Below are positions 1 through 42,126 of a stretch of 42,126 bases of DNA, piece after piece (position 1 is the stretch's first letter; each line of letters begins with the position of its first letter). The position numbers were made by a program, and so were the translations under genes. The notes beneath the pieces are model-generated. The model did no database searches, had not been told where the DNA came from, and saw only the letters and a program-made list of their open reading frames with translations. Source of the stretch: a virus. Where the stretch lies: IMG/VR virus record IMGVR_UViG_3300050122_000047, positions 1-42,126 of that record; one strand, written 5' to 3'.

Positions 1-127
1 GCCGGTCTGCGCGGCGACGCCGGCACCGACGTTGCGCAGGGCGCGGCGGGTCCAGCCTTGGGTCGGGGCGTCGGCGTCGGGGAACAGCGTCACCACGCGC
101 ACGTCGCCTTCAAAGTCGTTGTTCAGG
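1..127. repeat. Left copy of exact 127-bp direct terminal repeat (identical to 42000-42126)
   Basis: Read base by base: gccggtctgcgcggcgacgcc...caaagtcgttgttcagg occurs at 1-127 and at 42000-42126 with no mismatch. Confidence 0.95.
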
Positions 128-750
128 TCCCCCGTGGTCGAGCGGATGATCAGGTCCGAAAACCAAGGGGTCATCTGCTGACCGGCAGGCTTGCCGCACG
201 AAATGGCGATCTGTTCCACGGACGTAACCGGGGTGTTCGTTTCGTCCTTCCAGGTGACGCCCGTGATGTTCATAACGGTCACGCCGTCAACGTCCAGGCG
301 GAAGGCACCGCCGTCAATGTCCCATTTCATCTCCAGCGCGTGCCAGGTACGGGCGCGGATCACGGGAGCTTGGGTGACGCCGACCGGGTTGCCCAGCGGG
401 CTTTCCAGGACCAGGACGCCGTCGGGGCGAAGCAGGATGCCGGCGATGGAGCTGTTTGCCCCCGTGCGCGGCTTCGTGATGTAGTAGCTGGCACCGGCCG
501 GCAGGTTGTCAACCGAGAACCCCATAGACTGGATGATCGCCGGGAATGAGCCGCCGAGGACGCGGCGCGTGGCGTTGTTGCCGCCGTCATCTTGGGTGCC
601 GCAGCGGAGCGCGACGCCGCCCGTGCGGGCTCCCCAATCGGGGACACCAGCGACGCCGGTTGAGATCGCCCAGGCCCCGTCCTGCATGTTCGGGGAGGTC
701 GCCGCGCCGAGGCCGTAATGGGCGAAGCCGTCTTGCCAGATCGTGGTCAT
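1..750 (-). CDS. 5' part (first ~250 codons) of a 733-aa tail/receptor-binding protein with two concanavalin/LamG-like domains; it continues across the circular junction into 42126..40548
   Basis: ATG at 750-748 forms an ATGA overlap with the stop of the upstream gene (747-749). My translation is MTTIWQDGFAHYGLGAATSPNMQDGAWAI...RTWHALEMKWDIDGGAFRLDVDGVTVMNITG...DLNNDFEGDVRVVTLFPDADAPTQGW. It is open to base 1 and in frame with ORF 40548..42101 once the 127-bp repeat is collapsed (623 + 1579 nt = 734 codons). It is absent from the ORF track because it runs off the window edge. Confidence 0.8.
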   Translation of the reverse strand, partial: MTTIWQDGFAHYGLGAATSPNMQDGAWAISTGVAGVPDWGARTGGVALRCGTQDDGGNNATRRVLGGSFPAIIQSMGFSVDNLPAGASYYITKPRTGANSSIAGILLRPDGVLVLESPLGNPVGVTQAPVIRARTWHALEMKWDIDGGAFRLDVDGVTVMNITGVTWKDETNTPVTSVEQIAISCGKPAGQQMTPWFSDLIIRSTTGDLNNDFEGDVRVVTLFPDADAPTQGWTRRALRNVGAGVAAQTG

Positions 751-2027
751 CCTAGCCCCTGTTCAGCTCGAAGTTGATACCGGATACGCTCCTCGATAGC
801 GTGCGTCGAGATGCGGTTGACACCGAAACTTGTAGTCTGCCCGGAGGCCATGCCGATGTTATAGACCACGCCGTCGTTGCCCACAAGCATCACGCCGTCC
901 TTGACGACAACAGCGGTGCCAGGCACCACGCCGCGCTGGAACACCCGGCCCTCAATGGGCAGGAGGGGCGCGTCACTGTCGCCTGTGGCGTACCAGTTCT
1001 CGGTGGACGCCTCGCCCATGATCATGGCCTGGTCGCCGATGGACAGCATGTCCACGATGTTGTCCGGCTGGCTTTCCTTTTCGGCGAAGTTAAGCGGGTC
1101 GATGGTCGTTTCGCCGGGGTTGATCCAGTAGAACTTCTGGCTGTTGCCGACCGAGACGAGCACGAAGCTGGACACCTGGGTCAAGGCGCGCACGGTCTGC
1201 CCGTCGGGCACCGCGACGCCGTGGAGCACCTGCACCCCGCCGCCGGTCAGCGTGGGGTCGGCGAACGTGATGTCCGAGCCGGTGTGGACGAGCGTTATGA
1301 CGCTGTTCCCGTCGGCGAATTCGCTTACGGCCGTGATGGTCGCGGACGTGGCCGGCGGGCCGCCGTTGGCGATGCCAGTGACCAGGGGGTTCGGGCCCGG
1401 CACGGTCGGGGAAAAGTCCACGCCACGGATGCCGTCGAAGTTCAGCAGGTTGACGAGCGTGGTCAGATTGTCGTCCGCGCCGCCGCTGAGCGCCAGGAAG
1501 GGGTGCGCCAGGGTGCCGTCCGCCAGGTTCGACGTGACGTCGGTGGCCCAGCCGTAGAAGGTCGAGCCGATCTGGACGATGTCGCCGGGCGTGGGTGCGC
1601 CGGTCAGCGTGCCGGCCGCCTGGGAGCCGCCGTCGTAGTATTGCAGCAGCAGGCCGTCGGCGATGAACAGATGCTGATAGCCGATGCCCTTGACGTAGGC
1701 GTGGGTCGGGTTGCCGGCCCCGTTGATCAAGCCTTCGATATGAGTCTTTGTGGCGTCCGACTGGACACGGTAGAGGTTCGGGCCGCTGACTGAGAACAGG
1801 TCGCCGTTGAACAGGCCGGGCGTGTCGAAGTTAGCGCGGTTGCCGGTGACGGGGCCAGGGGCCGAGGTCAGGTAGGCGAGCTGCTGCGAGCCGCACCGCG
1901 TGAGCAGGGTGGCTTGCTCCCGAAGGTTCGAGGGCGCGGCTTCCAGGAATCGGTTCTCCAGCCTGATCTCAGGCGCGCCGGCATACTGGCGCTTGTAGGC
2001 GAAGTGACCTAGCGGGATCGAGACCAT
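747..2027 (-). CDS. Tail hub / packaged-DNA stabilisation protein, P22 gp10-like
   Basis: 426-aa ORF placed directly after a gp4-like gene in a P22-type head module. Beta-rich, with a C-terminal region (FYWINPGETTIDPLNFAEKESQPDNIVDM...STENWYATG) resembling the gp10 family pattern. ATGA-coupled to the next gene. Confidence 0.6.
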   Translation of the reverse strand: MVSIPLGHFAYKRQYAGAPEIRLENRFLEAAPSNLREQATLLTRCGSQQLAYLTSAPGPVTGNRANFDTPGLFNGDLFSVSGPNLYRVQSDATKTHIEGLINGAGNPTHAYVKGIGYQHLFIADGLLLQYYDGGSQAAGTLTGAPTPGDIVQIGSTFYGWATDVTSNLADGTLAHPFLALSGGADDNLTTLVNLLNFDGIRGVDFSPTVPGPNPLVTGIANGGPPATSATITAVSEFADGNSVITLVHTGSDITFADPTLTGGGVQVLHGVAVPDGQTVRALTQVSSFVLVSVGNSQKFYWINPGETTIDPLNFAEKESQPDNIVDMLSIGDQAMIMGEASTENWYATGDSDAPLLPIEGRVFQRGVVPGTAVVVKDGVMLVGNDGVVYNIGMASGQTTSFGVNRISTHAIEERIRYQLRAEQGLG

Positions 2028-2807
2028 TTAGCACCACCAGCGACCGTTCGAGAAAGACTGATCCGTCTTCGGGATTTGCTCCGAGCCGTAGGTCGTGACC
2101 TGTTTCTGGCGGTAACGCGCCTTGAGGCGCTGCAAAGCCATGTCGGCCGTCTTGACGGTCAGGGTGGAGGGCGTCTTGCTGTAGCGCGGCGCTTGGCGCA
2201 GCGACAACGCGCAAATGAAGAAGTCGTTGAACATGCGCGGGAACGGCATCTCGTCCGTCGCGGCGATGTCGGTGATGCGCTGCCAGGACGCCAGATCAGC
2301 GCGATACATCCACTCCATGGGCTCCGTGACCGGGCCGGTGATGGTGAGCGCGGCTGCGCCGTCGATGAATTTGCCGTTGCCGTCCAGGGTGATCGCCGAG
2401 CCGTCTAGGCCGCCGTCGCCAGCGCCAGAGGCACCGATCAGCGCCATGCGCGAGCCGTCGTCCGGGGCGTCGGGGAAATAGACCTTGATCGTGGTGTTAC
2501 CCCAGACGATCCGGCTGTTCGTGGGCGGGATCGGCCAGACGTTGACCAGGGGTTGGCCCTGAACCCAGCCGTCGCCGCCGACGGGGTCTTGCGGGAAGCT
2601 GGAGGGGCGCGGTGCGGTGCGTTGGGGCGCGGCGGCCAGCCAGTCCACATAGTTCTCGCCCAGCTCATAGCCGAAAATGGACGAGATGAAGTTGTTCAGC
2701 AGAACAAGAGCCTCTGCCAGTTCGTCGTCCGAGGGGTTCTTCCCAACCGGAATCAGGTTGTTTTCGCGGAAGCCCTGGATGATAACGGCAGAGGCTGGGT
2801 TCGACAT
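2028..2807 (-). CDS. Head-to-tail adaptor, P22 gp4-like N-terminus
   Basis: 259 aa. The N-terminal VIIQGFRENNLIPVGKNPSDDELAEALVLLNNFISSIFG matches the gp4-type pattern (LVRAALRKLGV...[21 protein letters not shown]). The gene sits between the coat and gp10-like genes. Confidence 0.55.
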   Translation of the reverse strand: MSNPASAVIIQGFRENNLIPVGKNPSDDELAEALVLLNNFISSIFGYELGENYVDWLAAAPQRTAPRPSSFPQDPVGGDGWVQGQPLVNVWPIPPTNSRIVWGNTTIKVYFPDAPDDGSRMALIGASGAGDGGLDGSAITLDGNGKFIDGAAALTITGPVTEPMEWMYRADLASWQRITDIAATDEMPFPRMFNDFFICALSLRQAPRYSKTPSTLTVKTADMALQRLKARYRQKQVTTYGSEQIPKTDQSFSNGRWWC

Positions 2808-2813
2808 GGTGTC

Positions 2814-3224
2814 TTACTCGCTCGGGAACAAAGCCAGCAGGGCGACGGCGTCGGCACCTTCGGGCGCGGTTACAGGGGTCGGCAGGGCCGCGAGGGCTTC
2901 CTTGAGGCTGGCGACCAGCAGGTCATACAGCGCCTTGGTTCCCGCGTTGCCCGCAAACGGGACATTGCCGGCCTTGAGGTAGTCCGTGACCTGCGCGCGG
3001 GTCAGCGGCAGAGCGTCGGGCGCGGCGGTGTTCTTAGCGACGGTTTTGCCCTCGGCCATTTCCTCCGGGGTCGGGTAGCGGTCGATCCAACCTTCCGGCA
3101 CGTCGCCGGCATCTTGGAACACACGGGTCTCGCCCGTGGCCGGGTCCCAGCGTTGGCCGGGGAACTTGATAGAGGCGTCGCCAGCCGGGGGCGTGACATG
3201 ACGGATGATATTAGCTTCTCCCAT
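2814..3224 (-). CDS. Hypothetical virion-module protein (136 aa)
   Basis: ORF with high GC3 between the coat terminator and the adaptor gene, preceded by SD-like GGAGA (caggagacccgtcATG). No motif recognised. Confidence 0.65.
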   Translation of the reverse strand: MGEANIIRHVTPPAGDASIKFPGQRWDPATGETRVFQDAGDVPEGWIDRYPTPEEMAEGKTVAKNTAAPDALPLTRAQVTDYLKAGNVPFAGNAGTKALYDLLVASLKEALAALPTPVTAPEGADAVALLALFPSE

Positions 3225-3242
3225 GACGGGTCTCCTGTTTAG

Positions 3243-3280
3243 CTAAAAGGCCGTGCGCCATTGAGACACACGGCCCGGTT
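3243..3280 (-). terminator. Rho-independent terminator/attenuator just downstream of the major capsid gene
   Basis: On the minus strand: GGCCGTG(3275-3269) / CACGGCC(3255-3249) stem, extendable, followed by TTTTAG. This is the classic placement after a coat gene. Confidence 0.6.
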
Positions 3281-3301
3281 TTAGTCAAGCTCTGGAGCCT
3301 C

Positions 3302-4627
3302 TTAGGTGCCGCAGATGCGGGTGCCCAGGAAGCCGTCCATGACATCGCCGCCGTAGATCATATCCCAGCGGTGGATATGAGCGCCGGTCGTGATGTCGGA
3401 CCCACGCCAGTAGCGGATCGAGATGCCGGTGTCCGGGTCAGTCGCGAACGACGCGATGCCGGTGAAGGGCATTTGCAGCCGGGCCGAGACCAGGCTGATG
3501 GCGCGCTTGTGGAACGCCGACTTGATCCGAACGGTCGTGGAGGCCGCGCCCACATACTGGATATGCGCGCTGTCCGCCGGGATGCTGTCAACGGTGCCGA
3601 AGGCGCTGTTGGCGTTGGCGTTGGCCGTGGCGTCGTTCGTGCCCTGAACGATGATCGCCGGGGTGATCGTGAGGGTGATGGCACCGCCCGCAGCCGACAC
3701 AGCGTCCGTGAGGACGGTGTATTGTTGCAGGTAGTCCAGCTTTTGCTGGTTGCGCCAGTCCCAGGCGAACACGTTGGCGATGGTGAAGACTTCGCCGGCC
3801 TTGACGGTCAGAGCGTTGCCGCCGCCTTTGAGCAGGATCGTTTGGGTCATGCCCTTAACGCCGGCCGAGCCCTTGACGTCGCGATAGTTGACGTTCTGAG
3901 CGCCGCCGTCGATCTGAGCGCCCGTGGTCGCGCCGTCGCCTTGAACCCGCGTGCCCGTGGTCAGGCTCGGGGTTTGCTGCGTGGCATACCAGTCCACTTC
4001 CGAGATGATCGGGATGCGGACCTTTTGGAGCGCCGTGGCGTTCTCGGAAGGCAAGAACTGCGTGAGCATGGTGCCACGGATTTGCTCGCCGTCGCGGAAG
4101 GTCACGACGCCGGACAGGTCCGCGTTGGGCACGCCCTGTTCCATCAGGCGCGTGTGAGCGCCCATGGCTTGGGACGGGCTGGAAATGCTCTTGGTCGGGT
4201 CGATGGCGTTGGCCGAACCCGTGCCCGGAGCAGCGCCGGCCACCCACGAGGGGAACTTGAGGGTCTGCGAGGCGATGAACTTATCCACGGAGTGGGCCAG
4301 CGTCGAGGCCGCCGACTTCATGGTTTCGTTGCGCATCAGCTCGTTGAAGCTCTGGACGTATTCCAGATCGCCCACGGAAATGTGGACGTTCTTGTATTGG
4401 TCCACGGTGACGGGCGCGGTGCCGACGACCAGGTCTTGCGCTTGCAGGGTCGCGCCGTCTTTGGCGAGGAACCGGGGCGGGCGCTTGACGTTGATGGTCA
4501 GGCCGTTTTCGTCGGTGACTTGGTCCTTGAACTGGCCATCGACCAGGCGACCGTAAACGAGCTGGTTCTTGAGCAGCAGGAGCATGACATTGGCATACTC
4601 CTGCGCATTGAGAAACTGGTTAGACAT
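3302..4627 (-). CDS. Major capsid protein, P22 coat-protein family
   Basis: 441 aa, downstream of the scaffold gene. N-terminus MSNQFLNAQEYANVMLLLLKNQLVYGRLV and C-terminus ...ISIRYWRGSDITTGAHIHRWDMIYGGDVMDGFLGTRI fit the P22-type coat pattern. Followed by a terminator. Confidence 0.8.
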   Translation of the reverse strand: MSNQFLNAQEYANVMLLLLKNQLVYGRLVDGQFKDQVTDENGLTINVKRPPRFLAKDGATLQAQDLVVGTAPVTVDQYKNVHISVGDLEYVQSFNELMRNETMKSAASTLAHSVDKFIASQTLKFPSWVAGAAPGTGSANAIDPTKSISSPSQAMGAHTRLMEQGVPNADLSGVVTFRDGEQIRGTMLTQFLPSENATALQKVRIPIISEVDWYATQQTPSLTTGTRVQGDGATTGAQIDGGAQNVNYRDVKGSAGVKGMTQTILLKGGGNALTVKAGEVFTIANVFAWDWRNQQKLDYLQQYTVLTDAVSAAGGAITLTITPAIIVQGTNDATANANANSAFGTVDSIPADSAHIQYVGAASTTVRIKSAFHKRAISLVSARLQMPFTGIASFATDPDTGISIRYWRGSDITTGAHIHRWDMIYGGDVMDGFLGTRICGT

Positions 4628-4645
4628 GAGCCTAAGTCCTTTGGG

Positions 4646-5752
4646 TTAGCCCTGGGACATAGCCTCCCGCTCAAAAGCGGCGAAGTCTGCCCCAGCAGCG
4701 TGTGAAGCTTCGGGAGCCCCTGAGCCGCGAGTGCGGGTGATGGGGGCAGGTGCAGCGCTGACCTTGGCCTTAACTTTGGTTGCGTCCTCAGACGCGCCCT
4801 TCGTCTTGCCATCGCCGGTCTCGGCGTCGAGCGCAGCCTCTTGTCGGCCGAGCCAGGCGACTTGCTTTGAAGGAGACAAAGCCGCGATCTCCGTTGCTTC
4901 CTTTACGTCGGAAGCGAGACGATAGGCGATTGCGTGTCCGTGGTCAGACTCGATCAATGCTGCCCCAAGAGCGGCGGACAAAGGCCAGGCCCCGTCCCGT
5001 GCCCCTTGGATCACGGTCTCGTAGAAGTCGTCGTATTTGTCGTTGCCCGCTTCCGCAAAGGCTTCGATTTGTGCCGCCGCTTCCTGTTCAGCCGCCGTCC
5101 GAGTGTCGGTGGCCGTCTTCTCTGCCTGTTTCGCGCGATCAGCGGCCAATTCGGCGCGCGTCTCGAACCGGGCCAGCGCCCGAATGTAGCCTTGATCCAG
5201 TTCCCCGTAGGTGAAGTCCTTGGGGTCTGGAGCGGCTTCACCATTGACAGTAGCCGCAGGTGTGGTTCCTGTCAACGGGGGTTTTTCACCTTTTTCCAAG
5301 GCGGCCAGACGTGCCTCCAGGTCCGCGCTGCGCTGTTCAGCGGCGGTCGCCCGGACCTCGGCGGCGTTCTTGCCACGGATGGCCTGGTTGATGCGTTGCT
5401 GCACCGAGCGCTTGGGCGTGTCGCCGGCCGGCTTGATCTTGGCGTCGCGGGCGTCCTGGAGCGCCTTGGCGGTCTCCTCATCCGTCAACTCGGAGCCCTT
5501 CTTGGCCTCCGCTGCCGTGATGATCTTGTCGGCCTCGTCATCGGTTAGCGCCGTGATCACGGGCACCTTGTCGCCGGCCGTCTTGCCGGTGGCGGCGTCT
5601 TCATTCGCGGTCGTGTTCTTGCCCTGGACCGGGTTCAAGTCCTCGGTCTTGGGGTCGATGGTCACGCTATCTTGCGACGTGAAGCCGCTGAACTTGGCCA
5701 TCTCTTCGGCCACGGTGGGCGCGGGGGCTTGAACTGCATCTCCGGTAGGCAT
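4646..5752 (-). CDS. Scaffolding protein
   Basis: 368 aa, Ala/Glu/Lys-rich with predicted coiled-coil character. Sits between the portal and coat genes. Confidence 0.7.
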   Translation of the reverse strand: MPTGDAVQAPAPTVAEEMAKFSGFTSQDSVTIDPKTEDLNPVQGKNTTANEDAATGKTAGDKVPVITALTDDEADKIITAAEAKKGSELTDEETAKALQDARDAKIKPAGDTPKRSVQQRINQAIRGKNAAEVRATAAEQRSADLEARLAALEKGEKPPLTGTTPAATVNGEAAPDPKDFTYGELDQGYIRALARFETRAELAADRAKQAEKTATDTRTAAEQEAAAQIEAFAEAGNDKYDDFYETVIQGARDGAWPLSAALGAALIESDHGHAIAYRLASDVKEATEIAALSPSKQVAWLGRQEAALDAETGDGKTKGASEDATKVKAKVSAAPAPITRTRGSGAPEASHAAGADFAAFEREAMSQG

Positions 5753-5766
5753 GTGTCTCTCCTGGG

Positions 5767-7842
5767 TTAATGACCGTCGGCGGCGCGGACGGCGTCTAGT
5801 GAGCCACGCAGTTCGCGGTCAGCGGATTGCGAGGCGGCGTTCGTCTGTTCGACCTGTAGCTTTTGCGGCGCGAGCTGGCTGGTGACGGCGTAGTTTTCGG
5901 CGCGAGCGTTGTTCATGGAGGTCTGCGACTGCGTGTTCAGGTACGCGGCGATAGCCTGGTGCAGCGCCAGTTGGGTCTGGGTGGCGCTTTCCTGGGACTT
6001 CTGCTGCTGCATCTGCTGCATCTCGGGCGTCATGTCGTCCGGCGAGACCATGCCAGGCGGCAGGGTCATGCGGATGCGGCGCGCGATCTCCTCGTGCCCT
6101 GGCCAGTCCATCGCCTCGGCGACCAGGTCCATGGTGTAGGCGGCCACGGACGGCGCGGCGTTCACGAACGTCATAATGCTGTCAGCAGATTCGATCCGGC
6201 GGGTCGCTGTGGTCGGCGCGGTCGCGGCCGTGACGCTGTAGAGGCCGATGCTGAGATCGGGGCTGTCCGGGTCGTTGGGCGTGTTGATCTGGGCCAGCGC
6301 CTGGACGCCATCCTTGCCGAGGATTTTGACGGTGCGCGGCGTGTCGTAGGTCGTGGAAATGAGCTGGTTCACGACGATAGCGCTTTCCTCAATCGCGGCC
6401 TCCAGGTTGTCCTGATAGATGACCGTGCCGGTGTCCGAGACGCGCTGGCGGGCCACGATGGCCGCGCCGGAGACCTCGTTAGACGGCATCCCGAGGTTCG
6501 CCTCGTGGATGTTCGAGACGTCCTTCATGTCCTGGCTGGACATTTCCGCCTGGCTGGACAGAGCGTTCTCGATCTGAGCCGGCGGGATGCGCTCGGGCTT
6601 GGAGCCTGATTCGCTGTTCCAGATCAGCAGCGGGTCGTCGGAAAGGTGGCTGTTGCGCCATTCTTGCTCGCGGCCAGCCACGGCCACGTCCGACGCGGCC
6701 CAGACGCCACGCGGGGTCTGCATGAGCTTTTCCGCATAGACCGAACGCCAGAAGTTGTGCAGGCGCTGCGGGTCCTTGAGGAAGCGGACGAGGCCCCAGC
6801 GGTGCTTCCACTCGCTGATGTTAATTTCCCAGCCCGGCACCCGGAAGACGGGCACGCGGCTGATCGGAAGCTCATAGGGGCCTTCCAGGATGTCGGTTCC
6901 GCTGCAAAGGTACATTTGCGCGTACTTTTTGTCCACCTGGCGGATAACGGGCGAGCCGTCTTTGCGCTGGGTGATCTGGCCCAGGAGGTTGTCCGGGTCG
7001 CTGTCGGCGGTGATGTCGGTGATGTCCTTGACCGAGCCGTCGTTCAGGAGCGCGATGGTGCGGCGCTTGGTCAGCATCCGCCAGTAGGAGACCACGCGGA
7101 CGTCGTCAACGCTGATCCAGCCGTTCAGCCGCAGGTCGCCGCGCATGACGCTGTCAACGACGATGTCAGCGGCGGTCGCCCAGGGCCAGCGCTTCTTGAA
7201 GGCCCCCATTTTCATGGTGTCCACGACGAAACAGTGGTCGGCGTCCTTGCCGGTGCCGTCCTGCATCATGCGATCCCAGATCACGGCCATGTGGTCGTTG
7301 ATCGCGGAGTATTTGATGACCTGGTCGAAGACTTCCTCGCTGGCGTAGTCCAGCTCCACTTGGAAGTTGCCGACGCCGCACATAACAGAGCCCTCGTAGG
7401 CCTTGTCGAAGGCGTTCTGGCCCTTGGACAGCTTAATAATCGAGCGGATTAGACCTTCGCGAATACTTGCGACGGCCTGCGTGCCGCCGTTGTCCGGGAG
7501 CACCTTCACGGTCGTCTCGTTCATGCGCCGCGCGCCGATGACTTGGGCGATGAAGGCCGGCAGGCGGTTGACAGTCAGGGTTGGCTTGCGGGCCGCCTCG
7601 CGGCGCAGGCGCACGGCGTCGTTCCACTGGTTGCCGGCCACAAACTGGAGGTCTTCATAGGCCCCGTCGCGGTTCAGCCGGTCGTATTCGATGTCGTTAT
7701 AAAATTCCTTCCGCATGTGCGCCAGGAACGCATAGACGGAATCAAAGCCGGTCGGCACTGCGGTCTTGGGCCGGTTATCGGGGCCCTTGGTCGTGCGCGT
7801 GTTGCGGATGTTGGTCGAACCTGTGGTTTGTACCTTCGCCAT
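5767..7842 (-). CDS. Portal protein (P22-like, with long C-terminal helical Q-rich barrel)
   Basis: 691 aa from ATG 7842 (MAKVQTTG...), 1 nt after the TerL stop (TGAcATG). Size and position fit a portal, as does the C-terminal QQMQQQKSQESATQTQLALHQAIAAYLNTQSQ helix. The track start at 7869 would overlap TerL. Confidence 0.85.
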   Translation of the reverse strand: MAKVQTTGSTNIRNTRTTKGPDNRPKTAVPTGFDSVYAFLAHMRKEFYNDIEYDRLNRDGAYEDLQFVAGNQWNDAVRLRREAARKPTLTVNRLPAFIAQVIGARRMNETTVKVLPDNGGTQAVASIREGLIRSIIKLSKGQNAFDKAYEGSVMCGVGNFQVELDYASEEVFDQVIKYSAINDHMAVIWDRMMQDGTGKDADHCFVVDTMKMGAFKKRWPWATAADIVVDSVMRGDLRLNGWISVDDVRVVSYWRMLTKRRTIALLNDGSVKDITDITADSDPDNLLGQITQRKDGSPVIRQVDKKYAQMYLCSGTDILEGPYELPISRVPVFRVPGWEINISEWKHRWGLVRFLKDPQRLHNFWRSVYAEKLMQTPRGVWAASDVAVAGREQEWRNSHLSDDPLLIWNSESGSKPERIPPAQIENALSSQAEMSSQDMKDVSNIHEANLGMPSNEVSGAAIVARQRVSDTGTVIYQDNLEAAIEESAIVVNQLISTTYDTPRTVKILGKDGVQALAQINTPNDPDSPDLSIGLYSVTAATAPTTATRRIESADSIMTFVNAAPSVAAYTMDLVAEAMDWPGHEEIARRIRMTLPPGMVSPDDMTPEMQQMQQQKSQESATQTQLALHQAIAAYLNTQSQTSMNNARAENYAVTSQLAPQKLQVEQTNAASQSADRELRGSLDAVRAADGH

Positions 7843-7843
7843 G

Positions 7844-9475
7844 TCAACCCATCCAACCCCCACCGCCATTGATAGGTGGCGGAACGTAGCCCGGTGCCGG
7901 TGCCGGTGTCAAGTTCTGGTGTGCGTCGGGGTCGCCGTAGTTGACATTTGTGTCATCCGAGGCCTGGAAACGGTCGAAATGCTCGTTGGATGCGAAGGTC
8001 AGGGCCACCGAGTCGGCCAGGTCGGGCGAGCGCACCTTCCGGGCCTTCATGTCCACTTTGCTCTCCAGCAGGAAGTCGTTATTGACCTGCGGCTTGAGGC
8101 GCGGCGCGCTCATGTCGGTTTGCAGGGAGTCGTCGTCGGGCAGGTCCGCGCCGGCCGGGTCCACCAGCCAGTCGTTCATCCGCTGCCACATTTCCGCGCG
8201 GCGGTTCTTAGGGCCGGCGACCTTCGGGCGGGCGACCTTGGCCTGTGAGGTCTCGCCGAAGTTCACCGACCGCACGACCTTGGCGTATTTGGGGCCGTAG
8301 GCCTTAACGAGCGTGATGATCGCGGCCCCGATGTTGCCGGCGTCGATGTTGACGCGGGCCGGGTTCAGCTCGTCAATGAGCGTCTTGATCCACAGCGCGC
8401 CTTCCAGCACGTTGATCTTGTTGCGATACTTGACCCAGGAGACCTTCATGCCGCGCCTGGCGGCCACGGAGAACCGATCCCCGCCGTTCGAGGCCGGGTC
8501 CACGCCCAGGATCAGGGGGCCGTAGGCGTCGCGGCGGCGCTTCCGGGCGCGCATGACGTCGATGGATCGGATGAAGGGCTCGTGGCCGACGGGAGCTGTC
8601 CAGGCCTCGGCAGGCGTTGCCGGATATTCGCGCTGAAACAGCAGCGGGTCGCGCAGCTCGTGGATTTTGTTGCGCCGCCAGCACATTTGACCAAGGTTCA
8701 GCCCAAACATCGACGCATACTCGACCTCGGACAGCTCGCCGTCGTCGGCGTCGTTAGACAGCTCGAAGTCCGACGGCGGCGGGCGGCTGTACTCCGGTGC
8801 CAGCCACCAGGGCAGGAACACGGCGATGTAATCGCCCCGGCCGGCCTCGGCGTCGAGGTAGCGCTCATAGAACTCGCCGCCAGCGCCTGCCGACGTGCTC
8901 TCCAGGATGATCTCGGTGTCATCCTCCAGCGGGACGCCCTGCACGGACGCGGCGAAGTGGTCCGGGGCGTTGGCCCAGAAGGCGACCTCGGACCCGTGGA
9001 GGAGCGACGTGGCCTTGCCCCGGCCGCCGGCCTTCGTGCCTGCCGTTGCCACGGCGTAGGAGCTGTCCAGCTTGTCGAACACCAGCTCCTTGGCGTTGGA
9101 CGTGCCGACGTGCGGTGCCAGGGGGTTGTTGCGCTGGTAGCGGTCCACCATGCCGAAGAGGGTATCGGATGCGCTCTGCTCGTGGCTCAAAATATAGACG
9201 TTCCGGCCCTTGCGGAGCGACGCCTTGTGGTAGAACCGGGCCCCGGTGTAGGTGCTGATGCCCTGTTGCCGGCCCTTGAGCACCAGGACGCGGACGAACC
9301 CGTGCTCGGCCTTCTGGGCCTCCAGCCGGGCGTGTAGGGCGAGCTGGGAGGCGTTCATTATAAACGGCTCGACCTTACCGGCCTTGGTCCGCACCTTGAG
9401 GCACTTTTCCCCGAAGCGCGCGAGGTCGTCGCGGACGGCTTTCAGGGTGGCGAGACGGTCATCGGGTGTCAGCAC
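7844..9475 (-). CDS. terL: Terminase large subunit
   Basis: 543 aa with a Walker-A-like VLKGRQQGISTY and a C-terminal nuclease-type region. GTG start preceded by AGGAG. Immediately upstream of the portal gene. Confidence 0.9.
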   Translation of the reverse strand: MLTPDDRLATLKAVRDDLARFGEKCLKVRTKAGKVEPFIMNASQLALHARLEAQKAEHGFVRVLVLKGRQQGISTYTGARFYHKASLRKGRNVYILSHEQSASDTLFGMVDRYQRNNPLAPHVGTSNAKELVFDKLDSSYAVATAGTKAGGRGKATSLLHGSEVAFWANAPDHFAASVQGVPLEDDTEIILESTSAGAGGEFYERYLDAEAGRGDYIAVFLPWWLAPEYSRPPPSDFELSNDADDGELSEVEYASMFGLNLGQMCWRRNKIHELRDPLLFQREYPATPAEAWTAPVGHEPFIRSIDVMRARKRRRDAYGPLILGVDPASNGGDRFSVAARRGMKVSWVKYRNKINVLEGALWIKTLIDELNPARVNIDAGNIGAAIITLVKAYGPKYAKVVRSVNFGETSQAKVARPKVAGPKNRRAEMWQRMNDWLVDPAGADLPDDDSLQTDMSAPRLKPQVNNDFLLESKVDMKARKVRSPDLADSVALTFASNEHFDRFQASDDTNVNYGDPDAHQNLTPAPAPGYVPPPINGGGGWMG

Positions 9476-9487
9476 GGGAGGCTCCTA

Positions 9488-9540
9488 GCGCCAGGCCGCT
9501 CACAATGAGCACACGGGATGGGCCGTGTAAAGCCTGGCGC
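9488..9540 (-). other. Nested stem-loop in the 114-nt terS-terL spacer
   Basis: gcgccagg (9488-9495) pairs with cctggcgc (9533-9540). An inner acacgg/ccgtgt pair is also present. Confidence 0.3.
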
Positions 9541-9589
9541 GGTCGGGGAGACAGCCGACACCCTGAATCTAGCGCCGGCCGGGTTAACG

Positions 9590-9937
9590 TCAAGTGACAT
9601 CATCGTCACTCCGGGGCACCGGCTCGAAGTGGCCTTCCTCGACCTCTTCCAGGTCGATGGTGTTGGCCTCGGCCTTGCGGTCTTCCTCGTCCAGGCGGTC
9701 CAGCAGGTCTTCGACGCCGCCGCCCAGGGTGTGTTCGTTGCTGCTGACACGAGGCAGGCCTTTGCCCCAGAGCTTCATAAACTGCCAGTAGGCGTCGGGA
9801 GAGCGTTCGACCTCGTGGGCCAGCCGCTCGACGCCGCCGACCATTTCAAACACGGTGTCCATGATCTCGTTCCGCCGCCGAGACGACATGTGCGAGATTA
9901 TCTGGCCGGACGGGAGGACAATCGGGAGACGGGACAT
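9590..9937 (-). CDS. terS: Putative terminase small subunit
   Basis: 115 aa directly upstream of terL. GGVERLAHEVERSPDAYWQFMKLWGKGLPR resembles the common small-terminase motif (GG.e.L..wa...P..fy.l..kLlPk). Acidic C-terminus. Confidence 0.55.
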   Translation of the reverse strand: MSRLPIVLPSGQIISHMSSRRRNEIMDTVFEMVGGVERLAHEVERSPDAYWQFMKLWGKGLPRVSSNEHTLGGGVEDLLDRLDEEDRKAEANTIDLEEVEEGHFEPVPRSDDDVT

Positions 9938-9969
9938 GGCGGCAGGCTACTCTGGCGCTACCGCTGGTG

Positions 9970-10173
9970 TCAACGGCGGCGCGGCTCCGGCTTGAGGCGC
10001 TGATCGGGCGTGATGGGCTGCGGCTTACCGCGTTTCAGGTCGCCGAAGAACGAGCCCTCGCCGTTATAGCCTTGCTGCGGCTTGCTGTTCGGGCCGCCCG
10101 AGGAGCCGGAGTTGGCCGGCATGGACGTGGGAGGGGCGGACTGATCGCCGCCGAAGGAGTTTCCGAAGCCCAT
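9970..10173 (-). CDS. Gly/Ser/Pro-rich low-complexity protein (67 aa)
   Basis: ORF coupled by a TAATG overlap to the upstream gene. The sequence looks disordered (GFGNSFGGDQSAPP...SGSSGGPNSKPQQGYNGEG). Confidence 0.45.
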   Translation of the reverse strand: MGFGNSFGGDQSAPPTSMPANSGSSGGPNSKPQQGYNGEGSFFGDLKRGKPQPITPDQRLKPEPRRR

Positions 10174-10409
10174 TAGAACAGCCCCACCAGGTTCGTCGCG
10201 GTGGTCAGGGTCGCATGGACCGCCGACATGGCGATGGGCAGGATGGTGCCGACGGGCGGCGCGGTGATGGTGGCCACGTTGCCGTGGGCGTCCTCGAAAG
10301 TGACGTTCCCGGCCCCGCCCACGTACAGGGCTGACAGGCGCGGCGAAAAGTGGGCCGTATCGGAGGGCGTGACGGGCACCGCGCCGTTATATCGAGCACC
10401 TTGCGACAT
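10173..10409 (-). CDS. Small beta-rich protein (78 aa); possibly related to the RcGTA head-spike base (Rcc01079-type) family
   Basis: SD GGAGGA lies before the ATG. The pattern VTPSDTAHFSPRLSALYVGGAGNVTFEDAHGNVATITAPPVGTILPIAMSAVHATLTTATNLVGLF recalls that family. The family call is from memory only. Confidence 0.6.
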   Translation of the reverse strand: MSQGARYNGAVPVTPSDTAHFSPRLSALYVGGAGNVTFEDAHGNVATITAPPVGTILPIAMSAVHATLTTATNLVGLF

Positions 10410-10443
10410 ATCACGTCCTCCGGATAGGGGTTACAGACTGGTC

Positions 10444-10683
10444 TTAGGCGACCGGCGGGGTGGCCGGGGCGACCTTGGCGGCCTCGACCTTGGCGATGTC
10501 GGCGGCGACGTCCGCGCGGATCGGCTGGGTGGTCGGGTTGGCCGCATTGGCGAGATCGGAGACCTTGGCGGTCACTTCGGTCTCGATATGGGCCTGCTCC
10601 TTCTTGGAGCTGAACACGAACCACAGGACACCGATAACGATGACGACTGCGGCGACGATGCCTACGATGGCGAGAGGGCTCAT
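10444..10683 (-). CDS. Single-pass membrane protein (79 aa)
   Basis: ATG 10683 preceded by GGAG (spacing 7). MSPLAIVGIVAAVVIVIGVLWFVF is a clear TM helix. The longer track ORF (to 10749) has an Arg/Ser-rich, non-coding-looking extension. Confidence 0.6.
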   Translation of the reverse strand: MSPLAIVGIVAAVVIVIGVLWFVFSSKKEQAHIETEVTAKVSDLANAANPTTQPIRADVAADIAKVEAAKVAPATPPVA

Positions 10684-10787
10684 GGTGCTGCTCCGGGGAC
10701 TGGCTGTTCTTGCTGTCCCCAAACTGGCCGATCTGGGGGCCCGTGTCAAGCCCCATGCAGGTCACGGTTTGCGCCAGGATTCCCGGT

Positions 10788-10952
10788 TCACTCTGCCGAT
10801 GTAGCTGCCGGTTTCTTGGCCAGGCGCTCGAACGCGGCGATCTCGGCTTTCAGGGCCAAAACGTTCCGGGTGTAGCCGGGCTTGCCGTCGCGGCTGGACA
10901 GCATGGCCTTGAGGCGGGCCAGGCGCTGCGTTTCATCGGGGGTCAGGGCCAT
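10788..10952 (-). CDS. Small hypothetical protein (54 aa), first gene of the leftward arm
   Basis: Not in the track (<60 aa). ATG 10952 preceded by GGAG at spacing 7. My translation: MALTPDETQRLARLKAMLSSRDGKPGYTRNVLALKAEIAAFERLAKKPAATSAE. GC3 is high. Confidence 0.5.
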   Translation of the reverse strand: MALTPDETQRLARLKAMLSSRDGKPGYTRNVLALKAEIAAFERLAKKPAATSAE

Positions 10953-12054
10953 GTCGTTGCTCCGTTGCGGCGGCCCCGAGACTGCGGCCGTGCGGGCTGG
11001 GCATCCTCGGGGCCTTCACCCCTCCTCGGGACTAGCCTGTGTGACGCCCCGGCGAGGAGGCGTGGCAACTTTGTGGACCTGGGCGCTTCTGGTGTCAAGT
11101 GGGCGGGGTTTTTGAGTATTCGGGGTTGCTATATAACTTCGTTGCTAAGTATAGTAGAGCCCAACTAAAATTGGCATATAGTATTTAAACGCCCCTTAGA
11201 GCCTCGCCGAGCCAGTTTTATCGAACATACCCCCGCCCCCTAACCTAGCAACTTAATTACCACTTCCACCCTAGGCCTAGTTACTTGGTTGCTACGTTTC
11301 TTTGCTTGCCAAGCCAGCTTGATTATAAGGTCACGTCACAACTCTGTCAATAATTACTTTGCAATTCAATCGCGCGGCATCATCGACGGTGCGGGGCGGC
11401 GTGGTTAACGACGTTGCTATGATATGTGGCGACGTGGTGGCGCGACACACGGGCCGTGCGCAGCAACGGCGGGGCGTGCTACACTATGTGTTGCGCAATA
11501 AACGCCGTTGCTCGGTTGCTTGGCCGGCGCTGGGCAGGAGGGGCCAGCCGGCAGGGCGGGAGTGCTATAATAAGGGTTATATAGCTACTTTGCTGTTTTC
11601 TCTTCTGACGAGACGAACAATGGTAAATAGTAGATAGTATGCTATTATATACCATTGTTAATCTCATAAGAAGAGCAACGGCGTTTTCCGCATTATGGGC
11701 GATATCATAGCAACCCGGCTTTAAGGCCGCACGACGCAACGCGGTTAGCCCAATTAACCAAGCTTTTCAAGCGGTTGAAGCCTGCTAGATGACCGATCAA
11801 CGGCAAGGCCTATTAGACGGCGCTGGAGCGGTTCCGTGCTATACAAAGCATTATGTAGCGTTGAGCAAGAGTTGCGCGGTTTGCTGTTTTGCGTCCACTA
11901 TTCAAAAACACGCCCGCTTCGAGCCCTTGCGCTTTCTCTGTACTATATGCATTTTAGGCATTGTGTAGCACTCCAGGCCATGCCATAAAGTGAGCGGGCC
12001 GCCGCTTTGGCGCTCCAGCAAGCGGCCTAGAAAGCCGCACTTAGGAGACCTACC
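10953..12054. promoter_or_regulatory. ~1.1-kb AT-richer divergent control region with an array of GTTGCTA/GTGCTAT-N-AT motifs (extended -10-like) and palindromes; candidate early/late promoters and/or origin
   Basis: No convincing ORF. Plus-oriented copies: gTTGCTATATAA 11125, GTTGCTAAGTAT 11141, GTTGCTACG 11288, GTTGCTATGATATG 11413, GTGCTACACTATG 11476, GTGCTATAAT 11562, TATGCTATTATAT 11638, GTGCTATACAAAG 11836. A degenerate copy lies at 11938. Minus-oriented copies lie at 11244-11254, 11576-11585 and 11701-11714. There is also TTGCTT-N16-TATAAG at 11302-11329. Confidence 0.6.
11599..11676. repeat. Nested imperfect palindrome (potential cruciform, operator or origin element)
   Basis: Inner arms: AACAATGGTA (11616-11625) / TACCATTGTT (11650-11659). 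Outer arms: CTCTTCT (11600-11606) / AGAAGAG (11669-11675). The 24-nt AT-rich loop overlaps part of the TATGCTATTATAT motif copy (11638-11650). Confidence 0.7.
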
Positions 12055-13173
12055 ATGACCGAACTAATGCAAGCGTCCAACCAATGGGCCACCCGTCCGG
12101 CGGACGAGCGGTTCACGTCGCTGCACGAAATGGGCGCGATGTTGACAGCGCAACGCAACAACAGCCGGCAGATTGTCACGAGCAACCGCCGCTTTTCACT
12201 CGCGCCGTTCGCCGCTAACGCGGATGGCTCGGCCGGCGAAGAGTCCACTAAGGCCTTGTCGCTCGTGTCTAAGGACGGCCACCACTTCGCCCCGACCAAT
12301 TGGGCTTTCGGCCAGCTCGCCCAGCTCGCGGAAGCGCCGGCCGGTTATCTGCGCACCTTGCCGTCGCACGTCGCGGCCGATTGCTTGAACTATGGCCTAC
12401 AGCACAAGCGCGACATTGAGGACGTTGGCTTGCTCCTGTACCGCAACGGAACGTCGCAAGTGAAGGCCGCGACTGGCCCGAAATATGGGCGCATCTGGAA
12501 TAAGGACATTGTCGATTCGCTCGTGTCGAAATTCGGCGACGGCGTGACCGGCGACTGGCGCGTTCCCGGTGAATTCGGCAAGGCGGTGGAAGTGACCAAG
12601 GCGAACACCACGCTTTACGCTGGCGACCGCGATATGTTCGTTTTCCTGGCGGACGAGGTCAACCGCGTTGAGGTCCGCAACCGTCGCCACGGGGAAAGCG
12701 GCTCGCTGGCGCGCGGCTTTTTCGTCTGGAATAGCGAAGTCGGGTCAAAGACCTTTGGCCTTGGAACGTTCCTGTTTGACTACGCTTGCAGCAACCGCAT
12801 TGTTTGGGGTGCTGAGAACTTCCAGCAGGTCACTATCCGCCACTCGGCCGGCGCGCCCGACCGTTGGCTGGAGGAGATCACTCCGGCGCTTAAGGCCTAT
12901 GCCAACAGCTCCGGCGAAGGCGTGCGCCAGCTTGTCGCCGATGCGCAAGCCAAGCGCGTTGATAACCTGGACGACTTCCTTGCAACCCGGTTCGGCAAGC
13001 GGCGCGTGGACAGCCTGAAAGCGGTGCATATGCTGGAGGAGGAACGCCCGATAGAAACCCTTTGGGACGTGACAACGGCCGTAACCGCCTTGGCTAAGTC
13101 GCTCACGTTCCAGGATGACCGAGTCGAGCTGGAGCGGCAAGGCGGCGCGGTGCTGCAACTCGCAGCGGCATAA
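12055..13173 (+). CDS. DUF932-family protein (phage/plasmid-like protein), first rightward gene
   Basis: 372 aa with a strong SD (TTAGGAGACctaccATG). Family-typical segments: TNWAFGQLAQLAEAPAGYLRTLP, GPKYGRIWNKDIV, LYAGDRDMFVFL, GFFVWNSEVGSKTFGLGTFLFDYACSNRIVWG. Confidence 0.75.
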   Translation: MTELMQASNQWATRPADERFTSLHEMGAMLTAQRNNSRQIVTSNRRFSLAPFAANADGSAGEESTKALSLVSKDGHHFAPTNWAFGQLAQLAEAPAGYLRTLPSHVAADCLNYGLQHKRDIEDVGLLLYRNGTSQVKAATGPKYGRIWNKDIVDSLVSKFGDGVTGDWRVPGEFGKAVEVTKANTTLYAGDRDMFVFLADEVNRVEVRNRRHGESGSLARGFFVWNSEVGSKTFGLGTFLFDYACSNRIVWGAENFQQVTIRHSAGAPDRWLEEITPALKAYANSSGEGVRQLVADAQAKRVDNLDDFLATRFGKRRVDSLKAVHMLEEERPIETLWDVTTAVTALAKSLTFQDDRVELERQGGAVLQLAAA

Positions 13174-13187
13174 GATCAGCTCTTTTA

Positions 13188-13215
13188 GGTTGGCGGGGTT
13201 GAGGTCCCGCCAACC
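13188..13215 (+). terminator. Perfect 10-bp stem-loop after the DUF932 gene (terminator-like, no clean U-tract)
   Basis: ggttggcggg (13188-13197) / cccgccaacc (13206-13215), 8-nt loop. Followed by TTTGCTTGC and a degenerate AGCTACTATAT motif (13243-13253) before the next SD. Confidence 0.45.
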
Positions 13216-13299
13216 GATAAAGCGCCGATTTTGCTTGCACATAGCTACTATATCGAGATATGTTAGACATTCTGCCAACCTAGTTTAGGAGACTAGCCA

Positions 13300-13503
13300 A
13301 TGTCCACGATCAGCTACAACGCCAAAGCGCAACGCCGTAACGAGATGCGCGCCACCTTGACCACGGCTCGCGCCGCCATCGGAGCCGAGCAACGGCAAAC
13401 CGTCGCGGAACTGCTGGCCTTTGGCGGTTTCATCTTCAAGGGGTGCGGCCTGATCATGCTCTTGACCGTCGCCGCGCTCGTGTTCACCGGAGCCGGCGCG
13501 TGA
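13300..13503 (+). CDS. Small protein with C-terminal TM helix (67 aa)
   Basis: SD TTAGGAGAC before the ATG. C-terminal segment FGGFIFKGCGLIMLLTVAALVFTG. Confidence 0.6.
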   Translation: MSTISYNAKAQRRNEMRATLTTARAAIGAEQRQTVAELLAFGGFIFKGCGLIMLLTVAALVFTGAGA

Positions 13504-13652
13504 CCAGCTTCCACAATCTCGCCAGCTCGTGGGCTTTGTCGCCCGCTGATCGTAAGGCCTACCTGGAGGCCATGGCCAAGGATGCGCGCCGCAAGGCCGG
13601 CCGCCAAGCTGTCCGCGACGCCAAGCAACTTGCGAAGGAGTTAGACCAGTGA
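13500..13652 (+). CDS. Small hypothetical protein (50 aa)
   Basis: GTG 13500 in a GTGA overlap with the previous stop. Translation VTSFHNLASSWALSPADRKAYLEAMAKDARRKAGRQAVRDAKQLAKELDQ. The start is uncertain. Confidence 0.45.
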   Translation: MTSFHNLASSWALSPADRKAYLEAMAKDARRKAGRQAVRDAKQLAKELDQ

Positions 13653-13834
13653 TTAAGATTTACACGTCCGCCCGCGTCGATATGGGCACTGCGGCCTACT
13701 ATGCCGCGCGCACTGCGGCCGAGCGAGTGGCGCAAGACGAGCGCGCCGCCGGCAGGTCCGCCAACGTCCGTTGGGACGATGAGTATAACGACAACTCGGC
13801 GCGCGGCGTTTTCGTCGTGACGGGGAGGGCTTAG
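13649..13834 (+). CDS. Small hypothetical protein (61 aa)
   Basis: GTGA overlap with the previous stop; SD GAAGGAG 8 nt upstream. Confidence 0.55.
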   Translation: MIKIYTSARVDMGTAAYYAARTAAERVAQDERAAGRSANVRWDDEYNDNSARGVFVVTGRA

Positions 13835-13836
13835 CC

Positions 13837-14241
13837 ATGACCCGCCGCAAGTTCCCGGTTCGCCTGACAGCGACCTATAGCGACCTAATGCGCTCCCTGC
13901 GGACGGATTGGGGAAGCGATCACTACGGCAACGCTATGGGCGCGCTCTTTCCCGTGTGTGAGGAGCTTTATTGCCGGCTCTATGTCGAGGAGACGCTTAA
14001 GGACCCTCTAGACGACGCTGTCCAAGCGTTCCTGGAGGTCAACCGCTTCCGGCCTTCGCCTATGTCGCTGGCGGACTTCCGGCGCTACCTGGACCGCGAG
14101 GCGGACCTGTACGGGGGTCAGGATGGCGGGAACTTTTGGGCCCAAGAGGTCCGCGCCGCCAAGTCCGCCGACCTGCTGAAATTCGGCCGCCTGCTGTCCC
14201 GCGTTGTGGACATTCTCAAAGCCATGCACGAGGACTACTAG
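13837..14241 (+). CDS. Hypothetical early protein (134 aa)
   Basis: Track ORF with high GC3, tightly packed against its neighbours. No motif recognised. Confidence 0.65.
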   Translation: MTRRKFPVRLTATYSDLMRSLRTDWGSDHYGNAMGALFPVCEELYCRLYVEETLKDPLDDAVQAFLEVNRFRPSPMSLADFRRYLDREADLYGGQDGGNFWAQEVRAAKSADLLKFGRLLSRVVDILKAMHEDY

Positions 14242-14243
14242 CC

Positions 14244-14417
14244 ATGCCTGGAGGCTTTCAACACCGGCCGTTAACGCCTATGAGTCCTGCCGAGATCGCC
14301 GCGCAAGAGGCCATCGTGTCGCAAATGTGCGACATTCTGGACCTCCTGGAGCCGTGGGAACTGGAGGAGCGGCAGGCGTATTATTGGCCAAGGGAAGGAG
14401 ACCCCGACAATGAGTGA
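14244..14417 (+). CDS. Small acidic hypothetical protein (57 aa)
   Basis: ATG 14244 lies 2 nt after the previous stop, in frame with track ORF 14136..14417. Translation MPGGFQHRPLTPMSPAEIAAQEAIVSQMCDILDLLEPWELEERQAYYWPREGDPDNE. Confidence 0.5.
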   Translation: MPGGFQHRPLTPMSPAEIAAQEAIVSQMCDILDLLEPWELEERQAYYWPREGDPDNE

Positions 14418-14790
14418 ATTTAGAGAGGCCCCCGATACGGCCGCAACCGCGCCGGACCCGGACGCCATGCCTAAATGGCTGGCGGATAGGCTGGCCGAGA
14501 ACAAAGCCCTTAAGCGGGTGTTTATCGTCAAAGGCGTTTGCCGCATCCGGCAGGCGGCCGTTACGATCAAGGCGGACGGCAAGATGGCGTGGGCGATCCT
14601 GCCAAGTGGACAGCGGTTCCTGCTGGGCGCAACGGCGTTTTTCACGCTGGCGAGCGCCGAGCGGTGCAAGCTGGCGCACCTAACCAAGCTCGCTCAGACG
14701 CGCGGGCCAGCGTGGTCTAATTGGGGCGCGGCAGGCGAGACAGCGCGCCAGCAACTGGCCGAGTATGCAGCAACGGGGCGGGTGCACTAA
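14410..14790 (+). CDS. Hypothetical early protein (126 aa)
   Basis: Track ORF with an 8-nt overlap on the previous gene. Confidence 0.6.
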   Translation: MSEFREAPDTAATAPDPDAMPKWLADRLAENKALKRVFIVKGVCRIRQAAVTIKADGKMAWAILPSGQRFLLGATAFFTLASAERCKLAHLTKLAQTRGPAWSNWGAAGETARQQLAEYAATGRVH

Positions 14791-14952
14791 ATGTGGCTCT
14801 GGCCCCTCCTCCCCTTCTGGACCTATACGCCTTGGGGCTATGCCGCAGCGATCCTATGGAACGTTTGCGAGCTGGCCCGGCTGCGGGTTCCCTTCGCCCA
14901 CGTCGTCTTTGGCCTAATCATTGGCCGGAAAGGCAAACGCCATGAACCCTGA
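14791..14952 (+). CDS. Small hydrophobic protein (53 aa)
   Basis: Not in the track. ATG immediately follows the TAA at 14788-14790. Translation MWLWPLLPFWTYTPWGYAAAILWNVCELARLRVPFAHVVFGLIIGRKGKRHEP. Confidence 0.45.
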   Translation: MWLWPLLPFWTYTPWGYAAAILWNVCELARLRVPFAHVVFGLIIGRKGKRHEP

Positions 14953-15604
14953 AACCCTGGAACTTGTCCGCCTAGCCGTGGCGCGGCTGGCCCTAGAGGT
15001 CCGCTCGCACGCGGATGCGATCAGCCTACAGACGGGCGACCGACGCGACGACATAGACCGAGTCATTCGGCTAGAGCTGGCCCCTCCGAAGGAGCTCCGC
15101 GCCGCCGATCCTGATAAAGACCAGCGCGCGGCAACTTGGCTATGCCGGTTCCGCATCTATAGCGACCGTGACAGCTTCGCCGAGCCGGAGGCGGACAGCG
15201 ACGACGACCTAGCGCCTGACCTGCCGGGAACGGTCAAGATAAAGGGCTTGCGCCAGGTGGCGGACTATGCCGCTGAGACGGCCGGGCTATACCATGGCGG
15301 GCCGCTCCAAGGCCTGGACGTGGACACCCTGGAGATGAAAACGCGCGGCATACGGCCGACGCTGAGCCGGCGCGGCGGCAACGCCGTCTGGCGACTGTAC
15401 TACAACACGGCGCAAACCTTCCGGCCGGCCGAGCCTACCCGCTTCGCCTATATGGTGCGAATCGACCTGGAGCAAATAGAGGCCGGCTCCGGCAACTTCA
15501 AGCGCGAGAGTGAGCCGCGCGGCGGATGGCACCCCGTGGCCGCCGACCGTGAGCCCATAGTGCCTTTCGGCCGGCGCGGCTTACTAGAGGGGAACAAAGG
15601 GTGA
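14942..15604 (+). CDS. Hypothetical early protein (220 aa)
   Basis: In-frame ATG 14942 with GGAAAGG upstream; the track ORF starts at 14921. No motif recognised. Confidence 0.6.
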   Translation: MNPETLELVRLAVARLALEVRSHADAISLQTGDRRDDIDRVIRLELAPPKELRAADPDKDQRAATWLCRFRIYSDRDSFAEPEADSDDDLAPDLPGTVKIKGLRQVADYAAETAGLYHGGPLQGLDVDTLEMKTRGIRPTLSRRGGNAVWRLYYNTAQTFRPAEPTRFAYMVRIDLEQIEAGSGNFKRESEPRGGWHPVAADREPIVPFGRRGLLEGNKG

Positions 15605-15780
15605 GACGCTATCTGGAGAGCGACTTCAACGTCGCTGGCGACCTGCAACGCCTCTGCGAGAACGCGGGCCTAGCCGTGGTCAAGACCGAGAACACGTCTA
15701 GTAATCTGGGGGTGACGCCTTACACCTGCCTTGCCGCGCTGATGCGGGAAGCTTTGCAATCGAAAGGAAATGAATCGTGA
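15601..15780 (+). CDS. Small hypothetical protein (59 aa)
   Basis: Not in the track. GTGA overlaps at both ends. Translation VRRYLESDFNVAGDLQRLCENAGLAVVKTENTSSNLGVTPYTCLAALMREALQSKGNES. Confidence 0.45.
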   Translation: MRRYLESDFNVAGDLQRLCENAGLAVVKTENTSSNLGVTPYTCLAALMREALQSKGNES

Positions 15781-16031
15781 CCCGGTTCGACAAGGACCCC
15801 TACGTCTGGTTCGACCCGTTCGAGCTGTTTGACGACTTCCAATATGCGCTGGAGGTCGAGGAGCGGCTGCACCGGGAGGCCATGGGCCGAATGGCCGAAG
15901 CCCACCACATAGCCGGCCAGCGGTTCAACGCCCAAATGCAGCAGCTCCAGAACACCTTGGCCAGGGCCGCGACCCTGTCGGCCGGCTTGGCCCCGCCGCC
16001 TTCCTGGCCTGGGGCGGACACGAAGGCTTGA
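15777..16031 (+). CDS. Hypothetical protein (84 aa)
   Basis: Track ORF with a GTG start in a GTGA overlap. Confidence 0.55.
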   Translation: MTRFDKDPYVWFDPFELFDDFQYALEVEERLHREAMGRMAEAHHIAGQRFNAQMQQLQNTLARAATLSAGLAPPPSWPGADTKA

Positions 16032-16036
16032 CACCA

Positions 16037-16079
16037 CGCCCGCCGGCCCTCTAGGTTGGCCGCCAGTAACCGGCGGGCG
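16037..16079 (+). other. 10-bp perfect stem-loop immediately upstream of the primase-helicase gene
   Basis: cgcccgccgg (16037-16046) / ccggcgggcg (16070-16079), 23-nt loop. Confidence 0.4.
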
Positions 16080-16091
16080 AGACACCCTCAC

Positions 16092-18308
16092 ATGACATCA
16101 GAACCTACCCTTTGGAGTGAAGCCGGCCTGCGCCAGCTTGCGTCCTGGGGCGGGATGACAGAGGAGGACGCGGAAGCCTGCGGACTGTTCGAGGTCGCCG
16201 ACGCTTCCACGATCTACCCGGACCTCCGGGCCGAGGCCGCCATAGTTATTCCCTACTTCCAGCCGAATGGCGAGCCCATGACCTTCTGGCGCGATGGCGA
16301 GGAGCATCCGTTCTGCCGCGTTCGCTACCTGGAGCCGGAAGTCAAGCGAATGTTTTCCGGTATCAAGACTGCCCCGAAATACGGGCAACCCGGCCGCAGC
16401 GGGACGCGGGCCTACTTCTGCCCCCTGATCAACTGGCCTGTTATCGTGGACGACATCCAGGAGCCCCTGATTATCACCGAGGGCGAGGCCAAGGCCATGG
16501 TGGCCGCCAAGCACGGGCTGGCCTGCATCGCCCTGGGCGGCGTGTTCAACTTCATGGAAGGCGTGGAAGACCTCCTGCCCGAGCTGGAGCTGATCAAGTG
16601 GCGCGGCCGGGACGAGTACACGGCATTTGATTCCGACATCCTGACAAACCCCAACGTCCTAGCGGCCGAGGCGCGGCTGACAGACGAGCTAGTCCGCAAG
16701 CGCGGCGCGCGTGGCTACCAGGTCCGACTGCCCCAAGAGGGCGACAAGAAAGAGGCGGTGGACACCTTCCTGGAGACCTACGGCGTTGACGCCTTCACCG
16801 CCCTGCTGTCTAGTTCCCCGAGCCTGGGCGCGCTCGACGCCAAGGTGGTGTCACTGAACGCGACGTGCGCGTGGATCGAGCGGGAGGGTATGGTCTATGA
16901 TCTGGAGGATCGGGCTTTTGTCTCCAAGGATAACTTTGTCTCTGGCTCTCGCTTCTCGACGCTTAAACATATCACGGTGGGGGGTGGACAAAGGAGCGCG
17001 CCGAAATCGCTCTCGGTGGCATCGGCATGGCTCACACACCCGCACGCGCAGCGTTATGGCGAAATTCTCTTTCGGCCCGGTCTCGGTGGGGTGGTGGCCG
17101 GTGATACAGGCCGGCCCGCTCTCAATATGTGGAACGGATGGCAGGCTGAGCATGGGGTTCCGACGTCCGACAAAAGGATCGCGGCATGGCTAGAGCTGAC
17201 CGCCTTCCTGTTCCGCAACCTGGAGCCCAAGGACCGCGACCTGGCCTGGAAGCTGATGGCCTACAAGGCGCAAAACCCCATGGACAAGGTCCCGCTGGCC
17301 CCGGTGCTGATCGGCGACCAGGGGTGCGGGAAGTCCCTCTGGGCTGAGTGCCTGGCCGCCGCCTTCAACCCCTACGCGGTCAGCATCGACTCAAAGGAAT
17401 TCGACGCGGAATTCCAAGGCTGGATGGAAAAGTCCGTCCTAGCCGTGATCAACGAAGCGAAGGCGCATCACCTGACCGTCTACGGGGAAGCGCTCAAGGC
17501 GCTGATCTCAGACGCCACCCGCAACATGAACGAAAAGTTCCGGCCGAAGCGCCAGATTCAGTCCTATACCCTCTACATCCTGACCGCCAACGACCGCGCC
17601 GTGGGCTCCTTCGCCCTGGACGACCGCCGCATGATCGTGGTGGAGTGCCCCCGCAAGATGACCACGCCCGAGGGCTTGGCGCTCTACACCTACCTGGGCA
17701 AGCGCAACGGCACCTGGCACAAGGAGGGTGGGCCGGCGGCGCTCATGGGCTGGCTGCTGGACTACGACCTGGAGGGCTGGCGACCGCCGCCCGAGGCACC
17801 GATGACCGCCGAGAAACACAACGCCTACCGGGAGAGCCTGTCCGCTGTCCAGGAGCTGGCCGAGGATATGAAGGTCGCCGACGGCCACTCTATCGAAATG
17901 TGGGTTGACGTGGCAATCGGGTGGGCGCGCGAGGCCGAGCTGTCCAGCAACGGGCAACTGGCGGCCGTGGCGCGTGCGACGCTGGAGGGTGTCAAGCATC
18001 TCCAGATTCGGCCCTGGTATGAGCCCCGCGAGCTGACCCTCCTGTTTCCGCACCTGGTGTCTAGTGTCATGGGCTCGAAATGGGACAATGCCACCCTGCC
18101 GGGCAAAGTGTCGCGGGAACTGCGCAACGCTGGGGTGCGGTTCCTGAAAAACAAAGACGATCCCCGAGGCTTCAAGTTTAATGGCATCATCCGCCAGTAT
18201 CTAGTTGTGTGCGACTACGAAGAGTGGGAGAGTGGCATCAGTCAAGCCGACTTCGACCGTCACATGGACAGCTTCCCAACCTATGGTCAACGAAGGGGCC
18301 GCAAATGA
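16092..18308 (+). CDS. Primase-helicase: Toprim-type N-terminal domain plus D5/P4-like SF3 P-loop helicase domain
   Basis: 738 aa from ATG 16092. Toprim-like LIITEGEAKAMV ... AFDSD. Walker A VLIGDQGCGKSLWAECLA. Walker B-like region VLAVINEA. Confidence 0.75.
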   Translation: MTSEPTLWSEAGLRQLASWGGMTEEDAEACGLFEVADASTIYPDLRAEAAIVIPYFQPNGEPMTFWRDGEEHPFCRVRYLEPEVKRMFSGIKTAPKYGQPGRSGTRAYFCPLINWPVIVDDIQEPLIITEGEAKAMVAAKHGLACIALGGVFNFMEGVEDLLPELELIKWRGRDEYTAFDSDILTNPNVLAAEARLTDELVRKRGARGYQVRLPQEGDKKEAVDTFLETYGVDAFTALLSSSPSLGALDAKVVSLNATCAWIEREGMVYDLEDRAFVSKDNFVSGSRFSTLKHITVGGGQRSAPKSLSVASAWLTHPHAQRYGEILFRPGLGGVVAGDTGRPALNMWNGWQAEHGVPTSDKRIAAWLELTAFLFRNLEPKDRDLAWKLMAYKAQNPMDKVPLAPVLIGDQGCGKSLWAECLAAAFNPYAVSIDSKEFDAEFQGWMEKSVLAVINEAKAHHLTVYGEALKALISDATRNMNEKFRPKRQIQSYTLYILTANDRAVGSFALDDRRMIVVECPRKMTTPEGLALYTYLGKRNGTWHKEGGPAALMGWLLDYDLEGWRPPPEAPMTAEKHNAYRESLSAVQELAEDMKVADGHSIEMWVDVAIGWAREAELSSNGQLAAVARATLEGVKHLQIRPWYEPRELTLLFPHLVSSVMGSKWDNATLPGKVSRELRNAGVRFLKNKDDPRGFKFNGIIRQYLVVCDYEEWESGISQADFDRHMDSFPTYGQRRGRK

Positions 18309-18511
18309 TCCGCAACCGTTCCGCTGTCGCATCTTTCGAGGCGCTGCTGATAACTGGCTTGCCGCTGACCGTGAGCGTCACCCGCAACCATGGGGAGACG
18401 CCCGGCTCTGGCATCCTAATAGTCAGTGACCCCGCGACTGGCGCGGTCTGGAAAGTCGAGATCACCGAGATCGTGGAGGCTCGCCGTGCGGAGCACTTCC
18501 CCCGAGCCTGA
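18305..18511 (+). CDS. Hypothetical protein (68 aa)
   Basis: ATGA overlap with the primase-helicase stop. Translation MIRNRSAVASFEALLITGLPLTVSVTRNHGE... Confidence 0.5.
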   Translation: MIRNRSAVASFEALLITGLPLTVSVTRNHGETPGSGILIVSDPATGAVWKVEITEIVEARRAEHFPRA

Positions 18512-18674
18512 GAACGATGACACCGCGCCCGGCTCGCCCGAGGCCGTGGCCGCCGGCTGCACCTGCGCCCAGATTGACAACCAATACGGTCTGGGCTACC
18601 GGGGCCAGCCTGGCATGTTTCTTGTACAATGCCGCTGCCCGCTGCACGGTGATACAGAGAACCCCGGACCATGA
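18486..18674 (+). CDS. Small Cys-rich (CxC...CxCPxH) putative zinc-binding protein (62 aa)
   Basis: GTG 18486 preceded by GGAGG at spacing 7. Sequence ...GCTCAQIDNQYGLGYRGQPGMFLVQCRCPLHGD. ATGA-coupled to the J-domain gene. Confidence 0.5.
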   Translation: MRSTSPEPENDDTAPGSPEAVAAGCTCAQIDNQYGLGYRGQPGMFLVQCRCPLHGDTENPGP

Positions 18675-18964
18675 AACGACAAGAGGCTATCGCCCTGCTG
18701 GGCCTGGGCCAGACATTCGACCCGAGCGACGTCCGGGAGGCGTTCGCCGAGGCTGTCATGGCGGATCACCCGGACCACGGCGGAACTGGCACAAAGATTG
18801 CCTCTCTTAAGGAGGCGCGTGCGCTGCTGTCGCTAGTCGAATCTGACCCGTTAACCTCAGATTTTCCTTGCGTCCTGTGTAAAGGTAGCGGATACGTTAA
18901 AGCGAAGATGGGAAAGCGGGTGTGTAGCACCTGCGAAGGCTCTGGAGAGAGACGTGGTCACTAG
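18671..18964 (+). CDS. J-domain protein with DnaJ-type CxxCxGxG zinc-finger repeats
   Basis: 97 aa. HPD tripeptide in VMADHPDHGG. Zinc-finger repeats CVLCKGSG and CSTCEGSG. Confidence 0.7.
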   Translation: MKRQEAIALLGLGQTFDPSDVREAFAEAVMADHPDHGGTGTKIASLKEARALLSLVESDPLTSDFPCVLCKGSGYVKAKMGKRVCSTCEGSGERRGH

Positions 18965-19427
18965 AACGAGACAGGCGGCAGTTCCCGAGGCTCCTATGAG
19001 CCCCGCTGAGCAAGCGCCGCGCGCAAACCCTAGCCTGCCGGCGGCCGGCGACGCCCTGCCTAAGAGTCTGGGCCTCTGCGCCGATGAACTGCACCGGGTG
19101 CGCGAGATCAGGCTGGCGCTCGACAAGCTGGCCGAGGGTGTCAAAGCCCGCGAGACCGAGCTGGGCGAGCACCTGATCAACAGCCTGTCCAAGTCCGACG
19201 ATACTGGCGTCGCGGGCCTCAAGTTCCGCGCTCAAGTCAAGATGAAAGACGTGCCGAAGGCGGCCGACTGGCCCGCTTTCCATGCCTACATCGCCAAGAC
19301 GGGCTCTTTCGACCTGCTGCAAAAGCGGCTGAGCGACAAGGCCGTCACCGACCGCCTGGACGACGGCGTCAAGCTGCCGGGCATCGAGATTATGCACGTC
19401 CCGTCCGTTTCGATCACAAAGATTTAG
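18954..19427 (+). CDS. Hypothetical replication-module protein (157 aa; alternative ATG start at 18996)
   Basis: Track ORF (GTG start). The ATG at 18996 has GAGG upstream. No family recognised. Confidence 0.55.
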   Translation: MVTRTRQAAVPEAPMSPAEQAPRANPSLPAAGDALPKSLGLCADELHRVREIRLALDKLAEGVKARETELGEHLINSLSKSDDTGVAGLKFRAQVKMKDVPKAADWPAFHAYIAKTGSFDLLQKRLSDKAVTDRLDDGVKLPGIEIMHVPSVSITKI

Positions 19428-19436
19428 GAGCGCCCA

Positions 19437-20246
19437 ATGGCGAACGATCTGGTCACTATCAACGCGAAGTGGGAGCAGCAGGCCGAGGAGGCCGCCGCGT
19501 CCGAAGCGCCAATCTCGTCTCAGTTCCTGTCCACTAAGGGCGGGGTGTTGAGCTTCGGGGACGAGGCCATGCCCGGCAACCAAGTGCTGGTCATCGTGGT
19601 CGATGCGACCAACGAGAACACCTTCTATCAGGGCAAATACGACCCGAACGATACCGCGCCGCCGGTCTGCTACGCCTTCGGGCGCGGCGTCGATGACGAC
19701 ATGGGCCCGCATGAGACCATGCAGGCGGACCTGAGCTACTTCGAGCCGCAGGCCGAGACCTGCCAGGTCTGCCCGATGAATGAATGGGGAAGCGCCGACA
19801 CGGGCCGAGGCAAGGCATGTCAGAACCGCCGCCGCCTGGTCCTTCTGCCGGCCGGCTTCTACAGCCCCAAGCGCGGCTCGCGCGACTTCGACCTGGAAGT
19901 GTTCGCGGACGAGGCGCACTTCCGCACCGCCGACCTGGCGTCTATCAAACTGCCGGTCACGAGCGTTAAGGAGTGGGCGAAATACGTCCACGACATCGCG
20001 ACCAACTTCCGCCGCCCGCCGCATGGCGTCATCACCCGGCTCTACCTGGAGAATGACAGCGCCAACCAGTACAAGGTCAAGTTCGAGATGGTCGAGGAGG
20101 TCGGCGACGAGATCGCCGAGGCTGTCATGGCCCGCGCCGCCGCCGCCCGCACTGTCCCGTTCCAAGGCTACCAGCCGCCGCGCCCCGAGGACAAGACGCA
20201 ACAGGGTGCCGGAGGGCTGCGCGGCCTGCGCCGCACCGGCCGGTGA
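19437..20246 (+). CDS. Cys4-motif protein, possibly an ssDNA-binding/annealing protein (function uncertain)
   Basis: 269 aa with SD TTAGGAGC. Cys motif PPVCYAF...CQVCPMNEWGSADTGRGKACQNRRRL. Sits between the primase-helicase and the polymerase. Confidence 0.6.
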   Translation: MANDLVTINAKWEQQAEEAAASEAPISSQFLSTKGGVLSFGDEAMPGNQVLVIVVDATNENTFYQGKYDPNDTAPPVCYAFGRGVDDDMGPHETMQADLSYFEPQAETCQVCPMNEWGSADTGRGKACQNRRRLVLLPAGFYSPKRGSRDFDLEVFADEAHFRTADLASIKLPVTSVKEWAKYVHDIATNFRRPPHGVITRLYLENDSANQYKVKFEMVEEVGDEIAEAVMARAAAARTVPFQGYQPPRPEDKTQQGAGGLRGLRRTGR

Positions 20247-20332
20247 AGTCCGCTCTCTGGACCGGGCTCAAGGTCTGCATTGTAGGCTGCGCCGTGGTCT
20301 TTCTCTTAGCCCTCCTGGAGGCTCCGCAATGA
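20243..20332 (+). CDS. Micro-protein 1 (29 aa, single TM)
   Basis: Not in the track. GTGA overlap upstream and ATGA overlap downstream. Translation MKSALWTGLKVCIVGCAVVFLLALLEAPQ. Confidence 0.45.
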   Translation: MKSALWTGLKVCIVGCAVVFLLALLEAPQ

Positions 20333-20418
20333 CGAAACTAGACCGCCTGCTGATCATAGCCATCGCCCTGGGCGTGGCCTTCCTGATCGGCTTCCTGGTG
20401 CCGGTGCCGAGGCTCTAA
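20329..20418 (+). CDS. Micro-protein 2 (29 aa, single TM)
   Basis: GGAGG lies 7 nt upstream of the ATG. Translation MTKLDRLLIIAIALGVAFLIGFLVPVPRL. Confidence 0.5.
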   Translation: MTKLDRLLIIAIALGVAFLIGFLVPVPRL

Positions 20419-20616
20419 GTGTCTAAGGTCGCCGCCTTCCTAATCGCCGTGGGCCTCTGGGCCTTAATCATCGTGGGCTTCCAAGCCCTGGAGAAACACA
20501 ATGTCAAGCCAGACTGTTGCCCCCGACCACAGCTCCAAGAGTGGATGTCAGCGCCTTTGCGACATCATCATGGAGGGCTGGGCGCGTCGTGGGGCGAGCG
20601 TCCGCGCCTGGCCTGA
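20419..20616 (+). CDS. Micro-protein 3: N-terminal TM helix with a doubtful C-terminal tail (65-aa ORF)
   Basis: GTG directly follows a TAA. MSKVAAFLIAVGLWALIIVGFQALEK is a TM helix. The tail overlaps 20501..20677 out of frame and has a lower GC3. Confidence 0.4.
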   Translation: MSKVAAFLIAVGLWALIIVGFQALEKHNVKPDCCPRPQLQEWMSAPLRHHHGGLGASWGERPRLA

Positions 20617-20677
20617 GCTGAACACGGCCGGCGCGTGGATCGTGAAGTCTGACCTTCTGAATGGGCTCCCCAAATGA
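20501..20677 (+). CDS. Small hypothetical protein (58 aa)
   Basis: Not in the track. GGAGA lies 7 nt upstream of the ATG. Translation MSSQTVAPDHSSKSGCQRLCDIIMEGWARRGASVRAWPELNTAGAWIVKSDLLNGLPK. ATGA-coupled to gene 20674. Confidence 0.5.
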   Translation: MSSQTVAPDHSSKSGCQRLCDIIMEGWARRGASVRAWPELNTAGAWIVKSDLLNGLPK

Positions 20678-21471
20678 CTAAGAAAACAGCGCGTCTCCTC
20701 AAGGCCGAGCAGGTCTGGATCGACTACAACGCGATTGACGAGAACGGCGTCCACAGCCTGGCCCGTGCGGAATTCGCCAAGGCCAAGATCACGAACGGCA
20801 CCGCGCCGCTAACCCCCGAGGCCGTGGACATCATGGCCGAGCAGGTCCGCAAGCGGGTGGAGCGCCGGGAGATGATCGAAGCCGACCAGCGCGAGCGGGA
20901 CGAGCACAACCGCGCCCTGGACGCCAAGCGTCGGGAGGAGGCCGAGGAGCGCCGCCATATCGAGCGGCTGATGGTCCCTGAGATCGCGGCGTCGCCGCTG
21001 GTCCGCGCCGACTTTGCCAAGGCCGAGGAGGCCTTCTTAGCCGGCGACAAGTGGACGCCCGAGCAGGCCGCCAAGATCAAGGCGCAACTTCGCCCGGACG
21101 ACCGCGTGACCTTCACCGGCTCCGGCAACGAAGTCTCGGCGGCCGAGGCGTTCCCGAACGTGTTCAGACAGCCCTCGCCGGCCGACCTGATGGCCGAGAG
21201 CATGGACGAGCACCTGGCCAAGTACACCCGATTCGTGGCCATGCCGAGCACGCCTGGCGACGTCCTGGTGAACCTGGAGACCATGTTCAAGATCGCCGAG
21301 CTGGTGCGCGCCTTCTATGCCCCGTTCAGCGTGGACAAGGGCCCGACGCTCCTGCGCCTGGTCGGCGACGACATCCCCGCCCCTTCGCTGGTCCTGGACC
21401 GGATCAACACCTACCTAACAACCGGAGAGACCGATGACCAAGAGCAAGAGTACAGCCGCCAGTCCGTTTAG
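20674..21471 (+). CDS. Hypothetical protein (265 aa) with a central charged helical segment
   Basis: Track ORF. Charged segment ERREMIEADQRERDEHNRALDAKRREEAEERRHIERL. Confidence 0.65.
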   Translation: MTKKTARLLKAEQVWIDYNAIDENGVHSLARAEFAKAKITNGTAPLTPEAVDIMAEQVRKRVERREMIEADQRERDEHNRALDAKRREEAEERRHIERLMVPEIAASPLVRADFAKAEEAFLAGDKWTPEQAAKIKAQLRPDDRVTFTGSGNEVSAAEAFPNVFRQPSPADLMAESMDEHLAKYTRFVAMPSTPGDVLVNLETMFKIAELVRAFYAPFSVDKGPTLLRLVGDDIPAPSLVLDRINTYLTTGETDDQEQEYSRQSV

Positions 21472-21730
21472 CCGCTTCTGGCGGGACAACTTCGCCACCC
21501 TGGCCGCCGAGATCGCGGCGTCGCCTCTGGTGTCGCGGCAACACCGCCGCAGCGCCGGCCGGCAACTGGCTAAGCAAATGGTCAAGGCCGTGCCGCCGAA
21601 GGTCGCCAGGGGCCGCAAAGCCCTGGGCCCGACCTGGCGGGTCAGCCGGACGGATCGCCGCGCCCGTGCCCGCAAGGTCGCGCGCCAGCTCCACGTCCCC
21701 ATGGTCAGCCGTCAATTCCATTGGGCCTAG
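21434..21730 (+). CDS. Highly basic small protein (98 aa), possibly nucleic-acid binding
   Basis: Track ORF, Arg/Lys-rich, with high GC3. Overlaps the previous gene by 38 nt. Confidence 0.5.
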   Translation: MTKSKSTAASPFSRFWRDNFATLAAEIAASPLVSRQHRRSAGRQLAKQMVKAVPPKVARGRKALGPTWRVSRTDRRARARKVARQLHVPMVSRQFHWA

Positions 21731-21734
21731 GCGG

Positions 21735-22034
21735 GTGGCCACGCTAGAGACCTTCTGGGGCTCCGAAGCCGAGCTGGAGAACCGCCAGCGGCTGTTCCTA
21801 GCCGTGGCCGCCTACGCTTATGAGTACATGGACACGTCGCTGATGTCGGATGAAGACTTCGACAAAGAGTGCCGCGCCGTTCGATTAGAGCTGGACACGA
21901 ACTACCCCGAATGGGACAAGTGGTGGCGCGAGCACTTCACACCGGACACCGGTATATGGATACGACATCACCCCGACCCCGCCGGCCTGCGGGCCTACGT
22001 TGAAAGGTTCCTGAACGATGGAATTGCCGATTAA
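21735..22034 (+). CDS. Hypothetical protein (~99 aa; start uncertain)
   Basis: In frame with track ORF 21666..22034, with GTG 21735 just after the previous stop. Translation VATLETFWGSEAELENRQRLFLAVAAYAYEYMD... Confidence 0.5.
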   Translation: MATLETFWGSEAELENRQRLFLAVAAYAYEYMDTSLMSDEDFDKECRAVRLELDTNYPEWDKWWREHFTPDTGIWIRHHPDPAGLRAYVERFLNDGIAD

Positions 22035-22296
22035 GTCCTGCGAGCACGTCGCGATGACCGTGGACATGCAGTCCGGGCGCTTCGCCGAAACGAACGTCCG
22101 GTTCCTCCAGGTCCGCATCAAATGCGCCGCCTGTGACAAGCCCATGGAATTCATCAGCGAGCCCGTCGGCCCGACGCTCGACCCCGACCTCTGCGGCATC
22201 AGCTTCCCCTACGTCGCCCAAGGCGAGGTCCCCGTGGCTCTCATGGAGCCCATGGCGATCACGCTGGAGGATGCGGATGTCGCCGGGAACGCCTGA
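22018..22296 (+). CDS. Hypothetical protein (92 aa)
   Basis: Track ORF, overlapped at both ends by its neighbours. Confidence 0.5.
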   Translation: MELPIKSCEHVAMTVDMQSGRFAETNVRFLQVRIKCAACDKPMEFISEPVGPTLDPDLCGISFPYVAQGEVPVALMEPMAITLEDADVAGNA

Positions 22297-24202
22297 TGTC
22301 ATCGCTATCGACTTCGAGACCCTGCCGATCCAACAGCGGCCGGCGTACCCTCCGAAGCCGGTAGGCGTTGCCATTAAGTGGCCTGGGCAACCTGGCCACT
22401 ACTATGCGTGGGGCCACCCGACCAAGAACAACTGCACATACGAGGAGGGCCTAGCCGCCCTGTCCGAGGCCTGGTTTAGCGGCATCCGGCTCGTGTTCCA
22501 TAACTGCAAGTTCGACGTGTCCGTGGCCTGCGAAGGCATGGGGTTGCCCGAGCCGCCCTGGGAGCTGATAGACGACACCATGTTCCTGGCCTACCTGGCC
22601 GACCCGCACTCGAAGTCCGGCGGGCTCAAGGAGCTGGCGGAAGACCTGCTGGAGTGGGCACCGGACGAGCGCGACGTGGTCCGCGACTGGATCATAGCCC
22701 GCAAGGTGATCCTGTTCCAAACCTACGGGGCCAAGTATGGCCTAAAGCAAGCGACGCCCTCCAAGACCGGCGCATGGATCGGCTTTGCCCCCGGCGACAT
22801 CGTGGGCGAGTACGCGGTGGGCGACGTGGACCGCACCGCTGGGCTCTGGGAGCACCTTTACCCCCTGATCGCCGAGGCTGGCCTCCTGCCCGGCTATGAC
22901 ACTGAGCGCGAGCTTATGCCGATCCTGCTGGCCAATGAGCGGGACGGGATGCTGGCCGACGTGCCGGGGCTACAGCGCGACATCCCGATCTACGCCGCCG
23001 CGTTCGCCAAGGCGGAAGCCTGGCTGCGCCACGAGCTGCGCGCCACGGGGTTGAACTTCGACGCTGACACCGACGTCGCCCAGATTCTGTTCGAGCGCGG
23101 CATCGTGCCGGCTGAGAACTGGAAGCGGACCAAGGGGACCAAGACACACCCCAACGGCCAGCTTGCCATGAACAAAGACGACCTGCGGCCCGAGGCGTTC
23201 ACTGGCCCCAACGGCGCGGCTATCGCGAGCGTCCTGGGCTACCGCAACCGCCTGGCAACGTGCCTCAACATGTTCATGCGGCCGTGGCTGCTGCAAGCCG
23301 ACCTGAATAACGGCCATATCACCACAAACTGGAATCAGGTGCGCCAGCCCAACGGCGGGACGCGCACCGGCCGGCCGAGCACCGACAAGCACAACTTCCT
23401 GAACATCAGCAAGGACTTTGAGGGCCGCACCGATGGCTACGTTCACCCTGTGTTTCTGGACGTGCCGACCCTCCCTCTTTGCCGCAAGTACGTCATGCCG
23501 GATCGCGGCGACGTGTTTATCCATCGGGACTTCTCCGGGCAGGAGCTGCGCGTGTTCGCTCACTTCGAGCAAGGCCAGCTCTGGCGGGCGTATGCTGCCG
23601 ATCCCAAGATTGACCCCCATGCCATAGTCGGGGCCGAGATGACCCGGCTCATGGGCCAGGAGTTTGAGCGAACCAAGGTCAAGGTGCTGAACTTCCAAGC
23701 CATCTACGGCGGCGGCGCGCCGGCTGCGCAGAACAAGCTGAACTGTTCGCTCAAGGAGGCGAAGGAGTTTAAGGCGTTCCACGACCAAGCGCTGCCCGGC
23801 CGCAAGATTTTGTCAGAAGAGATACTGCGCGTTGTGAGACGTGGCGACCCGATCCGCACTGTTGGCGGCCGGCTCTACTACGCCGAGCCTCCCCGGTTTA
23901 TGAAAGACCTGGGCCGCATCCAGACGTTCGAGTATAAGCTGATCAACTACATCGTGCAGGGGTCCGCCGCCGACCTTACGAAACGGGCGATCATAGACTG
24001 GCACAAGCACTCGAAAAGAGTTGCGCGGTTCCTGGTCACGGTATATGACGAGATCAACGCATCAGCGCCGGCCGGAGACACCGAGCGGCAGATGACTATT
24101 CTTCGCGAGTGCATGGAAGCGCCGAGGCTAGGCCTCACTGTTCCCATGTTGTCGGACGGCAAGATGGGCCCGAATTGGGGAGACTTGAAAAAATGCGCTT
24201 AG
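22277..24202 (+). CDS. polA: Family-A DNA polymerase with 3'-5' exonuclease domain
   Basis: 641 aa from ATG 22277 (GGAGG 6 nt upstream). ExoI VIAIDFETL, ExoII FHNCKFDV, ExoIII YAVGDVDRT. Motif A IHRDFSGQELRVFAH, motif B RTKVKVLNFQAIYGGG, motif C LVTVYDEINA. Confidence 0.92.
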   Translation: MSPGTPDVIAIDFETLPIQQRPAYPPKPVGVAIKWPGQPGHYYAWGHPTKNNCTYEEGLAALSEAWFSGIRLVFHNCKFDVSVACEGMGLPEPPWELIDDTMFLAYLADPHSKSGGLKELAEDLLEWAPDERDVVRDWIIARKVILFQTYGAKYGLKQATPSKTGAWIGFAPGDIVGEYAVGDVDRTAGLWEHLYPLIAEAGLLPGYDTERELMPILLANERDGMLADVPGLQRDIPIYAAAFAKAEAWLRHELRATGLNFDADTDVAQILFERGIVPAENWKRTKGTKTHPNGQLAMNKDDLRPEAFTGPNGAAIASVLGYRNRLATCLNMFMRPWLLQADLNNGHITTNWNQVRQPNGGTRTGRPSTDKHNFLNISKDFEGRTDGYVHPVFLDVPTLPLCRKYVMPDRGDVFIHRDFSGQELRVFAHFEQGQLWRAYAADPKIDPHAIVGAEMTRLMGQEFERTKVKVLNFQAIYGGGAPAAQNKLNCSLKEAKEFKAFHDQALPGRKILSEEILRVVRRGDPIRTVGGRLYYAEPPRFMKDLGRIQTFEYKLINYIVQGSAADLTKRAIIDWHKHSKRVARFLVTVYDEINASAPAGDTERQMTILRECMEAPRLGLTVPMLSDGKMGPNWGDLKKCA

Positions 24203-24348
24203 ATCGCCTGCCCTTCGCCTCTGTCATGGCCATTCTGGACAGCTCCGAGACGCCCTTCTACCTGGCCGCCTTCTACGGGGTCAGCCTGGAGACGATCCGC
24301 ACGATCCGGCCCGGCTACCGCTACGAGGAGCCCTCATGTCTGGCGTGA
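24193..24348 (+). CDS. Small protein (51 aa), possible HTH
   Basis: In-frame ATG 24193 within track ORF 24109..24348. Translation MRLDRLPFASVMAILDSSETPFYLAAFYGVSLETIRTIRPG. Confidence 0.45.
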   Translation: MRLDRLPFASVMAILDSSETPFYLAAFYGVSLETIRTIRPGYRYEEPSCLA

Positions 24349-24524
24349 CCTGGGCCGGCAGGGTCAACTGGCGCGGTCAGCCGATCACGCTGCGCGCTGT
24401 CATGGCGTCCAGCTCCTACACGGCCGCCGACGTCGCCCGAGCCCTGCTGATCCACTTCATCCTGACCGACAAGGTCCACGAGCTGACCGAACCCACGGTC
24501 TGGAAAGAGGCCGACAATGGCTAA
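24336..24524 (+). CDS. Small hypothetical protein (62 aa)
   Basis: Track ORF with short overlaps at both ends. Confidence 0.5.
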   Translation: MSGVTWAGRVNWRGQPITLRAVMASSSYTAADVARALLIHFILTDKVHELTEPTVWKEADNG

Positions 24525-25194
24525 AGCAACCGCCTGGAGCTATAGCCGCTACGAGACGTGGGCGCGCTGCCCGCTGCAATTCAAGTTCAAGTTCGTGGAC
24601 AAGCTCAAGGAGGCGGGCTCGCCGGCCATGGACCGGGGCTCGGTTATCCACCTGAGCGCCGCGCACTTCTGCACCGGGCAGGCGGACGCCATCGACCCCG
24701 CGTTCATGCAGCACAAACAGATTCTCAAGCTCGCCGAGGAGATCAGGGCGCACCCCTCCGAAGACAAGGACATCGAGCAACAGTGGGGCTACACGGCCAC
24801 GTTCGCGCCGACGGGCTGGTTCGGTGGGGACACCTGGTTCCGCTCGATCCTGGATGCCGGCGTCGTTTATGAGGACATGCACTATGAGGCCGTGGACTGG
24901 AAGACCGGCAAGCGCTACGGCTCGAACGACGACCAGGTGGAGACCCAAGCCCTGGCCGTGATGAAGCGGAACCCCATGGTTGTCCACGTCACCACGCGGC
25001 TCGCCTACGTTGACAGCGGCGACCAGGTCTTTGCCGAATTCCCTGCCACCCACATGGAAAAGATCGCGGCGAAGTGGCAGAAGAAAGTCACCCCGATGTT
25101 CGCCGACGAGATTTACGCCCCGAGGCCCAACGACAAGTGCAGGTTCTGCACCTGGCGCAGGAGCGGCGATTCGCCGAAATGTGCATTTGGCTAG
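24517..25194 (+). CDS. PD-(D/E)XK nuclease of the Cas4/RecB-like exonuclease type with a 4-Cys cluster
   Basis: 225 aa. N-terminal Cys in WARCPLQF. Catalytic-like ILDAGVVYEDMHYEAVDWKTGK. C-terminal CRFCTWRRSGDSPKC. Confidence 0.75.
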   Translation: MAKATAWSYSRYETWARCPLQFKFKFVDKLKEAGSPAMDRGSVIHLSAAHFCTGQADAIDPAFMQHKQILKLAEEIRAHPSEDKDIEQQWGYTATFAPTGWFGGDTWFRSILDAGVVYEDMHYEAVDWKTGKRYGSNDDQVETQALAVMKRNPMVVHVTTRLAYVDSGDQVFAEFPATHMEKIAAKWQKKVTPMFADEIYAPRPNDKCRFCTWRRSGDSPKCAFG

Positions 25195-25259
25195 GGAACT
25201 TAACAAAGTGTTGACAGTTCACTCTGCGGGACCGACGGGGTCCGCATTGGAGACTAATC

Positions 25260-25658
25260 ATGGCTTATCGACACAAGGGCGAGTACGTCCGCCCTACCAA
25301 GACGCTGGAACTTATGGGCCAGCATGGACCTACCAGAGCTGCCCAGATGCTGGGCGTGAGCACGTCGCGGCTGCACAAGGCCCGGCGGGAAATGAAGGTG
25401 TCCAAGATCGTGGAGGTCGCGGCGAACGCGCTTCTCAAGGGGCCGGCCACACGGGCCGAGTTGTTGTCCTCGGAGGTCGCGCCTGTGGCAAGCGAGCCGC
25501 GTGGCTTGCCCTTAGAGCAAGTCTCCTTCGCGCCGACGCCGGCCGCGCAGCAACGCCACCAGGACGAGACGATGTTCCTGATCTCGGTGCCCACGGAGAA
25601 AGCGGAGCTGGTCAAGCGTTTTGCGGAGATGCTGGACGCGGAGTGCTTATCGGCATAG
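25260..25658 (+). CDS. HTH DNA-binding protein (132 aa)
   Basis: SD GGAGAC. HTH-like PTRAAQMLGVSTSRLHKARRE. Follows a 65-nt gap that contains TTGACA (25211-25216). Confidence 0.6.
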   Translation: MAYRHKGEYVRPTKTLELMGQHGPTRAAQMLGVSTSRLHKARREMKVSKIVEVAANALLKGPATRAELLSSEVAPVASEPRGLPLEQVSFAPTPAAQQRHQDETMFLISVPTEKAELVKRFAEMLDAECLSA

Positions 25659-25667
25659 ATTGGGCGC

Positions 25668-26189
25668 ATGGCTACGACCCCGGAAGGCTACCTGTTGAAG
25701 TTCCTGGTGTCCCTGTGTACGCAGGCGCACCTAGTTCTGATCCGGCTGGCCTTCCGGCCTGGCGTTGCCTCGGGATGGCCGGATGTCCTCATTTTGATAC
25801 CGGGCGGGCGTGCCCTCTTCATGGAGTTGAAGCGTCCGGGTGTGCGCGTCGCGTCCGGCTCGTTACAGGATCACCGCATAGCGGTGCTGGGGACTTTGGG
25901 ATATGACGTTTGCGAGGTCAACTGCGCCCACGAGGTCCGTGAAGCCATCCTGGCAAGTCTGGAAGCCGCTGCCCTACATGGAGCGCGCTCGGGATCACCT
26001 GGTGTCTCGACACTCGGCCGGCCTGCCCCTTCGGCCTGGCTACCGGAAGACCTCCATCACGCTCTCGGCGTTCTGCGAGCTGCAACGGCTCGGGCAAGCG
26101 CGCACGATGCTCGTCATAGCCCCGCTAAAGGTGTGCCGAAACACCTGGCGGCAAGAGGGCGCAAAGTGGGAAGAGTTTCGGCACCTTAA
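25668..26189 (+). CDS. VRR-NUC domain nuclease; the last ~95 codons overlap the SNF2 gene out of frame and look non-native
   Basis: Residues ~30-95 (GWPDVLILIPGGRALFMELKRPGVRVASGSLQDHRIAVLGTLGYDVCEV) fit VRR-NUC. The first in-frame stop is only at 26189. Confidence 0.65.
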   Translation: MATTPEGYLLKFLVSLCTQAHLVLIRLAFRPGVASGWPDVLILIPGGRALFMELKRPGVRVASGSLQDHRIAVLGTLGYDVCEVNCAHEVREAILASLEAAALHGARSGSPGVSTLGRPAPSAWLPEDLHHALGVLRAATARASAHDARHSPAKGVPKHLAARGRKVGRVSAP

Positions 26190-27906
26190 GTTCACGCTGC
26201 TGCACGGGCCCAAGAAGGATGATGCGCTCAAGGAAGTGAGCGACATTTACCTGATCAACCCCGAAGGCGTCGAGTGGCTGGCCAACAAGTTCTTCGGCCG
26301 GTCGCTGCCCTTCGACGTCTGCACCATTGACGAGCTGACCAAGTTCAAGAACAGCCAGTCCGTCCGGGTGAAGAAGCTCCGGCCCCGCCTGGCGCAGGTC
26401 AAATACCGCTGGGGCCTCACCGGCTCGCTGAACCCGAACGGCCACATGGACCTGTTCGGCCAGATGCTCATGCTGGACGACGGCGCGGCGCTCGGCCGCT
26501 ACGTGACGCACTATCGCGACAAGTATTTCCGCGTCGGCTGGGACGGCTTCTCCTACGAGCTGGCCCCCGGTGCCGAGCAACGGATCGCCGAGCGGCTGGC
26601 CCCCTACTGGTTCCGCCTGGAGGATGACGAGCACCTACAGCTCCCGCCCGTGATCCCGGACGAACGGATGCTGACCCTGTCGCCGGCCGCGCAGAAGCTC
26701 TACGACCGGATGAAAAAGGACATGGTTGCCGAGTTGCCCCAAGGGGTGATCACGGCCGCCAACGCCGCCGCCTGCTACTCCAAGCTGGCCCAGATGGCCA
26801 ACGGCGCGGTGTACCTGGAAGGCAAGCGCGAGTATGCCCTGATCCACGACGAAAAGCTGGACGCCCTGGAAGACCTGGTGGCCGAGCTGAACGGCGAACA
26901 GATGCTGGTCGCCTACGAATTCAACCACGACTTCGAGCGGCTGCGCGAGCGGTTCGGCGTCATGGACAAGATCACCGGCCAGAAGGTGCTGCCGTACCTC
27001 GGCAAGGGCGTCACCGCCGCGCAAGAGGACATGTGGATCAAGGCCTGGAACCGGGGCGAGCTGCCGCTCCTGTTCGCGCACCCGGCGTCGGCCGGCCACG
27101 GGCTGAATCTCCAGGAAGGCAACGCGCATCACCTATGCTGGTTCTCGCCGATCTGGGACTTTGAACTATACGACCAGTTCATCGGCCGCCTTTGCAGGTC
27201 CGGCAATGTATCCGTTCAGATCATTAACCACACTTTGATGGTTAAAGGGACTATTGATGAGTTGAAGGTGTCCGCACTCAATGATAAGGACACTACGCAA
27301 GGGCGTTTCTTGAAGGCGCTCAACACCGAAATTCGGCGATCTGCCGAGACCATGGCCGCGATGGACACAGCGGTATCTAAGGAGACCGACATGGTTGCCC
27401 GACTTTCCCGCCCCGGCGGCGCTGCCCCTGCGGCGGCTCCCGCTGAATCTGATGCCAAGCCCGCGCCCAAGGGCTGGGGCTCACGCGGTGCCACTGCTGC
27501 GGCCCCGTCTGATACCACCGAGGACCAGCGCGAACGCATCCAGTCCGCCATCACTGGCGGCACCCCGGAAGAGATCGCCCTGGCCGCTGCGGAAGGTGCC
27601 CTGAACGCTGGTGGCGCTGAGCTGCCGGCCGATGCGCCCAAGACCCGCACGCGCAAGACCGCCGACGCTGCGCCGGCTCCGGCCGCCGTGGCAACGAACG
27701 TCCCCGACATCACAATCGGCGACACGAACGTCTCCGTTGACGGCGCTGCCGTGGCCATCATCGTCAAGGCCCGCGTCGAGCTGTTGAAGCTGGTCTTTGC
27801 CGATCCTGAAACCACGTTCGATGACGGCCTGGAAATGGCCACCGACCTCTGGGCCTGGTGCGTCGATCCCGAAGTGCTGGCCAAGTTCGAGCCGCAGGTG
27901 TTCTAA
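25903..27906 (+). CDS. SNF2/DEAD-like helicase with a ~170-aa Ala/Pro-rich C-terminal extension (start ATG 25903 or GTG 25939)
   Basis: KPLPYMERARDHL; GYRKTS (motif I-like); TIDELTKFKN (motif II); GLTGSLNPN (III); FAHPASAGHGLNLQ (V); FIGRLCRSGN (VI). Confidence 0.8.
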   Translation: MTFARSTAPTRSVKPSWQVWKPLPYMERARDHLVSRHSAGLPLRPGYRKTSITLSAFCELQRLGQARTMLVIAPLKVCRNTWRQEGAKWEEFRHLKFTLLHGPKKDDALKEVSDIYLINPEGVEWLANKFFGRSLPFDVCTIDELTKFKNSQSVRVKKLRPRLAQVKYRWGLTGSLNPNGHMDLFGQMLMLDDGAALGRYVTHYRDKYFRVGWDGFSYELAPGAEQRIAERLAPYWFRLEDDEHLQLPPVIPDERMLTLSPAAQKLYDRMKKDMVAELPQGVITAANAAACYSKLAQMANGAVYLEGKREYALIHDEKLDALEDLVAELNGEQMLVAYEFNHDFERLRERFGVMDKITGQKVLPYLGKGVTAAQEDMWIKAWNRGELPLLFAHPASAGHGLNLQEGNAHHLCWFSPIWDFELYDQFIGRLCRSGNVSVQIINHTLMVKGTIDELKVSALNDKDTTQGRFLKALNTEIRRSAETMAAMDTAVSKETDMVARLSRPGGAAPAAAPAESDAKPAPKGWGSRGATAAAPSDTTEDQRERIQSAITGGTPEEIALAAAEGALNAGGAELPADAPKTRTRKTADAAPAPAAVATNVPDITIGDTNVSVDGAAVAIIVKARVELLKLVFADPETTFDDGLEMATDLWAWCVDPEVLAKFEPQVF

Positions 27907-27940
27907 CAGGTCCGGGTGTCACGAGCACCTAGACACGAGG

Positions 27941-27971
27941 AGGCTCCGGGGCTATGCTCTGGAGCCTTTTT
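27941..27971 (+). terminator. Rho-independent terminator after the SNF2 gene, upstream of the holin
   Basis: aggctcc (27941-27947) / ggagcct (27961-27967) followed by TTTTT (27967-27971). Confidence 0.6.
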
Positions 27972-27986
27972 CGTGGAGACGAGACA

Positions 27987-28250
27987 ATGCCCCCGATCAT
28001 CCCGCAGCTCATTCCCGAGTGGAAGTCCGCCTGGCGCTGGTCGTCCGTTCGCCTGATGGCGCTGTCCGGCATGATCCAAGGCGTCCTGATGGCGTTCCCG
28101 GACCAGCTCAAGACCTACATCAGCCCGGACGTGCTCAAGTACCTGTCCGAGGCGGCGCTGGCCATCCTCATTCTCGCCGGCATTGGCCGGATCACCGCCC
28201 GCCCTGGAGACACCGATGTTCAACCCCCTAAGCCTAATTCCCAACCCTAA
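27987..28250 (+). CDS. Putative holin (87 aa, two hydrophobic segments)
   Basis: ATG 27987 with GGAGA 7 nt upstream; the track start 27954 lies inside the terminator. Translation MPPIIPQLIPEWKSAWRWSSVRLMALSGMIQGVLMAF...AALAILILAGIGRI. Directly precedes the spanins. Confidence 0.5.
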   Translation: MPPIIPQLIPEWKSAWRWSSVRLMALSGMIQGVLMAFPDQLKTYISPDVLKYLSEAALAILILAGIGRITARPGDTDVQPPKPNSQP

Positions 28251-28773
28251 GACCCTGCTGGTCGGCTTCGCAGCCGGCGCGCTCCTGGTCGGCGTCCCCG
28301 CCTCGCTCGTGGTCCACAAGATGGACCAGGCCGCGCTGGAGAAAGTGCAGCTTGCCGACGCCAAGGCCGCGACCGTGGCCGTCTCCCAGGCCGCCGCGAC
28401 CACCCACACCCTCGACACGCAGAACGGCACCGCTGCGGTCGCTGAGACCAAAGCCCAGGTGCAGATCGTCCACGACGTCCAAACCGTCACGAAGGAGATT
28501 CCCGTCTATGTCACCCCTGCTCAAGATGCTCGTTCCCCTTGCGCTGTCACTGTTGGCCTCGTGCGCATCCTCTACGCCAGCGCCCACGGCCTCGATCCCG
28601 CCAGCCTCACTCCTCCCGCCGGCTCCACTGATGACTCCTGCACGGCCGTTTCAGTCTCTGACCTGGCCGCCGCTCTTGCCACCGACTACGGCGTCGGCCG
28701 CGCCAATGCCGAACAGCTAGACGCCCTGATCGCGGCTGTGAAAGCGAACGCCCAGGCTCTCAGCGCGCCCTAA
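28216..28773 (+). CDS. i-spanin (Rz-like): N-terminal TM anchor plus a helical periplasmic domain
   Basis: ATG 28216 with GGAGA upstream. TM segment LLVGFAAGALLVGVPASLVV. It contains an embedded lipoprotein ORF in the +1 frame. Confidence 0.65.
   Translation: MFNPLSLIPNPKTLLVGFAAGALLVGVPASLVVHKMDQAALEKVQLADAKAATVAVSQAAATTHTLDTQNGTAAVAETKAQVQIVHDVQTVTKEIPVYVTPAQDARSPCAVTVGLVRILYASAHGLDPASLTPPAGSTDDSCTAVSVSDLAAALATDYGVGRANAEQLDALIAAVKANAQALSAP
28508..28720 (+). CDS. o-spanin (Rz1-like) lipoprotein, fully embedded in the i-spanin gene
   Basis: MSPLLKMLVPLALSLLASCASS carries the lipobox LLAS|C. The mature part is Pro-rich. The architecture is the lambda Rz/Rz1 embedded type. Confidence 0.65.
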   Translation: MSPLLKMLVPLALSLLASCASSTPAPTASIPPASLLPPAPLMTPARPFQSLTWPPLLPPTTASAAPMPNS

Positions 28774-28810
28774 GCCCCGGCGGCCTCGGCCGCTGTGCAG
28801 CACAGAGCCC

Positions 28811-28847
28811 AAAAAGAAGGCCCCTGGATTGCTCCGGGGGCCTTTAG
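28811..28847. terminator. Bidirectional hairpin terminator at the convergence of the two arms
   Basis: aaggcccctgga (28817-28828) / tccgggggcctt (28833-28844), ~12 bp with one G-U pair. Flanked by AAAAAGA on the left and TTT on the right, so the minus-strand reading ends in TTCTTTTT. Confidence 0.7.
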
Positions 28848-28880
28848 TCTGTCCAGGGTGAAAGGAAAAGCCCCTGGAGG

Positions 28881-29444
28881 TTAGGAAAGGAGGGTCCAGT
28901 CCTCGGCCAGGACATCGCCTTGGGAGGCCAGCCATGGCACGACGGTATCCTGCGCCGTCTTCATGTCAATGTGGCTCTGGTAGTTGATCTCGGTGCCCTC
29001 GGGATAGATGCCCAGCAGCGGGGCGCGGTTGACCTTGAAGGTCGAGCCCGGCACCAGGAACAGGAACATGCCTTTGCCGTTCCAGCCTAGGCGCGTGACC
29101 TTCATGCCGTCTTTGAGGTAGCGCACGGCCTGGCCGAAGTCGAACACCGTGGCCGGCTGTTGGGCCTGCTGCGCGTGCAGCGTCGGCGCGATCTCGCCGG
29201 CCGCGACGGCCTTCTGGTAGGGCATCCAGCGCCAGGTGTCGCCGTTCGGCGTCTCGTCCGGGCCGGTGTTTTCGGGAACGTGGGTGAACACCGCAGCGTG
29301 GTCGCGAGTGAACACGATCAGGTCCACGTCATTCGTGAGCTGGCCGACGCCCTTGCCATAGACATGGGTTACGATGGCGGGGTGGGTCTCGACGCCGCCG
29401 AGGCGCTGGTAGAGGACTATCCGGCCGAGGGTTGGTTTTGTCAT
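28881..29444 (-). CDS. Fusion protein: N-terminal small beta (SH3/Tudor-like) domain plus C-terminal DUF2829 (Thoeris anti-defence Tad2-type) domain
   Basis: 187 aa. The C-terminal FDFGQAVRYLKDGMKVTRLGWNGKGMFLFLVPGSTFKVNRAPLLGIYPEGTEINYQSHIDMKTAQDTVVPWLASQGDVLAEDWTLL is a near-consensus DUF2829 pattern. ATGA-coupled to the HNH gene. Confidence 0.65.
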   Translation of the reverse strand: MTKPTLGRIVLYQRLGGVETHPAIVTHVYGKGVGQLTNDVDLIVFTRDHAAVFTHVPENTGPDETPNGDTWRWMPYQKAVAAGEIAPTLHAQQAQQPATVFDFGQAVRYLKDGMKVTRLGWNGKGMFLFLVPGSTFKVNRAPLLGIYPEGTEINYQSHIDMKTAQDTVVPWLASQGDVLAEDWTLLS

Positions 29445-29782
29445 TGCTTCATCTCCTTTGCGCGGCGCAGATCGCGGCGCTTCTGATTCGTCTTGTGGGT
29501 CACCAGCTCCAGGTGCTCCGGGTTACAACAGCGTCGGCCGGCGTTGCCGGGAAGCTCCACACAAGTATGGTCTAGCTGCTTCTTAGGCGGGATCGGGCCG
29601 AAGCGGATCACCCACATAACGATATGAACGGCCATGGTCGCGCCGTCAATGCAGATACGGCCGTACCCGCCGCCGCGCCCTGATCCTGAGTCTGGCCCAT
29701 CCCAGCGGTGGCACCCACAGGGCAACACCGTGACGCGGGCCATGACCTTATCCCAGAGCGTTAGGCGGCGGTCGGTCATCAT
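29441..29782 (-). CDS. HNH endonuclease (113 aa)
   Basis: ATG 29782 in an ATGA overlap with the lysozyme stop. Motifs CGCHRW, GYGRICIDGATMAVHIVMW, LDHTC...CCNPEHLELVTHKTN. Confidence 0.75.
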   Translation of the reverse strand: MMTDRRLTLWDKVMARVTVLPCGCHRWDGPDSGSGRGGGYGRICIDGATMAVHIVMWVIRFGPIPPKKQLDHTCVELPGNAGRRCCNPEHLELVTHKTNQKRRDLRRAKEMKQ

Positions 29783-30231
29783 GGCAGGTCGAAGTAGCGT
29801 TCCTCGGCCTGGCGACGGGTCAGAAGGCCCGCCAGCACCGCGCCGGCTTGTTTGTCCCACTTGGGGAACTCGTTCGCCGCGCCGGCCAGGTCGCCAGCGT
29901 TCAGCAGCCGCAGCATGGTCGAGCCCAGGAAGTTGCCGGAGCCGATGTTGAACACCAGCGACACCAGGGCGTCGAACTCGTGCTGCGTGAGCTGGACGCC
30001 GGTCACATGGCTGTTGACCAGCCGCGCGGCCGAGGCAACGTCGGACACCAGCCAGGCGTTGGCCTCGTCCATGGTGCAGGTCGTGTCCGCTGTGACGCCG
30101 TTCGTGTGGCCAAAGCCGGCGGTCCAGACGTCCTTCGGGGTTGGCTTGTAGCCGGTGGGGCGGAACTTCTCAAACCCCTTGAGGAAGTCGTAGAGCCACT
30201 GACTCGGGGTCAGGTTGTTGACGTAGTTCAA
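29779..30231 (-). CDS. Endolysin, GH24 (T4/lambda-type) lysozyme
   Basis: 150 aa. FLKGFEKFRPTGYKPTPKDVWTAGFGHT (catalytic Glu context) and LVSLVFNIGSGNF. TTG start in a TTGA overlap, preceded by AAGGAGG. Confidence 0.8.
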   Translation of the reverse strand: MNYVNNLTPSQWLYDFLKGFEKFRPTGYKPTPKDVWTAGFGHTNGVTADTTCTMDEANAWLVSDVASAARLVNSHVTGVQLTQHEFDALVSLVFNIGSGNFLGSTMLRLLNAGDLAGAANEFPKWDKQAGAVLAGLLTRRQAEERYFDLP

Positions 30232-30782
30232 AGCCGTACCTCCTTAAAGGTGCCGAGGACGGGAGCGCCGTTCACGACCTGGTTGCCCTGGCGCATCTCC
30301 ACGGGGGTGCCGTTGACGCCGTCTTTAAGGGCGATCTCCAGCGCGGCCATGGCGTTCCAAGCCAGGTGCGCCAGGTGGGCGATCTGGCTCTCGTCGTCGT
30401 AGCGTTCGATTGCGGCCTTGGTCATGTGCCGGCCGATCCCGTCGCTGTAGCGGTTGAAGCCGTTGGGCACCTTCTGCCAGTCGGTCTTATATTCGCCGTC
30501 ATTGTATTTCCTGGCCCCGTACTCGGACACCAGGGCCACGGCGTTCATGGCGCGCGGGAAATAGGCGATGAAGCCACATACGACCGGGGCCTTGCCCACG
30601 TCCATCTTGCGGGCACCGTTCGCGCCATCGCCCACGCGGGCCTCGCCGAACGCCTTCTGGCCCAGCGGCACGATGGCCGGGACGGACACGGCCTCGCGAG
30701 CCGACGCGCCTCTGCTGAGATGCTTGCTGTAGTCCCTCTGCGCCTTCGCAAGCGTGATCGGGCGGGGTGCTGTTTTAGCCAC
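30228..30782 (-). CDS. DUF5664-type protein (domain found at the N-terminus of phage dATP/dGTP diphosphohydrolases)
   Basis: 184 aa, GTG start. MDVGKAPV...AMNAVALVSEYGARKYNDGEYKTDWQKVPNGFNRYSDGIGRHMTKAAIERYDDESQIAHLAHLAWNAMAALE matches the D.GK...G..KY....W....y.dA..RH.....D.ES...HlaH pattern. Confidence 0.55.
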   Translation of the reverse strand: MAKTAPRPITLAKAQRDYSKHLSRGASAREAVSVPAIVPLGQKAFGEARVGDGANGARKMDVGKAPVVCGFIAYFPRAMNAVALVSEYGARKYNDGEYKTDWQKVPNGFNRYSDGIGRHMTKAAIERYDDESQIAHLAHLAWNAMAALEIALKDGVNGTPVEMRQGNQVVNGAPVLGTFKEVRL

Positions 30783-31428
30783 GGGTCAGTCTCCTATAGC
30801 GGGTCATAAACTCGCCGCGCGAGCGGGAGATCGACCAAGGGATGATAAGCTCGGGCCAGGTCTGCGGCGGTGTGCCCCAATCAACCAGGCCCAGGTTGTT
30901 CTGGAGATCGCGGTGCTCGGCCGCGACGGCGAGATAGTCCTGGTGCTTGACCTCCGGCGTCATCTGCGCCGGCAGGCCGAACTTGGCCCGGATCACAGCT
31001 TCGACGCCGTGCTCTAGCTCTTTCCAGTAGTCCCGGCCGCCGGACAGGGTTGCCAGGTTCATCTTGATCGGCTTGGCCATGTCGCCCAGGACGTACTCCT
31101 GCGCGTCGTGCAGCAGCCCTTCGAGCTGTAGCTCCGGCGGCAGGTGATCGGACACCAGGCACGAGTGCTGAGCAACCGTGTAAATCTCGACACTGTCTTT
31201 CAGCGCGCCGTTGAACCGGCAGAGCCTGGACAGGTGGGAGGCGATGTCCTCGATATGGACGTCGTCGTCGGACGGGACCAGGGACCAGAACGGATGACCC
31301 GAGGCGAGGGTTTGATTGTACCCCCGCCCCGTGTCAGCTCCGGCCATCTTGCCCGTGTCGAACTTCGCCATCTCTTGCCTGCGCAAGTAGTCGGCGCTGT
31401 CCAATGCGAGTTGAAGGCCGTCGCCCAT
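30775..31428 (-). CDS. HD-domain phosphohydrolase (YfbR-like 5'-deoxynucleotidase type)
   Basis: 217 aa. IEDIASHLSRLCRFNG, YTVAQHS, LLHDAQEYVLGDMAKPIK. Confidence 0.7.
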   Translation of the reverse strand: MGDGLQLALDSADYLRRQEMAKFDTGKMAGADTGRGYNQTLASGHPFWSLVPSDDDVHIEDIASHLSRLCRFNGALKDSVEIYTVAQHSCLVSDHLPPELQLEGLLHDAQEYVLGDMAKPIKMNLATLSGGRDYWKELEHGVEAVIRAKFGLPAQMTPEVKHQDYLAVAAEHRDLQNNLGLVDWGTPPQTWPELIIPWSISRSRGEFMTRYRRLTRG

Positions 31429-31775
31429 CAGTCCTCTTCCTTGAACACTGACCCGTGAGCCTTGCGCTCGGCCGCGTCGATAGCGGTCTCATATAGGTCC
31501 AGGATGGCCTCGCCCTCGGCGCGCTTGGCCGCGTCTTGGCGGCGGCGCTGGAGCACCTTGCGGATCGTGGGCACGTCGTAGCCGTTGCCCTTGGCCTCGG
31601 CGTAGATTTCCTTGCGGTCCTCGCCCAGGCCTTCGATCTCTTCCGAGACGCGCTCGATCCGCTCCACGATGCCCAGGAGCTGGGCGGACGTGTTGCTGTG
31701 GAGCACGTCGATGGCGGCTACAGGTTCAGGTGCAGCCTTGGGGGGTTTGGCGGCCCCATCCGCTTTCTTGACCAC
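31428..31775 (-). CDS. gapR: GapR-like (DUF2312/UPF0335) DNA-binding protein
   Basis: 115 aa, GTG start. QLLGIVERIERVSEEIEGLGEDRKEIYAEAKGNGYDVPTIRKVLQRRRQDAAKRAEGEAILDLYETAI aligns closely by eye with Caulobacter GapR (...EVYAEAKGNGFDVKVLKKVVRIRKQD...DAILDLYLSAI). Confidence 0.8.
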   Translation of the reverse strand: MVKKADGAAKPPKAAPEPVAAIDVLHSNTSAQLLGIVERIERVSEEIEGLGEDRKEIYAEAKGNGYDVPTIRKVLQRRRQDAAKRAEGEAILDLYETAIDAAERKAHGSVFKEED

Positions 31776-31999
31776 TACTCGTCATCCTCGAATGTGGCCT
31801 TGATCCGGGAGGCGACGCGAGCCGCCTTGTCGGATTCAGCCTGCGCGGCCATGGCCGCCTCGTGGTGGGCTTCCCGCTCGACAAGGTGATCTTGTGCGCG
31901 CTGGGCGTGGTGCGCTTGAGCTGCATCCAGCTTCTTGCGCACCTTCACGAAAGCGGACCTGATCTGGTCCACGTCGTGTAGGCGTAGAATGTCTCCCAT
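31775..31999 (-). CDS. His/Ala-rich coiled-coil protein (74 aa)
   Basis: Track ORF with SD CAGGAGA. Sequence AQAHHAQRAQDHLVEREAHHEAAMAAQAESDKAARV. Confidence 0.55.
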   Translation of the reverse strand: MGDILRLHDVDQIRSAFVKVRKKLDAAQAHHAQRAQDHLVEREAHHEAAMAAQAESDKAARVASRIKATFEDDE

Positions 32000-32019
32000 C
32001 GGTATCTCCTGTTGTGGGA

Positions 32020-33282
32020 CTACTTCCCGTCCTGATCCAAGAGGATCAACGGCTTGAGGTCCACCATGCCATGGCGGCGATGGTGGAAAGCGAGGAGCTG
32101 CGTGGGCGGCGAAGGCCTCATGCGGAAGCTCTTGGCGTACTCGCTATAGCCGACGGTCGTGCCGTTGGACATAACGAAGCCATTATATGCCGGGGTGTGG
32201 AAGTGGCCGTGGTCCACCCGGTCGATCCTGTAGCCCAGGGCGGCCTGCTCCATGATGACCTTCTGCGCGCCGCGCATGATGGTGGCCATGGGGCCGATGA
32301 AGCCCTGCCCGCCGCCGGAGCCCATCCGGTCGCCGTGGGTCAAGACGATGTTCTGGTTATAGATCGGGAACCGGACGTCGAAGCTGTCCGAGGTCTGGAA
32401 GGTGACGCGGCTGTCGCGGGCGAAGTGCTTGCCCAGCATGTAGTTGATCAGCCGGTCGTAGCTGTGGGCGCTCGACTTCTTCGTGGTGGGCTTCATCAGG
32501 TTCCGGTCGTGGTTCCCGGCCGCGCCAGGGGTCTTGACCTCGACCTTGCCGAAGGCGTCCACCAGCTTGAGGATGCCGGCGCTCTCGGTCTCGAAGGCGC
32601 ACTCGACGGCCTCAATGGGGGTGAGGTCGTCGGTCTCTTTCAGCTCGTCATGGATGCCGCCGGAGATGGTGTCCCCGCCGCGAGCGTAGATGATACCCGG
32701 ATATTTCCAGTCCGCGCCGCTGTGGCTGTGGGACAGGTAGATGGTGAGGTCGATCATCTGGCGGTAGCGCTTGATAAAGGTGGCGCTGTCATAGCCGTAG
32801 CCCGTCTCGGTCTCCTCCGGCCGCACCACTTCGCCGATCTGGAAGTCGCTGGTGAGGAGGTAGGGGATGTGCTCGTGCTGGGACTTGGAGGGCTTCGTGT
32901 TCGAGGCCCAGAGCGCCGGCTCCAGCGAACGCTTGGCGGCGTACTCCAGGTCTTTCAAGCGGTCTTGCAGGTTGGCGATCAGCCGCGTGGCGTCCTTAAG
33001 GCGGGCGCGGGCATGGCTGTCCGATTCCTTGGCGCGGTGCAGCGCCAGGTCGTCCTCAATGGTCCGGTCAGCGTCCGGCTTGAGGAGGCGCGCGTGTCCA
33101 CCCCGAGGGATGTTGAACGGCTGGATCAAGGCCGGGAAGCGGCTCTTGGCGCGGCGGAAGCGGTTGACGTAGGTGGGCGCGGGGATGTCCATGGACAGCG
33201 CGGCCTGCGTCTTATTGCCTTGGTTCGTGTTGAACGCGGCAATGACCGCCTTGCACTCAGAGTCGCTAAGAATCCTGCCCAT
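32020..33282 (-). CDS. N-terminal HTH plus coiled coil plus calcineurin-like metallophosphoesterase domain protein
   Basis: 420 aa. HTH-like GNKTQAALSMDIPAPTYVNRFRRAK. MPE motifs LLTSDFQIGE (I, with Q in place of H), GGDTISGG (II), AGNHDRN (III), LTHGD (IV), DHGHFH (V). Confidence 0.7.
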   Translation of the reverse strand: MGRILSDSECKAVIAAFNTNQGNKTQAALSMDIPAPTYVNRFRRAKSRFPALIQPFNIPRGGHARLLKPDADRTIEDDLALHRAKESDSHARARLKDATRLIANLQDRLKDLEYAAKRSLEPALWASNTKPSKSQHEHIPYLLTSDFQIGEVVRPEETETGYGYDSATFIKRYRQMIDLTIYLSHSHSGADWKYPGIIYARGGDTISGGIHDELKETDDLTPIEAVECAFETESAGILKLVDAFGKVEVKTPGAAGNHDRNLMKPTTKKSSAHSYDRLINYMLGKHFARDSRVTFQTSDSFDVRFPIYNQNIVLTHGDRMGSGGGQGFIGPMATIMRGAQKVIMEQAALGYRIDRVDHGHFHTPAYNGFVMSNGTTVGYSEYAKSFRMRPSPPTQLLAFHHRRHGMVDLKPLILLDQDGK

Positions 33283-33496
33283 GTGGTGTCTCCAGGGGAT
33301 GACGTTTTTCTAACTGCCGTAAGCGGCGAATTGTTACGTAGAACTGTAGCCCGACACCGCACACGGAAGCGAACGCGGACAACATGACCGCAATGTCGGA
33401 CACATGCAAGCCCCAAAACGTAAAGGCTGCTGCTGTCGTGGCCAGAGTGGTCGCAGGTGACATAGACTCTAGCCCTCGGATAAAGTGGGTGTTCAT
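33266..33496 (-). CDS. Small two-TM membrane protein with a charged C-terminus (holin-like); atypically low GC3
   Basis: 76 aa. ATGA-coupled to the ejection-protein gene. TLATTAAAFTFWGL and IAVMLSAFASVCGVGLQFYV followed by TIRRLRQLEKRH. Many A/T-ending codons (TTT, CTA, TCT, ACA, GTA, TTA, AAA). Confidence 0.55.
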   Translation of the reverse strand: MNTHFIRGLESMSPATTLATTAAAFTFWGLHVSDIAVMLSAFASVCGVGLQFYVTIRRLRQLEKRHPLETPHGQDS

Positions 33497-35568
33497 TGTC
33501 CTTGGCCTCCGAATTGAGGAGCGACCTCGGCTGTGGCGGTGCCTCCGATAGAAAGCGCGAGGTCACGTAGCTGCTGCCGGGTAGCGCCCGCCTTTTTCAA
33601 GGCGTTGATAGCGTTTTGTGCTTGAGCCGGATCAGTTAGCGCCTTGCTGATGCTATCTTGCATCCCTTGGCTTAATTTTCCGAAACTAGGCACGGTTTTC
33701 ATCAGGTGGAATACGGTCGAGGCCGGCGAGTGCGCGACGGTCGCCCCGATAGTCTGGGCCGCCTGCCGAGCGCCGTTGGCGGGGTTGTCTTCGGGGTTGA
33801 TACCACCGGGCGCGATGCGGTTCAAGGCGTTGGACCCCTGTTGAATCGCCGCACCCGTCTGGGCCACGTCCTGCGCTTGGCCAGGGCTGAATGTCTGAGA
33901 CAGGTTCGCCTGAGCGCCTGGCTCCTGGACAGCTCCAGCCGCGTTCGCCGCGCCGCTCGTAGTGTCGCCGGCTTGGTTCTGGAGGCGCGTGGAGACGCCC
34001 GACTGATAGCCGGCTTGACCGGACGGGGACGCCAGGTCGCGGATCAGGGACGGGTCATCCGCCTCGGAGACCAGCTTGCCGGCCACGCCGTGCTTAAACC
34101 CGTTGATATGCTGGCTGTCCTGGGTGAACTGGTCCAGGGCGTTGTGATAGTCCGCACCCTCGGGCGTGCCGCTGTCCACCAGCCCAGCGATCCGGCCGCG
34201 CAGGTCTCCAGCCGCTTGGGCCGCGCCGCTGTTGGCGTTCGGGTTGCTCGGGTTGGCGAAGGCCGCCTGGCGGGAGCCGAGGCTCTGGCGCAGGGTGTCC
34301 ACGTCGCCGATGGACAGCGCGTTGGACGAGCCGGAGGCGTCGATGTCGCCCACAGCCTGGTTGACCCGCGAGCGCAGGCCGGACAGGACCGGAGGGCTGG
34401 TCGCATCGCGCAGGGCCGGGTCCGTGAGGAGGTCCAGGTGTGAGTTGTCCAGGGTGACGGGCTGCGAGCGGATCGGAGCCATGGCGGACGTCATCGTGCG
34501 TTCCCGAGCCTGGGTCAGGTCCGAGATCGACTGCGGCGCGTTGCCGGTCACAGCCTGCACGCGCTGCGGCAGAGTGGTCGTGGCCTGTTGGTCGAAGCGC
34601 TGCGCGGCGTTGTTCATGGCCTCGCCTATGGTGCTGTTGTCGGCCGCCAGGGACGCCAGCGTGCCTTGCGACTTCGCACCCACGAGCGCGGCGATGGGGG
34701 CCGGCTGGCCGGTGAACTTGAGGAAGTTGTCGGACGCGGCTTGCAGAGTCTCCGGGGTCTCGCCCAGCTTCTGAGCCAGCAGCAGCATCCCCTTGGAGAT
34801 CACAGGCTGAGCGGCCTTCGCGATGACGCCGGCCACCTTGCTCACGGCAGGGTTCAGCACCGCGCCGCCGAGGGCCGCTTCGGTGATCTGGTCGCCGTTC
34901 TCGCCTTGGAGCGCAGCCGTGCCGCCGCCGACGGTCGCACCGACCGCAGCACTCTTCGCCACGTTGGCGATGGCATTGCCAGTTTTGGCCACAGCGCCGG
35001 CACCTTGCGCCGCTTCGGTCGGGGACAGGGCGTCCACGGCACCGCCGACCACACGGCCGACGCCAGGTAGAGCACGAGCCCCTTTGATCGCATCCGCGAT
35101 AGCGCCGCCGCCCTCGACCGCGCCCGCGACGTCGCCGACCAGGGAGGCCGTGGGGTGCGCTGTCCGCTGGTCAGCCTGGCCTTGAGCCGCCGCAGCCTTC
35201 GCTTGGTCGTAGGTCGCGGGCGTGCCGCCGGCACCGATCTCCTTGAGGAGCGCCTGGCCGGCCGGGTGCTGGCTGAGCGCAGAGTAGAGCGCGGCCGAGG
35301 CCTTGTCGGCCAGGCCGAACGTGCCGGAGTTGACCGCCTCGTGCGTACCAGCCGCCATCGACTGCGCGAAGTTGCTGTTGGCGAAGTCCGCCAGGCCCGC
35401 TTGGATCGGGTGAGCCGCACGCCACGCAGCCGAAGGACCGCTCGGCGCGGCAGGCGCGGCGTTCGTCGGCGGGTAGTTCTTGGCCATGGCCGCGCTGATC
35501 TGGTCGTCTGACATCCCGTCGGGGAAGTTGACAAGGGTACCGTCTGGGGCTCGAACTTGCGTAGGCAT
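33493..35568 (-). CDS. Large ejection/internal virion protein (gp16-position analogue)
   Basis: 691 aa, Ala/Gly/Gln-rich. N-terminus MPTQVRAPDGTLVNFPDGMSDDQISAAMAKNYPP. TAATG overlap with the upstream gene. Confidence 0.6.
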   Translation of the reverse strand: MPTQVRAPDGTLVNFPDGMSDDQISAAMAKNYPPTNAAPAAPSGPSAAWRAAHPIQAGLADFANSNFAQSMAAGTHEAVNSGTFGLADKASAALYSALSQHPAGQALLKEIGAGGTPATYDQAKAAAAQGQADQRTAHPTASLVGDVAGAVEGGGAIADAIKGARALPGVGRVVGGAVDALSPTEAAQGAGAVAKTGNAIANVAKSAAVGATVGGGTAALQGENGDQITEAALGGAVLNPAVSKVAGVIAKAAQPVISKGMLLLAQKLGETPETLQAASDNFLKFTGQPAPIAALVGAKSQGTLASLAADNSTIGEAMNNAAQRFDQQATTTLPQRVQAVTGNAPQSISDLTQARERTMTSAMAPIRSQPVTLDNSHLDLLTDPALRDATSPPVLSGLRSRVNQAVGDIDASGSSNALSIGDVDTLRQSLGSRQAAFANPSNPNANSGAAQAAGDLRGRIAGLVDSGTPEGADYHNALDQFTQDSQHINGFKHGVAGKLVSEADDPSLIRDLASPSGQAGYQSGVSTRLQNQAGDTTSGAANAAGAVQEPGAQANLSQTFSPGQAQDVAQTGAAIQQGSNALNRIAPGGINPEDNPANGARQAAQTIGATVAHSPASTVFHLMKTVPSFGKLSQGMQDSISKALTDPAQAQNAINALKKAGATRQQLRDLALSIGGTATAEVAPQFGGQGQ

Positions 35569-37121
35569 TATTCGATCTTTCCGGTCTGCGGGTTGTAGGT
35601 CTTGATCTGGGCGGTCTGCGTCGTGGCGTTGGACTTCACCGTGGCCAGGACGTGACCCGTGGGGGTAACGATCTGATTCCGGTTCTGGGTGCCGAAAGCC
35701 ACATGAACGTGATTGTTCGTCGGGTCAATCTCGACCTGGTCGAACGGGATACCCTGCGTCGAGAGACCGTGCGCCACGCGGATCGCCATGGTGCTGAGCG
35801 GCGTTTTGCCGGTCGGGTCCACGAAGTCCCAGGCCTCGGGGGCCGTGGGCGAGCCCTGCATGTGCTCGGACGTGGCGCTGCCGTGCGCGGCCTTGTTCTC
35901 CGCAGCCGTGCGGTAGCCCGATTTGACCTGGATGGGCACGCCCGCGAGCTGACTGATCGCCGCCGTGGCGTTGGCCGTGGCTTCCGCGCCGGACTTGGCG
36001 TTGCCGGCCAGGGCGTGGACCCCCGCGTTCCAGGCAGAGCTGGCCGCGCCGGCCGGGGTGGCCGACGTCGCGAGGGGCGTTTCGTCACGGGCGAGGACGT
36101 TGGCGGTGAAGCCCCGGACGTGCTCCAGGTTCTGGAGGACAGTCGCGGGATCGCCACTCGGGTCCAGTGAGCCCAGCGCGCCGCCGGCCGCCGTAAACTC
36201 GGTGTTCGTGGTGCGGCTCATGCCGACGCCCTTGGCCTTGGCGTCCAGCATGTCCTGAATCGCGACGTTGCCTTGGATGCTCTTGACCAGCGCCTCATAC
36301 TTCTGCACCGCAGAGCCAGGGACGTGCGCCATGGCGGCCCGAAGCGTGCTGTTCGTGGGCATCTGGTGGACCAGCGCCTCGGCGGCGTCGATCTGCGAGG
36401 ACACCGAGCCGAGGATCGCGCGACGGGTGGGCGTGAGGCCTTCCGAGCCGCCGCCGGCCGCGCCCGCCGCCTTCTGGGCGTCGGCGGTGGCTTTGGTCGC
36501 TTGAGCCTGGGTCAGGCCCAGCTCGGCGGACTGCTGCGCGATGACGCCAGGAGCCAGGGCCACAGCCTGGTTGATGTCCTGCTGGGTCTTCTGGTTGGCC
36601 AGGTCTTTCGACTGCGTGCTCAGGAGTGCATCGACCGGAACCTGCGCGTTCGTCGCGTTGGTCGCGGTGATCCGGCCCGGCTGCGTCGCGGCGGTGTAGG
36701 CGTTGGTTTGCTGGCCCGCCGTGACAGTGTTCGCGTTCTGGGCGTTCGTGTCGCTGATCTGCTGCGGCACGTTCGCGTTCGTGGCGTTGGTCGCCGCGAT
36801 GGCTCCAGGCTGGGTCTCGGCGGAAAAGGCGTTCTTAAACTTGCCCTCGGCGATGATGTTTGCGTTCTCGGCGTTCGTGTCGCTGATCTGCTGGGGCGTG
36901 TTCGCGTTCAGGGCGTTGGTCGAGGCGACCTTACCGGGCATCGTCTGGTTGTTGAACCCGACTTGCTGCATGGTCGCCTGAGTCGTGGCGGCCTCCGGGT
37001 CAAGCGCGGTCGGGCCGTAGATGGCCGCCAGCGCGTTGAACGCCGTGTTCTTCCGGGTTGCATCGTCCAAGGCCCCGACGTACTTGCCGCCAGCGATCAG
37101 GTCCGCTCCAGCGTCCGCCAT
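35568..37121 (-). CDS. Ejection/internal virion protein with a C-terminal M15-type zinc peptidase (cell-wall hydrolase) domain and N-terminal 43-aa tandem repeats
   Basis: 517 aa. KSGYRTAAENKAAHGSATSEHMQGSPTAPEAWDF...NNHVHVAF (about nt 35691-35957) fits the SGYR...S.H..G.A.D...HvH pattern. Confidence 0.7.
   Translation of the reverse strand: MADAGADLIAGGKYVGALDDATRKNTAFNALAAIYGPTALDPEAATTQATMQQVGFNNQTMPGKVASTNALNANTPQQISDTNAENANIIAEGKFKNAFSAETQPGAIAATNATNANVPQQISDTNAQNANTVTAGQQTNAYTAATQPGRITATNATNAQVPVDALLSTQSKDLANQKTQQDINQAVALAPGVIAQQSAELGLTQAQATKATADAQKAAGAAGGGSEGLTPTRRAILGSVSSQIDAAEALVHQMPTNSTLRAAMAHVPGSAVQKYEALVKSIQGNVAIQDMLDAKAKGVGMSRTTNTEFTAAGGALGSLDPSGDPATVLQNLEHVRGFTANVLARDETPLATSATPAGAASSAWNAGVHALAGNAKSGAEATANATAAISQLAGVPIQVKSGYRTAAENKAAHGSATSEHMQGSPTAPEAWDFVDPTGKTPLSTMAIRVAHGLSTQGIPFDQVEIDPTNNHVHVAFGTQNRNQIVTPTGHVLATVKSNATTQTAQIKTYNPQTGKIE
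36636..36920 (-). repeat. In-frame 129-bp tandem repeat, ~2.2 copies (43-aa units TNA(L/T)NAN(T/V)PQQISDTNA(E/Q)NAN...)
   Basis: ggcgttcgtgtcgctgatctgctg occurs at 36741 and 36870 (period 129). Protein residues 68-110, 111-153 and 154-162. Confidence 0.8.
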
Positions 37122-37747
37122 TAGAGGCCTCCGAACCAGTTAGAGATATTCTTGCCCGTCGAGGTATTCGACAAGGCGTCGTTGGCCACGGCACCGAGCG
37201 CGCCAGCCGCAGCCGTCCCGCCGCTCTGGGTGGCGTTCGCAGCAGCGGCACCGCCGGCCGAGCCCGCCTGAGCGACCGTCTGGTCAGCCTGTAGGCCCTG
37301 CGTCGCGGTCGCGCCTTGCTGGTTGTTGAGGGAGCCGAGCTGGCCCAGGTAGTTGTTGAACGAGCCGGTCGCCAGGTTCTGCCCGTACTGTGTCAAGGCC
37401 TTGGCCGTATCGCCGCTGTTCAGGATGCCTTTCGACGCGGCCGAGCCGGCGATGGCGCTCTGGCCCTGGCCGAGCTGGAAGTTATAGCCGGTGCTGTTCA
37501 GGTAGTTCGAGAACCCGTTCTGCGTCGCGGACGTGACCGGGGCCTGGCCGAGGAGCTGAGCCTCGGAGCCTTGGGTGCCTTGCTGGGCTTGGGACGCGGC
37601 GGTGCCTGCGGTCTGAGCCTGCGTGATGGAGGGTGCGCCGGCACCGCTCGTGAGGTAGTTGTAGCCGGTGAGGGCCTGTTTCGAGGCAGTCTTGGCGGCG
37701 CTGGCCGTGCCTAGCCCGCCAATAAGGCCTCCGATGATGTCACCCAT
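37121..37747 (-). CDS. Small ejection/internal virion protein (Gly/Gln/Ala-rich, gp7-position analogue)
   Basis: 208 aa. MGDIIGGLIGGLGTASAAK..., low complexity. The start overlaps the upstream gene by 37 nt. Confidence 0.55.
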   Translation of the reverse strand: MGDIIGGLIGGLGTASAAKTASKQALTGYNYLTSGAGAPSITQAQTAGTAASQAQQGTQGSEAQLLGQAPVTSATQNGFSNYLNSTGYNFQLGQGQSAIAGSAASKGILNSGDTAKALTQYGQNLATGSFNNYLGQLGSLNNQQGATATQGLQADQTVAQAGSAGGAAAANATQSGGTAAAGALGAVANDALSNTSTGKNISNWFGGL

Positions 37748-38169
37748 GTCGCGCGCTCCAGCACATAGTCGATGCAGTCGCGGCCCTGAGAATCTACGCT
37801 AACACCGTAGGGGCGACCACCGAGAGCGCGATTAACCGTCCTAGCGAGGAGGTTTATGCGGGGTGTTGAGCCTACTATGGCAGACGCGCCGTTCTCTGTA
37901 AAGAGGTCGTTGATAGCAGCGCGTATCCGCTTCATCCTGTCACTTCCAGCCAGCCTCTTGGTCAGGCCGTAGTGCATTTCATACTGTCCATCGCCGACAT
38001 ATTTAAAGATGACGATGCCGAACTTGTCTCCGAATACCACGTTGCCAGGTACTTCGGCGAACCCGCTAAGGTCTATGGCCTCGATCCCAGGAGCGCAGTT
38101 AGACAATACTTCGGGGGCGTTGAATACTCTGTTGAGCAGTTGTTGGGCGTGCTGGCCAGTGATACGCAT
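37711..38169 (-). CDS. Hypothetical protein (152 aa), possibly GNAT-like fold; atypically low GC3 (moron)
   Basis: ATG 38169 preceded by AGAGG just after the tail-fibre stop. Rare-looking codons for this genome (AGA, GTA, ATA, AGG, TTA). ...ASAIVGSTPRINLLARTVNRALGGRPYG resembles the C-terminal part of acetyltransferase-fold proteins (weak). Confidence 0.55.
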   Translation of the reverse strand: MRITGQHAQQLLNRVFNAPEVLSNCAPGIEAIDLSGFAEVPGNVVFGDKFGIVIFKYVGDGQYEMHYGLTKRLAGSDRMKRIRAAINDLFTENGASAIVGSTPRINLLARTVNRALGGRPYGVSVDSQGRDCIDYVLERATWVTSSEALLAG

Positions 38170-38176
38170 GAGACCT

Positions 38177-39694
38177 CTAAGTGAAAGCAATCCAACCTGG
38201 AACGGCACCCGCCACGGGGCCGCTTATGACAACGATGGCGTCATAATAACCCGACTGGCTGGCGGACGGGTAGCTGAACACGGCGGTTATGTGCCCGGCG
38301 ACCAGCGGCGAGCCGGCGGCGATGACACCAGCGGCGTTTGACCCGTCGGTCAGTTGTTCGAGCTGCGTGCCCTGGTTTACCGACGGCAGGCTGCTATAGC
38401 GCTGGCCACCGAAGTAGATGCAGAGATTCGCGGTCGCGACGCTGCCAGGGGTCGTGATCGAGTCGGACGCGGCTGAGCCGCCGGATCGGTTGGCCGTGGT
38501 GCTGATGATGTGGTCATAGGTCGCGGCCGAGATGACCACGCAGCCGGCGACCAGGTCGAAGGAGCCGGCCATGGCGACGGTTACTGACCCGGTCGAAATG
38601 TCGCCGGAGTTGAGCGTCTTGTGGGCGATGAAGCCGTTGAAGTTCGCGCCGGCCTGGTTGTCAAGCTGGGTCCAGCCCGAGGGCGCGGCAGGCACCGACC
38701 AGCCCCCACCGACGAAGATGAAAGCCTCGTCCCCTGCCGCCGCGCCGGACGGGAACGGGATCACCGCCGTAGGCGCGCTGAGCGCAATTGCCGTGTGGCC
38801 GACGACGACGGGGGTTGCCGTGCCGGAGCCGCCGCCGATGGGGTCTTGGACGTAGCCGGCATAGGGGATCGACGTTCGGTCGTAGTACGTGTCGCCGTCC
38901 GTGAAAAAGGTTGTCGGCGCGCCCGTGCCGAAGTGCGCGATGTTGCCACCCCCGCCGCCTCCACCGCCGGCCACAGCCACCCAGGCGCTGGAGTTTTGGA
39001 CATAGAGCGCATAGGGGACCGTGCTCGTGTTGAAATACAGGTCGCCGTTCGTGTGGAGCGTGGACGGAGGGCCGACGCCGAAATAGGACGTCACACCGCC
39101 ACCGCCGCCACCCCCGCCTGGAGCCCATGCCGGGTCTGCGCCGGCTCCGGCCGTGGTGAGGACGTCGCCGGACGTGCCAGGGGCGAGCGCCACCCAGCCG
39201 GCCGAGCTGCGGAACAGGACTGAGCCCTGCACGGCGCTGATGAAGTCGAGGACGCCAGCGATGGTCGCCCAGATGGGGTCGCCGCCGGCACCTTCGGTGA
39301 CGAGGATGTCGCCCATGGTGTTCGGGGCCAGGACTTCCCAGCCGGTCGCGCCACGGAACAGCAGGTCGCCGCGCGATGCGCCGAAGTCGTCCAGGTGCGC
39401 GGTCTGCGTCACCCAGCTAGGGTTGGCGGACACGCCGCCGGAGGTCAGCAGTGTGCGCGCCGCGCCGGGGCCCAGCACCCGCCAGCGGTCGGCATCGCGG
39501 TAGATGATGTCGCCTTGAGCGAGGCCGAGCAGGTCGAGCACGTCGCTGAGTTGCTGCGGGGTCGTCGGTATGCCGGTGTTGATCGACGTCTGAAAGTTCC
39601 ACTTGCGCATGAACTCGTTCGTCGGCGTGCCGTCGGGGTTCGTGATGGGCACGCGCCAGTCGAGGGGCCCCTGTGGGGTTTTCGGCGCGGCCAC
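38177..39694 (-). CDS. Tail fibre with three ~43-aa tandem repeats, two Gly8 linkers and a duplicated beta module
   Basis: 505 aa. GDIIYRDADRWRVLGPGAARTLLTSGGVSANPSW / GDLLFRGATGWEVLAPNTMGDILVTEGAGGDPIW / GSVLFRSSAGWVALAPGTSGDVLTTAGAGADPAW. GGGGGGGG occurs twice. Confidence 0.8.
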   Translation of the reverse strand: MAAPKTPQGPLDWRVPITNPDGTPTNEFMRKWNFQTSINTGIPTTPQQLSDVLDLLGLAQGDIIYRDADRWRVLGPGAARTLLTSGGVSANPSWVTQTAHLDDFGASRGDLLFRGATGWEVLAPNTMGDILVTEGAGGDPIWATIAGVLDFISAVQGSVLFRSSAGWVALAPGTSGDVLTTAGAGADPAWAPGGGGGGGGVTSYFGVGPPSTLHTNGDLYFNTSTVPYALYVQNSSAWVAVAGGGGGGGGNIAHFGTGAPTTFFTDGDTYYDRTSIPYAGYVQDPIGGGSGTATPVVVGHTAIALSAPTAVIPFPSGAAAGDEAFIFVGGGWSVPAAPSGWTQLDNQAGANFNGFIAHKTLNSGDISTGSVTVAMAGSFDLVAGCVVISAATYDHIISTTANRSGGSAASDSITTPGSVATANLCIYFGGQRYSSLPSVNQGTQLEQLTDGSNAAGVIAAGSPLVAGHITAVFSYPSASQSGYYDAIVVISGPVAGAVPGWIAFT

Positions 39695-40537
39695 CTAGCT
39701 CTCCTCTTGCTCGTCTTGCTGGTCGTTGTCGAAGCCCTGGATAAAAGCATCCGCCCCGTCAATACGAAGTAAACCGCCCATGTCCTCCACCAGGAAGACA
39801 CGGCCGGGCGAGGCGAAGGAGCCGAGCGAGCGGTAGGCGATCTCGCCCGTGAAGTCGTCGGGGATCAGGTCCACGATGAACGGGCCAACCCAGGTTTGCT
39901 CCTGGTCGTCGCTGTAGCTGAGCATGAGAACGGAGCCGTTGACCTCGTCCAGTTGACCGATGCTGGAGGCGATCCGCACCGCGTCGCAGCTCTTATAGAC
40001 GCGGCTGCGCAGGGTCAGGCCGCCGGTCACGGCGTGGTAAATCTCGCGCCAACCCTCGTCCATGGTCGCCAGCGGGTTCATCTCCCAGATATAATCATCC
40101 AGCAGGTCGCCGCCGACGATCCGATCACCCCACATGGTGCCGTTGATCAGGTTCCACTGGCCGAAGCCCTGGGTGGAGAACTTGGCCCAGAGAGACGTGC
40201 CCTGGTCATAGACGAAAGTGCCCTGCGCGCCGAGGTTCAGGACATAGAACTGGTGGCCGTCGAGCGTGAATTCCCAGGCGAGCGAGCGCGCGGGGTCGGC
40301 CACGCCGCTCTTGACGCTGGCTAGGATCACAACTTGGCTGGTAGCTGCTATCACGTTACCCTCCGCACTCGACGCGACCAGGGCTGTCACCTGGGGAATT
40401 TTGGCCCGCTTGGTCTGCGGCGGTGCGACGGACACGAGGAGCGCCGTCTGAGACACCTTCCCGCCCGGGCCAGAGCCGGGGACAGCCGCGACCAGCGCGA
40501 CCGTCTGCGTCATGGTTAGACCGATTGACGTCACCAT
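39695..40537 (-). CDS. Tail structural protein (280 aa) with a four-fold N-terminal Q-x-x-x-L-V motif and an acidic C-terminus
   Basis: TQTVALVA / SQTALLVS / PQVTALVA / SQVVILAS, then a beta-rich body. Sits between the LamG tail protein and the tail fibre. Confidence 0.55.
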   Translation of the reverse strand: MVTSIGLTMTQTVALVAAVPGSGPGGKVSQTALLVSVAPPQTKRAKIPQVTALVASSAEGNVIAATSQVVILASVKSGVADPARSLAWEFTLDGHQFYVLNLGAQGTFVYDQGTSLWAKFSTQGFGQWNLINGTMWGDRIVGGDLLDDYIWEMNPLATMDEGWREIYHAVTGGLTLRSRVYKSCDAVRIASSIGQLDEVNGSVLMLSYSDDQEQTWVGPFIVDLIPDDFTGEIAYRSLGSFASPGRVFLVEDMGGLLRIDGADAFIQGFDNDQQDEQEES

Positions 40538-40547
40538 GGCGATTCAC

Positions 40548-42126
40548 CTAGCTCGTGCGGTTGAGCCGCACCCTCCCGGACGTGATGGACGTGGGCGTGA
40601 GGGGGTCGCCCGTGTCGGGGTCCAGCTCGAACACGTCCTCCCGGTAGCTGGGCGTCAAGGTCAGAGCGTAGTCGCCGCCGTCCAAGTGGCCGTTGAGCGG
40701 GCCGACGAACGAGGCTTGCAGGGAGCAGGTGCCGTTGTCGTCCTTGAAGCTGCGGGTAACGATGGTCACAGCCTTGACGACCGTGGTGTCAGGCGGCGGC
40801 CGGTTGAAGTAGAATTCGCTCGGGCCGGGGATGTCGGCACCGCCGGCTAGGGTCGTTGAGGTCCAGGAGCCGTCGGCCGCCGTGGTCGAGGTCGCGATGG
40901 CGTCGCCAGCCGAGCCGGGCAGGTTGGCGACGACCTCCATTTGGCCGGAGGGCAGGCCGTTGGCCGTCACGTCATCGTTGACCAGGGTGCCCGCGCCGTA
41001 GGTGACGCCGACGCCCGGACCCAGGTTGATGGCGTTCAGCAGGTTGGACAGAGTGTCCTGCACGGTCGCACCGATCAGGACGTCGTAGGCCGCCGCGCCG
41101 GCAATGGTCGTCACGAAGCGATAGACCGCAGCGGTCGGCGTGCCGGAGCCCTTTGTGCCGACCGTCACGGTCTCGTGGTTCGAGGGCAGGGCCGTCTGGG
41201 TGTAGATGCTGAACGCGGGCGTGAGCGCGGCCTCAATAAAGGTGTAGTCGATGGGCGTGGCGCTGTTTATGTCCTGGAAATTGAAGAAGCCATCCTGCGG
41301 CAGAACGATGACCGGCAGGTTCGTGCCGGAGCCGCTAATGCGCATCAGGGACCCGTGCGAGGAGTCGTCGGTGAAGGAGTTGTTGTCGAACCCCAGCAGG
41401 AGGGCGACGTCCAAGAAGTCGGGATCGGTGATCGTGTTGCGGCCGAACGGAACCGTCGTCGGCGTGAAGTTCGCGATGTAGCGAGCGACGCCGATGGTCA
41501 GCCGCAGCTCGTCCATCCAGCCATAGACGCTCTTGAACTGCGCCGGGCCGAAAACGTCCTGCTGGCCGCCGAAGGAGGTAGCCTCGGTGCCCGCGAACGG
41601 AACGGTCGTGTCGGGAACAGGCAGGCCTTGCTGGATGCCGTCGATGAACAGCAGAAGCTCGCCCGAAGCGCGGACCACCGCCAGGTGATACCAGCGGTTC
41701 GTGTCGGGGACGAAAGGCCACTGGATCGCGTCGAACACGGTCCCGGAGAACCCATTCGGACTGTAGCGCAGGGACAGGTTGCCACCAGTTCCAGGGCCTT
41801 GTAGGTAGAACTGCCACGACCGCTGGTTGTCAAGCTCGCTCCACTTGCCCGCCATGGTCATCTGGTTCGTCCCGCTGGGCAAGCCGGCGAAGCGGTAGAA
41901 GCCCTCAATGGTGAAGTCGCCAGCGCCGAGGTCGGTTGTGGGCGTGTTGGTCGTCCAGATCACTTCTTGGTCGCCGTTGGGGGAGCCGCCGGTCTGTAGG
42001 CCGGTCTGCGCGGCGACGCCGGCACCGACGTTGCGCAGGGCGCGGCGGGTCCAGCCTTGGGTCGGGGCGTCGGCGTCGGGGAACAGCGTCACCACGCGCA
42101 CGTCGCCTTCAAAGTCGTTGTTCAGG
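40548..42126 (-). CDS. 3' part of the 733-aa LamG/concanavalin-like tail protein (continuation of 750..1)
   Basis: DFTIEGFYRF...QRSWQFYLQ...NRWYHLAVVRASGELLLFIDGIQQG...YGWMDELRLTIGVARY is a typical Laminin_G_3-type jelly-roll. The track start at 42101 is an internal GTG. Confidence 0.8.
   Translation of the reverse strand, partial: LNNDFEGDVRVVTLFPDADAPTQGWTRRALRNVGAGVAAQTGLQTGGSPNGDQEVIWTTNTPTTDLGAGDFTIEGFYRFAGLPSGTNQMTMAGKWSELDNQRSWQFYLQGPGTGGNLSLRYSPNGFSGTVFDAIQWPFVPDTNRWYHLAVVRASGELLLFIDGIQQGLPVPDTTVPFAGTEATSFGGQQDVFGPAQFKSVYGWMDELRLTIGVARYIANFTPTTVPFGRNTITDPDFLDVALLLGFDNNSFTDDSSHGSLMRISGSGTNLPVIVLPQDGFFNFQDINSATPIDYTFIEAALTPAFSIYTQTALPSNHETVTVGTKGSGTPTAAVYRFVTTIAGAAAYDVLIGATVQDTLSNLLNAINLGPGVGVTYGAGTLVNDDVTANGLPSGQMEVVANLPGSAGDAIATSTTAADGSWTSTTLAGGADIPGPSEFYFNRPPPDTTVVKAVTIVTRSFKDDNGTCSLQASFVGPLNGHLDGGDYALTLTPSYREDVFELDPDTGDPLTPTSITSGRVRLNRTS
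42000..42126. repeat. Right copy of the exact 127-bp terminal repeat
   Basis: Identical to 1-127. Confidence 0.95.

Follow-up and report, generated by a model that had tools for sequence, protein, structure and literature searches.

In P22-like phages the region past the ejection genes carries the accessory genes sieA and immI. In many phages, recombination-dependent replication is supported by nucleases of the Mre11 type, and both dNTP depletion and attack by nucleases are established means of defence. The pre-early operon of phage T5 has the gene order A2 (HTH), 005 (2-TM), A1 (metallophosphatase, host DNA degradation), 003, 002 and dmp (HD dNMP phosphatase). A1 alone suffices for host DNA degradation, and Dmp acts as an HD 5'-dNMP phosphatase (10.64898/2026.04.02.716235). 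A stand-alone DUF5664 homologue has been characterized as a dATP/dUTP/dGTP pyrophosphohydrolase, and dUTPase-like activity was found for the Wayne enzyme (PMC12884076). In the sponge protein HgmTad2, binding of gcADPR requires the GWNG loop and a W-L-x-S-x-x-D segment (10.1101/2023.11.15.567273).

The window analysed here, a stretch of 42,126 nucleotides (IMG/VR record IMGVR_UViG_3300050122_000047), stems from a podovirus that is uncultivated, has a P22-like type of portal and probably infects Caulobacteraceae. Nine minus-strand genes (g1 to g9, 33496-28881) follow the last ejection-protein gene, as claimed in the initial annotation and borne out by the ORF list and by direct reading of the sequence; all ORFs are present at the coordinates given below. 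We consider this block most likely to be a late-transcribed accessory region combining a DNA/deoxynucleotide-catabolic core with lysis and mobile add-ons. Its composite nature is very probable, and the explanation as a whole, as developed below, is probable.

The start/stop overlaps listed in the initial annotation were all found in the sequence. The start of g1 overlaps the stop of the ejection gene (ATGA, 33496-33493), the ATG of g2 at 33282 creates a 17-nt overlap with the end of g1, and g3 begins with an ATG at 31999 after a gap of 20 nt which contains AGGAGA. Further downstream, the junctions are formed by TAGTG at 31775 (g3/g4), TGATG at 31428 (g4/g5), GTGGCTAA at 30782-30775 (g5/g6), TTGA at 30231-30228 (g6/g7) and ATGA at both 29782-29779 (g7/g8) and 29444-29441 (g8/g9). 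The block is closed by one intrinsic terminator (28811..28843, minus strand), composed of an 11-bp GC-rich stem with one mismatch, a GCAA loop and a subsequent UUCUUUUU, and shared with the converging plus arm; its RNA fold amounts to -25.1 kcal/mol (z -2.6), and the plus strand folds strongly as well (z -3.3). Neither an internal terminator nor a sigma-70-like or Caulobacter-type promoter motif was found inside the block, which forms the 3'-terminal part of a late (virion) transcription unit of ca. 24 kb. We infer late expression from this position and the absence of consensus promoter matches only. The originally suggested role in host takeover agrees poorly with such a terminal place in a late unit devoid of internal promoter or terminator signals. 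Translational coupling of all nine genes and their common terminator mean that they are co-expressed, which is compatible with cooperation and in this respect counts against a composite reading. Tight start/stop coupling is normal in phage operons and in itself no evidence of a system.

HMMs, motifs or structure back eight of the nine originally given family names, but g1, termed holin-like, and g3, termed a His-rich coiled coil, are without a family match. The 76-aa 2-TM protein g1 (33266..33496, minus strand) contains two hydrophobic stretches, ends in a charged C-terminus and matched nothing in Pfam, PHROG, NCBIfam or PADLOC; its homologues are found directly upstream of the metallophosphoesterase (MPE) gene in at least ten non-redundant loci. 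One may guess at a role as a second holin or antiholin, or in SieA-like exclusion. The helical, His-rich g3 (74 aa; 31775..31999, minus strand), for which HMM searches gave no family, has a 78-aa ORF of one other locus as its sole homologue (57% identity), and unrelated small ORFs occupy this variable slot in four further loci.

The HTH-coiled coil-MPE protein g2 (420 aa; 32020..33282, minus strand; phrog_284, E 4.5e-32), the MPE of which has no Pfam match, belongs to the core genes of the phage family and anchors a conserved sub-block. Its homologues, on contigs of ca. 40-45 kb, number 427, of which more than 120 exceed 50% identity. Invariant are D146-x-Q148, G203-D204, G256-N257-H258-D259, H316 and G359-H360-x-H362; motifs II-V are invariant, and motif I contains an invariant Gln where a His is normal. 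The AF2 model (pLDDT 81) comprises an HTH (residues 7-48), a long helix (75-118) and the MPE domain (137-413), whose fold was corroborated by Foldseek comparison; the same architecture recurs in many phage proteins. The best PDB matches are Mre11 structures (E 6e-7), but with TM-scores of only ca. 0.4; scores to any solved MPE range between 0.3 and 0.45, and 5'-nucleotidases and LpxH score nearly as high as Mre11. No Rad50-like partner was found for g2, and the neighbours of g2-type MPEs in other lineages are DNA or nucleotide enzymes too (SprT-like, dNMP kinase). Judged from the model, the MPE seems closer to a DNA-bound enzyme of the Mre11 kind than to a phosphodiesterase that degrades signals, and we lean slightly towards DNA rather than small nucleotides as its target.

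The next gene, g4 (31428..31775, minus strand; PF10073, E 1.5e-24), encodes a phage GapR homologue with a Lys/Pro/Ala-rich N-terminal extension, predicted to be a nucleoid-associated, DNA-binding type protein; against the NCBIfam GapR equivalog model it scores 90.7 bits at a cut-off of 140. The product of g5 (30775..31428, minus strand; phrog_318, E 3e-51) is an HD phosphohydrolase of the YfdR/YfbR 5'-deoxynucleotidase type, in which H88, H107-D108-x-x-E111 and D116 are present. It matches PDB 2GZ4 (Atu1052) with E 2e-15 and the Pfam YfbR-like model with only 19.3 bits, under the cut-off; the family extends over 288 phage records, lambdoid and phiCbK-like phages among them. The stand-alone DUF5664 (dGTP_diPhyd_N) protein g6 (30228..30782, minus strand; PF18909, E 1.8e-18) is a predicted dNTP pyrophosphohydrolase of a family with invariant G89, R118-H119 and H136 in 12 diverse members and with representatives in 690 of 50,697 phage records. 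Wherever both occur, the HD gene lies directly upstream of DUF5664. The two proteins are probably dNTP/dNMP hydrolases. PurZ is absent from the window, which therefore carries no Z-genome set.

The GH24 protein g7 (29779..30231, minus strand; PF00959, E 3e-39; phrog_7, E 3e-48) is the endolysin, and its slot is filled by a lysin in nearly all relatives. The lysis cassette is split over two arms and completed at the end of the converging plus arm (27954..28773) by a PHROG-supported holin (phrog_1356, 27954-28250, plus strand) and a spanin-like gene (28183-28773, plus strand), homologues of which occur at the same place in six other loci. The HNH_3 endonuclease g8 (29441..29782, minus strand; PF13392, E 1e-9; phrog_1872, E 7e-37) most likely starts with the ATG at 29782 and not as the longer GTG ORF; the relative L049 begins its own copy identically. 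That copy, in a genome with ca. 80% nucleotide identity to the window, has suffered an internal deletion of ca. 135 nt and is left as a remnant of 46 codons; g8 is read as a mobile, selfish homing-type insertion decaying in L049.

In the two-domain protein g9 (28881..29444, minus strand), residues 1-97 form a small domain with the motif WMPYQKAVAAGxIxPTLHA, which is real and recurrent, elsewhere mostly stand-alone or fused to PF13876, and for which the SH3-like fold named in the initial annotation is putative. Residues 101-186 form the Tad2/DUF2829 domain (PF11195, E 8e-24, matching residues 102-185). Among 3450 homologues, the same fusion is found only in P0130 and P0131. The Tad2 domain is clearly homologous to gcADPR sponges of solved structure (ModTad2 9EIB and Tad2 8V3E, E 1e-18; SPO1 gp34.65, E 2e-14). 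Compared to HgmTad2, the GWNG loop and the W-L-x-S-x-x-D segment are kept and a Gly is located at the position of Thr92; binding of an ADPR-derived or cyclic-nucleotide signal is quite likely. The earlier view that several products act on nucleotides is supported by the DUF5664 biochemistry, the HD family and the Tad2 homology, but not for the MPE, which rather resembles a DNA-bound, Mre11-like enzyme.

Co-occurrence was analysed in 56 non-redundant HTH-MPE loci and 80 other Tad2-carrying loci. After removal of near-duplicates, the MPE loci contain DUF5664 in 22, GH24 in 18, GapR in 17, HD in 10, HNH in 2 and Tad2 in none, counts which do not correct for phylogeny. Both DUF5664 and GapR are positioned downstream of the MPE, and the conserved order is [2-TM protein]-HTH-MPE-(GapR)-(HD)-DUF5664, embedded in relatives in a backbone of ejection genes, 2-TM protein, MPE, small ORF, GapR, [HD], [DUF5664 or DUF6378] and lysin. 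In lineages whose MPE is only 34-52% identical, DUF5664 often directly adjoins it, as seen in eight distant lineages. This core of DNA and nucleotide enzymes is common to a family of Caulobacter-type phages, and the MPE-GapR-HD-DUF5664 synteny could result from common descent alone. Conversely, MPE, GapR, HD and HNH are absent from all 80 other Tad2 loci, DUF5664 being present in two, and the Tad2-domain protein is confined to the window and its nearest relatives. The test thereby splits the block: MPE, GapR, HD and DUF5664 recur together in the same order in numerous relatives, but elsewhere Tad2 is not linked to the other families. PADLOC gave no match for the nine genes except a weak homing-endonuclease match of g8 (E 1e-4).

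Based on these data we propose that the block would consist of four unrelated layers and not of one system. The first, g1-g6, is a lineage-conserved DNA/deoxynucleotide sub-block, in which the MPE, a presumably dimeric, DNA-tethered and Mre11-like metal phosphodiesterase, would cut DNA, the GapR homologue would bind DNA and modulate its topology, DUF5664 would hydrolyse dNTPs to dNMPs and PPi, and the HD enzyme would dephosphorylate dNMPs to nucleosides. Their joint effect late in infection might be to degrade DNA and to deplete or sanitise the pools of deoxynucleotides; families are assigned as above, and substrates, flux direction and timing are what we infer. A catabolic or takeover function of this sub-block as a unit, as opposed to housekeeping, is possible but somewhat doubtful. 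The second layer is the GH24 endolysin acting with the holin and spanin of the converging arm, the third a selfish HNH homing endonuclease, and the fourth an add-on at the end of the block, in which a Tad2-family sponge is joined to a small N-terminal domain and which most likely sequesters gcADPR-type Thoeris signals.

Alternatively, HD, DUF5664 and MPE might be housekeeping enzymes without any part in host conflict, serving phage replication by sanitation of dUTP or non-canonical dNTPs and as a recombination/repair nuclease, their place in the late operon being a historical accident. Consistent with this are the dUTPase-like Wayne enzyme, the wide distribution of DUF5664 in DNA-metabolism regions of phiKMV-like, LUZ24-like and Vibrio podoviruses, the YfdR-type HD genes common in lambdoid nin regions, the role of Mre11-type nucleases in phage recombination-dependent replication and the lack of a dUTPase among the plus-arm ORFs scanned. 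However, in nearly all relatives the genes are found beside lysis genes and not in the replication arm, a Rad50-like partner is missing, and the conserved link to the GapR homologue and the 2-TM protein is left unexplained; we regard this scenario as unlikely.

It is also rather unlikely that g1-g6 correspond in function to the pre-early operon of T5 and serve to destroy the chromosome of the host and to catabolise the nucleotides set free. The domain types do come in a matching order (2-TM, HTH/MPE, two small genes, HD), the activities of A1 and Dmp would suit such a function, Mre11 has the fold closest to that of the MPE, and MPE and A1 share a weak C-terminal similarity near the GHxH motif (BLASTP E 0.008). 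Nevertheless, MPE and A1 show no recognisable homology (hhalign probability 0.3%), HD and Dmp gave no alignment and g1 and T5.005 none, and A1 is not among the named top BFVD matches of the MPE, several of the matches being unnamed. Moreover, the T5 genes are pre-early and those of the window are at the 3' end of a late operon, and many relatives are temperate with an adjoining integrase.

In at least five relatives the block indeed lies directly upstream of an integrase at one prophage end, which raises the scenario of a prophage-expressed moron shielding the lysogen, e.g. by dNTP depletion or degradation of incoming DNA, and thus of defence instead of counter-defence. Both strategies have precedents in defence, and sieA and immI follow the ejection genes of P22-like phages. 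Yet PADLOC has no defence-system match for g1-g6, no separate promoter signal was found, the window itself is without a detectable integrase, and translational coupling to the ejection gene favours late lytic expression, which makes this scenario very unlikely.

That all nine make up a single coherent and undescribed module which targets nucleotides for host takeover or counter-defence, as initially proposed, is highly improbable and already largely refuted by the co-occurrence test: the tight coupling, the common terminator, four or five products plausibly touching DNA, nucleotides or nucleotide signals and the order HD-DUF5664-GH24-(HNH remnant)-Tad2 fusion retained in L049 speak for it, but Tad2 and its partners are missing from each other's loci with the exceptions given, HNH is dispensable in view of its deletion in L049, GH24 is part of the lysis cassette, the g3 slot is variable, an integrase replaces HNH and Tad2 in several relatives, and PADLOC is silent apart from g8. 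An occasional link between DUF5664 and Tad2 is hinted at by an unrelated myovirus, in which a DUF5664 gene is located immediately upstream of a 71%-identical Tad2.

The nine minus-strand ORFs extending from 33496 to 28881 and the junctions reported between them were all found in the sequence, and the GapR, DUF5664, GH24, HNH_3 and Tad2-like assignments were confirmed by HMM searches. The initial annotation interpreted these genes as a single nucleotide-targeting host-takeover or counter-defence module, an interpretation which could not be maintained. The block is composite: the GH24 lysin is part of the lysis function, the HNH endonuclease and the Tad2 fusion represent separate additions, and the genuinely conserved unit is composed of the HTH-metallophosphoesterase (MPE) and DUF5664 genes with GapR and HD genes as facultative members. 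The ends of phage late operons accumulate lysis genes, morons and homing endonucleases. Tight coupling of genes at such a position does not define a system, and the module reading as originally formulated overstates a routine feature.

This conclusion is based on a comparison of gene neighbourhoods, the check which the initial annotation had itself proposed. MPE loci were gathered from IMG/VR, GTDB genomes and JGI metagenomes, together with contigs encoding close DUF5664, MPE and Tad2 homologues. Families encoded downstream on the same strand were counted in 56 non-redundant loci, the MPEs of which are <90% mutually identical and in which the sequence continues for at least 1.2 kb downstream. 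DUF5664 follows the MPE in 22 of the 56 loci, GH24 in 18, GapR in 17 and HD in 10; the expected co-occurrence was thus obtained for MPE-(GapR)-(HD)-DUF5664 and failed for HNH (two loci) and Tad2 (none). The backbone of the family, defined by an MPE identity of at least 49%, consists of the ejection genes, the 2-TM gene, the HTH-MPE, a small variable ORF, GapR, optionally a sulfotransferase-like, an HD and a DUF5664 or DUF6378 gene, and the lysin. In eight lineages with MPE identities of 34–52% the DUF5664 gene is located directly 3′ of the MPE gene, in some of them with a stop-codon overlap; they include prophages of Phreatobacter, Chelatococcus, Rhodospirillaceae and Acetobacteraceae, and Pfam confirms the adjacent DUF5664 domain in the comparison loci L044, L038, L027 and L022. 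Among phage records, DUF5664 is present in 690 of 50,697, mostly of phiKMV-like, LUZ24-like and Vibrio phages, and the organism lists of the DUF5664 and MPE records do not overlap. Besides lysins, the further MPE neighbours are SprT-like proteins and a dNMP kinase; the genes repeatedly linked to the HTH-MPE are DUF5664, HD, SprT-like or dNMP kinase genes. The SprT-like (Zn-metallopeptidase) genes adjoin the HTH-MPE in distant phages or prophages (L001, 8639–8986; L047, 9074–9436), and the dNMP kinase (PF21448) occupies the downstream slot in L041. In L006 a 599-aa protein (5406–7205) encoded directly upstream of an HD-DUF5664 pair has the N-terminal HTH in common with the MPE family (residues 3–53, hhalign probability 87%) and a different, unannotated C-terminal part; because solely the HTH module is shared, this candidate was rejected as an MPE locus and left out of the census.

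All parts of the block originate from known families, and its under-studied element is the HTH-MPE with its link to DUF5664. The 420-aa protein matches phrog_284 and has no match in Pfam, including the Pfam MPE model, or among PDB chains in sequence and profile searches. Members of the MPE superfamily are recognized by five metal-binding motifs (DxH, GD, GNH(D/E), H and GHxH). Motifs II–V (GD, GNHD, H, GHxH) are invariant in an alignment of 34 homologues; motif I reads D146-x-Q148 instead of the canonical DxH and is likewise invariant in the 34 sequences. AlphaFold models (pLDDT ~81) comprise an HTH at the N-terminus, a helix of 44 residues and the MPE domain. The full-length model was uninformative in searches against the PDB, which required a model of the MPE domain only (pLDDT 81, pTM 0.85). 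The latter displays the β-sandwich fold of MPEs and yielded 29 matches at E ≤ 1e-3, every one of them an MPE. The best matching folds are those of Mre11 (4NZV, 4TUG, 3QG5 and 3THN; E 6e-7, TM-scores 0.39–0.44), closely followed by 5′-nucleotidases, LpxH and SoxB within a ten-fold range in E-value. Mre11/SbcD nucleases are identified by a close structural match and a Rad50/SbcC partner, and an assignment to them is not supported. Despite the motifs II–V and the fold matches of the catalytic domain, the phage protein deviates by TM-scores of only ~0.4, by the D-x-Q motif, by the missing capping domain and by an N-terminal Fis/PucR-like HTH with a long coiled coil, and no Rad50-like gene adjoins it. 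According to Foldseek, this architecture recurs in many phage proteins, often mislabelled as "DNA polymerase II small subunit". The family comprises 427 highly conserved, HTH-fused homologues, with no Pfam model and no solved structure detectable by sequence. Its repeated linkage to the genes named above commends it as an accessible candidate for a novel phage function in DNA or nucleotide catabolism.

The DUF5664 protein is clearly assigned by PF18909 (66.8 bits, cut-off 27), and its residues G89, R118-H119 and H136 recur without exception in a set of 12 diverse family members. The stand-alone DUF5664 protein of Arthrobacter phage Wayne is a dNTP pyrophosphohydrolase with the preference dATP > dUTP > dGTP, and the conversion of dNTP to dNMP and PPi has been shown only for this protein and the SH-Ab 15497 fusion (PMC12884076). 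In this phage family the lysin gene immediately follows that of DUF5664. A designation of DUF5664 as a lysis protein is found in PHROG ("endolysin; inhibits RNA polymerase") and in many Vibrio-phage annotations; in view of the dNTPase activity measured for the stand-alone form (PMC12884076), we consider this a propagated annotation and reject it. DUF6378, which takes the place of DUF5664 in L004, L014 and L015, was considered as a divergent DUF5664 and is treated as unrelated because of an hhalign probability of 0.1%. In the HD protein, the signature H...HDxxE...D was read from the sequence as H88, H107-D108-A-Q-E111 and D116. Its score with the Pfam YfbR-like model PF12917 (19.3 bits) is below the cut-off of 25.9, and it matches phrog_318 (E 3e-51) and, by tblastn, phage genes annotated as yfdR; it groups with the YfdR-type phage enzymes. 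In L050, whose MPE is the most similar one (83% identity), the HD gene appears to be split into two overlapping pieces in different frames (2869–3751), owing either to a frameshift that made it a pseudogene or to faulty assembly.

The GapR-like protein contains the DNA-binding domain PF10073 (85.8 bits, cut-off 22.6; E 1.5e-24) in common with GapR of Caulobacter crescentus, an alphaproteobacterial nucleoid-associated protein. It differs from the latter by a score below the cut-off of the NCBIfam equivalog NF052541 (90.7 versus 140 bits), a Lys/Pro/Ala-rich N-terminal extension and its conserved position beside a phage MPE gene. Judged from these scores, it is a homologue and not an orthologue of GapR. 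GapR homologues have reportedly been noted in phages before; one that is kept beside a nuclease-like enzyme is a lead worth keeping. In relatives, GapR is recurrently followed by a protein of ~200 aa with a sulfotransferase-like P-loop (…ILxPRTGS(G/S)T…YRHMEADG…) and no Pfam match (L013, 5441–6046; L012, 7461–8066; L023, 9919–10542; L003, 11793–12746). Its fusion to a DUF5664 domain in L003 suggests a functional link of this protein to nucleotide chemistry.

The last gene of the block encodes a Tad2 (DUF2829) domain preceded by an additional N-terminal domain. PF11195 matches residues 102–185 (84.4 bits, cut-off 25), and residues 101–186 can be aligned over their entire length with Tad2 proteins of solved structure at E-values of 1e-18 to 1e-13 (PDB entries 9EIB and 8V3E, 1e-18; 8SME and 8WJE (SPO1 gp34.65), 2e-14; 8KBI, 5e-13). 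The domain thus resembles the known Thoeris anti-defence 2 proteins (SPO1 gp34.65, HgmTad2/AcrIIA7, ModTad2) over their full length. Comparison with the gcADPR-pocket residues of HgmTad2 (W21/N22/G23 and W87/L88/S90/T92/D93) indicated that the GWNG loop and the segment W-L-x-S-x-x-D-V-L-A-E-D-W are retained; the W-L-A-S-Q-G-D stretch keeps the HgmTad2 spacing with Gly at the position of Thr92, as mapped by motif spacing and alignments and not by structural superposition. Mutating residues of the GWNG loop or of W-L-x-S-x-x-D abolishes gcADPR binding in HgmTad2, the Thr92 of which contacts the adenine (10.1101/2023.11.15.567273). SPO1 Tad2 binds gcADPR only and HgmTad2 cGG as well (10.1101/2023.11.15.567273); the short β2-β5 insert of the present domain is nearer to that of SPO1 Tad2. 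More generally, the ligands of Tad2 homologues vary between gcADPR, His-ADPR, cCMP/cUMP and N7-cADPR (10.1101/2025.08.24.671296). The domain is a strong homologue of the solved sponges, which are characterized as homotetramers sequestering gcADPR, and ligand binding is predicted for it.

Apart from the Gly for Thr92, the protein is distinguished from known Tad2 proteins by being encoded last in a late operon and by the extra N-terminal domain of ~97 residues (29148–29444, minus strand). The latter carries a conserved W-M-P-Y-Q-K-A-V-A-A-G motif and elsewhere usually occurs as a stand-alone protein of 80–120 aa. Among 3450 matches of the Tad2 domain family the same fusion was found only in the homologues P0130 and P0131. 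In P0255, P0261 and P0308 the N-terminal domain is instead fused to PF13876 (N4 gp49/Sf6 gp66), and this exchange of partners raises the idea that PF13876 might be a ligand-binding module functionally analogous to Tad2. A Tad2 sponge with a recurrent N-terminal domain is the second lead to be kept besides the phage GapR and, together with the HTH-MPE family, completes three leads, none of which is surprising enough yet to alter current views. In 80 Tad2 loci from IMG/VR no MPE, GapR, HD or HNH gene was detected, GH24 and the N-terminal domain were found once each, and DUF5664 twice. In an unrelated myovirus (L002, MW202475; 1623–2550) a DUF5664-like gene directly precedes the gene of a stand-alone Tad2, which shares 71% identity with the domain described here; the general link between Tad2 and DUF5664 suggested by this locus was rejected on the basis of the two DUF5664 occurrences among the 80 other Tad2 loci.

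The lysis genes are distributed over two converging arms. The plus arm encodes a holin (27954–28250; phrog_1356, with a homologue in L049 belonging to Pfam DUF7940) and ends with a spanin-like gene (28183–28773). The GH24 endolysin (29779–30231, minus strand; Phage_lysozyme domain, 134.5 bits) is positioned ~1 kb from the holin/spanin end, a single bidirectional terminator being common to both arms, and belongs to the lysis function. The first gene of the block had been described as holin-like, and its topology, a pair of hydrophobic segments followed by a charged tail, fits this description; the plus-strand holin has PHROG support, however, and the 2-TM protein shows no HMM match in four libraries and is separated from the GH24 gene by five genes. 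For neither this protein nor the small His-rich third one was a family membership found.

The HNH_3 protein (38.1 bits, cut-off 24.8) has the features of a homing endonuclease. L049, which is ~80% identical to the window in this area, retains the order HD-DUF5664-GH24 and the same Tad2 fusion, but its HNH gene suffered an internal deletion of ~135 nt, leaving a 46-codon remnant identical to the present protein over the first 31 residues. The HNH gene is therefore considered dispensable and homing-endonuclease-like. A function as terminase-associated cos endonuclease was rejected on account of this deletion, the P22-like portal and the distance from the terminase gene. In at least five relatives a homologous tyrosine integrase directly follows the lysozyme gene (L009, 9228–10199; L012, 9612–10625; L013, 7957–8982; L023, 11684–12643; L025, 12720–13691). 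No integrase is detectable in the window by tblastn, and the HNH gene and the Tad2 fusion stand in its place; the phage may thus descend from temperate ancestors and have turned lytic. In L004 the block ends with a small HslV/proteasome-like protease gene (11926–12477) without Pfam match, and a corresponding gene in L002 (21–464) is annotated in the record as "ATP-dependent protease hslV".

The window represents nearly an entire phage genome of ~42 kb. The minus arm (9475 to 747, then 42101 to 33493) encodes the large terminase (7844–9475), a P22-like portal, scaffold, major capsid, head-closure, tail and ejection proteins, and the plus arm (12055–28773) primase, PolA, a PD-(D/E)XK nuclease and a SNF2 helicase. 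By their position, the nine genes constitute the tail end of the late transcription unit. They are terminated by a GC-rich hairpin followed by UUCUUUUU (28843–28811, minus strand; −25.1 kcal/mol, z −2.6); its plus strand folds as well, which indicates a terminator common to both converging arms. Inside the block, no minus-strand terminator, no convincing σ70-like promoter (the single minus-strand match falls within the start of the Tad2 fusion gene) and no match to the Caulobacter-type promoter (TTGAC-N-GCTA) was found. As weak negative evidence, this suggests that no internal promoter or terminator sets the block apart from the late genes. TTGAC-N15-19-GCTA, an approximation of the Caulobacter-type promoter, occurs six times in the genome compared with 0.6 expected matches, on the minus strand at 485–512, 5251–5275, 7887–7912, 9570–9593 and 15210–15237 and on the plus strand at 18574–18598; four of the six are located on the minus strand in the capsid/packaging part of the late arm.

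Beyond the observed family memberships, synteny and lysis assignment, we infer the following scenario for the conserved unit. The HTH-MPE would act as a DNA-tethered phosphodiesterase, most likely with Mre11-like chemistry, DUF5664 would convert dNTPs to dNMPs, the YfdR-type HD enzyme would degrade dNMPs further to nucleosides, and the GapR homologue would bind DNA. Together they would form a DNA/deoxynucleotide catabolic set expressed with the late genes. In its most extended version, the HTH-MPE and DUF5664, often accompanied by HD, GapR and the 2-TM protein, would be a functional unit conserved in alphaproteobacterial phages and prophages, T5-like but of independent evolutionary origin, directed against DNA and depleting or rewiring the pools of deoxynucleotides or nucleotide signals for host takeover or exclusion of competitors, the Tad2 fusion adding a second, signal-sequestering layer in this phage; we judge this version as rather unlikely. 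Housekeeping sanitation by the same enzymes and exclusion by a prophage-encoded block are both live alternatives to the catabolic scenario.

Among known systems, the pre-early operon A2-005-A1-003-002-dmp of T5, which serves host DNA degradation and dNMP catabolism (10.64898/2026.04.02.716235), shows a strikingly analogous succession of domains, as a 2-TM protein, HTH and metallophosphatase, small genes and HD follow each other equally. Homology was rejected and a functional analogy retained: the similarity to T5 A1 is limited to a BLASTP E-value of 0.008 over 63 residues and an hhalign probability of 0.3%, and neither the HD protein and Dmp nor the 2-TM protein and T5.005 could be aligned. 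Moreover, the phage block differs by the fusion of HTH and MPE, the addition of GapR and DUF5664 and the temperate lineage, and its late instead of pre-early position would imply the opposite timing. In P22-like phages an accessory (moron) region with sieA/immI is located directly downstream of the ejection-protein genes. The block would share with it the P22-like portal of the phage, the variable accessory character after the ejection genes and a small membrane protein at the start, but the gene content is wholly different. The pairing of HD and DUF5664 also recalls Z-genome (2-aminoadenine) phages, in which DatZ (HD/YfbR-like) occurs with MazZ or DUF550-DUF5664. This reading was rejected: the window ORFs that were searched with PHROG and Pfam models include no PurZ, PurA-like or other adenylosuccinate-synthetase-like gene, which excludes such a role, Pfam detects no DUF550 domain in the block, and the HD protein scores below the YfbR-like threshold and sides with the YfdR-type enzymes. 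Membership of a known anti-phage defence system was dismissed by a scan with PADLOC HMMs, which gave only a weak "homing endonuclease" match for the HNH protein.

INPHARED contains no close cultured relative by DNA, and the portal shares only ~30% identity with its counterparts in P22-like phages. Among genomes, the MPE is best matched by a prophage from a Caulobacteraceae MAG (59% identity), and short DNA matches of the window point to Caulobacter and Brevundimonas phages. Together with the alphaproteobacterial GapR, these data make an alphaproteobacterial host likely, probably a member of the Caulobacteraceae. Where the two arms diverge, the GC content drops to 0.52 (11001–12000; ~0.64 elsewhere), probably marking a regulatory or origin region; it is followed by a 372-aa ORF (12055–13173, plus strand) with phrog_1362 (unknown function) as its sole match. 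In the second-to-last ejection protein (35568–37121, minus strand) the C-terminal ~100 residues match the endolysin phrog_894 (E 5.5e-9), consistent with an ejected cell-wall-degrading domain.

What the first reader, a model, noticed from the sequence alone, without database searches (positions are those of the whole stretch)
28881..29444. SH3-like domain fused to a DUF2829 (Tad2-type) domain: candidate immune-signal sponge with a novel architecture
The C-terminal ~90 aa are close to the DUF2829 consensus. This is the family to which the Thoeris anti-defence protein Tad2 (a gcADPR sponge) belongs. Characterised Tad2 proteins are small single-domain proteins. Here the domain is preceded by a ~95-aa beta-rich domain (GRIVLYQRLGGVETHPAIVTHVYG...DLIVFTRD...WRWMPYQ) and is the last gene of the arm, ATGA-coupled to an HNH gene. 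The extra domain may add a second ligand pocket, an oligomerisation surface or a targeting function.
Basis: partly seen in the sequence, partly recalled or inferred. Interest (0 to 1): 0.7.

Follow-up and report, generated by a model that had tools for sequence, protein, structure and literature searches.

The report
Tad2 sponge fused to unknown module
A phage gene joins a known "sponge" domain, which soaks up bacterial alarm molecules, to a small uncharacterised domain that elsewhere is joined to four other sponge families, so that domain is a good candidate for a new counter-defence protein family.

Summary
ORF 28881-29444 (minus strand, 187 aa) has a C-terminal Tad2-like/DUF2829 domain (Pfam E 8e-24; solved Tad2 proteins E 1e-18). 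The main gcADPR-contact residues of SPO1 Tad2 are kept. The N-terminal ~92 aa fold confidently (pLDDT 89) into five beta-strands plus a helix.

"Novel architecture" is only partly right. Among the 120 nearest Tad2 relatives, 84 carry an N-terminal extension, and sponge-sponge fusions (Acb4-Tad2, Tad2-Sequestin) are already published.

The new part is the N-terminal module:
- It has no Pfam, NCBIfam or PDB relative. I found no mention of its motif in the papers searched.
- It defines a family of at least 5,260 cluster representatives, mostly stand-alone 80-125 aa phage proteins with a near-invariant WMPYQ(K) motif.
- Every partner I could identify is an experimentally validated signal-sponge family: Tad2, Tad1, Acb4, Sequestin and the RyR domain.
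- In one viral contig it lies 43 nt upstream of a separate Tad2 gene of the same clade.

My best reading is a two-module counter-defence protein: a tetrameric Tad2 sponge for TIR-made ADPR signals, tethered to a second anti-signalling module. That module may be a sponge for another signal. An oligomerisation role is the main rival. None of this is tested experimentally.

The parts
28881..29444 (-). Whole ORF, 187 aa plus TAA stop: N-terminal module, linker, Tad2-like domain
   Evidence: ORF list. Pfam and PHROG hits. Full-length homologues P0002 and P0003.
29169..29444 (-). N-terminal module, aa 1-92: five-stranded beta-barrel-like domain plus a short helix. It belongs to an unannotated phage family.
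   Evidence: No Pfam or NCBIfam hit. phrog_2293 E 5e-12. Stand-alone homologues P0121-P0133. Profile search finds 5,260 representatives at E<=1e-3. AF2 pLDDT 88.8.
29172..29228 (-). Conserved motif W73-A91 (WMPYQKAVAAGEIAPTLHA). W73, M74, Y76 and Q77 are invariant or nearly so across 92 family members.
   Evidence: Alignments A1/A2 and A6.
29145..29168 (-). Gln/Ala/Pro-rich linker, aa 93-100 (QQAQQPAT). Low model confidence, so presumed flexible.
   Evidence: pLDDT below 50 for residues 93-97. Linker length varies from 8 to about 75 aa among homologues.
28884..29144 (-). Tad2-like (DUF2829, PF11195) domain, aa 101-187. W121, N122, T163, W171, S174 and D177 correspond to SPO1 Tad2 W25, N26, T65, W73, S76 and D79.
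   Evidence: Pfam E 8e-24. PDB sequence hits. Foldseek probability 1.0 to Tad2 structures. Contact residues taken from 10.1101/2023.05.01.538930 and mapped on the alignment.
29453..29457 (-). Shine-Dalgarno-like AGGAG, 8 nt upstream of the ATG
   Evidence: Read from the sequence.
28809..28844 (-). Intrinsic-terminator-like hairpin (AAGGCCCCC...GGGGCCUU) followed by CUUUUU, 37 nt after the stop codon
   Evidence: RNA fold of 28795-28885(-): -37.2 kcal/mol, z -2.3. The consensus scanner missed it.
29441..29782 (-). HNH endonuclease gene. The listed ORF runs to 29860, but the likely start is the ATG at 29782. It overlaps its neighbours by ATGA at both ends. It is an inserted homing-type gene and not part of the system.
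   Evidence: PF13392 E 1e-9, phrog_1872 E 7e-37. Absent at the same place in syntenic L005. Overlaps read from the sequence.

Best explanation
The gene encodes a two-module phage counter-defence protein.

Module 2 (aa 101-187) is a Tad2-family sponge. By homology it should form a homotetramer whose inter-protomer pockets bind and sequester TIR-made ADP-ribose-derived alarm signals, so that the Thoeris effector is never switched on. The most likely ligands are 1''-3'/1''-2' gcADPR. His-ADPR or N7-cADPR are possible, given the known diversity of the family.

Module 1 (aa 1-92) is joined by a short flexible linker. It is an autonomous small beta-barrel domain from a very large, unannotated family of mostly stand-alone phage proteins. 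I infer that it contributes a second, independent anti-signalling activity. The most likely form is binding of a different immune signal at a site built from the conserved R8, W73, Y76, Q77 and K78. A tetramer would then carry four copies of it.

What is shown:
- domain identities;
- conservation of the Tad2 contact residues;
- autonomy, size and fusion partners of the N-module family.

What is inferred:
- tetramer formation;
- the ligands;
- any activity of the N-module.
For: Tad2 module:
- PF11195, E 8e-24.
- E 1e-18 to 1e-13 to six solved Tad2/AcrIIA7 proteins. Foldseek probability 1.0.
- SPO1 contact residues W25, N26, W73 and D79, plus T65 and S76, are conserved as W121, N122, W171, D177, T163 and S174.

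N-module:
- It occurs alone in 104 of the 150 best representatives. The family has 5,260 representatives at E<=1e-3.
- Among those 150, the only Pfam partners are PF21825 Sequestin (5), PF13876 Acb4 (4) and RyR (1). All three are experimentally shown sponges.
- It is also fused to Tad1 in L007/L009 (PDB 8kbb, E 4.5e-16).
- It is fused to Tad2 in the window, P0002, P0003, P0031, P0044 and L018.
- In L016 the N-module gene lies 43 nt upstream of a separate Tad2 gene of the same clade.
- 'Fused to Tad2 or Acb4' is the criterion by which Sequestin was discovered, and 10 of 13 tested members were active.
- That screen queried Pfam families, so a domain with no Pfam family would not have been picked up. 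N-module+Sequestin fusions do appear among the sequences in that paper's supplementary file 6.
- The window copy keeps every invariant family residue.
Against: - There are no experimental data for the N-module.
- I could run only monomer models, so no oligomer or pocket was seen.
- The analogous orphan N-terminal domain of RyR Tad (CB1 gp68_N) had no anti-Thoeris-I activity alone and serves dimerisation.
- 30 of the 150 family members carry tails of unknown nature, so 'all partners are sponges' covers only the identifiable ones.
- In fusions with an identified partner the N-module is always N-terminal, which also fits an accessory domain.
- In the Tad2 domain, T78 is replaced by G176, D67 by Q165 and H71 by V169, so ligand preference is uncertain.
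- The C-terminal domain is modelled with low confidence as a monomer (pLDDT 48-83).
- The gene sits at the end of the leftward arm, which also carries the structural, nucleotide-metabolism and endolysin genes, not in an obvious early anti-defence island.
Confidence: 0.55

Rival explanations
1. The N-module has no ligand or target of its own. It is an accessory oligomerisation or stabilisation domain that dimerises and raises the valency or stability of whichever sponge it is attached to. The protein is then functionally a plain Tad2 sponge.
For: - Precedent: in RyR Tad (CB1 gp68) the N-terminal five-stranded beta domain forms a domain-swapped dimer and is inactive alone against type I Thoeris.
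- That other module is the commonest N-extension of this Tad2 clade (52 of 120).
- In fusions with an identified partner our N-module is always N-terminal.
Against: - 104 of the 150 best family members are stand-alone proteins, and the module occurs as a separate gene next to Tad2 in L016. A pure helper domain has no obvious role alone.
- The conserved residues are polar or aromatic (R8, W73, Y76, Q77, K78, H90), more typical of a binding site than of a packing interface.
- gp68_N was tested against one system only.
- Our module is not homologous to gp68_N (HHalign probability 0.1%).
Confidence: 0.25
2. The N-module is a protein-binding inhibitor. It would dock onto a defence component, such as the TIR signal producer or an effector, so that the fusion blocks signalling at two levels.
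For: - The nearest folds, though weak, are Tudor/PWWP-type barrels, which are peptide-binding modules.
- Protein-binding Thoeris inhibitors (Tad3-Tad8) are reported to exist, as cited in PMC13243611.
Against: - Fold matches are not significant (best E 0.26).
- The module is fused to sponges aimed at different systems (Acb4 for CBASS, the others for Thoeris). That argues against one specific protein target.
- I could not retrieve Tad3-8 sequences for comparison.
Confidence: 0.12
3. The protein is not a counter-defence factor. Either the DUF2829 domain acts as an anti-CRISPR (AcrIIA7-like), or it binds a nucleotide metabolite in the service of the neighbouring nucleotide-metabolism genes.
For: - Sequence similarity to AcrIIA7 (9kzr, E 1e-13).
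- The gene lies in the same gene block as a dGTP_diPhyd_N protein and an HD phosphatase.
Against: - The literature reassigns DUF2829 from anti-CRISPR to signal sequestration. 'AcrIIA7' (HgmTad2) was solved bound to gcADPR and cGG.
- The gcADPR contact residues are conserved here.
- The N-module's partners are all anti-defence sponges.
Confidence: 0.05
4. The two-domain ORF is an artefact: two adjacent genes read as one through a sequencing or assembly error.
For: A split arrangement exists in L016, with separate N-module and Tad2 genes 43 nt apart.
Against: - The continuous ORF recurs in at least five other independent contigs. They share 32-52% identity with the window copy in the N-module and 42-79% in Tad2.
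- There is no in-frame stop or second start signal in the linker.
Confidence: 0.02

Closest known systems
Tad2 (Thoeris anti-defence 2; DUF2829/PF11195), e.g. SPO1 Tad2 (PDB 8SME-8SMG), ModTad2 (9EIB), HgmTad2/AcrIIA7 (8KBI)
   Same: - The C-terminal 87 aa are about 40-45% identical to solved Tad2 proteins.
- The same GWNGK and W-x-x-S-x-x-D motifs carry the gcADPR contacts.
- The beta2-beta5 insertion is short, as in SPO1 Tad2.
   Different: - A 92-aa extra domain precedes it.
- T78 is replaced by Gly, D67 by Gln and H71 by Val.
- The insertion is nearly invariant within this clade, unlike the family at large.
- There is no long HgmTad2-type insertion, so the cyclic-dinucleotide pocket of HgmTad2 is not expected.
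Published sponge-sponge fusions: Acb4-Tad2 (Pasteurella phage Pm86), Tad2-Sequestin, Acb4-Sequestin (Ab09 gp59)
   Same: One polypeptide combines a Tad2 or other sponge domain with a second small autonomous phage domain through a linker. Both domains also occur as stand-alone genes.
   Different: The partner here is not a validated sponge and belongs to no named family.
RyR Tad (Pectobacterium phage CB1 gp68): orphan N-terminal beta domain plus RyR-like gcADPR sponge
   Same: [quoted passage not shown] The RyR domain is also one of our N-module's partners (P0202).
   Different: - gp68_N is a different family (HHalign probability 0.1%). It matches the N-extension of P0007, P0009 and P0103 instead.
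- The C-terminal sponge is RyR, not Tad2.
Lockin sponge family
   Same: A small beta-rich phage protein with no domain annotation. Its ligand-contact stretch GWMKSTK resembles WMPYQK at the motif level.
   Different: No detectable homology (HHalign probability 0.2%, no HMM hits). The motif sits at a different place in the chain.
Tudor/PWWP/SH3-like small beta-barrels
   Same: Five-stranded barrel followed by a helix. These are the top Foldseek matches.
   Different: The matches are not significant (E 0.26-2, TM about 0.4), and there is no sequence relationship.

Membership tests
Tad2 / DUF2829 (PF11195) | Match to the family HMM above the curated threshold | tested here: met
   84.4 bits against a cut-off of 25, E 8e-24, profile positions 2-72 of 73.
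Tad2 / DUF2829 (PF11195) | Sequence and fold similarity to solved Tad2 structures | tested here: met
   phmmer E 9e-19 (9eib) to 5e-13 (8kbi). Foldseek probability 1.0, E 8e-7, TM to target 0.64-0.74 despite a low-confidence model.
Tad2 / DUF2829 (PF11195) | gcADPR-contact residues of SPO1 Tad2 (W25, N26, W73, D79 as main contacts; T78, I63, T65 to adenine; D67, H71, S76 to waters) | tested here: met
   - W121, N122, W171, D177, T163 and S174 are conserved.
- I63 is M161, T78 is G176, D67 is Q165 and H71 is V169.
- So the main contacts are kept, while one adenine contact and two water ligands are changed.
- Residues, mapped on the alignment.
Tad2 / DUF2829 (PF11195) | Homotetramer with pockets between non-dimeric protomers | not testable with these tools
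   Only single-chain prediction was available. Helix alpha1, which mediates tetramerisation, is predicted at 103-111.
Tad2 / DUF2829 (PF11195) | Binds and sequesters a TIR-derived signal, and inhibits Thoeris | not testable with these tools
   Needs binding and plaque assays.
Sponge-sponge fusion proteins (Acb4-Tad2 type) | Both domains belong to experimentally validated sponge families | tested here: not met
   The N-module matches no Pfam, NCBIfam or PDB entry. It is not Lockin, and my Acb4, Sequestin, RyR and Tad1 HMMs found only Tad2 and the N-module in the window (Tad1 and Lockin HMMs added). It is only associated with such families.
RyR Tad gp68 N-terminal domain family | Detectable homology to gp68 residues 1-70 | tested here: not met
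   HHalign probability 0.1%, 7 aligned columns.
Lockin | Detectable homology to LockinA-E and relatives | tested here: not met
   HHalign probability 0.2%. The Lockin HMM finds nothing in the window or in any N-module protein.
SH3-like / Tudor / PWWP barrels | Significant structural match to a solved member | tested here: inconclusive
   Best is the HDGF PWWP domain, E 0.26, TM 0.41. No hit reaches E<=1e-3 with a pLDDT-89 model.
AcrIIA7-type anti-CRISPR | Inhibition of Cas9 | not testable with these tools
   Sequence similarity only (9kzr, E 1e-13). The literature favours signal sequestration for this family.

The most novel reading that the evidence does not exclude
The N-terminal module founds a new, very large family of phage immune-signal sponges, or of another kind of anti-signalling protein. 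Its pocket would be built around the invariant R8 and W73-M-P-Y-Q-K78, and it would bind a signal different from that of its partner. The window protein would then be a dual-specificity sponge. Thousands of 'hypothetical' 80-125 aa phage proteins would gain a function.
Probability: 0.35. Interest if true: 0.85.

Novelty: new variant of a known kind. Interest (0 to 1): 0.7.

Why it matters
Phage sponges that sequester bacterial alarm nucleotides are a fast-growing class. A 2026 paper counts six earlier families and adds a seventh.

Sequestin was found precisely because it is fused to Tad2 and Acb4. The N-terminal module here meets that same criterion more broadly. Its identifiable partners span Tad1, Tad2, Acb4, Sequestin and the RyR domain. 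It would not have been picked up by that screen, which queried Pfam families, because it has none.

If it is active, three things follow:
- A family of thousands of anonymous phage and prophage proteins would be annotated.
- The range of signals or targets that phages neutralise might widen.
- 'Fused to a sponge' would be confirmed as a general discovery rule.

If it turns out to be only a scaffold, it still shows, together with gp68_N, that sponges are commonly built with dedicated N-terminal oligomerisation modules.

Tried and rejected
Searches that found nothing:
- Megablast of half the window against GenBank phages: no match.
- tblastn of the full protein against phages: 311 records, none covering at least 80% of the query.
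- tblastn of the N-module alone: no match. The exact architecture is therefore absent from cultured phages at BLAST sensitivity.
- Pfam at E up to 10 and NCBIfam for the N-module: nothing.
- PDB profile search with the N-module alignment: nothing at E<=10.
- Two scans of bacterial genomes with the N-module profile. Both returned pattern matches but no confirmed locus, so I could not get a host distribution. The cluster look-up gave no organism names either.
- Literature search for the motif and for phrog_2293: nothing.
- The search for the Tad3-Tad8 paper did not find it.
- No supplementary text is held for PMC12393519, so I could not tell whether this Tad2 clade was among its 18 tested homologues.
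- Four N-module proteins with long unknown tails gave no PDB match.

Ideas tested and rejected:
- The N-module equals CB1 gp68_N. Rejected by reading gp68 and by HHalign.
- The N-module equals Lockin. Rejected.
- The HNH coupling is functional. Rejected because L005 lacks HNH.

Other negative results:
- The consensus terminator scan missed the hairpin, which I found by folding.
- The 80 best IMG/VR loci of this Tad2 clade hold no N-module, so the fusion is rare.

Full report
**1. The observation**

The window carries a 187-aa ORF on the minus strand at 28881-29444. Its ATG at 29444 has an AGGAG 8 nt upstream and overlaps the stop of the preceding HNH gene by ATGA (sequence).

Residues 102-185 match Pfam PF11195 (Tad2-like/DUF2829) at E 8e-24. 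They also match the sequences of solved Tad2 proteins:
- ModTad2 9eib/8v3e, E about 1e-18;
- SPO1 Tad2 8sme/8wje, E about 2e-14;
- AcrIIA7 9kzr, SptTad2 8wjd and HgmTad2 8kbi, E about 1e-13.

Residues 1-92 have no Pfam or NCBIfam match, only phrog_2293 of unknown function. AlphaFold2 gives the N-terminal part five strands and a helix at high confidence. The full-length model has pLDDT about 90 over residues 1-80, and the domain-only model built on 92 homologues has pLDDT 88.8 and pTM 0.77. The Tad2 part is modelled poorly as a monomer (pLDDT 48-83). That is expected for an obligate interlocked tetramer, and it still hits Tad2 structures with Foldseek probability 1.0.

**2. Genome context**

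The window begins and ends with the same 127 bases, so it is a complete, circularly assembled genome of about 42 kb with 64% G+C. It has no close relative among GenBank phages.
- The leftward arm carries terminase, portal, scaffold, major head and tail genes, ejection proteins, an exonuclease, an HD phosphatase, a dGTP_diPhyd_N protein, the endolysin, the HNH gene and finally this gene.
- The rightward arm carries primase, DNA polymerase, helicase, a holin and a signal-peptide protein, and ends at 28773.
- A GC-rich hairpin followed by a U-run at 28809-28844 follows the gene.

A metagenomic contig (L005) encodes the closest full-length homologue, P0002 (56% identity). It has the same gene order: HD phosphatase, dGTP_diPhyd_N, lysozyme, then the fusion gene. 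In place of the HNH gene it has a 46-aa ORF. The HNH gene is therefore an insertion, and its ATGA coupling says nothing about function.

**3. The Tad2 domain**

Yirmiya et al. list the contacts of SPO1 Tad2 with 1''-3' gcADPR:
- W25, W73, N26 and D79 are the main contacts;
- T78, I63 and T65 contact the adenine;
- D67, H71 and S76 act through waters.

On the HMMER alignment these map to W121, W171, N122, D177, G176, M161, T163, Q165, V169 and S174. The main contacts are intact. One adenine contact and two water ligands differ.

The beta2-beta5 insertion is 25 aa, as in SPO1 Tad2. It is not the 35-41 aa that form the cyclic-dinucleotide pocket of HgmTad2 and SptTad2. Within this clade the insertion is almost invariant, which hints at a function of its own. 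Because Tad2 homologues are now known to inhibit Thoeris I, II and IV, CBASS and Pycsar in different combinations, the exact ligand cannot be read from sequence. A TIR-derived ADPR signal is the best guess.

**4. Is the architecture novel?**

Not in general. I classified the 120 nearest cluster representatives of the full protein with HMMs that I built:
- 36 are single-domain;
- 52 carry an N-terminal module that turned out to be the same as the N-terminal domain of RyR Tad (CB1 gp68);
- 5 carry our N-module (the window protein, P0002, P0003, P0031 and P0044);
- 1 is a tandem Tad2;
- 26 carry other extensions.

Tal et al. (bioRxiv 10.1101/2025.07.12.664507) report that Tad2 and Acb4 are frequently fused. 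They show that the Pm86 Acb4-Tad2 fusion inhibits both Thoeris and CBASS. They used 'fused to Tad2 or Acb4' to discover Sequestin (PF21825). What is not described is this particular N-terminal module.

**5. The N-terminal module**

A search with residues 1-100 found 13 stand-alone proteins of 87-126 aa. They share an invariant C-terminal motif, W-M-P/A-Y-Q-K-A-V-A-A-G...H-A. A profile search of 1.84 billion representatives found 5,260 proteins at E<=1e-3 and 1,267 at E<=1e-10.

The best 150 break down as follows:
- 104 are the module alone;
- 30 have unidentified tails of 45 aa or more;
- 4 have N-terminal heads;
- 2 are tandem;
- 10 carry a Pfam domain.

Those ten Pfam domains are PF21825 Sequestin (5), PF13876 Acb4 (4) and RyR (1), and nothing else. 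Each of these is an experimentally validated sponge:
- Sequestin binds 3'cADPR;
- Acb4 binds 3'3'-cGAMP;
- the RyR-like domain of CB1 gp68 binds gcADPR.

In IMG/VR contigs found with the module's profile:
- L018 is another N-module-Tad2 fusion, with a different Tad2 clade;
- L016 has the N-module gene followed 43 nt later by a separate Tad2 gene of the window's clade (45% and 67% identity to the two halves of the window protein);
- L007 and L009 fuse the module to a domain that matches Tad1 (PDB 8kbb E 4.5e-16, 7uav E 2.4e-13).

The module is thus linked by fusion to five sponge families and by adjacency to one of them (Tad2). It is not one of them itself:
- Lockin sequences from the paper's supplement are unrelated (HHalign probability 0.2%);
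- gp68_N is unrelated (probability 0.1%);
- the PDB holds no sequence relative and no significant fold relative (best E 0.26, PWWP/Tudor barrels).

N-module+Sequestin fusions from Paraburkholderia prophages appear among the sequences in Tal et al.'s supplementary file 6. Their fusion screen queried Pfam families, so a domain with no Pfam family would not have been picked up.

**6. Mechanism**

Shown:
- two autonomous domains joined by a short, low-confidence Gln/Ala/Pro linker;
- an intact Tad2 contact set;
- an N-module that keeps every invariant family residue;
- recurrent fusion and adjacency of that module with sponges.

Inferred:
- The Tad2 part tetramerises through helix alpha1 (predicted at 103-111) and sequesters a TIR signal.
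- The N-module supplies a second anti-signalling function.
- I favour ligand binding, because the conserved positions are R8 at strand 1 and W73, Y76, Q77 and K78 at strand 5 and the start of the helix. In a small barrel the first and last strands usually pair, which would place these residues together. I have no coordinates to verify this.
- I also favour it because most family members must work alone.

The main rival is a pure oligomerisation domain, as shown for gp68_N, which was inactive alone against type I Thoeris. A protein-binding inhibitor is a third option. I cannot separate these without multimer modelling or experiments.

**7. Verdict**

The finding is real. Its functional reading as an immune-signal sponge is well supported for the C-terminal domain.
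- The fusion as such is a new variant of a documented kind.
- The combination is rare: 5 of the 120 nearest proteins, none of the 80 best IMG/VR loci of the clade, and no cultured phage.
- The valuable lead is the N-terminal module. It is a very large, unannotated phage family, and all its identifiable partners are validated sponges.
- It meets the criterion that led to Sequestin, and it is directly testable.

Noticed in passing
window 1-127 and 42000-42126: The first and last 127 bases are identical. The window is therefore a circularly assembled, complete phage genome of about 42.0 kb with 64.3% G+C. The 'arm' that ends at the finding wraps around the window ends.
   Followed up: partly
window 29441-29860 (-); L005 1877-2017: The HNH endonuclease gene overlaps its neighbours by ATGA at both ends (likely start ATG at 29782). 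It is absent from the syntenic relative L005, which has a 46-aa ORF there. This looks like a homing-endonuclease insertion.
   Followed up: partly
window 30228-31428 (-): A dATP/dGTP-diphosphohydrolase-N-domain protein (PF18909, E 2e-18) lies next to an HD-type deoxynucleotide phosphatase (phrog_318, E 3e-51), just upstream of the endolysin. This may be a nucleotide-pool or DNA-modification module. The larger unknown ORFs gave no Pfam hit, and no PurZ-like gene was seen.
   Followed up: partly
window 27954-28773 (+) and 29779-30231 (-): The lysis genes are split across the convergence point. The holin (phrog_1356) and a signal-peptide protein (phrog_4952) end the plus arm, while the endolysin sits on the minus arm. 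The Tad2 fusion gene lies between them.
   Followed up: no
P0007, P0009, P0103 and 49 others; L006 17143-17694: The commonest N-terminal extension of this Tad2 clade (52 of the 120 nearest) is the same module as the N-terminal domain of RyR Tad (CB1 gp68), with the pattern 'GYLVxY...SWSP..VF'. This second orphan module also has no Pfam hit.
   Followed up: partly
L007 and L009, 2983-3681 (+): A 233-aa ORF fuses the N-module to a Tad1-like domain (PDB 8kbb, E 4.5e-16). It occurs in two contigs from different samples. Tad1 had no Pfam hit in this copy of the library.
   Followed up: yes
L016 2971-3402 and 3446-3751 (+): The N-module gene (143 aa, with a Pro-rich tail) and a separate single-domain Tad2 gene of the window's clade lie 43 nt apart on the same strand. 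This is a plausible unfused state of the window gene.
   Followed up: yes
window aa 133-157 of the ORF (nt 28974-29048); alignment A7: The beta2-beta5 insertion (GSTFKVNRAPLLGIYPEGTEINY) varies across the Tad2 family but is almost invariant in this clade. R140 aligns with SPO1 F44, the residue said to occlude the second pocket. The clade may therefore have a second, charged pocket. The alignment is uncertain in this stretch.
   Followed up: no
N-module W73-K78 compared with LockinA W43-K48: The invariant WMPYQK of the N-module aligns with GWMKSTK of Lockin, whose K45, S46, T47 and K48 contact 3'cADPR. The overall profile comparison is not significant (probability 0.2%), so this may be coincidence.
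   Followed up: partly
P0239, P0267 (N-module proteins): Two family members have hydrophobic, signal-peptide-like heads of about 50 aa before the module. These are either mis-called starts or exported or membrane-anchored versions.
   Followed up: no
L001 4001-4264; L008: Stand-alone N-module genes sit between the portal and scaffold/capsid genes of a P22-like prophage, like a moron in a late operon. They are not in an early accessory region.
   Followed up: no
P0045; P0165, P0259, P0281: Tandem duplications exist for both modules: Tad2-Tad2 in P0045, and N-module twice in one protein in P0165, P0259 and P0281.
   Followed up: no
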